NCBI GenBank assembly: GCA_944391685.1
Contig: CALXUM010000011.1
Span: 4,919 to 68,918, forward strand
DNA: 64,000 nt
DNA from: an uncultured Alphaproteobacteria bacterium
Lineage (GTDB): Bacteria > Pseudomonadota > Alphaproteobacteria > RF32 > CAG-239
Direction of reading: 5' to 3'
This document shows, piece after piece, positions 1 to 64,000 of the stretch. The notes beneath the pieces are model-generated. The model was given only the letters and a program-made list of their open reading frames with translations, was not told the origin of the DNA and did no database searches. Position 1 is the first letter of the stretch. Each line of letters starts with the position of its first letter. A program made the translations under genes and the position numbers.

Positions 1-8370: not shown

Positions 8371-9777
8371 TTATCTGACGATCATTGATTTTCCTAATCC
8401 AGGGATTCCATCACTGGAAACAAAGCTTGTGCTTATGTCTTCATTAGAAGAGGATTCCGAAGTTTCCTTAGGCAATATAGTGCTTATAGGTTGTTCTAAA
8501 GGGAGAATTCCTCCTGCCGCAAAATAAAGATAATCTTTTAACCCATCTTTTTCTGCCCTGACATATGTAGACGTTATCTCATCAACAATATGTCCGCTTT
8601 GCAATGTCGTTCCTTTTTTTACATAAAAAGGCAATCCTTCTTTATTAATAAGCTTTGCTATTAATTCCCCGCCTTGTCCCCTAATTTCCATAACAGCATA
8701 TAAATCTGCCATTTTTTTATTATCCGTATCAATAATATCTTCACTTTTTACAGATAAAGAGTTTTGGTCTCCTTCTGCAAAAGGATTTTGTTTTGACATC
8801 TCTTGCTCTTGAGCTTCAATCCTAGCTTTTAAAATTGATATTTGTGTTTCCAAATCACTAATTTGTTTTTTATTTGCTTTGTTTATTTCTTTAACAGCAT
8901 CAATAGCTTTTTGAGCCGATACGTTTATATTTTCAAATTTTTTCTTTGAATCATCATAAATAGCCAGCTTTTCTTCTTTTAGTTGTTCAATTTGCTTATA
9001 CAATTCCCCATTATGAGCAATCCATTTTTGATTTTCAGCCAACATTTGGTTTTTATAAGCATTTAACAGTTTTTCTTGTCTAGCGTTTTCAAATTGAATG
9101 TCCAGCTCCCGTAACTTTTGTTGTTCCTGTAAAACCTTTTGTTCTTGTTCTTTTTCCCACTCAATCTTTTCTCTTCTTTGAGCTTCTTTTTTTTCTTGCT
9201 CATCGACAACTGCTTGTTTACGCTGATTCTTTATAGCTTCAATCTCATTGCGTATCTTTTCTCTTCTTAATTCCAAATTAAGCAAAGCTGTTTGTTTTTC
9301 AATATCAGACATTTGAGAAAAAATTTCTTCATCCATCGGAGTTTGTTCATTTGTTCCTAATATTCCAACCCCAGCACCTTTTGTTGAAAACAACTTATCC
9401 GCCATAATAGGCATATCTTCTTCGTTGTTTATGGGTGCCGTTTTATTTTCATAACCCGTCTGTATATCCTTTGATACAACATTATTGCTGTTAACAGCAT
9501 CATCTTCTTTAGCATTATTTGTCTCAGTGTTAACTTCTTTTTTTTGATCTTTGTTAATAAGAGCTTTATCGTCTTTAATCCCGCCAAGCTCATCTACAGT
9601 TTCTACATCATCAGCAAATAAAGAAATTTCATTAGGGATATCCTGGTTTAAATTATCATTTTTTATTGCCTCATCAGATAAAGTCACAATCCCTTGTGCT
9701 TCAACAAACCTAGATTTTGCAATAAAAACCAAAACAACAATAAACAACAATAAAATATTTTTTATTTTACAAAGCAT
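8371..9777 (-). CDS. PilP-like pilus assembly protein with a long coiled-coil insertion
   Basis: ORF 8371..9792. ATG 9777 is preceded by GAGGGGG. It has an N-terminal signal anchor and a Glu/Lys/Gln-rich coiled coil (EQEKKEAQRREKIEWEKEQEQK). The C-terminal beta-domain pattern is typical of PilP/GspC HR domains (YAVMEIRGQGGELIAKLINKEGLPFYVKKGTTLQSGHIVDEITSTYV). Confidence 0.45.
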   Translation of the reverse strand: MLCKIKNILLLFIVVLVFIAKSRFVEAQGIVTLSDEAIKNDNLNQDIPNEISLFADDVETVDELGGIKDDKALINKDQKKEVNTETNNAKEDDAVNSNNVVSKDIQTGYENKTAPINNEEDMPIMADKLFSTKGAGVGILGTNEQTPMDEEIFSQMSDIEKQTALLNLELRREKIRNEIEAIKNQRKQAVVDEQEKKEAQRREKIEWEKEQEQKVLQEQQKLRELDIQFENARQEKLLNAYKNQMLAENQKWIAHNGELYKQIEQLKEEKLAIYDDSKKKFENINVSAQKAIDAVKEINKANKKQISDLETQISILKARIEAQEQEMSKQNPFAEGDQNSLSVKSEDIIDTDNKKMADLYAVMEIRGQGGELIAKLINKEGLPFYVKKGTTLQSGHIVDEITSTYVRAEKDGLKDYLYFAAGGILPLEQPISTILPKETSESSSNEDISTSFVSSDGIPGLGKSMIVR

Positions 9778-11047
9778 AGATAGCCCCCTCATAATGCCAA
9801 ATATTATCTTTTGGAGAATATGTTATAAGTTTAATCTCAAGTCCTGAATATTTTGTTAATATTTCAGTCCATGTTATTGGGTTATAATTAGAATTAATGG
9901 CAAAACGCAACTTTTTATAAATTTTCCCTGTTGATGATGTTACATTATCCATAGATAATGAAATAGGCACACCTATAGACTGAAATTCATCATTAATAGT
10001 GTTTTGAAGATCAATGATATTTTTATTGGGAGGAGATGCTAATTGTTCAATTTTAGGTAAAATTAAAGAAGTAGACATTGTTTTCCCATCAGCAGAAAAG
10101 CCTGTTCCTGAAAGGTTTAAACCCGAATCATCCAAGGCCTGTTTTGCCCAAGATAATCTTCCGACATTTCTTTGCCATGACGTTACAACAGATGTAGGAG
10201 AGCATGTTATGTTTCCAATATCCCATCCCGGAGGCAATATTCTTGCCAAAGATACAATTCCGTCATTACATGCCTTCATCATTGCTTTGGGGTCATAAAC
10301 ATTTTCCCAAGGCTTTATTTCCGGAACAGGTTGTGCCGTTTGAACAATGGCTTTAGGTTTAACAGGGACAATAACGGGTCGAACCGTTGGCGTAAAGAAA
10401 AGCTTATCAACTAAACTAGATAATAACCATAATCCAACAATTGCCGAAATTGCAATCACTAAAAACAACTTCGTGCCACGTAAGGCCTTGATCTTTTGAA
10501 GCTTTGATCTTGCTCCTCTGGATAATACTTCTTCAAGATCCAAATCTTCCGTTTCTTCTATTCCCCATTCTTTGGGAGCAATCTTTTTACCCCAATCTGG
10601 AACAGCTAACATAGACATAAACTGATTTTTAGCTTCTTCTTCGCTTAAGAACAGCATATCTCCGTCAGAAAGAATAATATCATTACGGATACAAGTATAC
10701 CACCATCCTTTATCAGTTTTAAAAACTGCCACATATGATGATATACTAGCCATTGCCGTTGCTAAAGCAACCGCTGCCACTAATTCACCGCTTTTATACC
10801 CTTCATGAGAAACACAAATTCCAAATTGAGGAGCTTTACCTCCTTTAATGCAGAATAAATCTGCCCCTTCCAAAACTCCGGCAGATGCATTTTCAACCTC
10901 CTGAAAAGGATCACTGGCATTTTGTAGCGGTTGCCAAAACAAACTAGTAGCATAATTTACTCCTCCAACCGTAATTGAGGTTCCCCACGAGCGTTTTGAA
11001 CCGCCGCCATCATAGTCTTCTTCTACTAATTTTGCTTCTTCAAGCAC
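9767..11047 (-). CDS. bitopic pilus assembly protein (IncI1 PilO / BfpC / GspL-like by position and topology)
   Basis: A GTG start is preceded by AGGAG. The protein is 426 aa with one central transmembrane (TM) segment (LFLVIAISAIVGLWLLSSLV) between a cytoplasmic and a periplasmic half. The call rests mainly on its position between the secretin and the PilP-like gene. Confidence 0.4.
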   Translation of the reverse strand: MLEEAKLVEEDYDGGGSKRSWGTSITVGGVNYATSLFWQPLQNASDPFQEVENASAGVLEGADLFCIKGGKAPQFGICVSHEGYKSGELVAAVALATAMASISSYVAVFKTDKGWWYTCIRNDIILSDGDMLFLSEEEAKNQFMSMLAVPDWGKKIAPKEWGIEETEDLDLEEVLSRGARSKLQKIKALRGTKLFLVIAISAIVGLWLLSSLVDKLFFTPTVRPVIVPVKPKAIVQTAQPVPEIKPWENVYDPKAMMKACNDGIVSLARILPPGWDIGNITCSPTSVVTSWQRNVGRLSWAKQALDDSGLNLSGTGFSADGKTMSTSLILPKIEQLASPPNKNIIDLQNTINDEFQSIGVPISLSMDNVTSSTGKIYKKLRFAINSNYNPITWTEILTKYSGLEIKLITYSPKDNIWHYEGAIYAL

Positions 11048-11068
11048 CTGATTTCTCCTGAAAATACC

Positions 11069-12679
11069 CTAGTTCATAGACATTCTGGATTCCGGAACTA
11101 GAGGAGATTCTAAAATTATTGGAGTTAGAATTATTACCAATATACTGCGTTCTTTTGTAGCATTAGCAAAACCTCCCAGCAAAGAATTATCAGCAGAACC
11201 GGTTCCTTCTTTTTCTGTAGAATTGCTGACTTTTTCATATCCTGTCAGAACCAAAGATTCTCCAGATGTCATAGCTACTTCTTGCGTAAATGCTCTGGAT
11301 TCTATCTTCGGGTTTTGGATATATTGATTCTCATCTGCTTCACCAAATGAAACTTTTTCCAAATCAGTTAAGTCAGATAATGTCATGTTAAACATTAACA
11401 ACATTCTTCCATGTTCTAATATCCTGGGCAAAACATCAAGAGTAAAACCTGTTTCAACTTCTTCTGTCGTAACCGATATATCATAGTTTGTTCCGTCTGT
11501 ACCACTATTTGTTTTCGTCATTTCTGCAATATAATTCTGTTTTTGGGTAACTTGAATTGGAGCAGGTTTGTTATTTAAAGTTGTAACGGTTCCACTTGTA
11601 ACCAGACTGGTGTTATTCCTTTGCGATAAGGCTTTTACAGCCGCATCAGCTGTCCAATTTTTGTTAAGTAAACCCCATGAAAAACCATTAGTTAAGCCAT
11701 TTTCTGAAGTCAAAACACTTGTTGATCCGGTGGCTCCAAAAGAAGTAACTCCGTCATCAAAAGTAGCCTTCAAATCTAATCCGTAATTATCCGTATCGTT
11801 TATATTAACCTGCAAAACTTTCACGCTAATAGCTACTTGTCTTGATAAACGAGTGTTTTGTTCGTTAATATATTTTGCAACTTTTTTTATGTCATTTGGT
11901 GTGGCGGTTAAAGTTATTGTGCCATCAGAAGGAGACATTGTGAGCTTAGCTCCGTCACTTATCATCGAAGTTATACTTTTTTCAAAATTGCCCCAAAGCT
12001 CAATTTCTGCAGCACTTGACAATGATACTGACGAGCTTCCTCCTCTGTTTGACTGGCTTCCGCCTACATTAACCGACAAATTAGGCTTTGTTGGTAAACT
12101 GTAAACTACAAAAGTCCTAGTTATGAATTTGTAAAAATGAATCTCTTTGTTTTCATATTTCCACCAAATTCCAAAACGAGAAGAAATTTCATCTAAAAGT
12201 CCGCTTAAAGGCCCCTGATAAGACACCAACATTTTATCCGGCTCGGCCCAATCAGCATTAATTCCTGTGGCCGAAGGTTTGTTTGCGGCTCCTTTGGCTT
12301 TTACATCTGCTTCCAATTGTGGTGCATAACGAACTCCTAAAGATGTGGTTTTGTTAATCATATCTCCAATCTCAAAAAGAGTAATCGGACGATTACTGAC
12401 TAAAGTAATTCCGTCTTTTCCTTCCAAATAAGAAGGTAAGGGCTCTCCATCATATTCAATTTCACTTGTGTCTCCAAGCCAAATTTCATCCTTAACCTTG
12501 ATCAAGTCCTCGTTCGCAACTTTTGCAGGAACTTTTGCTGTTTCCTTTAATTTGGTCGCGGCTTCGACTTCTCGGTCTATAGTTGCATCCATGCTTGTTG
12601 AAATAGAACATGAAACGGCAAAGCCTAATATAAAAATTCCTAAACCTATTTTTTTCAAATTAGTCATATGCATTTTCAT
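11069..12679 (-). CDS. pilN: lipoprotein secretin of the type IVb pilus (PilN/BfpB/TcpC class)
   Basis: The lipobox is GFAVSC after MKMHMTNLKKIGLGIFIL. Secretin-type motifs are present (ISVKVLQVNINDTDNYGLDL, NNKPAPIQVTQ, C-terminal ERSILVIILTPIIL). The start is ambiguous among Met codons at 12667-12697. Confidence 0.75.
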   Translation of the reverse strand: MKMHMTNLKKIGLGIFILGFAVSCSISTSMDATIDREVEAATKLKETAKVPAKVANEDLIKVKDEIWLGDTSEIEYDGEPLPSYLEGKDGITLVSNRPITLFEIGDMINKTTSLGVRYAPQLEADVKAKGAANKPSATGINADWAEPDKMLVSYQGPLSGLLDEISSRFGIWWKYENKEIHFYKFITRTFVVYSLPTKPNLSVNVGGSQSNRGGSSSVSLSSAAEIELWGNFEKSITSMISDGAKLTMSPSDGTITLTATPNDIKKVAKYINEQNTRLSRQVAISVKVLQVNINDTDNYGLDLKATFDDGVTSFGATGSTSVLTSENGLTNGFSWGLLNKNWTADAAVKALSQRNNTSLVTSGTVTTLNNKPAPIQVTQKQNYIAEMTKTNSGTDGTNYDISVTTEEVETGFTLDVLPRILEHGRMLLMFNMTLSDLTDLEKVSFGEADENQYIQNPKIESRAFTQEVAMTSGESLVLTGYEKVSNSTEKEGTGSADNSLLGGFANATKERSILVIILTPIILESPLVPESRMSMN

Positions 12680-13370
12680 CCTCCATGGTCTCAACAACTA
12701 AGACTCTGTTTCCTTTATAAAATGTTGCAATCGGAGCAGGTCTGGCTCTGGCAAATGTCCTGATAAGAGCCGAGCTTACATCTGCAAAACGTCCTCTAAA
12801 CATGGCTCCGGCAGCTAATGTATAATTACGATTTGTATTCCAAATCAACCTCCACCCCGAACGCTCGCTCCACTCCGTTAACAAACCTTTAAGAGTTGCT
12901 CCTTCTTCAGCTAACCAATCCTCAACCGGATCTTCTCCCGCCAATTGATTGTCAGAAACATCATCGTCAGAATTTGTTGCTGCGTTTATCTCTTCTTCAT
13001 AATCAATAACCTCTTCCTCTATTGTCGGAGGAATTGCGGCAGACATATTGCTTCCTGCTCCGGCAGTAACAATATTTTGATCGCGGGGAGTTCTTTCTCC
13101 AAATTCACGATAATTAGCACTTGTTTCACGATAATTTACAAAATCCTCTTCCAAAGTTTCTGCTGGAGGAACAATAACAGGTGTTACCGGTGCAGATTCG
13201 ACACAAGGCATGGCATCCGTTTGCACAACAACGGTTTCTTCCTCATATGCAGTATCAGAACTCCAAAAATCCAAACAAGAACATCCTGCTGTCAAAAATA
13301 ATGATAACAGTGATGCTCGACACAACGCTCTTAAGTCCATTTTTGCAATCCTTTGGTTAGATTTTGTCAT
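12660..13370 (-). CDS. pilL: PilL-like lipoprotein with a C-terminal TcpQ domain
   Basis: The lipobox is LFLTAGC. The C-terminus (ATLKGLLTEWSERSGWRLIWNTNRNYTLAAGAMFRGRFADVSSALIRTFARARPAPIATFYKGNRVLVV) matches the TcpQ/PilL pattern as I recall it. The start was chosen at an internal Met (13370). Confidence 0.6.
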   Translation of the reverse strand: MTKSNQRIAKMDLRALCRASLLSLFLTAGCSCLDFWSSDTAYEEETVVVQTDAMPCVESAPVTPVIVPPAETLEEDFVNYRETSANYREFGERTPRDQNIVTAGAGSNMSAAIPPTIEEEVIDYEEEINAATNSDDDVSDNQLAGEDPVEDWLAEEGATLKGLLTEWSERSGWRLIWNTNRNYTLAAGAMFRGRFADVSSALIRTFARARPAPIATFYKGNRVLVVETMEDENAYD

Positions 13371-13426
13371 ATTTTTTCCTATCATACATACTGAAAAATA
13401 AATAATCAAGCGTGACGGTTCACTTA

Positions 13427-14980
13427 TTACCATTGCAAGTAATAACTTTGGTTAAGGTTATTCGTTTTTACAGTATTTCCTTGGTTAAAACTACTTAAAG
13501 TTATTGTTCTAATAATAAACGAGTTTGGTTCTCTGTTTGTAAATACAGTATTGATTTTGCTGTATTCTACACCTTTATTTGTTAAAATATTATGTAACAA
13601 ATTTAATCTTTTTTGCTGTAACTTCATAGAACTTGTTCCGTCAATTCTTATTTCAATGGCTGTATTTTGATCATTTGCAGCCTTGGTGGCAAAAGCTTGA
13701 ATCCAGCGAAGAGTTTGTCCTGATATTTCTGCCCGATTAGGCTGAAAAGACAATCTCATCTCAGTAGGCATGATCTTTCCAATCCTTTTGTTTAAATTTT
13801 TTTTCGGTTGCTTGTCGGAAATTTCTTTAGTTTTTTTTGTTTGCCGCTCGGTTTGAGGCAGCTTTGTCGAAAATATATTATTTAAGGAGGATAAAATATT
13901 GTTTTTATCTTTGCTTTCTTCTTTAACGCTTGCTTGTACAGAAGAGATATCTTTTTTGGTCTCTTCTTTAGGAGAATAGCTTAATTGAGGAGTTAGGTCA
14001 TCTTCGTTTAATATTTCTTCAGGAATTGGAATTAAAAGATTCTTAACTGTCCCTGCCGCAAATTTAACCTCTCCATTCCTTTTTTTTTCGGGGTTTAGAG
14101 CTTTGTTTATTTCTTGCTCTTCTTTTTTATAATATTCTTGCATCATAACCATTTCATTTTTGGGCTTTGCAGCTCCTTTTGCTACAACCCATGGATTTTC
14201 AGCGTCAGGTTGTTTATCTTTCATGTTTTCCCAAGATGTTTTAGAATTTTTATTGTCGTTTATTCTTGTTTTTGAAAAGGGTTGTTCCATACTTATAATC
14301 GGTATGTTCTTATCAGCTAAAGCTACCTTATTTGAATCTTTTGATGTCTCTGTGCGAATTTCATTCTTTTTGTTAAAAGAAACATCTCCTTTTTCAAGAG
14401 GAAAAAGATGTTGAGGTTCATGTTTGGCTGTTTTTAATGTCTTAGTAATTTCTTCTGAAACGTTTGCACTGCCTTTTTCAATTGGAATGGCAGCAAGCCT
14501 AATGCCTTGCGACTTCGGATTGTCTTCAGATTGTTCGCTTTTGTTTTTCAAATGCTCAAAATCTAAAACTTCTTTTAGCAGCTCTGTTTTGCCGGTCTCA
14601 GTTAAATCAATTTTAGCAGGAAATTTTTCATCTGCGTTCTCTGCGCGATTGTCGAGATCAAATTCAAAAACAAAATTGTCGTTAGTATCTGTATTATCGG
14701 CCAAAATAATCTCTTCTTTAGGCTCATAAACAACCTTTTGAACGACATCTTCTTTTTTAATTTCAGGCAAAAGATTCAAGGTAATCTTTTTCACCGGAGC
14801 AGAACTTTTTGAGGGGTTAAATTTTTCTCCGCGAAGGAAAAGAGTAATGTTTTTTGATGGTATTTTAAGGGGTTCTTTGTTTGAAGAGTAAACATGCCAA
14901 TAAGCTCTGTTTGCCGTAAAAATAACAAGCAGAGATATGCAAAAACTATAAACAAAAGTTCTAAAGCCTGTTGTTTGCAT
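13427..14980 (-). CDS. membrane-anchored protein with a degenerate OmpA/MotB-like C-terminal domain
   Basis: ORF 13427..15049 begins with TTG. ATG 14980 (MQTTGFRTFVYSFCISLLVIF) gives an N-terminal TM segment. A long Lys/Glu-rich linker follows. The C-terminus (LSFQPNRAEISGQTLRWIQAFATKAANDQNTAIEIRIDGTSS..QQKRLNLLHNILTNKGVEYSKI) follows the OmpA_C layout. Confidence 0.35.
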   Translation of the reverse strand: MQTTGFRTFVYSFCISLLVIFTANRAYWHVYSSNKEPLKIPSKNITLFLRGEKFNPSKSSAPVKKITLNLLPEIKKEDVVQKVVYEPKEEIILADNTDTNDNFVFEFDLDNRAENADEKFPAKIDLTETGKTELLKEVLDFEHLKNKSEQSEDNPKSQGIRLAAIPIEKGSANVSEEITKTLKTAKHEPQHLFPLEKGDVSFNKKNEIRTETSKDSNKVALADKNIPIISMEQPFSKTRINDNKNSKTSWENMKDKQPDAENPWVVAKGAAKPKNEMVMMQEYYKKEEQEINKALNPEKKRNGEVKFAAGTVKNLLIPIPEEILNEDDLTPQLSYSPKEETKKDISSVQASVKEESKDKNNILSSLNNIFSTKLPQTERQTKKTKEISDKQPKKNLNKRIGKIMPTEMRLSFQPNRAEISGQTLRWIQAFATKAANDQNTAIEIRIDGTSSMKLQQKRLNLLHNILTNKGVEYSKINTVFTNREPNSFIIRTITLSSFNQGNTVKTNNLNQSYYLQW

Positions 14981-15049
14981 AATAAACCCCTCTAAACCTT
15001 GATAAATCAAAATGCGACTCTTGGCAAGAGTCCATAAAAATATACACAA

Positions 15050-15318
15050 AACCTGTGGATTCTTTTTGTTAAAAGATTACAAAATGAGTCTTTCCAACGA
15101 TTCTTAAAATTTTTAATAGATGTCGATTCTGTTGCCAAAACAGTCATTTACCCTTCTTTAAAGACTGTGAATTTTTTGTTACAGCAAAAATTTTCAAGTG
15201 TAAACAGTATGTTAACCATTTTTTGTTATAAGCGATTTTGCTGGTAATCATGCAAAAAATTATGTATTCTATAAGAGTATAGAGAGTTTTTTGCAAAATA
15301 TTTTTAAGGAGAACGATT
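15050..15318. promoter_or_regulatory. divergent control region between the type IVb pilus operon and the T4SS virB2 operon
   Basis: A 269-bp non-coding gap separates two long operons that leave it in opposite directions. A strong SD (TAAGGAG) precedes virB2. I could not pick out a unique -35/-10 pair. Confidence 0.3.
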
Positions 15319-15669
15319 ATGCGATTTATTAAAAACAATATTTGGACGTTTTGCTTGGTAGCTGTTTTTACCTTGCTCAGCTTTAGCGGCGATGCTTTGG
15401 CACAAAGCAGCGTTATGAGCTTAGCTCAAACCAAAGCTAAAAATGTTTTTAGCTCAGTAAAAACAATTATCTTTATTGTTGGCGGTTTTGGTTTGGTAGG
15501 TATTGCTTTTGCAGCCATCTTTGGTAAAATTAACTGGAAATGGTTTGCTTCTTTAGCCGTCGGTTTGGCAATTGTAGCTGCTGCGGCTTCCATAATTAAT
15601 TATGCAACAGGTGATGATAGTGGTCTAAGCATGAGTGAAGATACCTTTAGCTCTTCCGCAGTAAATTAA
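15319..15669 (+). CDS. virB2: VirB2/TrbC-family T4SS pilin
   Basis: The protein is 116 aa with a long signal peptide ending ALAQ. Two hydrophobic helices are joined by a short basic loop (GGFGLVGIAFAAIFGKINWKWFASLAVGLAIVAAAASIINY). It is the first gene of the T4SS cluster and is followed by a terminator. Confidence 0.7.
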   Translation: MRFIKNNIWTFCLVAVFTLLSFSGDALAQSSVMSLAQTKAKNVFSSVKTIIFIVGGFGLVGIAFAAIFGKINWKWFASLAVGLAIVAAAASIINYATGDDSGLSMSEDTFSSSAVN

Positions 15670-15762
15670 AATTGCCGGTAAGCTGCTTTAATTTAAATAT
15701 CCTTGCCTAATCAAGTTTCTTAATCAATAAAGAAAAAATTTATCAAGGATTATGATAACATG

Positions 15763-15797
15763 AGAGGGCCACGATAAAAATACCGCGGCCCTCTTTT
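15763..15797 (+). terminator. rho-independent terminator or attenuator after virB2
   Basis: The stem pairs agagggcc (15763-15770) with ggccctct (15787-15794) and is followed by a T run. Confidence 0.55.
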
Positions 15798-15880
15798 ACC
15801 AAAATAAGTTTTGATATTTGAGTAAAGTTAGATCGTATATCAATATAAATCAAAGAAAATGTGCATATATGGAGGATGCA

Positions 15881-16480
15881 ATGATTATAATCAAAAAAAT
15901 ATGCCAATTAATAATGATTGCAGTCTTTATGTATCTCTTTAATATCCATTTTTCTTTAGCGGCATCAACAAACGATACCGAGCAAAAAAATTTCCAAATT
16001 AATGTAACGGAAATTAATACACAGCAAACATCTGTAACCTATGATTCCTCAAATTGTGATAATAAATGTTCTGAAGGATATTATTGTGCCGTCGTGTTTG
16101 GTTCTTTGGGAAAATATACCTGTATCAAAAAACCGGAAACAAATGCTACCGAAGCGGCAAGCGAAGTTACCGCTGGGACCAGTACCGCTCCTTCAGATGC
16201 TGCAATTACCGGTTGTTCCAGCAATTATGGGCTTTTTTCAGGATTGATTGCTACGGGAAGTAAGATTTTTAATGGTCTGAGAGATTTGATATACGTAGTT
16301 GCCGGTTTTGGTATAATAGGTGTTGCAGTTGGAGGCTTCTTTGGTAATTTGAATTGGAAATGGCTTGGGGCTATTATAATTTCATTGGTGGTTATAGCCA
16401 CTACTGGCGAAATCATAAATTTAATTACTGGTTGTGAGGATTTTAGTAATGCCATCATTACTGACACACTAACAAAATAA
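15881..16480 (+). CDS. VirB2-module protein with a Cys-rich N-terminal extension
   Basis: ORF 15818..16480 begins with TTG. ATG 15881 is preceded by GGAGGA. It has a signal peptide and a Cys-rich segment (CDNKCSEGYYCAVVFGSLGKYTC). The VirB2-like hairpin is VAGFGIIGVAVGGFFGNLNWKWLGAIIISLVVIATTGEIINLI. Confidence 0.55.
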   Translation: MIIIKKICQLIMIAVFMYLFNIHFSLAASTNDTEQKNFQINVTEINTQQTSVTYDSSNCDNKCSEGYYCAVVFGSLGKYTCIKKPETNATEAASEVTAGTSTAPSDAAITGCSSNYGLFSGLIATGSKIFNGLRDLIYVVAGFGIIGVAVGGFFGNLNWKWLGAIIISLVVIATTGEIINLITGCEDFSNAIITDTLTK

Positions 16481-16514
16481 TAACTACAAACGAAGAACTG
16501 TCAAGGAGGGAGTT

Positions 16515-19500
16515 ATGATAAAGCTAAAGAAAATAATAAAGATTGTTATTATAACAACAATCTTTGCTTTTATTTCCCTCAGCAATAAAGTTTATGCCGC
16601 AGATGAAAGTTTTTCAATTGATTTGAAAAAACAGAGTACTCAGGAAGCAGCGGCAGCAATTTCAGAACAAAAAAATATATGGAGCGAAAAGCAAGCTGAA
16701 CTTAATTCTTTGCTCAATGATAATTCAGAGCTTGGCGAGTTAAATCGTAAAATGCAGGCGGCATCAAGTTCTGGTGATACAGAAGCTTATAATCAATATA
16801 GAATAAAATATGAACAAGCTCAAAAGGATAGAAACGAAAAAATCTCGCAGCTCAAAAAAGAAACAGAGCAATTACAAAAAGAAATAACTAAAGCTGATAA
16901 TACGCTAGATAAACAATTATCAAAAGAACAAAAATCTGCAGAAAAAGAGGTAAAATCAGCTCAAAATGATATAGATAAATATTGCGGCACAGGCAAAAAT
17001 GCAGATGCATCAAAATGTAGTGAAGCACAAAAATCATTAAGTACTGCTCAGAAAAATCTTAATTCCATAGAAACCGTAAGAACGTCAAGCCAACAACAAC
17101 TTATTTCTGTACAACCAAGTGCAGAAGAAGGAGTGCAGGTTAATGGTGAAACATATTCGGCAACAAAAGAAGATGCTGAAGCGGCAAAAAAAGCTTACAA
17201 TGAAGCCAAGAATGCATACATGCAAGCACAAATAGACTTTAATGTGGCAAAAGAAACATGTCCTGGTCCGGATTGTTCTATAGATAATTGTAAAGAAAAG
17301 AATGATAAATGTTCGGAAGAAATTTCCAAATTAGAAAAAGCGGTTGAAGAAGCAAAAACTAAAACGGATGAGGCATATAAAGATTATTATAATAAAAATA
17401 AGAACGCAGCCCCAAGCGAAAAAGAACAGGCCAAAACAAATTTAGATGAAGCAGAACAAGCAGTAAATGATGCTCAAAATAATGTTTACAACCTTAAAGC
17501 ACAGCTTGATCAAGCTACCCAAGCTTGTGAATATTCAAGTACATTAACATCTAAAGCAGGTCAGGCAGACGCTCAAAAATATTGTTCTCAAGCCAATGCT
17601 TTGGAAGAAGCGTACACAGAAGCTAAAGAAGAATTGATAACTGCAGAAGACAAACTTGAAGAAGCAAGAGGAAAATATAATTCGATACAAGGTTCTGTTG
17701 AAGATCACAAAGGGCAAGTATTTCAAGCTATATCTGGAACAATAAATGAGGATTTATATAAAAATACCGGAGATATTCTTCAAACCATTACAAGACGAGC
17801 AGCATGGGTAATTGTCTCTATTAAGCCGATAGTTTACATTTTTGCCGGTTTTGGTTTAATAGGTTTTGCCTTTGCGGCAATTTTTAACAAAATAAGTTGG
17901 AAATGGTTTGCTAATATTGCAATAGGCTTATTTTTGGTAGCAAATATGGGACGTTTTATTGAGTATTTTGTTTATCCTACTCCGAATGAAAATTATGAAA
18001 ACGCCGTTAAAACCCCTGCATTTGGAGATTATTTACAAAAAGCTCTGGTCGATTCTAGATATGTTTGGATTGACGAAATAAGTCCGTATATAGAACCTTC
18101 CGAGGCAGAGTTAATATCTGGACTTCCGGAAGGAGCCTTATTGCCTGAATATGAATCGGCAACAAGAGGTTTTTGCGGACGAACCATAGGAGCCACTGGG
18201 TGGGGTAATTTTACTAACTGTATTAAAGATATTATCACTACAGGAAAGAAAGCTGTTGATGCCGCTCAAACAGCTCAAAGGACCATAGATAATGTTGAAA
18301 ATACGGTTGAATATATTAAAAATGCCGCAGACAATATAGGAGGAGCTGTTAAAAATATAGATAGTATTGAGGACTCTATTAAAGCTATAGGAAGCGTAAG
18401 TGCAAATGTTAACGGCATAATAACGGGTAGCGGCAATATGGTCAATGGAGTTTTGTATAGTACCTCCAGCATATCAAACGATGTTCAAGACATAGGAAAA
18501 AGTACAGATCAAATTGCCGAGCTTGAAGAAAAAAGAAATAAAGGAGAAGGAACCAATGCTGTTGATCGTTTTCTTAAAGGTCAAACTCTTGGTGCTGATG
18601 GAGAAGTTGAACGATTATACGCAGGTTTTGACAAAACACAGTCCGTTGGCTCTGTAAACTCAAAAGGCCAAGTTATTGATAGTGATGGTAAAATTATAGG
18701 TACAATGGATAAAGATGGAAATATTATTGGCCCAGACGGAAAACCAATAGAAGGGTTGTCTTTGGGAGCCAATAATGATGGTAAATTTAATAATAAAGTT
18801 TATATGTCGGGTTCTGACAATATATTATTAGGAGATATTGCAACCAGCAACAATGCTGTTACTCAACTTCAAGCAAACAGTAAGGAATTAGTTAAAAAAT
18901 CTAATGAACTCAATAATGACATTCAAACAGGAACCAATACGGCTGAAATCGGATTAAATACAATAAATAACTTCTCTGTTTTCGGTAGCAAATCCATAAA
19001 TGAACGTCGCCAAGAAAAACAACAAGAAGAGCAGCAAAAGCAGCAGCAAAAACAGCAAGAAGAACTTAAAAAACAGCAAGAAGAACTTAAAAAACAGCAA
19101 GAAGAGCAGCAAAAACAGCAAGAAGAACAAAACTTGATGAGCAAATATGAAAATGTTGTTAATGAAACAATAAAAGAAAATAATAAAAATGCAACTGAGG
19201 AAGCTCAAGACGCAAGCAAAGAGTATAATAATTTACTTAAAACATCAAATATATTGCAAAGTGATGCAGATAGGTTGCAAAAAAATGCAGATAATTTATC
19301 TAATACGGCATCATATTTACAAGAGAATGCAGATAAATTGACCGAAGATGCTAAAAAAGCGGCTGACAAGGCGGCACAAACCGGTAATGAAGAAGATCAG
19401 CGTATAGCAGATCAATTGCAAGCCAGAGCTGATATAGCTCAAAAAGAGGCTGATATAGCTAAAACGAATTCCGAAAAAGCCATAACTGCAGCAACAGAAG

Positions 19501-20687
19501 CTCAGCAAAAAGCTGAAGCAGCCAAAGCCCCGTTACAAGAGGCATATGAAGATCTTTTGAATAAAAATATTAATTCTGCAGAGTATGAAAAACAAAAAGC
19601 TGAACAGGACCTTGTCGATTCTCAAAAGGATCTTGAAGCAGCTAACAATGAACTTGTTGTAATTCAAGAAAAATATAATAATGCAGAAGATGGTTATAAG
19701 CAGGCAAAGGATGAAGCTGCTAAAGCCAAGGAAGCATTTGATAAAGCTCAGGAGGATGGAAAAGATTTAGAGAAGGCAAAAGAAAATTATATATCATCAT
19801 TAGAAAAACTTGAAACTAAAGAAAAAGAATATAAAGAAGCATCTAATGATTTAAAAGATGTTAACAATAAAATTGATCAACAGACAAAAAAATATAAAGA
19901 TGCAGAAAAAGCTATTGCAGATAATGATATTAAATATCAAAAACTAATAGCGGAAAGAGATATAGGGTTAAAAGAAGAAGATATCAAAGAAATAGATAAA
20001 AATAATGCTGAAGTAGATCAGGTTATAGAGCAATATCAACAATCCCAAAATCCTGTTAATGAAGCTCTTTCTGCAGAAAAGAAATTAAGAGATGCAACAT
20101 CAGAATATAATGCAGCAAATTCAAATGCAAAAACAAAACAAGCAGATGCAGAAAGAACTAAAAAACTAGCGGAAGATGCTAGAAAAAAAGCCAATGAGAG
20201 CGGATCAGAAGTTGATCAAAGAGCAGCGGATCAGGCCGAAAAGATGGCAGATTTGGCCGCGGCCGCGGCAGCAGATGCTCAGCAAAAAGCTGAAGCAGCC
20301 AAAGCTCCTTTAGAGCAATTGGAAAAAAATGCTAATAAGGCATATCTAAATGAAGCTAAATATAATCAAGAAAAGAATCAAGAACAAATGACCAAACTTG
20401 ATACGGAAATAAACAATATAAAAGAACAAATTAATAGTATCTCAAAAGAAATTGAAAATGCCAAACAAGAAGCTACCCAGAAGCAAGAAGCGGCAGCCAC
20501 ATATAAAGATACAGCTTCAATTAACGCAGCAATAGAAGCTCAAAACAGAGTCAATGAACTTGAGAAAAACCTAAAGCAACAACAAAGTGATATGGAAAAG
20601 ACCATGGTTTCACGTAATAAAGCTGAAGAAAATTATTATTCTGCACGTACCAGAGAAGCTGAATTAATGGAGATTCTTAAGCAATAA
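16515..20687 (+). CDS. giant (1390 aa) secreted coiled-coil protein with an embedded VirB2-like two-helix module
   Basis: An SD (AAGGAGGGAG) precedes the ATG. The signal peptide ends VYA|AD. About 420 aa of coiled coil come first. The VirB2-like hairpin follows (IFAGFGLIGFAFAAIFNKISWKWFANIAIGLFLVANMGRFIEYF, about nt 17841-17960). About 900 more aa follow, including two DG-x-IIG repeats and Ala/Glu/Lys/Gln coiled coil. Confidence 0.6.
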   Translation: MIKLKKIIKIVIITTIFAFISLSNKVYAADESFSIDLKKQSTQEAAAAISEQKNIWSEKQAELNSLLNDNSELGELNRKMQAASSSGDTEAYNQYRIKYEQAQKDRNEKISQLKKETEQLQKEITKADNTLDKQLSKEQKSAEKEVKSAQNDIDKYCGTGKNADASKCSEAQKSLSTAQKNLNSIETVRTSSQQQLISVQPSAEEGVQVNGETYSATKEDAEAAKKAYNEAKNAYMQAQIDFNVAKETCPGPDCSIDNCKEKNDKCSEEISKLEKAVEEAKTKTDEAYKDYYNKNKNAAPSEKEQAKTNLDEAEQAVNDAQNNVYNLKAQLDQATQACEYSSTLTSKAGQADAQKYCSQANALEEAYTEAKEELITAEDKLEEARGKYNSIQGSVEDHKGQVFQAISGTINEDLYKNTGDILQTITRRAAWVIVSIKPIVYIFAGFGLIGFAFAAIFNKISWKWFANIAIGLFLVANMGRFIEYFVYPTPNENYENAVKTPAFGDYLQKALVDSRYVWIDEISPYIEPSEAELISGLPEGALLPEYESATRGFCGRTIGATGWGNFTNCIKDIITTGKKAVDAAQTAQRTIDNVENTVEYIKNAADNIGGAVKNIDSIEDSIKAIGSVSANVNGIITGSGNMVNGVLYSTSSISNDVQDIGKSTDQIAELEEKRNKGEGTNAVDRFLKGQTLGADGEVERLYAGFDKTQSVGSVNSKGQVIDSDGKIIGTMDKDGNIIGPDGKPIEGLSLGANNDGKFNNKVYMSGSDNILLGDIATSNNAVTQLQANSKELVKKSNELNNDIQTGTNTAEIGLNTINNFSVFGSKSINERRQEKQQEEQQKQQQKQQEELKKQQEELKKQQEEQQKQQEEQNLMSKYENVVNETIKENNKNATEEAQDASKEYNNLLKTSNILQSDADRLQKNADNLSNTASYLQENADKLTEDAKKAADKAAQTGNEEDQRIADQLQARADIAQKEADIAKTNSEKAITAATEAQQKAEAAKAPLQEAYEDLLNKNINSAEYEKQKAEQDLVDSQKDLEAANNELVVIQEKYNNAEDGYKQAKDEAAKAKEAFDKAQEDGKDLEKAKENYISSLEKLETKEKEYKEASNDLKDVNNKIDQQTKKYKDAEKAIADNDIKYQKLIAERDIGLKEEDIKEIDKNNAEVDQVIEQYQQSQNPVNEALSAEKKLRDATSEYNAANSNAKTKQADAERTKKLAEDARKKANESGSEVDQRAADQAEKMADLAAAAAADAQQKAEAAKAPLEQLEKNANKAYLNEAKYNQEKNQEQMTKLDTEINNIKEQINSISKEIENAKQEATQKQEAAATYKDTASINAAIEAQNRVNELEKNLKQQQSDMEKTMVSRNKAEENYYSARTREAELMEILKQ
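19048..19131 (+). repeat. four tandem 21-bp units inside the giant gene
   Basis: The unit aaaaacagcaagaagaactta appears twice exactly (19048-19068 and 19069-19089). Two more units vary at the 3' end. Together they encode (K)QQEELKK heptads. Confidence 0.8.
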
Positions 20688-20705
20688 AATTAACGCATTA
20701 TTCAT

Positions 20706-20750
20706 AAAAAAGAGCTATCATTATAATTAATGAAAGCTCTTTTTTATTTT
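20706..20750 (+). terminator. possible terminator after the giant gene
   Basis: The arm aaaaaagagct (20706-20716) pairs with agctctttttt (20735-20745) around an 18-nt loop and is followed by a T-rich run. The stem is weak and A/U-rich. Confidence 0.35.
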
Positions 20751-20779
20751 AAAAACAAGGGATAAAATAAGTATGTTCC

Positions 20780-20807
20780 TTGCATAAAAAAAACTCTGAG
20801 CTATCAT
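20780..20807 (+). promoter_or_regulatory. candidate sigma70-type promoter for the virB3-virB11 operon
   Basis: TTGCAT (20780-20785), a 16-nt spacer, then TATCAT (20802-20807), about 28 nt upstream of the virB3 ATG. Such matches are common in AT-rich DNA. Confidence 0.25.
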
Positions 20808-20834
20808 AAAAACACAAATTGTTGGGATAAGATC

Positions 20835-21125
20835 ATGCGTGAAATTATATTAAAAGCAGTGGCAAACCCGCCCAAAATCCTTTGGGGTCCCTTTTTGCCT
20901 ACAATGCTCAATATGGGTATCCAATTCCCAATAATGTTTATGTCTTTGGGAACGTTTGATGTAAATCCGTTGTTTTTTATGATGACAGTTGTCTTGGGCC
21001 ACTTGTTTTGTATAGTTTTAGGGATAAAAGAACCTCACATATCTGCAATGATCCAAGCATATGGTCAATCAGCCAAAACATCGCATAATCTTTATAAAGT
21101 AAAGGGGAATAAATTTGCACCTTGA
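20835..21125 (+). CDS. virB3: VirB3-family T4SS inner-membrane protein
   Basis: The protein is 96 aa. The pattern LKAVANPPKILWGPFLPTMLNMG with two hydrophobic segments is typical of VirB3. It lies immediately upstream of virB4 and overlaps it. Confidence 0.75.
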   Translation: MREIILKAVANPPKILWGPFLPTMLNMGIQFPIMFMSLGTFDVNPLFFMMTVVLGHLFCIVLGIKEPHISAMIQAYGQSAKTSHNLYKVKGNKFAP

Positions 21126-23547
21126 TTTTGATTTTTTCAGCATTTTTGTAGAGGGACTTTCTAATATGGAGGTCTTGGTCGCTGCTATAGGCTTCATATC
21201 GGCAGCGGCTTTTGCTGGTTTATGGGCTACAAAGTTTGGTTATTTTGTTCTCCCTCAGCCTAGGGAATCTCGCGTTTCTGATTTTTTACCGTTTAACAAA
21301 CTCCTTTCTGATGGGATGACAATTCGTTGTTACAATGGATCTTTGGCCAGAGTTTTTAAGGTTACGGGAATTGATTTGGCCTTTGTTACTGAAGAAAAGG
21401 TTATGTCTATGCTAGAGGCAAGAAAGTCTTGGATTGATGGAATGTCAGATCTTCAGGTAACTTGTCGTGTTATAACCTTGCGAGAAAGGATTCCCTTGGA
21501 AGAAGATAAAGGTGATTTTGATAATCCTTTGTTAGAAGAAATTTCTCATGTTTGGAGTTCAAATCTCAATCGTGTTTATAGTAATAGTCACTATATAGTA
21601 CTCTCGGTGTCGGATAGAGATGACAATCTTAAGGATCTTAATTATGCGTCACAGGCTCTTATAGCAACATTAAATGAATATGGAATAACCGCTCTTTATG
21701 AAAGTGAGGGTAGTCCGGCAGAAGACAGCCCATTGTCTGTTTATGCCAAAATATGTAGCCCTATTTCTAAACCCATGCCAAAAATAAATGGTGCAGAAGG
21801 TCCGCATATGAATGAGCTTTTGACGGCAGATCATATTCATTTTACGGGAGAAGATGGAATAATTCGTTTTTTTTCAGGAGAAAAAGAGCTTTTTGAAATT
21901 GTTATGGGAATTCGCTCCTCTGGAGATTATATGGATGAAGGTATGATAGCTAGCTTGTTGTCAATAGATTGTGAACTAACGCTTTTGCATAATATCAGAC
22001 CGATTCTAAATCCTCATGCAAGAGCATTGTTAATGCAGCAACAACGAATGGCAACCATGACAAGTTTCTCCAGCGATGTAATTAATCAATATGGCGAGGT
22101 TTTGGCAGCTATTGAGGATAGCGATACCAATCACCAATCTTTAACAGAATATGCCATGGCAATAATTTTGCGTGGAGAAACGAAAGATGAAATAGATTTT
22201 GGCGAAAGTGAGGTCCAAAGAATTTGTCGATTGTATGGAGTAACCCCTGTACGAGAAGGTTGGATAAGTCAGGCTACATTTTTTAATCAGTTTCCTACTT
22301 ATGAAACTCTGCCAAGGACCTATAGATATCTTTCAAGAGTTGTTGCTACGGCTATTTCTTTTGATAAGCCATCAGAAGGTTTTTCAAAGAGTGATTGGGG
22401 GCCTGGTGCAATTACCGTTTTTCGAACCACATCAGGTTCAGCATATCGTTTCCAGTTTCATGTTTCAAGTGATGATTCTGCAGTTGCACACTGTTGTATT
22501 ATCGGGCCGACTGGTCAAGGAAAAACAACATTACTTACTTTTTTAGCCGGCCAAGCGATGAGGCACCATGATTTAAGGGTGTTTTTCTTTGATCGTCATC
22601 GTGGAGCAGAAATCTTTACCAGAGCTATAGGTGGAGCGTATGTTGGTTTTGAAGGAGATGAAAAAAACGTATCCTTAAATCCGTTTGACTGTGCTAACAC
22701 TCCAAACAATAGAGCTTTTTTACGCCGATGGATGAGAGCCATTACGTTGGTAGATGATGCTGTTTCTGAAAAAGAAATTGCTCGTGCGGTAACTACAGCT
22801 TTTGACTATTTACGCCCAGAAGAACGTATTATGACCAATCTTTATAAAAGTTGTTTTTCTCCTACCGGGAATATGCGTCGAGAGCTATACAAATGGATTA
22901 ATCCGGATCAATATGGGAATATATTTAACGCAACCAATGATAATTTAGATTTAAAATCAAAACGATTTATGGCATTTGATTTTACCCATATTTTTGAAGA
23001 TGAAACCCTAGCTCCGGCAGTTATCAGCTATATTATGCATCGTATCCAGTCGGAGACAGGAGAGACTGGAGTTCCTTCACTTATTATGATAGATGAAACG
23101 GCTCCCATGCTCAAACATCCTATGTTTAGAGATTATTTTGCTATAGGTTTGCAAGAAGGACGTAAAAAAAGACAGGCTTATTTATGTGCTTTCCAACAGC
23201 CTAATATTATTGATAAGCTCGGTGTCGGAGAGGTAATACGAGGGCAATGTCAAACGGTTATTTTCTTCCGAAATCCGCAAGCTATGCCGGAAGATTATGT
23301 TAATTGGAATTTAACCACGGCTGAAACAGATTTTATTTTTGGTAAAAGTTATAGAGATTTTCCTTATGCTATTTTACTTTCTCGACCGGCAACAGGAGAA
23401 TCTGTTATTTTAGATGTTGATTTAAGCGGTTTAGGACCATATTTGCGTTTATACAATTCTGGACGTAAAAATGTTTTATTGGTTGAAGAGTTAATAAAAG
23501 AATATGGTGAAGAAAACTTTGTTACAAAATATTTAAATCTTGAGTAA
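21115..23547 (+). CDS. virB4: VirB4 T4SS ATPase
   Basis: Motifs seen: Walker A IIGPTGQGKTTLL, Walker B SLIMIDETAPML and the N-terminal VirB4 pattern SDFLPFNKLLSDGMTIRCYNGSLARVFKVTGID. The ORF begins at TTG 21115. An alternative ATG is at 21166. Confidence 0.9.
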   Translation: MHLDFDFFSIFVEGLSNMEVLVAAIGFISAAAFAGLWATKFGYFVLPQPRESRVSDFLPFNKLLSDGMTIRCYNGSLARVFKVTGIDLAFVTEEKVMSMLEARKSWIDGMSDLQVTCRVITLRERIPLEEDKGDFDNPLLEEISHVWSSNLNRVYSNSHYIVLSVSDRDDNLKDLNYASQALIATLNEYGITALYESEGSPAEDSPLSVYAKICSPISKPMPKINGAEGPHMNELLTADHIHFTGEDGIIRFFSGEKELFEIVMGIRSSGDYMDEGMIASLLSIDCELTLLHNIRPILNPHARALLMQQQRMATMTSFSSDVINQYGEVLAAIEDSDTNHQSLTEYAMAIILRGETKDEIDFGESEVQRICRLYGVTPVREGWISQATFFNQFPTYETLPRTYRYLSRVVATAISFDKPSEGFSKSDWGPGAITVFRTTSGSAYRFQFHVSSDDSAVAHCCIIGPTGQGKTTLLTFLAGQAMRHHDLRVFFFDRHRGAEIFTRAIGGAYVGFEGDEKNVSLNPFDCANTPNNRAFLRRWMRAITLVDDAVSEKEIARAVTTAFDYLRPEERIMTNLYKSCFSPTGNMRRELYKWINPDQYGNIFNATNDNLDLKSKRFMAFDFTHIFEDETLAPAVISYIMHRIQSETGETGVPSLIMIDETAPMLKHPMFRDYFAIGLQEGRKKRQAYLCAFQQPNIIDKLGVGEVIRGQCQTVIFFRNPQAMPEDYVNWNLTTAETDFIFGKSYRDFPYAILLSRPATGESVILDVDLSGLGPYLRLYNSGRKNVLLVEELIKEYGEENFVTKYLNLE

Positions 23548-23622
23548 TTTTATTGAAAATATTTTTATGCACCAACAATATATGCTATAATTAAGCTATA
23601 AGGTGTTTTAAGGGAGGTTAAT

Positions 23623-24528
23623 ATGAAAAAGCATAATTTCATAAAGCAAGCGGCATATTGCCTCATATCATTTATTGTCTTAACATTCTCAGCCAAAGCA
23701 CAAATACCGGTTATTGATGTTTCCAGCGTTAAGAATAGTATAACGAGCTGGTTTGAAATATCTAAAGGTAATAAATATATCGCTAGCACAAATAATATAA
23801 TATCAAAAACAAATTCTGCAATAGGAGAAGGGAAATCAACGATTTCTGAATATGTTGTTGAAAATAAAAGGCGAATTGAAGAAAAAAAAGAAAAAGTAGA
23901 ACAGTATAAAAAAGAGACAGAAGAATATAAAAAAGAATATCAAGAATATCAAAAACAATATGAAGAAACAAAAGAACAAGTCGAATATTTGTCAGAAAAT
24001 CAAAATGATGGTTTAATAATAAAAGGTCAAGGGAATTATTTCCATCAAGAAAAGGTAGCCTATGCATTTGCACTTAAACTAGAAGATAATGGTACAGATG
24101 TTAATGGAAACTTTATTATTCCTCAAAGTATTGCTATGTATTGTAATCTTAATTCGCAAACGGCACAGGAAGAAGGAAAAGTGGATTTATGTTTGCGGAA
24201 TTTAAATCAAAACTCTCAAAAATCCAGAACGGAAGATCATACTGATGCTCCAGAATTTATGAAAATGGCAAAAGCAGAATATGCAGCCTCTGTCATTGCT
24301 GAAGCTTATAAGGCTAAAAATGATGCAGAATCTTTTGAGGAAAAAATTCTTGATCCCATAGAAGATGCTCCCGCACCTCAAGTTTTAGATATTTATTCTA
24401 ATGTGATTGAGGTAAATAAAGCAGTAGTAAATACTTTAAACAGTATTTTAAGAATTCAAAGTGCAAGGTTAGCTCTAAAATCATTTGATAATTATGGCAA
24501 ATATAATTTCCTGCCAGAAGAAGGTTAG
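23623..24528 (+). CDS. secreted coiled-coil protein, VirB5/TrbJ-like candidate
   Basis: An SD (AAGGGAGG) precedes the ATG and a signal peptide is present. The mature N-terminus QIPVIDVSSVKNSITSWFE resembles the IPV(I/F/T)D start I recall for VirB5/TrbJ minor pilins. It sits right after virB4. Confidence 0.45.
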   Translation: MKKHNFIKQAAYCLISFIVLTFSAKAQIPVIDVSSVKNSITSWFEISKGNKYIASTNNIISKTNSAIGEGKSTISEYVVENKRRIEEKKEKVEQYKKETEEYKKEYQEYQKQYEETKEQVEYLSENQNDGLIIKGQGNYFHQEKVAYAFALKLEDNGTDVNGNFIIPQSIAMYCNLNSQTAQEEGKVDLCLRNLNQNSQKSRTEDHTDAPEFMKMAKAEYAASVIAEAYKAKNDAESFEEKILDPIEDAPAPQVLDIYSNVIEVNKAVVNTLNSILRIQSARLALKSFDNYGKYNFLPEEG

Positions 24529-24535
24529 GTGCTAA

Positions 24536-25078
24536 ATGATAAAAAAAATTTTTTTAATAACTATGTTTCTACAGTCTTTTGTAAGTTATTCATTAAGTCA
24601 GGAATTAGAAATTTCTCAAGTGCAAGATAATGGAACAGGTCCAGATGGCGTAATGATATTTCCTAAAGGAATGGCCATACGTTGTGGAATAACTTCTCAT
24701 GATGGTAAAAATTCAGAAAAGATAAAGGAATGCCTAGATCGTCTTGTCTATTTAACTCAAGATGGAGTCACGGGAAAAGAAAGTTCCTTTGAAATAATGA
24801 GCGAGATTTTGGGACAAATGAATAAAGAATATATTAAAACAGCCTTACAAAATAAATCAGAGGCAGGAGATTATGAAGATAAAATAGAAGAGGAGATTAA
24901 AAATTCTCAGGCATCTACAATCAGAGACAAGCAAGAACAAATGGTAAATTTATCAGCAATGGGAGGTAGAAATATAATAAATTTAAACCAAGTATATGCC
25001 TCATTATTATTTCTTCAGGCTATGAATAGTTTCTATGAATATGATTTTTCAAATAGAGAAATAAATATTCAGGAGTAA
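24536..25078 (+). CDS. secreted protein of unknown function (T4SS cluster)
   Basis: It has a signal peptide (MIKKIFLITMFLQSFVSYSLS) and is tightly spaced in the operon, with 7-nt gaps. Confidence 0.5.
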   Translation: MIKKIFLITMFLQSFVSYSLSQELEISQVQDNGTGPDGVMIFPKGMAIRCGITSHDGKNSEKIKECLDRLVYLTQDGVTGKESSFEIMSEILGQMNKEYIKTALQNKSEAGDYEDKIEEEIKNSQASTIRDKQEQMVNLSAMGGRNIINLNQVYASLLFLQAMNSFYEYDFSNREINIQE

Positions 25079-25084
25079 ATCAAT

Positions 25085-25822
25085 ATGCAAAATAACTTTT
25101 TGATATATTTATTTTTATTAATAAATTTTACGAGAGCAGCATATGCAGGAGCTACTGATCCTATAGTTAATGCTATGGATATGGCCAAGCAAAATATAGA
25201 AAAAGTTGGAACAACACAAGAAAATCTTAGCTCGCAATATCAAAAATATATGAATGAGAAAATAGGTGATTTTGGAGATTTGAATTCAGACGCAAAAAAA
25301 ATGCGTAAATTGGAAAAAAACAAGCAACGCTTAGAAAGAATAAAGGAACAAACTACAGCGACCAAAGAAGAGTTAGAAAGGCTTCAAGAAAGAGCTGAAA
25401 AAACACAACAACATATTTCTGAAGTAAAAGCATCGGCTAATCAAATCATATCAGAAGCAGAGGCAGCAGAAAAAGAAATAAAATCAACAAAAGAAGATAT
25501 AAAACAAATTAAAAATCAAGGAAAGGATATAAATACAACAATAGATGTACAAAAAGAAGCCATATTACCTAGCTCTCAAACAGCTACAGTAATTAATCAA
25601 ACGGCAACCAATAGTTCCGATAACTTGACAACAGATGTTAATAAAATCCCGTCAACGTCTGAATTGAATACAGATATATCTGCATCAGAAGTATGGCAAA
25701 ACAGTAAAACAAGCAATATTTCATCCGAAACTCCAACATTAAGCACTAACTTGTCTATAGAGGAGCAAATAGTTGGAACAAACCCAAATGTAAATAATAA
25801 TTGGGGAGGACAAAATGAATAA
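25085..25822 (+). CDS. secreted coiled-coil protein of unknown function (T4SS cluster)
   Basis: It has a signal peptide (LINFTRAAYAGA), a Lys/Glu-rich coiled coil and a Ser/Thr/Asn-rich tail. It overlaps the next gene by 8 nt. Confidence 0.5.
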   Translation: MQNNFLIYLFLLINFTRAAYAGATDPIVNAMDMAKQNIEKVGTTQENLSSQYQKYMNEKIGDFGDLNSDAKKMRKLEKNKQRLERIKEQTTATKEELERLQERAEKTQQHISEVKASANQIISEAEAAEKEIKSTKEDIKQIKNQGKDINTTIDVQKEAILPSSQTATVINQTATNSSDNLTTDVNKIPSTSELNTDISASEVWQNSKTSNISSETPTLSTNLSIEEQIVGTNPNVNNNWGGQNE

Positions 25823-35174: not shown

Positions 35175-38100
35175 ATGAATAAGGATAATTTAACACATTC
35201 CGAAAAATATATAAAAAAAACCAATCGCATAATTCTTGCGATTGGTATTACTTCTTTTTTTATATTTGTTTTTGGAGTTGTTCTATTAATCAAAAGCAAT
35301 CGTCAAGTTGATGAATATGAAGAGCCTGTTTTCACAGATAATGCAGATGTTCTTAATATGGAAACTCCTAATCTCCTTACCCAAAACATAGAATTTTCAA
35401 CTGTTGAGGAAGAAATTCCACTCACGACAACACCTAATCCGATTCCTATGGGGGAGGTCGTTTTGGGAACTGATGCTAAAAATGTTCTAACTTTAGGTAC
35501 AACAGGTAAAGCCGCAATACGCATAGTTTCTGTTGAATTAGCAGAACCACCGGCAGATGGTTTTAAGTTTGTCAATGGATGCAGTAATAAAATCCTTTCA
35601 GGAGAGGAAACTTGTCACATAACTATGAGTTGGGCACCAATAATTGCGGGAAACGTACAAAATAATTTTATTATAACATGGCACGAGGAAAATCTTGGTC
35701 AAGAAAATGCTAAATCGGCAAAAGTTCCTGTCACCGGTAACGCAGTAACTAAAGAAGATTGCACTATCTGTGAAACAGCCCCCCTGAGTGGAAACATATC
35801 TAAAAGCAAAACGGTTCGTTATGCCATAGGTCCGGATGGTAAAATTATTGGCAGCATAGACGAAGATGGCTATGTAAGAGATTCCAACGGCAATATTATA
35901 GGTCGAGTTAATGAAAATGGTTTAATTGTTGATGATACTGGCAATATTATAGGTGTAGCAGAAAATCGTCAAGCCGTATATGATGAGTTTGGTAATTTAT
36001 TGGGATATGTAAACCCTGATGGTACGGTTGTTGATAAAGATGGCAACACAATAGGTCGGGTTTTGCCGGATGGTACCGTCGTTGATATGAATGGTAAAAT
36101 AATAGGAAAGGCTGTAGATACAGGCTTTGTTTATGATGGAAATGGTAATATCATAGGCAGAGTCTTACCGGATGGTACCGTCGTTGACATGAAAGGAAAT
36201 GTTATAGGTCGAGTTAATGAAAATGGAGAAGTCATAGATTTAAACGGAAAAGTTATAGGAAGAGTTACAAAGCCAGGCAGAGTTGCAGTTAATGAAAACG
36301 GAAATGTCTTAGGTGTTGTTATGCCAGACGGTTCTGTTGTCGACAGCAATGGAAACATAATCGGATATGTTGATAAAAACGGTAATATTACAAATCCGGT
36401 AAAAATAGGTAAATTAGGTAAAGAAGTTCACTTAGCTTACGATAAAGATGGAAATATAATCGGATATGTTGATGAAAACGGTAATGTCGTTGATTTTGAA
36501 GGAAACATTATCGGTAAAATGCAAGAAGATGGTACCATTGTTGATAAAAATGGAAATATTATCGGAAAAGCCGGTGAAATAGTTAATCTAGCTTTTGACG
36601 AACAAGGCAACGTAATTGGATATGTAGGCGCAGACGGTAAAGTTTACGATTCTAATGGAAAAATTATAGGGACGGTAGATTCCAACGGTAACATCATAGG
36701 ATTAGAAGGAAATATTTTAGGCTCTCTTGTTGCAATAAATATGTTGCCGATTACTCCTCAAGGAACTCTATTAGGAATAGTTCAAAATGATGGTTCAATA
36801 GAAAACTCAAACAAACAAATTATTGGCAGAATTTTGCCTAATGGTCTCGTTCGTGAAAATAATGGTTCAAAAATTATTGCCAAAATGGTTAAAGGAGGCT
36901 TTGCTGTAGGGTTCGGTTGTAAACAACTTGGCTACCTAGATAAAGACGGCAAAATAAAGCAAGGAAATGAAGACACAAAGCTTAAAATAACTCCTGAAGG
37001 AGTCGTTATCGATTCGGAAGGAAATTATGTCGGAGAAATTATTAAAACAGGTAAAGTTTTTGATGCTAAATGCCAATATCTTGGAAAAGTTGATAATAAT
37101 GGAATAGTCAAAAATGATTCTGGACGTTATGTAGGTTGTGTCAATCCAGATGGTAGCGTTTTAGATGAAAAAGGCAACTTTATAGGTGCGTTGGGTCGAC
37201 AAGGAGCAGCAGTTGATTTTGATGGTAATTATTTGGGGCAGGTAAATGATAATAACATAGTTATTAGTGATGCAAAACTACCTATAGGATGTGTTGGACT
37301 TTTAGGTGATGTGTATAATAATAATGGAATTTACATAGGAAAAATAGCTGAAAATTTACAAGCATTTGACTTTGACGGAGAGTATATTAATCAAGTTGAT
37401 AATTTTGCAAAAGTAAAAATTTATGGCAAACCATCGGCAACATTAACAACAAACAATTTAGTTGTTGATGAAAATAATAATATTATTGGCAAAGCCTTTA
37501 ATGAAAAATCAGTAATTATAGATTCTTTTGGAAAAGTGATAGGAAATTTGTTTTCTGATGGAAATGTTTATAATTTTAAAGGTGTTTCTCAAGGTAAAAT
37601 TAAAAATGATGGCTCAGGATTTTACGGCAATTCTTTAGGAGTTACAGTTCCACAAGGAGAGGTTATAAACACTAAAGGAGAAATAGTTGGTATATCTTAT
37701 AATGGTAAGGTCATAAGCCGCTATGGAGATAACCTTGGATATGTGGATGCCAAAGGTTATTATTTTAATGCTAAGGGAGAATATCAAGGAGCCATTATAA
37801 GTAAAGGTCCGGCAATAGGATATGATGGTTCATATTTAGGATATGCGGGATCAGATTCTAAGGTTATAAATCTATCTGGACAGCTCTCAGGTTATTCGAC
37901 TCATGATGCAAAAGTTGTTGATACTAAAGGAAATATTATCGGAGAAGTAATTCCTGAAGATATTATGGTTGACATATGGGGTAATTATAAAGGTAGATTA
38001 AACTCCTTAGGAGATGTTTTAAACCTGAAAGGAGAAGCAGTTACAGCCATTTTACCGGGAGGATCAAGTGATAATGGTTTAACAATTCTAAAACACGGAT

Positions 38101-38582
38101 CAGTTATTGATTTTGGCGGTAATATTATAGGGGTTGTTATGCCTAATGGTAATGTAGCTAATTCTTCAAATGTTGCTATAGGCAGAGTTTTATCTGATGG
38201 AAATGTTGTCAATATATCTGGAAAATTAATCGGAGAAGTTGTTGATGGGGACATGGTTATAGGCAATAATGATAAAGTTGTGGGTTATGTAAAATTTGAT
38301 GGCAAAATAATAGGTAAAGATGCTAATATTATAGGCAAAACGCTTTCAAGCGGATTGGCTATAGATTCTAATAATGGTATTTTAGGAAAGATTTATCAAA
38401 TAGGTGCAACTGTTTTAGGAAATGATGGTCAATATAAGGGTCGTCTATCAGCAGATGGTTCAGTAATTGATTCTGGTGGTAAAAATATAGGTTATATAAA
38501 GAGTAACGGGTCATTTGTTGACTTAGATAAAAAAGTTTCTGGCTATGTACTTCAAGAAGTAGCAAAAAACCGGAGAAATTAA
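35175..38582 (+). CDS. bitopic repeat protein (1135 aa) with an Ig-like domain and about 55 tandem 17-residue DG/IIG repeats
   Basis: ORF 35142..38582. The ATG at 35175 lies after the virB9 stop. It has an N-terminal TM segment (IILAIGITSFFIFVFGVVLLI). An ASH/choice-of-anchor-D-like segment follows (VVLGTDAKNVLTLGTTGKAAIRIVSVEL...CSNKILSGEETCHITMSWAP). Degenerate repeats such as LPDGTVVDMNGKIIGKA, VDTGFVYDGNGNIIGRV and LPDGTVVDMKGNVIGRV then run from about 35815 to 38550. Confidence 0.8.
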   Translation: MNKDNLTHSEKYIKKTNRIILAIGITSFFIFVFGVVLLIKSNRQVDEYEEPVFTDNADVLNMETPNLLTQNIEFSTVEEEIPLTTTPNPIPMGEVVLGTDAKNVLTLGTTGKAAIRIVSVELAEPPADGFKFVNGCSNKILSGEETCHITMSWAPIIAGNVQNNFIITWHEENLGQENAKSAKVPVTGNAVTKEDCTICETAPLSGNISKSKTVRYAIGPDGKIIGSIDEDGYVRDSNGNIIGRVNENGLIVDDTGNIIGVAENRQAVYDEFGNLLGYVNPDGTVVDKDGNTIGRVLPDGTVVDMNGKIIGKAVDTGFVYDGNGNIIGRVLPDGTVVDMKGNVIGRVNENGEVIDLNGKVIGRVTKPGRVAVNENGNVLGVVMPDGSVVDSNGNIIGYVDKNGNITNPVKIGKLGKEVHLAYDKDGNIIGYVDENGNVVDFEGNIIGKMQEDGTIVDKNGNIIGKAGEIVNLAFDEQGNVIGYVGADGKVYDSNGKIIGTVDSNGNIIGLEGNILGSLVAINMLPITPQGTLLGIVQNDGSIENSNKQIIGRILPNGLVRENNGSKIIAKMVKGGFAVGFGCKQLGYLDKDGKIKQGNEDTKLKITPEGVVIDSEGNYVGEIIKTGKVFDAKCQYLGKVDNNGIVKNDSGRYVGCVNPDGSVLDEKGNFIGALGRQGAAVDFDGNYLGQVNDNNIVISDAKLPIGCVGLLGDVYNNNGIYIGKIAENLQAFDFDGEYINQVDNFAKVKIYGKPSATLTTNNLVVDENNNIIGKAFNEKSVIIDSFGKVIGNLFSDGNVYNFKGVSQGKIKNDGSGFYGNSLGVTVPQGEVINTKGEIVGISYNGKVISRYGDNLGYVDAKGYYFNAKGEYQGAIISKGPAIGYDGSYLGYAGSDSKVINLSGQLSGYSTHDAKVVDTKGNIIGEVIPEDIMVDIWGNYKGRLNSLGDVLNLKGEAVTAILPGGSSDNGLTILKHGSVIDFGGNIIGVVMPNGNVANSSNVAIGRVLSDGNVVNISGKLIGEVVDGDMVIGNNDKVVGYVKFDGKIIGKDANIIGKTLSSGLAIDSNNGILGKIYQIGATVLGNDGQYKGRLSADGSVIDSGGKNIGYIKSNGSFVDLDKKVSGYVLQEVAKNRRN

Positions 38583-38583
38583 T

Positions 38584-41500
38584 ATGCAAATAGCAGCATT
38601 TTTAAATAATTTAAAAATCTTGGTACAAAAAGTTGTTCCGTTAGTTTTTTGTTTTATGCTACTAAATATTTCTAATTCATTATCTCAAGAAATAACGGCC
38701 GTAGATTTTAATGGAGATTTGTTAGGAAAAGTTATTCCAGATGGTAAAGTAGTAAGCTTTAATAATCAACTCATAGGAAATGTTACTGCAGATAGCTTAA
38801 TAATAAATTTTGAAGGCAAATTAATTGGAGGTGTTATTCCACAAGGTGTGGCAATAGGCAACGATCTCCGTTTTTTAGGAAAAGTAAGCAGCGATGGTTC
38901 TGTTCGTTTGCCGTCAGGGCAAATTGTAGGAAAAGTTTTGCCTAGTGGTTTAGTTGTTAACGATTATTTCGATATTATAGGAGCGGTTGTCTTTCCAGGG
39001 TTGGTTTATTCTGATGATGGTAAAACAATAGGTCGTGTAAGCGGAGATGGCTTATATGTAAATTTGCAAGGCCAACAAATAGGAATAATAACCCCAGATG
39101 GTTACGCATATCGTCGTGTTGGTAATGATTATGTACTGGAAGGGCAGCTTATATCATCTAAAATGGTCGTTTCTCCGACAGGAGAATTTGTAGGTAGTGT
39201 CGTTCCAGGAGGAAATGTTTCTGACTTTAATTCTGAAATAATTGGCTATATTCATGCAAATGGATATGCGTATAATGAACAAAACCAAGTTATAGGTCAT
39301 ATTGTAAGGACAGGATATGCTTTTGATGATAATGGTTATTATTTGGGCTTTGTAAGTTACAATGGAGAAGTAATAAAAGGAGAAAAATTAGTTGGTAAAT
39401 TACGTGCTGATGGGCTGATTTCAGATTCTGAAAATAAAATAATTGGCTTTAAAATAGATATTAATGCTACGGCAACAAACCTATCCGGAAATTATTTAGG
39501 TCGAATTATGCCGGAAGGAAATTTGGCAAAGTCTAAAAATATAACATCGTTTGTTGGAGCCAGAGGAGTCGTTTTGGGGTCAAACGGAATGCCCGTTGGC
39601 CAAATATCTAGTACGGGACCTGTTTTTGATTATAAAGGATCTTTAATCGGACATGCTATGCCAGGAGGAAGCGTTGTTTCCCTAAAAGGGTCGTCAATAG
39701 GATATATGATAAATGAAGATGCATTTGATACTTCCGGTAAATTATTGGGATCCGTTTTGAAAGATCGTTTAATTTTTTCAGAAAATAGTACCTTTTCAGG
39801 TGTTAGTGGAATTAATAGCTATTTGGGAGAAGGAGATAATAAAACAATTATTTCTCCTTATGGCTATGTTTTTAATCAAAGCGGAAATCTAATTGGTAAT
39901 AATTTAATTATGTCGCCTTTATACATGGCTAACGGTATAGTTTCATCATATATGAACTTTAATGGTCTTGCTACAAACTCTATTGGTTCTGATGTTGGAA
40001 GAATTGTTTCTGGAGGTTGGGTCTTAGATGATCAAAATAAGCTTAGCTCTAAAAATAATAATTCATTTTATACTATAGGATATAAAGAAAAAGACCTTGG
40101 AATGTTAACCCAAAATAACCTGCTTTTAAGTACAAGCTTAAACATAGTGGGTAAAATACTTCCAGACAACTCTGTTGTTGAATCTTCTAAGGCAGGAACA
40201 GTTAATTATATGCCTGTTATAGGTTATGCGTATTCACAAAAAATTGCACTTGATTTTAAGGGGCAACAACTTGGATATGTTAATATTTTAGGAAATGTTA
40301 ATAACTTTAACAGTTCTCAAATAGGTAAAGTTGTTGAAAGGGGGCTTGTCGTTGATAATAATAATATTTTGATAGGCTTTGTTCAGGGATACCAAAGTGT
40401 TGTTAATGAAAATTGTGAATTTTTAGGAGTTATGACCCCAAGAGGTGATGTACAAAACTTTAGAGGGGTATATATTGGAAATATGTTATCAAATTCGCAG
40501 ACAATAGATGGTAATGGTCAACAGATAGGTTTTGCTCCAGCTAAAAATCCAATTGTTGATGATAGTGGCAAAATAATCGGTTTTCCTGATTCTACAGGTA
40601 GAGTTTGGGATTTTGAAAACAAATCTATAGGATGTTTAAACAAAAGAGGATATTTGTTTAATGCAGATGGTTTTTTAATTGGTAAAAGTTTAGATTATGA
40701 AACCGTAATCGACTTTAGCGGTAATATTATTGGCAGATCAGTTTTAGATGGTAGTATTATAGATAAAAATGAAAGAATAATAGGTTATCAACAAACAAAT
40801 GGCAATGTAAATAACCTTGAAGGCTTGCCTATAGGGATGATTTTTAAATATAAAATAGCCTTTAATTTAGATAATAAATTTATAGGTCGGGTTTTGCCAG
40901 ACGGTTCAGTTGTCGATTCAAATAATTCAAAATTAGGAAAAGTTAATTTTGAAGGATATGTAATTTCTGATAATCAAAAAATTGGGTATGCTCTCTATGA
41001 TTCTTATGTTTATAATGAAAAAGGAGATGTAATAGGTGTTATTGGCCGTAACGGAGAAGTCGTTGATTTCAAAAACCAAAATATCGGTCATATAGAAAGA
41101 GGATTCTTGGTCGATGCTTCTCAAAATATGGTAGGAAGAGGAAACAGAGATTATAATATAAGAGAATCTTCTAAGCTCGTTTTGGGAGAGCTTAATTTTA
41201 AGGGAGATGTGGTTAACTCTTTACAACTTGTTGTTGGCAAAATTTCATCTGCTGGAGAAATAATAAATAAAAATAAAGAAAAAATAGCTCAAGCATATCC
41301 TTTACAGTATTATAGTAAAGTTGCCAAAACGTTCGAACGTAAAATGATATTTGATAAAGATGGTAAATTTATAGGTTATTTAGATGAAAATGGTAATATA
41401 GTAGATAAAGACGGAAATGTTATAGCAACTGAAGACAATGAAGGAAATGCCGTTGATAAAGAAGGAAATATTATCGGTAGCAAAATTAATAATCGTCCTG

Positions 41501-43149
41501 TCTATGATAAAAACGGTAATGTTATAGGTCTTGCCAATGAAGAAGGAAATGTTATTGACGCCAATGGTAAAACAATCGGAAAAATAAATCAAAATGGTGA
41601 TGCCATAGATGCAAGTGGCAATATAATTGGAGGAATAAACTCTAATTGGTATGAAAAGACTCCTCAGCCTCCAACACTAACAAAAAAAGATGATGATATA
41701 AATCCGGCTTTAAAACTGCTAGAAAGTTCCCAACATAAAAAATCATTAGGCATAGCGTTAACTCCTGATGGAGAATATTTGGGAGAAATATTAGAAGACG
41801 GATCAGTTGTTAATAAAGAGGGAAAAGTCGTTGGCCGTCGTATGCCTGATGGTTTGGTTATAGATGATGATGGAACTTTGATTGGAATCGAAGAAATAAA
41901 ACGTTCAGAGGGCGAGGGAAGTGGTATTTTTGTTCCTCCAGGAACTTTTGGTCAGGGAGGCGCTTATGGAACCGGAGAGGGCTCTCCCGGAAATCTTGGC
42001 CCTGGAGGGGGTTATGGTCCAGGAGAAAGATATGATCCAATTCGCCAAGCAGCTTTAAATACAGCAATGAATGAGCGTAGAAAAAATATTGCTGTAGGGA
42101 AAATAAGTAGCGGTATACGTAAAGAAGCATTCGATGGAATGCAAAAAGATTGGTCAGAACAGGGTATTCCAAAGATAGTTTCTTCTTGGCGAGTTGATTT
42201 AAGCGAAATGATATTTGCAGATAAACCCATACCTGCAGTAATTTCTCGTGCTATAGATAGCAATAATCCGGCTCCGATAACAGCTTTTGTTGAAAGAAAT
42301 GTTTATGCGGAAGAAGGACGTAATGTTATTATTCCAGCGGGAAGTCGCTTGGTCGGAACATTAGGTAGTGTTACGGCAACTACAGAAGCAACATCAGAAT
42401 CAGCGCGTGTTCAAATATCATGGGAAAGGCTTATTCGTCCTGATGGTTCTCTTTTTGTTTTACAGGGATTAACAGCCGATGCTCAAGGTAGAGGAGGTGC
42501 GTTAGGCTATGTCGATCAACAATTATTTAAAAAATATACCCTTCCCGTTATGACCACTAGCTTAACTAGTGCTACTTCATATTTTATGGCTCCAAACAGC
42601 GAAAGTAGTACTGAAAATGAAACACCTCGTCAGCAGGCTGCTAATGATGCTAGACAAAACTTCTTAAATGAAATGAACCAAGTTTTTGATGAGATTTTAG
42701 CAGATAAATCAAATATCCGTCCTATGACATATATTCCTGCAGGAACAAGAATTATTGTTTTTCCTAATGCTGATTTGTGGTTAAGAACAGTGGAAAGAGA
42801 TCAGGAATCTTCTGTGTTATTAGAAAAACCAAAAGTTTTTCTTGATGATGGGGAAGAAACAGCTAAAAGAGAAACTCGTCAAAGAGAAAGCAAGCAAAAA
42901 GTTGTTTCAAGTGCTGAAACAGGAGGAGATGTTGTTTATGATCCTGATACCGGAGATGTCGATAGTGCTAATAATAAACCGATTCCACTAATTTCATCAT
43001 CAGATGTTAAAAATAAAAATTCTAAATCATCAAGCCCCAGTCTGGTTCCTCCCCCGCCTCCTCCCAGCTCAGCAGTAAACAGCTCTTCAATAGCTAATAC
43101 AGGAGGAGGCGGAGCAACAACAAATAACGGCGTTCCGGCATTGTTCTGA
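38584..43149 (+). CDS. virB10: VirB10 with an N-terminal repeat expansion of about 1000 aa
   Basis: The ATG lies 1 nt after the upstream stop (TAAtATG). It has an N-terminal signal anchor. The same 17-residue repeats run from about nt 38700 to 41640, followed by a Gly/Pro-rich linker. The canonical VirB10/TrbI C-terminal domain is at about nt 42170-42785 (IIPAGSRLVGTLGSV, VQISWERLIRPDGSLFVLQGLTADAQGRGGALGYVDQQ, YIPAGTRIIVFPNADLW). A Pro-rich tail (PPPPPPS) ends the protein. Confidence 0.85.
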   Translation: MQIAAFLNNLKILVQKVVPLVFCFMLLNISNSLSQEITAVDFNGDLLGKVIPDGKVVSFNNQLIGNVTADSLIINFEGKLIGGVIPQGVAIGNDLRFLGKVSSDGSVRLPSGQIVGKVLPSGLVVNDYFDIIGAVVFPGLVYSDDGKTIGRVSGDGLYVNLQGQQIGIITPDGYAYRRVGNDYVLEGQLISSKMVVSPTGEFVGSVVPGGNVSDFNSEIIGYIHANGYAYNEQNQVIGHIVRTGYAFDDNGYYLGFVSYNGEVIKGEKLVGKLRADGLISDSENKIIGFKIDINATATNLSGNYLGRIMPEGNLAKSKNITSFVGARGVVLGSNGMPVGQISSTGPVFDYKGSLIGHAMPGGSVVSLKGSSIGYMINEDAFDTSGKLLGSVLKDRLIFSENSTFSGVSGINSYLGEGDNKTIISPYGYVFNQSGNLIGNNLIMSPLYMANGIVSSYMNFNGLATNSIGSDVGRIVSGGWVLDDQNKLSSKNNNSFYTIGYKEKDLGMLTQNNLLLSTSLNIVGKILPDNSVVESSKAGTVNYMPVIGYAYSQKIALDFKGQQLGYVNILGNVNNFNSSQIGKVVERGLVVDNNNILIGFVQGYQSVVNENCEFLGVMTPRGDVQNFRGVYIGNMLSNSQTIDGNGQQIGFAPAKNPIVDDSGKIIGFPDSTGRVWDFENKSIGCLNKRGYLFNADGFLIGKSLDYETVIDFSGNIIGRSVLDGSIIDKNERIIGYQQTNGNVNNLEGLPIGMIFKYKIAFNLDNKFIGRVLPDGSVVDSNNSKLGKVNFEGYVISDNQKIGYALYDSYVYNEKGDVIGVIGRNGEVVDFKNQNIGHIERGFLVDASQNMVGRGNRDYNIRESSKLVLGELNFKGDVVNSLQLVVGKISSAGEIINKNKEKIAQAYPLQYYSKVAKTFERKMIFDKDGKFIGYLDENGNIVDKDGNVIATEDNEGNAVDKEGNIIGSKINNRPVYDKNGNVIGLANEEGNVIDANGKTIGKINQNGDAIDASGNIIGGINSNWYEKTPQPPTLTKKDDDINPALKLLESSQHKKSLGIALTPDGEYLGEILEDGSVVNKEGKVVGRRMPDGLVIDDDGTLIGIEEIKRSEGEGSGIFVPPGTFGQGGAYGTGEGSPGNLGPGGGYGPGERYDPIRQAALNTAMNERRKNIAVGKISSGIRKEAFDGMQKDWSEQGIPKIVSSWRVDLSEMIFADKPIPAVISRAIDSNNPAPITAFVERNVYAEEGRNVIIPAGSRLVGTLGSVTATTEATSESARVQISWERLIRPDGSLFVLQGLTADAQGRGGALGYVDQQLFKKYTLPVMTTSLTSATSYFMAPNSESSTENETPRQQAANDARQNFLNEMNQVFDEILADKSNIRPMTYIPAGTRIIVFPNADLWLRTVERDQESSVLLEKPKVFLDDGEETAKRETRQRESKQKVVSSAETGGDVVYDPDTGDVDSANNKPIPLISSSDVKNKNSKSSSPSLVPPPPPPSSAVNSSSIANTGGGGATTNNGVPALF

Positions 43150-43160
43150 TAGGAGTTAAA

Positions 43161-44129
43161 ATGAGTTTTACAGTCTTGGAATCAATTTTGCGTCCTTTAT
43201 CTTATTGGTATAATCAAGATAATATAGAAGAAGTTGCAATAAATCGCTCAGGTCAGGTTTGGCTTCGTTTGCGAGGTAAAAGAGCATATCCCTGGGTTAT
43301 GTATAAAGATGAAAAACTTACCAAACAATATTTAACAGATTTGTTATATATTATAGCAAATACTTATGAACTTCCATTTGACCCTATTCAGGGCAATCCT
43401 GTGGTTTATGCAACAATACCCGGAGAACATCGCTTTTCTGCCATTTGTGGTCGTAATGTAATGTATGATAATGATGACTTGACGGGGGGTATTGCTTTAA
43501 CAATTCGTGTCCATGCCGATGATGTGGCTTTTGGATTGGGGGACTATGGCTTAACTCAAGGTAGTGGTCTTCATAAAATTAACCCTCTAAAACAAATAAA
43601 AGATCCAGAAGACCCATATGAAAGATTACTTTTAAGCATTAAAAGAGGTGATCATATTTTGGTATCTGGAGCCACGTCAACTGGAAAGACAACATTTCTT
43701 AATAACTTGCTTAAAATATTAGATATTAATAAACGCATTTTAACAATAGAAGATACCAGAGAATTAATAGTCCCACATCCTAATCGTGTGCATATAGTGT
43801 TGTCTCGTACGGAACAAACTAATGCCTTAACATATGCCAAAGTAATAGATTTAGTTGTCCGTTTTACCCCTGATGCCATTATTGGAGGAGAAATATCAAC
43901 AGGTAATGCTGGAGCGATTTGGGAATTGATGGGGTCAGGTCATGATAACTGCTTAGCAACTATTCATGCAGAAAGCTCTGAAGCTGCATATCAAGCATTT
44001 ACTGATCGTATTTTACATACATATCCTACAATTGATCGTAAAAAAACTATAGAAGAAATGCGACAAAAGTTACGAGTTGTTCAAATCAACCGAGACGGTA
44101 ACCTTAGAGCCGTAACAGAAGTTACTTAG
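43161..44129 (+). CDS. virB11: VirB11 T4SS ATPase
   Basis: Motifs seen: Walker A VSGATSTGKTTFL, Asp box LTIEDTRELIV, Walker B-like DAIIGGEIS and His box GHDNCLATIHAES. Confidence 0.9.
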   Translation: MSFTVLESILRPLSYWYNQDNIEEVAINRSGQVWLRLRGKRAYPWVMYKDEKLTKQYLTDLLYIIANTYELPFDPIQGNPVVYATIPGEHRFSAICGRNVMYDNDDLTGGIALTIRVHADDVAFGLGDYGLTQGSGLHKINPLKQIKDPEDPYERLLLSIKRGDHILVSGATSTGKTTFLNNLLKILDINKRILTIEDTRELIVPHPNRVHIVLSRTEQTNALTYAKVIDLVVRFTPDAIIGGEISTGNAGAIWELMGSGHDNCLATIHAESSEAAYQAFTDRILHTYPTIDRKKTIEEMRQKLRVVQINRDGNLRAVTEVT

Positions 44130-44429
44130 TTCCGGATTATTAAATTCAGAACTTTGTGGAGCTATTTTTCCATAGCCATCCAATAAATTTATGTATGTTA
44201 TAAAAGAAAAACGCTGATCACTATTTTCCATCATTTTAAGTTGTAATAAATTAATCCCTAGTTCATCAGCAGCCTGTTTAATGTCGAGTCTCCTCCTTTC
44301 TCTTTCCAACAATAATTCTCTGCCCAAAAAAGCATAAACAACATCGGCAAACAAACGAGGGTTTTCTTTATATGCTAAAAGTAATTCTCCAAAACGAGGA
44401 GTATTAATTTGAGCTAAGTAATCAACCAT
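44070..44429 (-). CDS. small XRE-like helix-turn-helix protein
   Basis: ORF 44070..44474. ATG 44429 is preceded by GGAGA. The HTH-like segment is RRRLDIKQAADELGINLLQLKMMENSD. Its 3' end overlaps the virB11 3' end by 60 nt in a convergent arrangement. Confidence 0.4.
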   Translation of the reverse strand: MVDYLAQINTPRFGELLLAYKENPRLFADVVYAFLGRELLLERERRRLDIKQAADELGINLLQLKMMENSDQRFSFITYINLLDGYGKIAPQSSEFNNPELSNFCYGSKVTVSVDLNNS

Positions 44430-44563
44430 ATTATTCTCCAAATCAAATGTATTTTTTATGTTTAAACACAACAAAAAACAAATTGTTTATATAATATATT
44501 ATAACAATTTAAAAAAAACAACCAAAAACTGCACGTAAAATAATAAACAGCCTAAAATAGAAT

Positions 44564-45319
44564 TTAAATTGGAGGAATGTTTAATTGAACAATATTTCCA
44601 GGTCTAATTTTTGTATTTGAATATCGCATATTCCCAGTTTCAATAACAAATCGCTGCCTTCCTGTAAGTTGTGATGCTAAATCATAAAAATCTCTGGCAT
44701 TTAACTCTTGTCGTTGAGGATTCATGATATATAAAACACATCCCTGAGTTCTTTCTGCAACACCACATCTGGCTCTACCTCTGGGAACTTCTGGATTTAC
44801 AACTACCCCTTGCAAGCCGTTACGCACAACTTTTTCTTCGGAAAATAAAAATCTTCCGGCTAAAATTCCAACAAAGAACAAAACTACACCCAATAAAATA
44901 AGAATTTTCTTGGTTAAATAAGGGGGAAAATCATCTCTGCTTCCGAAAGAATAATTTCCAGTAATCAAATCTTCTTCCTCAAGAAATTTAGGTGTGTTAG
45001 AATTATCAAAATTTTCAGGAATATTATTTTGAGCAGGTAATTTTGCATTATCATCAAGATAAGCATCTAAATCAAAAGCATTGATAGTTGGCGGCAAATT
45101 ATTATTTTCAATTGTCTCTTTTAATTCTTCATGTTGAAAAGGTTCAATATTTAAGTTTTTATCAGTGTCAAATTTATTCTGTTCAAAAGAATCTTGCGTT
45201 TCATTAAGAGGAAAATTATGAGGTTTTTGAGGCATTATACGATTAATTGGCCTCTTAACCTTTTTTAATTGAGGCTTTTTGATGTTTTGTTGATTTGCAG
45301 GACCCGTGTTGTTATCCAT
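44564..45319 (-). CDS. single-pass membrane protein of unknown function
   Basis: AGGAGG lies upstream of the ATG. The N-terminus is disordered and Asn/Pro/Gln-rich. It has one TM segment (ILILLGVVLFFVGILAGRFLF) and a C-terminal globular domain of about 90 aa. It is coupled to the upstream lipoprotein gene. Confidence 0.4.
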   Translation of the reverse strand: MDNNTGPANQQNIKKPQLKKVKRPINRIMPQKPHNFPLNETQDSFEQNKFDTDKNLNIEPFQHEELKETIENNNLPPTINAFDLDAYLDDNAKLPAQNNIPENFDNSNTPKFLEEEDLITGNYSFGSRDDFPPYLTKKILILLGVVLFFVGILAGRFLFSEEKVVRNGLQGVVVNPEVPRGRARCGVAERTQGCVLYIMNPQRQELNARDFYDLASQLTGRQRFVIETGNMRYSNTKIRPGNIVQLNIPPI

Positions 45320-45345
45320 AAAAATTTATCCTCCTAAACGAAAGC

Positions 45346-46605
45346 TTATATGTTCTTTTGCAAATGCTTTGATGTCTTTAGTGTCTTAATAATTCTTGGA
45401 ACCATAAATACAACTGTTTCTGATTTAGGCTTCTGTACTCCAAAAATTTCATTTGGAATACCAATAACTAAAAAGTTTTCACCTAAACGGCTTCTTATAT
45501 CAAATTGAGTAATTTCTCCATTTTTAGCCTCCAAGGTTATACTTGAAAAAATTTTGTCATTTTGTTCAAAAGAAGCTTTTGCCAATATAGAAAGATTGGT
45601 TTCCATAGAATTTCTATTGGCACATTTACCTATGTCAAAACGAGAAAACCATAAATTAGGAACTACAAATTTTCCTTCCGCTACCAAATTTACCTGAGCC
45701 TGTTGTCCCAAAAAATTTCTTAAACTATCTACATTAATATCATTTGAAGTTGTTAAAATACGCCCCAATACGCCTTGTTTAGTGCTTTTTATTGAGCCAA
45801 AATCAAATGTACTTAATAGTCTTTGCCATTCAATATCTTGATTGTTGTAAGGATATAGAGTGAAAACACGTACATCAAAAGCTATCAAAATAGGATTTTC
45901 TTCAAAGTATCCAATCAAATTTACAATTTGATTTTTTAATTCATAATCAGCATCAAAAGTTATTGTGTAATCATCAAAATCAGCCGTAAAATCTGTTATT
46001 CCGGCACCACGCAATACGTCAAGAATGGCTAACAATATAGGACGGGATTGTGGTACATAAAGACTGAAATTAGCCTTTCTGCTTATTCTCAAAGTTTTAC
46101 TGCTTGAATTATATGTATAATAAATCTCAGCAGCCTGAGTAATCATATCAACAACTTCTGTAAGCTCCCCTCTTAAATTTTCAGCCGATATACTTGCGTA
46201 AGGGGCATCTTTGGCAACTAATTTTATTCCCGCCTCCTTGGTAAGTTTAAGCAAAGCTTTTTCAGCAGGCATTGTTTCAAATGAAAAACCTGTAACCTCA
46301 AAACGAGGTAATAAATCATTGCGACCATTCCTTTGTAAATTAAAAGCTTTTATATTATAAGGAATTGTCGAAATCATTTGCTGAGTGTTCCAGTTAACAA
46401 AACAACGCAAAGGAGTTTCCAAATCAAGTTGATTTGCTCCTCTAGGAGTCCTTATTTCTGGATACGATGATTTTTCCATACTTGCTGTATATACGGGAGA
46501 TCTTGTTTCTTCAATGTTTGATATGTCAGAGGATTCTCGGTTGCTACCGCACGCTGGCGTAAAAAACAAAGCCAAAACAAACAAATATTTTAGTTGTGTC
46601 ATCAT
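45346..46605 (-). CDS. outer-membrane lipoprotein with secretin-like features (short, 419 aa)
   Basis: The lipobox is FFTPAC. An N0-like segment is present (MPAEKALLKLTKEAGIKLVAKD...LRGELTEVVDMITQAAEIYYTY). A beta-alpha-beta-beta-alpha-like segment follows. The secretin-style C-terminus is ETVVFMVPRIIKT. I did not see the canonical secretin-core Gly-rich motifs. Confidence 0.3.
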   Translation of the reverse strand: MMTQLKYLFVLALFFTPACGSNRESSDISNIEETRSPVYTASMEKSSYPEIRTPRGANQLDLETPLRCFVNWNTQQMISTIPYNIKAFNLQRNGRNDLLPRFEVTGFSFETMPAEKALLKLTKEAGIKLVAKDAPYASISAENLRGELTEVVDMITQAAEIYYTYNSSSKTLRISRKANFSLYVPQSRPILLAILDVLRGAGITDFTADFDDYTITFDADYELKNQIVNLIGYFEENPILIAFDVRVFTLYPYNNQDIEWQRLLSTFDFGSIKSTKQGVLGRILTTSNDINVDSLRNFLGQQAQVNLVAEGKFVVPNLWFSRFDIGKCANRNSMETNLSILAKASFEQNDKIFSSITLEAKNGEITQFDIRSRLGENFLVIGIPNEIFGVQKPKSETVVFMVPRIIKTLKTSKHLQKNI

Positions 46606-46609
46606 TGTC

Positions 46610-47173
46610 TTACTTTACTCCGTTAGGTCTGGAAACCTTGTCTTGTCGAGGCTGTTGTTTTTGTTGAGATATAAAATTTTGCTGTTGATTTCTAGGGCTT
46701 TGATTAGGTTGTTTATGTAATAATTTATCTACAACTTCATCCATTGACATACCAGCACCTATTGTTGGGTCAACAGATTTATCAATAGCCCCCAAAGCTT
46801 CTTTCATTTTGTTAAGCTCATCTTGATCTTGTTTAATCATTTCAGGAGAGGCGTTGTTTTTTAGTTCAGTCTTAAATTCGTTAAGATTCTTCTTCAAAGC
46901 ATTAATTCCGCCTGCCAATTTTTTTTCAACATATGAGTATAAATCAGGATGCGCAACAATATAATCACCTGTTTCACAGATTTCTTCAAGAATATCAAGA
47001 ATATAACCATAAAAAGGATATTCTTCCATGGCAATATTTCCTTGCCTAACACAGCGAGCAGCAATTCTTGAAATTGTACGATCATAATAATCTTTCAGCA
47101 AAACATAATTATCAACATACCAAACATCTCCGGCAATATTCTTACCGCTGCTGAAAGATTCATCGTTCTTCAT
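46610..47173 (-). CDS. hypothetical cytoplasmic protein
   Basis: It has no signal peptide and a Gln-rich tail. Its stop lies 4 nt before the start of the lipoprotein gene. Confidence 0.4.
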   Translation of the reverse strand: MKNDESFSSGKNIAGDVWYVDNYVLLKDYYDRTISRIAARCVRQGNIAMEEYPFYGYILDILEEICETGDYIVAHPDLYSYVEKKLAGGINALKKNLNEFKTELKNNASPEMIKQDQDELNKMKEALGAIDKSVDPTIGAGMSMDEVVDKLLHKQPNQSPRNQQQNFISQQKQQPRQDKVSRPNGVK

Positions 47174-47242
47174 TTATATTACTCCTTATAGCATATCTTT
47201 ATTATAATTTAATTTAGCAAAAAAGCTTTGTAAATTATTATT

Positions 47243-49411
47243 TTAATCTTGTAGGATACTATTTTTATATGGATCTTGTTTTATATCATTTTGAGCAGAG
47301 TCTTTTATTAAAGAATTATTTATGGTTGGTTGAATGAAATTACCACTTTTAAAAGATATAGGTTCATTAACTGCATTTTGAAAAAATAAGTTTCCACTAC
47401 ATATATAACTATTTTTATCAATAGGTTGCAAGTTATCATTGTTAAAATAAACATCTTGAGAATTAGCCTCTTCAACATATGCCCATTCCCAATCTTGTTC
47501 TTTAGAATTTTTATTTTCTTCAATATTGTTATTTGAGTCTGATGTCCCAAATCCCCAATCATCTTGAATATCATAAGAATATTCAGATAAAACATTGTCT
47601 GTTTGGCTGCTTATATCATTTGTTTCATTAAAAATCCATGAATTATTCTCTTCAGAAGAAAAATTTTCATTGTCGCTATTTTCAATAACGATATCTTGAT
47701 CTTGAATTTTTCCGCTTTCATCTTTTTCGTTTTTAAAATTTTCTTTTGAAATAGTTATAGGTAAATCTTCTTCAGCATTATTAATAGGAGATTCCTCACT
47801 AAAATCACCATCGTATGATCCTTTAAAATTAGCGGTTTCGGAATTTATAAATTTATCATTATTAGAGGTTTCTTTTTGAAAAATATCGTCATTAGCAGAA
47901 GAAACATTATCATCAGCAACCCTTATAAAACCTTCATCCAAAACAGATCCTATTGGATCTTTTTTATTTTTCTTTTTTTTCTTCTTTTTTTTCTTTTCTG
48001 CAACAACAGATACAGTGTTGATATTTTTTTCTAATAAATTTTCAGAAGAAAACTCTTTTTCATGATAGTTATTATCTTCATAATTTTGTTTTTGTAATAT
48101 CTCGTCATTAATTGGTAATGGATTGTTTATAACAACTGGTTTTTGGGCCATTGCTTCAATAATATTTTGTGTCGATATTTCTTGACTTTCTTTTATGGCC
48201 ATGGCAATAACAGAAGACAATTCTCGTGTTTGTTCCTTTATTGAAGTCCTGTAAAACTGTGATTGTGCAGACATTAAAGAATTAACCATGTTTTCCAAAT
48301 TGTTATTATTGGCGGCTTGAATTGAAGCAATTTTATCAACAATCATATTAATCTGAGGAGTATAATCTACTGTGTTAATTTGAATGTTATTTGCATTATT
48401 GTTATTAGCAGAAGCATTTCCAGAGTTGTTTTGTTGTATCATCATTTGAACAAGACGTTGTTGAGAAGTATTAATAAGTTTAGCAATTTCCAAAGTGTCT
48501 GTTTTTTGTCTCTCACTTATTACATTAAGTATCTTGCTAAAATTTTCTTGAGCTTTATTAAATTCTTTAGTCACTTCAAGACTGGATGAATTATTATTTT
48601 GTGTAGCTTCAACTTTAGCTAATCTGGTTACAATTTGCTGTTGGCTTTCTAAAAGCATTCTTATTAGGTGTTTTGTTTCCTCGCTTATTTTAGGTTGAGA
48701 AATTTGTCTTTCATAACCATCTTTATTAGTTTCTACACCCATTGCAGCTATCTTATTTTGAGATTCGCTTAGCATTTTCGCTATCGTTTTCATATCTTCT
48801 CGGCGTTCATTGTTTTCACTTTGCAAAACTTTAACAATTTCCAGCTGTGTTTGACCTAGCGTATTAATAATATTCTTAATTTCATCTCGTTGTTCTGAGT
48901 TGCTCTTTTGTAAAGCATTTGCTAAAACAACAGCAAATTCTTGTGCAAAATTTTTATCCATTGATGGATTGTTAGTAATATTTTGTGAAGCAGAAGAATA
49001 TGTCGTCGGAGAAATAGTTTGTTGAGATATTGGAGCTTGCAATTTTGTAGCTGCTTGTATTTGAGCTTCTGCTAAAGCTGTCGCTAAAATTTTAGCTTTA
49101 GAAACCTCATCGTCAGCAGCGTCAATATCTTTAGTTTCTTTTAATCGTGCAGATTTTTCTATACCAGCTTTTTCAGCCAACTCATCCACATAGTCCTGTA
49201 AAATTGCTCCTCCGGGTAAGGAGCTAAACAAACTCCTTATATCCACAGGTAAAGCAAGTAACATTTTATTGAAGGCTTCTTTCTTTTCAGCAGAAAAAAT
49301 ATGTAATTGTCTATAAATATTTAAAAAACGTTGAGCAACGATAACAGGGTCTTCTTCCCCGTTTCGTTGGGCCTTTCTCCTTGCTTCAGATGTCTTATTT
49401 TGCTCAAGCAT
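47243..49411 (-). CDS. large (722 aa) low-complexity Asn/Gln/Glu-rich protein of unknown function
   Basis: It has no signal peptide or TM segment, a poly-Lys run (KKKKKKKKKNKK, nt about 47960-47998) and an acidic Asn/Asp/Ser-rich C-terminal third. Confidence 0.45.
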   Translation of the reverse strand: MLEQNKTSEARRKAQRNGEEDPVIVAQRFLNIYRQLHIFSAEKKEAFNKMLLALPVDIRSLFSSLPGGAILQDYVDELAEKAGIEKSARLKETKDIDAADDEVSKAKILATALAEAQIQAATKLQAPISQQTISPTTYSSASQNITNNPSMDKNFAQEFAVVLANALQKSNSEQRDEIKNIINTLGQTQLEIVKVLQSENNERREDMKTIAKMLSESQNKIAAMGVETNKDGYERQISQPKISEETKHLIRMLLESQQQIVTRLAKVEATQNNNSSSLEVTKEFNKAQENFSKILNVISERQKTDTLEIAKLINTSQQRLVQMMIQQNNSGNASANNNNANNIQINTVDYTPQINMIVDKIASIQAANNNNLENMVNSLMSAQSQFYRTSIKEQTRELSSVIAMAIKESQEISTQNIIEAMAQKPVVINNPLPINDEILQKQNYEDNNYHEKEFSSENLLEKNINTVSVVAEKKKKKKKKKNKKDPIGSVLDEGFIRVADDNVSSANDDIFQKETSNNDKFINSETANFKGSYDGDFSEESPINNAEEDLPITISKENFKNEKDESGKIQDQDIVIENSDNENFSSEENNSWIFNETNDISSQTDNVLSEYSYDIQDDWGFGTSDSNNNIEENKNSKEQDWEWAYVEEANSQDVYFNNDNLQPIDKNSYICSGNLFFQNAVNEPISFKSGNFIQPTINNSLIKDSAQNDIKQDPYKNSILQD

Positions 49412-49490
49412 ACCAAACTTTTCTCAAATCACACTCTTTCCATATTAACCATGATATCTTAAATGATGTAAATTTCAGGTTAACAAAATA

Positions 49491-49519
49491 AAAGAACCAC
49501 CTAAATAAGGTGGTTCTTT
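49491..49519 (-). terminator. rho-independent terminator after the dual-HTH regulator gene
   Basis: The stem pairs aaagaaccacc with ggtggttcttt (11 bp) around a 7-nt loop. On the minus strand it is followed by tattttgtt. Confidence 0.6.
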
Positions 49520-49532
49520 AGAGCTTTTATTT

Positions 49533-50501
49533 TTATAAACTAATAAAAACAACCTTATGAGCGTGAAGCATTCCATCATTGCTTAAATCTATCTTTTCTT
49601 CAGGATTCCAACGAATGCCATATAATTGCCCATTGTCGTCTTCACGAATGGAAATAATTTTTGCTTCTTTTTCATTAATATAATAAACCGCGATATCTCC
49701 AACACTCACAACTTCCTGTGGATCAACATAAAAAACAGATCTCGTTGGCAACAAAGAACCTAAGCGTCTAGTACACAAATTAATCGCATAAGCATCTTTT
49801 TTGTTATATAAAGATGCCGGACGCTGAATCTTTTTAATTTCATCTTCAAAATCTATTATAATATTTCCGTCTTTTCCAGCTATTCCGTAAACCGATATTT
49901 TCATTCCCTCAGGAGAAGAAGCAAAAGATGCTATAGCTCCACGAGGGGTAGAGAGTAATTTGTATTTTGCATCATTTCTTTGAATTATTTCTTCAAGCAT
50001 TCCTTTGCTGTCTAAACTCTTAATTTCATCCTTTAATTCATCAACAGGCATTTTTAAAGCTTTGGCAATATTTTTAAATTCATTGTCAGAAACTTCTCTT
50101 TGACCCATTTCAATACGATGATAAACCGATAGTGTCATATCGGCACTCTCGGCGACTTCAATCAACGTAAGATTTTTATCATTTCGAATTTGCCTCAAAC
50201 CAGCACCCAAAGTTTTTAGGCCGGTTTTTTCATTAATTTTATTACGACGTTCTTGCTCTCTACGCCACGCTTGAACAATTTCTTGCTGAGAATTTTGTTC
50301 ATTAACAAATAATTCCTGTAAAGGACAATCTAAAAATTCAGCCACTCTAACAAGCTGCTCTTGATCAACTCTACGATAACCTTTTTCAATTTTAGAGATG
50401 GCAGATAAACTTACTCCCAAATGATCTGCCAATTCTTGCATTGAACGACCACGCAATCGACGATACATTCTAATTTGGTTAGGGAAAATTATTTCTTCCA
50501 T
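49533..50501 (-). CDS. transcriptional regulator with two XRE-type HTH domains and a LexA/CI (S24)-like C-terminal domain
   Basis: HTH 1 is IRMYRRLRGRSMQELADHLGVSLSAISKIEKGYRRV. HTH 2 is LRQIRNDKNLTLIEVAESADMTLSVYHRIEMGQREV. The C-terminus (AYAINLCTRRLGSLLPTRSVFYVDPQEVVSVGDIAVYY..EAKIISIRED..LYGIRWNPEE) follows the S24 layout, with a possible Ser (LGSLLP) and Lys (AKIIS). Confidence 0.6.
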   Translation of the reverse strand: MEEIIFPNQIRMYRRLRGRSMQELADHLGVSLSAISKIEKGYRRVDQEQLVRVAEFLDCPLQELFVNEQNSQQEIVQAWRREQERRNKINEKTGLKTLGAGLRQIRNDKNLTLIEVAESADMTLSVYHRIEMGQREVSDNEFKNIAKALKMPVDELKDEIKSLDSKGMLEEIIQRNDAKYKLLSTPRGAIASFASSPEGMKISVYGIAGKDGNIIIDFEDEIKKIQRPASLYNKKDAYAINLCTRRLGSLLPTRSVFYVDPQEVVSVGDIAVYYINEKEAKIISIREDDNGQLYGIRWNPEEKIDLSNDGMLHAHKVVFISL

Positions 50502-50642
50502 TTTAGACTACCTCACACAAAATATAACATCAAAGATATCTAACAGCATATTAAATGATAAGAAAAATTAATCAAGAAAATAGTACAAAAAAAGACAATT
50601 TGTGTACAAATAAGAATAAATTAATTGTGAGATATTAAAATC

Positions 50643-53219
50643 TTATATTTGATCCATTGTTCTGAATTCATACATATTTGCATCATTTGTTTCATGATGT
50701 CCTCGCAAATAATGCTCTATTTCTAAAGCTTTTTCTTCTCCAACCATTCCTTTTAATTCATTCCAAGGAATTTCATTAAATCGTTTTTGCTGATAATATC
50801 TTTGATATTCTGCAGATATTTTATAGTTAGATCTGACGCTCTTTTCGTCAATTTTCCCATCTCTGGTTCCATCTTTGGTTTTAAATAAAACTTTAGTATT
50901 TACAATGCCGTTTGAAGATAAAGCGATTCCTCTGCCTCGGGCATCAATTGTTATAAATTCTGTAGTCAAACGATTGTTTTCACCAAAACTTAGTTTGGCA
51001 ATTGTTTTTGATCCGTCAGCATTAATTTCTTCATATCCGATACATCTTCCTTTCTCATCATATAAAGCTTTTTGCTGAGAATACATTTTTTTATTTATGT
51101 TCATATTTGGCATTCTTTGTTGTATCAAATCTTTTACCGCAGCAATTGCCATCTTATCCCTTCCCTCAATATCACTGGGAACCATTAACAAATTTAAAGC
51201 CTTGTCTTTAATTTTTCCCCTGTAATCAAAAGCACGTGTTCCGGCAATAGAGTTTCTTACGATTGAATCTTTTATTCCTAAAATATTTCCGTTTTTGTCT
51301 TTATATATTTTTGATGTTGTACTGAAAATATCGTTTTTTATTTTTATTATTTCGGCTTCACCTATTTTTGTTCCAAACCCCCAATGACGTTTTCCGTCAG
51401 CTTGAACTTTTCCGGGGATCCAAGCCCTGTTAACTTTTTTTATGTTTTTAGCTAAAGTTATGCTTCCGTCATTATTTTCAGTTAAAACAAAAGCTTTTTT
51501 CCCAGAACGGGAAGTATAAGAGTAAGAGTTTCCAGATTTTAGACCTTTTCTTTTAGCTTTGTTTTCTTGATATTTTTTAACAGCATTTCTTCCAAAGGCT
51601 ACAGCTCCAAATGCAAAATCTTTTACCCCTCTGATAAAAGTCCTTTCCACTGCATTTCGCAAAGGTCTTGTCACTTTTAAGGTTGTATTTTTAGTGGCGG
51701 AACCAGCCATTGTTCCAATTTGACTTCCGATAGATGTGTTGGAAATACTTCCCGAGAAGTTACCGGCAAAATCTCTAGCTTCAGCCATAATCGCCCATAT
51801 TAAAATTAAAACAAAGCAAACTTCTAAAAAAGTAGTTGAAAACCAGGGAATATTTTTGAGAATAATTGTGGGATCGCCATATCCTTCAAATAAACTGTCC
51901 AAAGATTCGGTAGATTCTACTAAAATATTTTCAAAAGCAGTCGATAACATCAGAACAATTAAAGACATAAACAAAAAAGCAAACATAGAGTTTAAAAATG
52001 TTTCCCAAACTTTTTTAGTGTATTTTTGAGTACTCTTAAAAGCAAAAGCCCCTATCGCTAAAGGTAGCAATGCTCCGGCTATCGCAAGTTGAATAACTGC
52101 ATCAACCATTATAAAAGGTACCGCAATAATCATTACCATGGCACCAATCCACAAACCTAAACCGGTTAAAAAATACCCTAAATGAGGAACAATAAATACT
52201 TTATTTTCCCATGAATAACAAAGAGCAGAACTTCCCAGAGCCTTAACTCTGGCGGCCCTTTGCTGAATTAAAGTCATCGTGCAAATAATACTGTCACCCA
52301 TAGATTTTGGCAAAGCACCTTTTCCCAAAGCATCATCATAAATTTTAGTTTTAGGACAAGAGAATTTTTCAGCGTCTTTATTACTTGTTTTGTTGTATTC
52401 ACTTGCATTTCGTGGAGATAATGTAGCTTCAGCAATATTCATACCAGTTTGGAAGACTGGATTAAGTATCAAATTCATAAAAGATGAAACTCCTCCTTGT
52501 AGTAATAAAACTACTACCATAACCATAAAGGCCTGCTTAAAAACATTTTGAGCAAAATCCTTAAAATCACGAACCTCCAAGGTTGCTACAAAGTTTAATA
52601 CCGTAATAGCTAACCAAACAGCAAAAGCAACAATCACAATTTTAATCACTGAATCAGAAAAAATATTTATTGATTTTAGAGTCATCTTGCTGGCAGTATT
52701 AAAAGCCACCTCAAAAAGTCCGCAAAAAGTACATTCTTCTATTTGCTTATAATAACATGCAGGGCTACATTCATTTACTCCAGAACAAGAAGAAAAGTCA
52801 TCAATAAAATAAGGTTGGGTTAATTTGCTTATATATGGTGTTTCAATACGAGTAGCATCACGAGCAGGAATATTATCTTGTATGGATTTTTTTTCTATGG
52901 CTTCCATTTTTAACTCCCAAAGACATTTGTTTAGCTCTTCTCCTATCTTTCCCGCACAACGATTTACTGCTTCTCTTTCAACATATTGAGAAATAGTCAT
53001 AGTCATTTTTTCATTATGTTCTTTTACCTTTTTTTGTTCTTCAATAAAGCTAATTTCTTTATGATTTGAATTTTCTGTATCATTTTTTTTAGAAAGTTCA
53101 ATAATCTCTTCAATGCTAAGATCCGATTTTTGATTAAAATGTTGAGCATGAGCAATCGAAATCGCCGATAATACTACAATGCATAAAGTCAAAATAAATA
53201 TGTTAAATCTTTTGCTCAT
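50643..53219 (-). CDS. virB6: VirB6/TrbL-like polytopic membrane protein (paralogue 4 of 4 in transcription order) with a C-terminal hydrophilic extension of about 330 aa
   Basis: It has a signal peptide and a CxxC motif (ECTFCGLFEVAFNTAS). The paralogue-conserved block is FAVWLAITVLNFVATLEVRDFKDFAQNVFKQAFMVMVVVLLLQGG...LNPVFQTGMNIAE. It has six or more TM segments. The tail contains YKDKNGNILGI and YDEKGRCIGYEEINADGSKTI. Confidence 0.6.
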   Translation of the reverse strand: MSKRFNIFILTLCIVVLSAISIAHAQHFNQKSDLSIEEIIELSKKNDTENSNHKEISFIEEQKKVKEHNEKMTMTISQYVEREAVNRCAGKIGEELNKCLWELKMEAIEKKSIQDNIPARDATRIETPYISKLTQPYFIDDFSSCSGVNECSPACYYKQIEECTFCGLFEVAFNTASKMTLKSINIFSDSVIKIVIVAFAVWLAITVLNFVATLEVRDFKDFAQNVFKQAFMVMVVVLLLQGGVSSFMNLILNPVFQTGMNIAEATLSPRNASEYNKTSNKDAEKFSCPKTKIYDDALGKGALPKSMGDSIICTMTLIQQRAARVKALGSSALCYSWENKVFIVPHLGYFLTGLGLWIGAMVMIIAVPFIMVDAVIQLAIAGALLPLAIGAFAFKSTQKYTKKVWETFLNSMFAFLFMSLIVLMLSTAFENILVESTESLDSLFEGYGDPTIILKNIPWFSTTFLEVCFVLILIWAIMAEARDFAGNFSGSISNTSIGSQIGTMAGSATKNTTLKVTRPLRNAVERTFIRGVKDFAFGAVAFGRNAVKKYQENKAKRKGLKSGNSYSYTSRSGKKAFVLTENNDGSITLAKNIKKVNRAWIPGKVQADGKRHWGFGTKIGEAEIIKIKNDIFSTTSKIYKDKNGNILGIKDSIVRNSIAGTRAFDYRGKIKDKALNLLMVPSDIEGRDKMAIAAVKDLIQQRMPNMNINKKMYSQQKALYDEKGRCIGYEEINADGSKTIAKLSFGENNRLTTEFITIDARGRGIALSSNGIVNTKVLFKTKDGTRDGKIDEKSVRSNYKISAEYQRYYQQKRFNEIPWNELKGMVGEEKALEIEHYLRGHHETNDANMYEFRTMDQI

Positions 53220-53267
53220 AACTTTTATCCTTACAAATCAATGCTTTTTATTATTCCTGCTTTCCTC

Positions 53268-64000: not shown

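Follow-up and report, generated by a model that had tools for sequence, protein, structure and literature searches.

Precursors of known TrbC/VirB2 pilins are about 100–120 aa long, and TrbC undergoes C-terminal trimming. VirB2 of A. tumefaciens and TrbC of RP4 have a signal peptide, two helices and a basic loop, and their genes are placed before virB3-virB4. Pilins of this family are usually treated as small uniform building blocks. For VirB2, one account describes removal of a long signal peptide followed by cyclisation (PMC7789307). Pilus growth starts at a tip complex on VirB6, and VirB2 subunits are added at the base (PMC12857230). Arrays of VirB2 paralogues belonging to one type IV secretion system (T4SS) occur in Bartonella Trw (TrwL), in Anaplasmataceae/Rickettsiales and in Patescibacteria, with surface variation as the usual explanation (PMC12857230, PMC7789307, PMC12102498). 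The Ehrlichia paralogues have about 120 aa, and those of Rickettsiales are characterized in the same account as being of 'similar sizes and domain architecture' (PMC7789307).

We analyzed a 64-kb window (the whole stretch of DNA under study) from an uncultured gut alphaproteobacterium. It contains three adjacent genes for proteins of 116, 199 and 1390 aa, each with one VirB2/TrbC two-helix core. A virB3-like gene (96 aa) and virB4 (810 aa; both within 20835..23547) follow immediately downstream. All features from gene 1 to virB4 are on the + strand. Gene 1 (15319..15669) and gene 3 (16515..20687) are preceded by strong ribosome-binding sites (AAGGAG and AAGGAGG, respectively), and their lengths are those claimed in the initial annotation. 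The 200 aa given there for gene 2 were essentially right: the longest open reading frame (220 aa) starts at TTG 15818, whereas ATG 15881, located behind a GGAGG Shine-Dalgarno sequence, yields 199 aa (15881..16480), in agreement with the gene called at this place on the public contig. Like the arrays mentioned above, the locus has several tandem VirB2 genes for one T4SS. The arrays, however, consist of sequence-variable copies of similar size, whereas the triplet comprises three architectures, each of them an orthologous class kept across dozens of species. We tentatively regard it as the part that supplies the pilins of a large VirB-type secretion machine, which is encoded on the chromosome and would define a lineage of uncultured gut Alphaproteobacteria.

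The initial annotation had proposed a shared two-helix core recognizable at the DNA level. In a protein alignment of the three paralogues the residues G-F-G, G, A, F and W-K-W are invariant. The loop (G/N)(K/N).(N/S)WKW is common to all of them, which fits handling by one machinery. The corresponding DNA segments (15481-15605, 16301-16420 and 17841-17960) are 62–66% identical without gaps, compared with 28–29% (sd 4%) for shuffled sequences. Against the Pfam family TrbC/VirB2 (PF04956, curated cut-off 27.9 bits) gene 1 scored above the cut-off (E = 2.3e-11, 44.2 bits). Gene 2 (E = 4e-4 to 5e-4, 20.6–20.9 bits, residues 127–182) and gene 3 (E = 1.4e-3, 19.2 bits, residues 432–476) scored below it, as did the excised gene 3 core (26.0 bits). 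When searched by themselves, excised cores of the giant family matched TrbC at E ≤ 0.01 in 37 out of 39 cases; a match to another family occurred in one and was marginal. With hhalign, a profile of the giant cores aligned to the gene 1 family profile with a probability of 99.2% (E = 3.5e-19) and to residues 25–99 of a 117-aa 'TrbC/VirB2 family protein' from Microvirga with 97.4% (E = 1.2e-11). The latter protein belongs to a plasmid conjugative-type T4SS, and the alignment spans the whole mature pilin. Gene 1 itself is 35% identical to it (E = 1e-19), and a tblastn search of gene 1 against plasmid records gave no match. The hairpins thus match VirB2/TrbC profiles, in agreement with the pilin assignment made initially.

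Hydropathy indicates a signal-peptide-like N-terminal segment in all three proteins, followed in each by two hydrophobic helices with a short basic loop. The triplet adjoins virB3/virB4 here as well as in related loci. Gene 1 has the size expected for a mature pilin (~70–90 aa) and is a plain member of the family. Genes 2 and 3 (199 and 1390 aa) fall outside this range, and known pilins differ from them by their small size without large additions. Homology of the gene 2 and gene 3 cores nevertheless extends over the full mature pilin, and the mean column identity of the giant core (68%, 39 sequences) compares with 73% for the major pilin. Judging from these alignments, the gene 3 core is a whole mature VirB2 and not a fragment. 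Sequence and profile searches of the PDB with the giant-core, gene 1 and core-plus-domain profiles returned weak generic helical or chance matches and no VirB2, TraA or TrbC structure. We did not weigh this result against homology, because short hydrophobic profiles may lack power in a sequence search.

Gene 1, the presumed major pilin, encodes a signal peptide ending in ALA before QSS and a two-helix core with the loop FGKINWKWF. The gap to gene 2 contains a GC-rich, terminator- or attenuator-like stem-loop with a T run (15762..15797). The stem-loop proper (15762-15793, GAGAGGGCC...GGCCCTC) is followed by TTTT and has a free energy of about -17 kcal/mol. A consensus terminator scan did not detect it, probably because its loop is longer than the limit of the scan. 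A crude detector located a comparable hairpin and T run 3' of gene 1 in about 12 related loci. The earlier description of gene 1 as a normal VirB2 followed by a terminator or attenuator therefore holds. A second terminator-like hairpin with a U run lies between gene 3 and virB3 (20704..20752; -20.6 kcal/mol, z-score -7.7 versus shuffles). Hairpins at these two places, behind gene 1 and gene 3, would suit a module with one abundant subunit and two scarcer ones.

In the gene 2 protein a signal peptide is followed by a Cys-rich N-terminal module, which had been noticed initially, and by the VirB2 core (16214..16435), so that about 100 aa are added before the core. The module (16055..16123, CDNKC...C...C) contains four cysteines, and one further cysteine is found on either side of the core. 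The number of cysteines in the module differs among orthologues, which we found at every triplet-carrying related locus. The core-bracketing pair and its spacing of 73 residues, in contrast, are invariant in 41 giant-bearing loci and absent in a sister clade. By eye, the N-side cysteine of the pair aligns approximately with the signal peptidase site of gene 1. The disulfide-capable pair of gene 2 would take the place of the peptide bond of cyclic pilins. A disulfide closing the core would be topologically akin to the head-to-tail cyclization of T- and P-pilins, and the Cys-rich module would form a small knob. Since the pair could form a disulfide only on the non-cytoplasmic side, it supports an outward topology of the segments flanking the hairpin.

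In gene 3 a complete VirB2 core is embedded between two long arms, with about 390 aa before and about 900 aa after it. The layout agrees with the initial description of a signal peptide, a coiled coil, a pilin hairpin and some 900 further residues. The signal peptide (residues 1–28, 16515..16598) ends in VYA before AD, and its N-terminus (M.NLKKIS plus a hydrophobic run) is conserved among homologues. The N-terminal arm (residues 29–414, 16599..17756) is a heptad-rich coiled coil according to a crude custom heptad scan: 85% of residues 29–420 lie in heptad-like windows, compared with 29% in shuffled sequences. Its heptads are broken at cysteine-containing sites (C157/168, C249-266 and C338/357). 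The embedded core (residues ~415–490, 17757..17984), identified by the profile matches, consists of TM1 (residues 429–458), the loop NKISWKW and a weaker TM2 (residues ~463–485, mean hydropathy ~1.3 by hand calculation). Apart from the signal peptide this hairpin is the only hydrophobic feature of the protein. TM2 contains the polar motif NMGR.IEY, which the giants have in common and whose conserved Asn, Arg and Glu are missing from the major pilin. TM2 of the giants may therefore pack differently.

The core is adjoined by a conserved domain (residues 491–700, 17985..18614), which is mostly helical in a low-confidence structure model. It is characterized by the motifs GDYL, D(T/S).Y.W, RGFC...F.(S/N)C.KD, AGKKAVD, NIG and QD..KS.D..EL, with conserved Cys554 and Cys569 in the third of them. 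An AlphaFold2 model of the core and this domain (13 sequences) had a mean pLDDT of 44, too poor for a fold search. For this domain the PDB profile search gave only weak generic helical matches (best hit a methyl-accepting chemotaxis protein, E = 1.6e-3), and no tip protein of the VirB5/TrbJ type was matched in Pfam at E ≤ 1. Short beta-flower/DUF3659-type repeats follow (18600..18752, G.V.DSDGKIIG..DKDGNIIG; weak Pfam match), which BLASTP relates to the repeats of a 1146-aa open reading frame (35142-38582) with E = 2e-8. After an imperfect DNA tandem repeat encoding a Q/E/K-rich stretch (19011..19129), the heptad-rich distal C-terminal arm extends over residues ~875–1380 (19137..20654), and 92% of residues 861–1390 are in heptad-like windows, versus 38% in shuffles. 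The heptad segments of both arms form stretches of about 50–170 residues. An NCBIfam search yielded only sub-threshold matches to SMC/Rad50-type coiled-coil arms. In 69 distant extended family members Pfam recognized only TrbC (24) and the Tcp10_C repeat (2), and no known adhesin domain.

As proposed initially, both arms of gene 3 would be located on the same outward side of the membrane. Arguments for this topology are the signal peptide, the basic WKW loop and the invariant cysteine pair that brackets the hairpin in gene 2. Processing is known in the family, where the long signal peptide of VirB2 is removed and the protein is cyclized, and the embedded core corresponds to a mature pilin. Like TrbC, which is processed at both its N- and its C-terminus, the gene 3 product might be a precursor whose arms are cut off as pro-regions to free a pilin variant of VirB2 size. 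We consider this improbable. The internal core is not preceded by a signal-peptide-like hydrophobic segment or an Ala-x-Ala context, and the scanned open reading frames of the window include no S26-type or TraF-like peptidase and no cyclase gene. About 200 residues past the core are conserved, including motifs and a cysteine pair, which is unexpected for a discarded pro-peptide. Some 1,300 disposable residues per 75-residue product would also be wasteful.

The small/medium/giant triplet was found in the same order at 41 other loci, which represent ~40 distinct species genomes and likewise come from uncultured gut Alphaproteobacteria. Complete giants there have 771–2058 aa. More than 360 protein clusters match the giant. 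With intact orthologues at this many loci, the concern raised at the outset that the long reading frame could be an assembly artefact or frameshifted elsewhere does not apply. The order is also kept in 15 loci of the sister clade and in one distant, closed genome of 1.89 Mb (GCA_047014165.1). In the sister clade the third paralogue is short, without an N-terminal arm and with a C-terminal extension of 62–149 aa. The lineage, with its 'CAG:495'-type genomes that we take to belong to the order RF32, is seen in human, deer and rabbit gut metagenomes.

Conservation differs strongly along the locus. Across related genomes VirB4 is 86–95% identical and the giant core 56–89%, whereas the arms are only 20–35% identical. 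In detail, the N-terminal arm has 20–33% identity in all but the closest related genome and the distal C-terminal arm 21–35%, and the domain of residues 491–700 has 34–69% in nearly all of them. The secreted accessory reading frames 3' of virB4 evolve as fast as the arms (20–48% identity outside the closest genome), so the divergence of the arms does not single out surface exposure. In one clade, near-identical proteins from gut metagenomes carry a 16-aa repeat in 1–10 copies and a 48-aa insertion/deletion; the variation in repeat number could be an artefact of short-read assembly. Among the complete giants of clade 1 (n = 35) the N-terminal arm ranges from 219 to 808 aa and the C-terminal arm from 222 to 1355 aa, and the two lengths do not co-vary (rho = 0.009). 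An SMC-like antiparallel pairing of the two arms was rejected as a general model on this basis. Free variation in arm length is also not what one would readily expect of a spacer whose dimensions are fixed.

The length data bear on a second explanation, in which the gene 3 protein stays in the inner membrane, with the pilin-like hairpin as an anchor and the arms as structural or regulatory elements in the periplasm. It could dock on VirB6 or VirB4 in the manner of a pilin and act as a scaffold tied to the beta-flower proteins, or as a gate or regulator of pilin recruitment. Several observations favor such a role. The conserved polar NMGR.IEY in TM2 suggests a specific partner, fast evolution affects every secreted accessory reading frame and not the arms alone, and heptad stretches of ~50–170 residues would allow the arms to fold into bundles of periplasmic size. 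The beta-flower repeats of gene 3 are common to the N-terminally membrane-anchored 1146-aa protein and to a giant VirB10, and the repeat regions of these two are expected to be periplasmic. The locus is moreover rich in oversized envelope parts: besides the VirB10 of 1521 aa we found a VirB9 with a SPOR domain, two extended VirB6 proteins and a secreted protein of 1318 aa. Against this role, however, stands the roughly four- to six-fold difference in arm length between species without co-variation. The sister clade, which has no N-terminal arm and only a short C-terminal extension, points the same way, as a size-critical part should keep its size. The core, furthermore, retains the length of a full mature pilin as well as the family loop, which exceeds the needs of a plain anchor. 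On balance we regard a permanent inner-membrane location as the main alternative, though less probable than display on the pilus.

The surrounding machine has two copies each of VirB8 and VirB6 and one each of VirB4 and VirB9 in the window. Its components are all currently annotated as 'hypothetical protein', and it is neighbored by type IVb pilus genes. Among known systems, the Trw type lacks VirD4, and the Rickettsiales type lacks VirB5 and has duplicated VirB4/6/8/9. The giant may be comparable to oversized T4SS parts such as CagY (VirB10) of Helicobacter pylori. It also resembles the extended VirB6 of Rickettsiales, in that a conserved T4SS domain forms part of a much larger protein and is accompanied by repeats or hydrophilic extensions. 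The enlarged component at the present locus, in contrast, is the pilin itself.

No VirD4 or relaxase domain was detected among the scanned reading frames of the window, which makes a plain conjugation system improbable. One could imagine the gene 3 protein as cargo, a hairpin-anchored coiled coil that is extracted by the T4SS and inserted into the membrane of a target cell. To our knowledge neither the Legionella effector PieE nor the chlamydial Inc proteins have Sec signal peptides or pilin homology. As far as PieE is described in PMC4145681, it shares with gene 3 a pair of neighboring TM helices with coiled coils on either side and both ends on one side of the membrane, an arrangement also seen in Inc proteins. 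Those proteins are effectors, unlike gene 3 as read here. Gene 3 encodes a Sec-type signal peptide, the hairpin shows homology to pilin and is not just hydrophobic, and at the pilin position of the operon the gene represents one of three paralogue classes that are fixed there. No effector-type features were seen in it, and we regard a role as cargo as highly improbable.

The initial annotation had listed a decorated pilus subunit, a pilus-anchored fibril and an assembly regulator as options, which sequence alone does not separate. Based on these results we tentatively favor a model with one major and two minor pilins, in which one machinery would handle all of them and the giant would show its fibrous arms on the pilus, probably at the tip. 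Gene 1, of ordinary size and with an attenuator behind it, would provide the major subunit. Genes 2 and 3 retain the complete VirB2 core and would therefore follow the same inner-membrane route, with a Sec signal peptide, a two-helix hairpin and the basic loop in the cytoplasm. The VirB machinery would then take up both proteins. In gene 3, two long coiled-coil arms would exit the core on the same outward side. A few copies would be incorporated into the pilus, most plausibly as its first layer, i.e. the later tip, because the arms would there go through the channel first and without a clash with neighboring subunits. The arms would finally form a fast-evolving fibril for contact with the host or with other cells.

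Both type IV pili and the pseudopili of type II secretion are primed and capped by bulky minor (pseudo)pilins, such as GspK and the minor-pilin/PilY1 complexes. By analogy, gene 3 would also be a pilin core with a large extra domain that fits only the tip, its gene adjoins that of the major subunit, and its product is presumably scarcer. The protein family and assembly machine of these pseudopilins are unrelated to those of gene 3. The passage of ~1,300 appended residues through the outer-membrane channel is a difficulty for display on the pilus, and the shared beta-flower repeats, as a counterpoint to a tip role, hint at a periplasmic setting. A 301-aa reading frame after virB4, with the mature N-terminus QIPVID, is a possible VirB5 candidate, so a tip substitute may be unnecessary. 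An AlphaFold2 model of this protein (9 sequences) had a mean pLDDT of 46 and was too poor for a fold search.

A more far-reaching version of the favored model is less probable. The VirB2 core could serve as a portable handle for polymerization and for extraction from the inner membrane, by which proteins of 800–2,000 residues are mounted on a T4SS pilus, and the giant might in addition replace VirB5, which has the tip role elsewhere. If true, this would be an undescribed route for the export and display of giant fibrous adhesins in diderm bacteria. The initial annotation knew of no VirB2 core within a fibrous protein of more than 1000 aa, and this holds for the literature we searched (RF32, CAG-495, Enterousia, VirB2 fusions and T4SS minor pilins), which contains no description of giant VirB2-core proteins.

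A pilin class with more than 1,000 residues of arms would show a capacity of the VirB2 fold for large passengers. It raises the questions of how pilins are recruited, how the pilus is primed and how wide the channel opens. The short third paralogue of the sister clade offers a natural contrast for the function of the arms. The hosts of the triplet are small-genome Alphaproteobacteria of human and animal guts, for which the oversized T4SS together with the neighboring type IVb pilus is a signature organelle. The machine is nearly unchanged across the lineage, as judged by VirB4, which suggests that these bacteria depend on it for contact with host or partner cells.

Three consecutive ORFs, all on the plus strand, occupy positions 15319–20687. 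Gene 1 (15319–15669, +) encodes 116 aa and gene 3, the giant, 1390 aa (16515–20687, +). Gene 2 (15881–16480, +) encodes 199 aa from an ATG after a GGAGG ribosome-binding site; its mechanical ORF start is a TTG at 15818. A virB3-like ORF (96 aa) and virB4 (810 aa) are located directly downstream of gene 3. The common core proposed for all three proteins in the initial annotation was recovered in their alignment, where G-F-G, G, A, F and W-K-W are invariant. The similarity noted at the DNA level also held, since the three core segments are 62–66% identical without gaps, compared with 28–29% (sd 4%) for shuffles. Downstream of gene 1 is a GC-rich stem-loop that leads into a T run (15762–15797), and in roughly a dozen of the related loci a crude detector found comparable elements at this place. 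Gene 3 is followed by a strong terminator-like hairpin (20704–20752; -20.6 kcal/mol, z-score -7.7), and good ribosome-binding sites are present upstream of all three genes. Judged by these hairpins and ribosome-binding sites, the three genes appear to form one unit with a predicted internal attenuator, which would suit one abundant subunit and two scarcer ones.

Gene 1 is an ordinary member of the VirB2 family. It matched the Pfam TrbC/VirB2 profile with 44.2 bits over positions 6–97 of 98 (curated cut-off 27.9 bits). Among cultured organisms, the closest VirB4 (39% identity) is encoded on the Microvirga plasmid pMVF16-3. The system there includes one protein of 117 aa annotated as 'TrbC/VirB2 family protein', together with a relaxase and VirD4; gene 1 is 35% identical to this pilin (E = 1e-19). 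Genes 2 and 3 gave only sub-cut-off matches to the same Pfam profile (20.6 and 19.2 bits). A profile of 39 giant-type cores from related genomes (A4) matched a profile of 44 gene 1 orthologues (A5) with 99.2% probability (E = 3.5e-19) and residues 25–99 of the Microvirga pilin with 97.4% (E = 1.2e-11). A match of the hairpins to VirB2/TrbC profiles had been set as a test at the outset, and 37 of the 39 giant cores matched TrbC alone at E ≤ 0.01; one core only, and marginally, matched another family. Sequence searches of solved structures matched no pilin. This was not counted against homology, because short hydrophobic profiles may lack power in such searches. Taken together, the TrbC and profile-profile matches argue that residues ~415–490 of gene 3 are equivalent to a whole mature pilin: by sequence comparison, the core is a complete mature-pilin counterpart and no stray hydrophobic hairpin.

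Gene 3 starts with a signal peptide (residues 1–28, ending in VYA before AD). Its only further hydrophobic segments are TM1 (429–458) and a weaker TM2 (~463–485). In a crude heptad scan, 85% of residues 29–420 and 92% of residues 861–1390 fell in coiled-coil-like windows (shuffles: 29% and 38%, respectively). Other family matches were sub-threshold only and concerned SMC/Rad50 coiled-coil arms. The ~200 residues C-terminal to the core are conserved and contain motifs and a cysteine pair (Cys554/Cys569). They are followed by two or three beta-flower/DUF3659-type repeats, a Q/E/K-rich tandem repeat and the distal coiled coil. The beta-flower repeats are shared with a 1146-aa ORF (35142–38582, +; BLASTP E = 2e-8), which has one N-terminal TM helix and consists of nearly nothing but beta-flower/DUF3659 repeats. 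It precedes the gene of a giant VirB10 homologue (1521 aa; 38584–43149, +), in which Pfam detected repeats of the same type, many of them before the TrbI domain. TM2 contains a motif, NMGR.IEY, that is conserved across the giant family and missing from the major pilin. Both the repeats common to gene 3 and other proteins of the locus and the conserved, polar TM2 motif would suit a protein that remains bound to the inner membrane and serves as a scaffold or regulator in the periplasm. We regard this main rival to a pilin-like role as possible, though on the doubtful side.

The giant ORF is no assembly artefact, as had initially been considered: the exact 1390-aa protein is present on a public metagenome contig, next to the same genes as here. 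More than 360 protein clusters (858–2138 aa) are homologous to it, all with the almost invariant core GFGLI.FA.MAIFNKISWKW at positions 241–879. When 1.84 billion cluster representatives were searched with a profile, 547 clusters came up at E ≤ 1e-3; among the best 150 of these, 146 contain the core, 98 have at least 500 aa and 35 at least 1000 aa. A locus scan with one genome per species resulted in 56 loci (55 genomes), every one from uncultured gut Alphaproteobacteria, with sources including human, roe deer, water deer and rabbit samples as well as 'Proteobacteria bacterium CAG:495'. The giant type was found in 41 of the 56 (L002–L042). There, small, medium and giant ORFs follow each other in fixed order (except in L037, cut at the contig end), with one core per ORF save for gene 2 of L038. 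Complete giants comprise 771–2058 aa (n = 35, including the window's copy). The sister clade (L043–L057) has the same machine with a short third paralogue (166–252 aa), in which a signal peptide is followed by a core bearing the giant-type signature and a tail of 62–149 aa that contains cysteine. On a 1.89-Mb contig (GCA_047014165.1) the layout is kept around a distant, 909-aa giant relative; the order there is type IVb pilus genes, TrbC (112 aa), TrbC (145 aa), giant, VirB3, VirB4, with one minus-strand ORF between the giant and VirB3-VirB4.

Gene 2 consists of a signal peptide, a module with four cysteines and the core. In the 41 giant-carrying loci (L001–L036, L039–L042), this core is bracketed by two cysteines spaced exactly 73 residues apart; gene 2 of the sister clade is without the pair. 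According to our reading of the alignment of the three paralogues (A1), the N-side cysteine is located approximately at the signal-peptidase site of gene 1. The C-side cysteine comes after the conserved T-G that closes helix 2. A disulfide, if formed, would join both ends of the core on the non-cytoplasmic side. It would topologically resemble the head-to-tail cyclisation of VirB2, a pilin whose cyclisation is stated in a published text, and the pair would support the predicted topology of the whole paralogue set. In L038 (5698–6507) the gene 2 orthologue is a 270-aa ORF with two tandem VirB2 cores. A 216-aa cluster representative (P0255) likewise contains two VirB2 cores.

Across the 41 clade-1 loci, identities to the window's proteins were 86–95% for VirB4, 75–89% for VirB3, 63–76% for gene 1 and 56–89% for the giant core. 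The conserved domain after the core showed 27–69%, the N arm 20–33% (64% in the closest genome) and the distal C arm 21–35%. Arm lengths cover an about four- to six-fold range, and N and C arm are uncorrelated (rho = 0.009, n = 35). Near-identical gene 3 homologues from gut metagenomes (P0025–P0120) differ in 16-aa steps (1100, 1116, up to 1260 aa) caused by 1–10 copies of the C-arm repeat NGGTNQPLTGGDKPT(N/D), and their N arm has a 48-aa insertion or deletion built of 24-aa repeats. This could reflect genuine differences between strains or be a product of short-read assembly. Downstream of virB4, the small secreted ORFs evolve equally fast (20–48% outside the closest genome), so rapid divergence marks accessory parts generally, not the arms alone.

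Apart from coiled-coil noise, six consecutive ORFs with signal-peptide-like N-termini (301, 180, 245, 162, 466 and 1318 aa; 23623–31646, +) matched no family. Sequences of the first three change quickly from species to species. The 301-aa ORF has few homologues, and its mature N-terminus, QIPVID, resembles the start of the Microvirga ORF after VirB4; it may be a candidate VirB5 equivalent. Predicted structures of this ORF and of the giant core with its conserved domain were both of low confidence. Two VirB8 paralogues in tandem (31597–32421 and 32713–33456, +) precede a 567-aa VirB9/CagX homologue (33463–35166, +) with a C-terminal SPOR domain, a peptidoglycan-binding domain (E = 1.8e-3, below the Pfam cut-off). 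No polytopic VirB6 was found inside the main plus-strand operon. Two extended VirB6/TrbL homologues (858 and 750 aa; within 50643–59584, minus) are encoded ~6 kb past virB11 on the opposite strand, separated by a 918-aa M23 peptidase-domain protein and a 428-aa ORF without family match. Between them and the operon's virB11 end, a 322-aa protein (49533–50501, minus) carries two Cro/C1-type HTH domains and is a possible local regulator. A Pfam scan of 43 window ORFs detected neither a VirD4 coupling protein nor a relaxase domain, whereas the Microvirga plasmid has both. All genes of a type IVb pilus form a complete set back to back with the T4SS pilin genes (3171–13433, minus), comprising TcpQ, secretin, PilO, T2SSE ATPase, T2SSF, two PilS/bundlin-type pilins and a second ATPase. 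This adjacency is kept in many related loci, the sister clade and the distant 1.89-Mb genome. Between the TcpQ gene and gene 1, a 540-aa ORF (13427–15049, minus) without real family match is 33–57% identical in related loci covering that flank, sister clade included. Beyond the pilus genes, the left edge (985–3188) encodes a PP2C phosphatase, a VWA-domain protein and a thioredoxin-like AhpC/TSA protein.

Bartonella Trw, Rickettsiales/Anaplasmataceae and Patescibacteria are known to have arrays of VirB2 paralogues (passages of PMC12857230, PMC7789307 and PMC12102498). Those of Ehrlichia have ~120 aa, with 'similar sizes and domain architecture' across Rickettsiales (in the text retrieved from PMC7789307). 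Extended VirB6 proteins are already described in literature passages, and the present locus likewise has two. No naturally occurring large protein with an internal VirB2 core was found described in the literature searched, nor is one mentioned in the retrieved passages of a December 2025 review of T4SS diversity.

The complete pilin core, the family loop, the pilin slot in the operon and the major-pilin-like conservation point to one machinery, and its handling of all three proteins would be the simplest reading. That the gene 3 product is a processed precursor seems improbable, and a membrane-inserted effector more improbable still. In the published model, as given in passages of review PMC12857230, a tip complex sits on VirB6 and VirB2 is added beneath. 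A gene 3 subunit with two bulky outward arms would fit best as the first layer of the pilus, where its arms would exit the cell first; alternatively, it could sparsely decorate the shaft. The freely varying arm length and the mere small knob of the sister clade fit display better than a fixed-size spacer. Our tentatively preferred reading, for which the chances are a little short of even, is a pilin-like subunit that displays its arms, most plausibly from the first layer of the pilus. Genes 2 and 3 share homology with the VirB2 family but are too large for its size criterion and score below the curated Pfam cut-off; we class them as an architecturally new variant within this family, not as standard members.

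What the first reader, a model, noticed from the sequence alone, without database searches (positions are those of the whole stretch)
35175..41640. More than 100 copies of a 17-residue DG/IIG repeat, forming a 1135-aa stand-alone protein and about 1000 aa inserted into VirB10
The unit is roughly (L/N/V)-x-(D/N)-G-x-V-(V/I/Y)-D-x-x-G-x-(I/V)-(I/L)-G-x-(V/A). It runs nearly uninterrupted from about 35815 to 38550 and from about 38700 to 41640. Both proteins begin with their own membrane anchor. The first also has an Ig-like (ASH/choice-of-anchor-D-like) domain, and only the second ends in the VirB10/TrbI barrel domain. The genes are joined by TAAtATG. The DNA copies are degenerate. The longest identity I saw is 20 nt, ccggatggtaccgtcgttga, present twice. 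The array is therefore old and under protein-level selection, not a recent expansion.

Giant repeat-bearing VirB10 homologues exist (H. pylori CagY, Legionella DotG), but with different repeat types. The motif looks like a shortened YD-type beta-hairpin. It also resembles GKVVD..G..IG repeats that I recall from poorly characterised fungal and bacterial proteins. A beta-hairpin stack of about 1000 residues between the inner-membrane anchor and the outer-membrane barrel implies a very unusual periplasmic or extracellular structure.
Basis: partly seen in the sequence, partly recalled or inferred. Interest (0 to 1): 0.8.

Follow-up and report, generated by a model that had tools for sequence, protein, structure and literature searches.

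The report
Giant split VirB10 with beta-hairpin arrays
Two adjacent genes in the type IV secretion cluster of an uncultured gut alphaproteobacterium are the two halves of one giant VirB10 channel subunit, whose normally short periplasmic linker has been replaced by about 2,000 residues of 17-residue beta-hairpin ("beta-flower") repeats; nobody has described such a core subunit.

Summary
Both ORFs (35175-38582, 1135 aa; 38584-43149, 1521 aa) have a strict 17-residue period. At least 74-80 units score above a level where shuffled sequence gives one or fewer, and the arrays have room for about 115.

The repeat is not a new motif. It belongs to the Pfam beta-flower/DUF3659 families (Bflower_2, E 7e-68 and 2e-60), a fold known only from AlphaFold models and with no known function.

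New findings:
1. The gene pair is conserved in about 75 species-level gut Alphaproteobacteria genomes, so it is not a misassembly.
2. More distant relatives carry one fused 1,500-2,400 aa gene: membrane anchor, Ig domain, hairpin array and TrbI barrel. Split forms make one clade nested among fused forms. The "stand-alone" protein is therefore the N-terminal half of a VirB10 that underwent gene fission.
3. The downstream half starts with a conserved Sec signal peptide (AxA|QEITAIDFNG), not a membrane anchor.
4. The arrays are colinear between species and under purifying selection, unlike the recombining repeats of CagY.

Likely role: a periplasmic scaffold or spacer of an enlarged secretion core. 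The two halves would re-associate through the well-conserved ends beside the split. This mechanism is inferred, not shown.

Verdict: a new variant of a known kind; interest about 0.6.

The parts
35175..38582 (+). p1: the N-terminal half of the split giant VirB10 (1135 aa)
   Evidence: ORF. Orthologue present in 69+ related genomes directly upstream of virB10. The same N-terminal module heads the fused VirB10s.
35196..35294 (+). p1 membrane anchor. The AF2 helix spans aa 8-40; its hydrophobic core is RIILAIGITSFFIFVFGVVLLI. A short basic cytoplasmic tail precedes it.
   Evidence: AF2 helix 8-40 with pLDDT 81-95. Conserved in the alignment A1.
35421..35747 (+). ASH/PapD-like Ig beta-sandwich domain (aa 83-191)
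   Evidence: AF2 pLDDT above 90. Foldseek hits: HYDIN PapD-like 2e6j E 5.8e-7 with TMt 0.67, CEP192 ASH, VesB Ig. Pfam ASH only E 0.0028, 18 bits, below the cutoff of 27. Several orthologues carry PF15780.
35823..38549 (+). p1 array of 17-residue beta-hairpins (aa 217-1125; about 53 slots, 36-42 detected)
   Evidence: Pfam Bflower_2 E 7e-68 in 10 stretches. AF2 gives one 5-residue and one 3-residue strand per unit, pLDDT 80-93.
38541..38579 (+). Conserved p1 C-terminal tail GYVLQEVAKNRRN
   Evidence: Near-identical in the orthologues listed. The last 50 aa are 76% identical on average across 69 species.
38580..38586 (+). Gene junction TAA-T-ATG. It marks the fission point and suggests translational coupling.
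   Evidence: In orthologues virB10 opens 1-5 nt after the p1 stop, in varying frames, so there is no conserved recoding.
38584..43149 (+). p2: the C-terminal half of the split giant VirB10 (1521 aa)
38584..38685 (+). p2 Sec-type signal peptide (aa 1-34; predicted cleavage SLS|QEITAVDF)
   Evidence: All 75 split orthologues have the motif. Position -1 is A in 70, S in 4 and G in 1. Position -3 is A in 47 and V in 19. The h-region is 11-13 residues and the n-region is basic. Based on the -3/-1 rule; SignalP was not run.
38698..41898 (+). p2 array of 17-residue beta-hairpins (aa 39-1105; about 63 slots, 38 detected). It is interrupted by degenerate stretches around aa 395-520 and 840-920 and by a spacer at aa 1020-1060.
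   Evidence: Pfam Bflower_2 E 1.8e-60 in 8 stretches. AF2 hairpins at aa 920-1020 and 1056-1105 with pLDDT 73-90.
41899..42033 (+). Gly-rich linker (conserved core NLGPGGGxGPGERYDP)
   Evidence: Near-invariant glycines in the alignment A2. Low pLDDT.
42034..42843 (+). VirB10/TrbI beta-barrel domain with two long helices (aa 1303-1335 and 1348-1376, placed like the antenna projection)
   Evidence: Pfam TrbI E 3.3e-36. PDB sequence hits: ComB10 E 8e-21, TrwE, X. citri VirB10, CagY, TraF. Foldseek top 20 hits are all VirB10 homologues. Helices in the AF2 model (moderate confidence).
42844..43146 (+). Low-complexity Ser/Pro-rich C-terminal tail ending in the conserved P-A/Q-L-F
   Evidence: The last four residues are PALF in 37 and PQLF in 33 of 75 orthologues. 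Fused forms end in PELF or EPLF.
31597..35166 (+). Context: two virB8 paralogues (31597-32421 and 32713-33456) and virB9/cagX with a weak C-terminal SPOR match (33463-35166)
   Evidence: Pfam.
43161..44129 (+). Context: virB11 ATPase
   Evidence: Pfam T2SSE E 6.6e-22.

Best explanation
p1 and p2 are the two halves of a single giant VirB10, the subunit that links the inner and outer membrane in a type IV secretion system. The system is chromosomal and belongs to vertebrate-gut Alphaproteobacteria.

History (supported by sequence evidence):
- An ancestral VirB10 replaced its short periplasmic linker with a long array of 17-residue beta-hairpins of the beta-flower/DUF3659 family.
- In the ancestor of this clade the gene broke once, inside the array.
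- The upstream half keeps the cytoplasmic tail, the TM anchor, an ASH-type Ig domain and about 53 hairpin slots.
- The downstream half gained a Sec signal peptide. It keeps about 63 hairpin slots, a Gly-rich linker, the TrbI barrel with its antenna helices and a conserved ...P-x-L-F C-terminus.

Mechanism (inferred):
- Both arrays lie in the periplasm. p1 is tethered to the inner membrane and p2 is inserted in the outer-membrane core with VirB9.
- The two chains re-associate non-covalently through the p1 C-terminal and the mature p2 N-terminal hairpins. These are the best conserved parts of the arrays. The contact would restore the envelope-spanning link that ordinary VirB10 provides in one chain.
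- The roughly 2,000 residues of hairpin modules act as a structural spacer or cage that builds an enlarged periplasmic body. If copy number is 14-fold, as in canonical core complexes, this amounts to about 4 MDa.
- They are not a variable surface antigen.
For: VirB10 identity and gene position between virB9 and virB11.

Repeat family: Bflower_2 at 226 and 202 bits against a cutoff of 38. The family is described in PMC10584680.

Clade-wide conservation: 75 complete loci hold a p1 orthologue of 1037-1737 aa next to a VirB10 of 1396-2366 aa.

Fused forms:
- L079 (2150 aa) sits in the same virB8-virB8-virB9-X-virB11 order.
- At least 16 representatives at 50% clustering, 1498-2406 aa, carry both the p1 N-module and TrbI. 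Pfam confirms this for P0175.

Direction of the event: in an NJ tree of the TrbI domain, split forms are one clade nested among fused forms. The split forms group together in 182 of 200 bootstraps, the fused forms in 1 of 200.

p1 aligns to P0175 residues 1-1090 and p2 to residues 677-2097.

Signal peptide: an AxA site is present in 75 of 75 orthologues.

Topology: TM helix and Ig domain in the AF2 model.

Conservation: it peaks beside the split. The last 150 aa of p1 are 63-76% identical and p2 aa 50-250 are 63-76%, against 27-50% in the array interiors.

Structural rather than variable role: colinear arrays, indels of whole units in p1 (28 of 47 within 2 residues of a multiple of 17), dN 0.14-0.22 with saturated dS, and no DNA-level tandem repeat.

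Parallel case: the same hairpin array follows the RcpC domain of a Tad-pilus CpaB, another periplasm-spanning subunit.
Against: - No experiment and no complex model supports the p1-p2 contact. Both AF2 jobs were monomers.
- I never saw coordinates, so I cannot say whether the hairpins close into 4-, 5- or 6-petal flowers or form something continuous.
- The sequence shows no 85-residue super-period, and indels show no preference for 5 units.
- The outgroup of the TrbI tree is not robustly monophyletic (30 of 200 bootstraps), so the root, and with it the direction fused-to-split, rests partly on parsimony.
- p1 and p2 lengths do not co-vary (rho -0.13, p 0.28), which argues against a simple fixed-length ruler.
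- Signal-peptide cleavage is predicted only by rule.
- The beta-flower fold itself has no known function.
Confidence: 0.6

Rival explanations
1. Peptidoglycan or envelope anchoring. The hairpin arrays are cell-wall-binding modules that fix the machine in the sacculus. They would not mainly serve to bridge the two halves.
For: [quoted passage not shown] In this cluster VirB9 has a weak SPOR match and one VirB6-like protein carries a Peptidase_M23 domain, so the machine looks unusually engaged with peptidoglycan. This reading is compatible with the split-VirB10 history.
Against: There is no tested ligand for any beta-flower protein, and the 'cell wall-binding' label is only an annotation. The SPOR match is below the Pfam cutoff (19 vs 21 bits). 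About 115 binding modules per subunit pair seems excessive for anchoring. The arrays are acidic (pI about 4.9-5.0), and I can draw no argument from that.
Confidence: 0.15
2. Surface-exposed, host-facing repeat region, as proposed for the CagY middle repeat region and the variable region of DotG. It would serve adhesion or immune modulation and change by recombination.
For: Analogy with CagY and DotG, the other giant VirB10 homologues (PMC5954226; PMC6761968). The organisms live in vertebrate guts. Array length differs between species: VirB10 is 1396-2366 aa.
Against: DNA copies are only 60-80% identical, the longest exact repeat is 20 nt and TRF finds no array, so there is no substrate for frequent recombination. 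The arrays are colinear, and length is nearly fixed (about 1499-1530 aa) across some 30 close species. dN is low. The region lies N-terminal to the outer-membrane barrel, which places it in the periplasm by VirB10 topology (established knowledge).
Confidence: 0.1
3. p1 is an originally independent accessory protein, for example a DotF-like inner-membrane partner. It shares the repeat by convergence or domain transfer, and the fused genes are secondary fusions.
For: The root of the TrbI tree is weak. DotF is a precedent for a separate inner-membrane partner of a VirB10 homologue (PMC6761968).
Against: Fused forms are many, diverse and never monophyletic (1 of 200 bootstraps), while split forms are one clade (182 of 200). 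Fused forms have the canonical VirB10 topology of an N-terminal anchor and a C-terminal barrel. No locus shows an anchored VirB10 plus a separate p1. The p2 signal peptide looks like an add-on in front of a conserved hairpin.
Confidence: 0.08
4. RHS/YD-type shell. The hairpins form a large closed beta-cocoon like Rhs, Tc-toxin or teneurin YD shells, possibly enclosing a cargo.
For: Pfam RHS_repeat gives a summed E of 2.7e-14 for p1. JGI names some fragments 'YD repeat-containing protein'.
Against: No single RHS stretch is significant (0 stretches). The period is 17 and the predicted strands are only 3-5 residues. No Rhs core or toxin domain was reported in either protein. The beta-flower models score far higher (226 bits).
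Confidence: 0.04
5. Assembly or annotation artefact, such as a collapsed or chimeric repeat or a frameshifted single gene.
For: It comes from a metagenome contig at about 4.6x coverage. Repeats are error-prone, and public protein hits are mostly truncated fragments.
Against: The same protein occurs on 5 contigs. The same two-gene layout is found in 75 independent genomes, with a conserved stop, a conserved signal peptide and a conserved p1 C-terminus. The DNA copies are too divergent to collapse.
Confidence: 0.01

Closest known systems
Helicobacter pylori CagY (Cag7), the giant VirB10 homologue of the Cag T4SS
   Same: It has a C-terminal VirB10/TrbI domain (p2 matches CagY chains, E 2e-5 to 5e-4). 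A very large repeat region lies between the membrane anchor and the barrel. It is part of an enlarged core complex.
   Different: By published description (PMC5954226, PMC10706595), CagY repeats have nearly identical DNA copies that recombine during infection. Here the unit is a 17-residue beta-hairpin with degenerate DNA and stable, colinear arrays, and the gene is split in two.
Legionella/Coxiella DotG (IcmE), the VirB10 homologue of the Dot/Icm T4BSS, and its partner DotF
   Same: A TrbI C-terminus with a variable repeat-bearing middle region of 1,000 to over 1,500 aa (PMC6761968). A separate inner-membrane partner (DotF) interacts with it, which is a functional analogue of the p1/p2 arrangement.
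   Different: DotG repeats are pentapeptide repeats shaped by high recombination. This is a T4A-type cluster (virB2-B11 order). p1 derives from VirB10 itself and was not recruited as a distinct protein.
Beta-flower proteins (Pfam PF21785 Bflower_2, PF21784 Bflower, clan CL0395 with Tubby C-terminal domains; Durairaj et al. 2023, PMC10584680) and DUF3659 (PF12396)
   Same: The hairpin unit matches these models far above threshold. It has the [DNEQ]xxG tip motif and short antiparallel strands.
   Different: The described members are small single domains of about 100 aa with 4, 5 or 6 petals, often a central helix or a lipoprotein signal, and no function. Here there are 900-1,070-aa uninterrupted arrays embedded in a secretion-system subunit. 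Closure into flowers was not verified.
Canonical VirB10/TrbI/TraF/TrwE (A. tumefaciens, pKM101, R388) and ComB10
   Same: The barrel domain (ComB10 E 8e-21), the gene order virB8-virB9-virB10-virB11, and predicted antenna-like helices.
   Different: Canonical proteins are 350-450 aa with a TM anchor and a Pro-rich linker in one chain. Among 72,556 plasmids only the TrbI part finds matches and none covers the hairpins.
Tad/Flp pilus CpaB (RcpC) with a beta-flower array (P0209, 900 aa, Gammaproteobacteria MAGs)
   Same: An N-terminal anchor and a periplasmic domain, followed by about 650 aa of the same hairpin repeats in a periplasm-spanning subunit of another envelope machine.
   Different: A different machine and domain (RcpC instead of TrbI). 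It probably acquired the array independently.
RHS/YD repeats
   Same: Beta-hairpin repeats with a D-x-x-G-like turn, and a weak Pfam cross-match.
   Different: The period is about 21 residues with longer strands, forming a closed shell with an Rhs core. None of these features was found here.

Membership tests
VirB10/TrbI family (T4SS core subunit) | C-terminal TrbI beta-barrel domain | tested here: met
   Pfam PF03743 E 3.3e-36, 125 bits vs cutoff 35, aa 1210-1400. ComB10 2bhv E 7.8e-21. The Foldseek top 20 hits are all VirB10 homologues.
VirB10/TrbI family (T4SS core subunit) | Two-helix antenna projection inside the barrel domain | tested here: inconclusive
   AF2 predicts helices at aa 1303-1335 and 1348-1376, but local pLDDT is about 55-73 and no coordinates were inspected.
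VirB10/TrbI family (T4SS core subunit) | N-terminal cytoplasmic tail and a single TM anchor on the same polypeptide as the barrel | tested here: not met
   p2 starts with a signal peptide carrying an AxA site. The anchor is on p1. The feature is met in fused relatives (L079, P0175 and others).
VirB10/TrbI family (T4SS core subunit) | Gene located between virB9 and virB11 in a virB-type cluster | tested here: met
   The order is virB8, virB8, virB9, p1, p2, virB11, with virB2, virB3 and virB4 upstream.
VirB10/TrbI family (T4SS core subunit) | Physical presence in the core complex and energy-dependent coupling of the inner and outer membrane | not testable with these tools
   Requires biochemistry or cryo-EM.
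Beta-flower (Pfam PF21785/PF21784, clan CL0395) | Match to the family HMM above the gathering score | tested here: met
   p1 scores 226 bits and p2 202 bits vs cutoff 38. Bflower scores 90 and 86 bits vs cutoff 25.
Beta-flower (Pfam PF21785/PF21784, clan CL0395) | Semi-conserved [DNEQ]xxG motif at the hairpin tip; short antiparallel strands | tested here: met
   The unit consensus is VVDfNGNIIGKVlPnG. AF2 strands of 5 and 3 residues per unit. The motif is defined in PMC10584680.
Beta-flower (Pfam PF21785/PF21784, clan CL0395) | Hairpins close into a shallow 8-, 10- or 12-stranded barrel (4-, 5- or 6-fold flower) | tested here: inconclusive
   Only the secondary structure and pLDDT of the models were available. 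There is no 85-aa super-period. Indels of 1-6 units occur without a preference for 5.
DUF3659 (PF12396) | Match to the family HMM above the gathering score | tested here: met
   p1 E 4.1e-30, 104 bits vs 24.8. p2 27.7 bits vs 24.8.
RHS/YD repeat proteins | Individually significant YD repeats plus an Rhs core/shell | tested here: not met
   RHS_repeat summed E 2.7e-14, but no stretch passes on its own. No core domain was reported.
CagY-type repeat region | Near-identical DNA direct repeats that allow in-frame recombination and strain-to-strain variation | tested here: not met
   The longest exact repeat is 20 nt and TRF finds none. The arrays are colinear between species.
DotG-type repeat region | Pentapeptide (period 5) repeats | tested here: not met
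   The period is 17, with no peak at 5 or 10 beyond the internal structure of the unit.
ASH / PapD-like Ig domain (PF15780) | HMM match above the gathering score | tested here: not met
   E 0.0028, 18.2 bits vs cutoff 27, although several orthologues carry a precomputed PF15780 hit.
ASH / PapD-like Ig domain (PF15780) | PapD-like beta-sandwich fold | tested here: met
   AF2 pLDDT above 90 for aa 83-191. Foldseek: 2e6j E 5.8e-7 with TMt 0.67, 6fvi E 9e-7 with TMt 0.62, VesB 4lk4.

The most novel reading that the evidence does not exclude
Beta-flower hairpin arrays are a general 'periplasmic spacer' module of trans-envelope machines, seen here in VirB10 and independently in Tad-pilus CpaB. In this clade they would build a T4SS core unlike any solved one. 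It would be a multi-megadalton periplasmic, or partly extracellular, lattice of several hundred small beta-barrels. The link between the inner-membrane and outer-membrane halves would be non-covalent, so it could be assembled, released or regulated, acting as a clutch between the ATPases and the outer-membrane gate.
Probability: 0.2. Interest if true: 0.8.

Novelty: new variant of a known kind. Interest (0 to 1): 0.6.

Why it matters
VirB10 is the one subunit that spans the whole envelope of type IV secretion systems. It is thought to transmit ATP-driven signals from the inner membrane to the outer-membrane gate.

Only two large elaborations were known: CagY and DotG. Both come from pathogens and both have fast-evolving repeats. 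This would be a third, structurally different elaboration:
- it contains about 2,000 residues of stable beta-hairpin modules;
- it is conserved across dozens of species of prevalent but uncultured gut Alphaproteobacteria;
- the protein has been cut in two.

A naturally split VirB10 offers a test of whether covalent continuity is needed for envelope-spanning signalling.

It also gives the first functional context for the beta-flower fold. That fold was discovered from AlphaFold models in 2023 and has no assigned role. Its recurrence in CpaB points to a job in the periplasm of envelope-spanning machines.

Tried and rejected
1. Sequence search of PDB with p1 found nothing. Foldseek of both models found no solved structure for the hairpin part; all hits were to the Ig domain or the VirB10 barrel.
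2. The first protein-database searches returned only 170-730-aa relatives. This briefly suggested that relatives have a short insert and that this window holds a unique expansion. Reading the genomic loci showed those hits are truncated fragments and that full genes are 1,400-2,400 aa.
3. I looked for a 5-unit (85-aa) super-period that would indicate fixed 5-petal flowers. There is none, and indels show no preference for 5 units.
4. I tested whether p1 and p2 lengths compensate each other, as in a ruler model. They do not correlate.
5. dN/dS against the closest relative could not be computed because dS is saturated. Only dN is reported.
6. The indel-length analysis for p2 is uninformative, because the middle of the array aligns poorly.
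7. Programmed frameshifting across TAAtATG to make one chain is rejected. Orthologues have 1-5 nt spacers in different frames, and a signal peptide follows the junction.
8. The RHS/YD, CagY-type and DotG-type repeat classifications are rejected (see the membership tests).
9. Literature searches linking DUF3659, Bflower or RF32 with VirB10 or type IV secretion, and VirB10 with gene fission, found nothing relevant in the held library.
10. Cluster look-ups gave no organism names for the fused forms.

Full report
**1. What is there**

The region holds two co-oriented ORFs.
- p1 runs from 35175 to 38582 (1135 aa from the ATG that orthologues also use; the ORF opens at TTG 35142).
- p2 runs from 38584 to 43149 (1521 aa).
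- They are joined by TAA-T-ATG.

Pfam places them in a virB-type cluster:
- virB2-like genes, then a 96-aa ORF with no Pfam hit at the virB3 position (20835-21125), then virB4;
- several unannotated coiled-coil proteins and a 1318-aa protein;
- two virB8 genes, and virB9/cagX with a weak SPOR match;
- p1, p2 and virB11.

**2. The repeat is real**

Identity autocorrelation peaks sharply at lags 17, 34 and 51 in both proteins.

A profile built from the units has the consensus VVDfNGNIIGKVlPnG. It finds 36 units in p1 and 38 in p2 at a score where shuffled arrays give about 0.5. An earlier model found 80.

The arrays span p1 aa 217-1125 and p2 aa 39-1105, which gives room for about 53 + 63 units. 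The p2 array ends near 41898, not 41640.

At the DNA level:
- the quoted 20-mer occurs twice, at 36066 and 36168;
- copies are 60-80% identical at spacings that are multiples of 51 nt;
- Tandem Repeats Finder reports no array.

**3. The repeat has a name**

Both proteins match Pfam Bflower_2 (E 7e-68 and 1.8e-60), Bflower and DUF3659. They match RHS_repeat only weakly, with no individually significant stretch.

The beta-flower fold was defined from AlphaFold models by Durairaj et al. 2023 (PMC10584680):
- small shallow barrels of 8, 10 or 12 short strands, whose hairpin "petals" carry a [DNEQ]xxG tip;
- no relative in the PDB;
- no known function.

My AF2 model of p1 aa 1-372, built on an alignment of 36 orthologous fragments, gives one 5-residue and one 3-residue strand per 17-residue unit at pLDDT 80-93. 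The model of p2 aa 901-1521 shows the same for the last nine units.

I had no access to coordinates, so I cannot say whether the hairpins close into flowers. Two observations make a rigid 5-petal module doubtful. The sequence has no 85-residue super-period. Indels between species span 1 to 6 units without preference.

**4. Other domains**

- p1 aa 8-40 is a confident helix with a 22-residue hydrophobic core, which makes it a TM anchor.
- p1 aa 41-77 is disordered.
- p1 aa 83-191 is a beta-sandwich with pLDDT above 90. It matches ASH/PapD-like domains: HYDIN 2e6j (E 5.8e-7, TM 0.67), CEP192 and VesB. The Pfam ASH hit is sub-threshold.
- The p2 C-terminus is a bona fide VirB10 barrel: TrbI E 3.3e-36; ComB10 E 8e-21; TrwE, X. 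citri VirB10, CagY and TraF. It has two long predicted helices where the antenna projection sits.

**5. Relatives**

A scan of one genome per species found 78 loci. All are uncultured Alphaproteobacteria from human, mouse, deer, sheep, rabbit and chicken guts. From memory these correspond to the GTDB order RF32; I did not test this.

In 75 loci with complete genes, a p1 orthologue of 1037-1737 aa lies directly upstream of a VirB10 of 1396-2366 aa.

About 30 close species keep VirB10 at 1499-1530 aa. The arrays align colinearly, at 40-89% identity per 100-aa block against about 90% for the barrel. Against the closest relative, dS is saturated while dN is 0.14 for the p1 array, 0.22 for the p2 array and 0.05 for TrbI. 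The array is old and maintained by purifying selection.

**6. The stand-alone protein is half of VirB10**

The most divergent locus, L079, has a single 2150-aa ORF in the same virB8-virB8-virB9-X-virB11 order. It holds the p1-type tail, anchor and Ig domain, about 1,600 aa of period-17 hairpins, and TrbI.

An exhaustive profile-free search with p1 found 949 representatives at E <= 1e-3. At least 16 of them, 1498-2406 aa long, carry both the p1 N-module and a TrbI domain (Pfam check of P0175).

In an NJ tree of the TrbI domain, split forms are one clade nested among fused forms. The split group is recovered in 182 of 200 bootstraps and the fused group in 1 of 200. The canonical outgroup is not robustly monophyletic (30 of 200). 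The polarity therefore also leans on parsimony: the fused form has the canonical VirB10 topology.

p1 aligns to P0175 residues 1-1090 and p2 to residues 677-2097, so the arrays also grew after, or differently from, the fused lineage.

Conclusion: there was a single gene fission inside the array of a giant VirB10.

**7. Consequences of the split**

All 75 split VirB10s begin with a basic n-region, an 11-13-residue h-region and a site fitting the -3/-1 rule. Position -1 is A in 70, S in 4 and G in 1; position -3 is A in 47 and V in 19. The conserved mature start Q/E/A-EITAIDFNG follows. In this window the site is SLS|QEITAVDF.

p2 is predicted to be released into the periplasm and held only by its barrel.

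Conservation across 69 species peaks next to the split. The last 150 aa of p1 are 63-76% identical and end in the near-invariant GYVLQEVAKNRRN. p2 aa 50-250 are 63-76% identical. The interiors of the arrays fall to 27-50%.

I read this as the signature of a p1-p2 interface that restores the inner-to-outer membrane link.

**8. Mechanism proposed**

Shown by sequence or structure prediction:
- the topology elements, the family assignments and the fission;
- the signal peptide motif;
- the stability of the arrays.

Inferred:
- both arrays are periplasmic;
- they form a structural spacer or cage of an enlarged core complex (about 290 kDa per p1/p2 pair, or about 4 MDa if 14-fold as in canonical outer-membrane core complexes);
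- the halves associate through the conserved ends.

Rivals are listed with their tests: peptidoglycan anchoring, a CagY-like variable surface region, independent origin of p1, and an RHS-like shell. The CagY-like reading is disfavoured by the lack of recombination substrates and by the fixed, colinear arrays.

**9. Comparison with the known**

CagY and DotG are the known giant VirB10 homologues. Their repeats are different in kind and evolve by recombination (PMC5954226; PMC6761968).

No plasmid in PLSDB has a VirB10 that matches beyond the TrbI part.

Other, divergent VirB10s also carry beta-flower arrays (P0233, 914 aa; P0220, 1973 aa). So does a gammaproteobacterial Tad-pilus CpaB, after its RcpC domain (P0209). 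The module has therefore been recruited more than once by periplasm-spanning subunits.

I found no paper connecting beta-flower or DUF3659 with VirB10 or any secretion system in the held library.

**10. Verdict**

This is a new variant of a known kind: a VirB10 with a named but functionless repeat family, plus a gene fission. It is not a new kind of system.

It would interest T4SS structural biologists and those studying the beta-flower fold. Interest is 0.6.

Noticed in passing
window 985-13433 (minus strand): A complete type IVb pilus cluster lies directly beside the T4SS: a bundlin/PilS-type pilin (4260-4829), two T2SSE ATPases, T2SSF, PilO, a secretin (11069-12697) and TcpQ. A PP2C phosphatase and a VWA protein sit at the far end. 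The pairing recalls the IncI/R64 thin pilus plus its transfer system, but here it is next to a T4A-type machine.
   Followed up: partly
window 50643-59584 (minus strand): Four large VirB6/TrbL-like proteins in a row (858, 918, 428 and 750 aa). I recall multiple VirB6 paralogues as a Rickettsiales trait. The 918-aa protein (53268-56024) also carries a Peptidase_M23 domain, a possible built-in peptidoglycan hydrolase.
   Followed up: no
window 33463-35166: VirB9/CagX is 567 aa long and has a weak C-terminal SPOR (peptidoglycan-binding) match: E 0.0018, 19 bits, just below the cutoff of 21.
   Followed up: no
window 15319-20687: Two or three VirB2-like genes are present. One is a 1390-aa protein (16515-20687) with a weak VirB2/TrbC-like stretch at aa 432-476 and two weak hairpin-profile hits.
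   Followed up: no
window 23623-31646: Six ORFs lie between virB4 and virB8: 301, 180, 245, 162, 466 and 1318 aa. None has a significant Pfam match, and two or three draw weak coiled-coil-type matches. They are probably clade-specific T4SS components.
   Followed up: no
window 43135-43146 (p2 C-terminus) and orthologues: The VirB10 C-terminus ends in a conserved P-A/Q-L-F-COOH after a low-complexity Ser/Pro tail (PALF in 37, PQLF in 33 of 75). Fused forms end in PELF or EPLF. A terminal Phe recalls outer-membrane-protein C-terminal signals, but its function here is unknown.
   Followed up: partly
P0209 (900 aa, Gammaproteobacteria MAGs); P0233 (914 aa); P0220 (1973 aa): Beta-flower hairpin arrays also occur after the RcpC domain of a Tad-pilus CpaB, and in other, much more divergent VirB10 proteins. 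The module has been recruited repeatedly by periplasm-spanning subunits.
   Followed up: partly
L064, L066, L067 (VirB10 of 2194-2366 aa) and L074-L077 (p1 of 1653-1737 aa): Some lineages have expanded one half by 600-850 aa relative to the common 1510/1138-aa sizes. The expansion affects either p2 or p1, not both, and there is no overall length correlation.
   Followed up: partly
window 44564-49411 (minus strand): Four ORFs (251, 419, 187 and 722 aa) directly downstream of virB11 have no Pfam match at all. A double-HTH regulator follows at 49533-50501. No VirD4 or relaxase was seen among the larger ORFs scanned.
   Followed up: no
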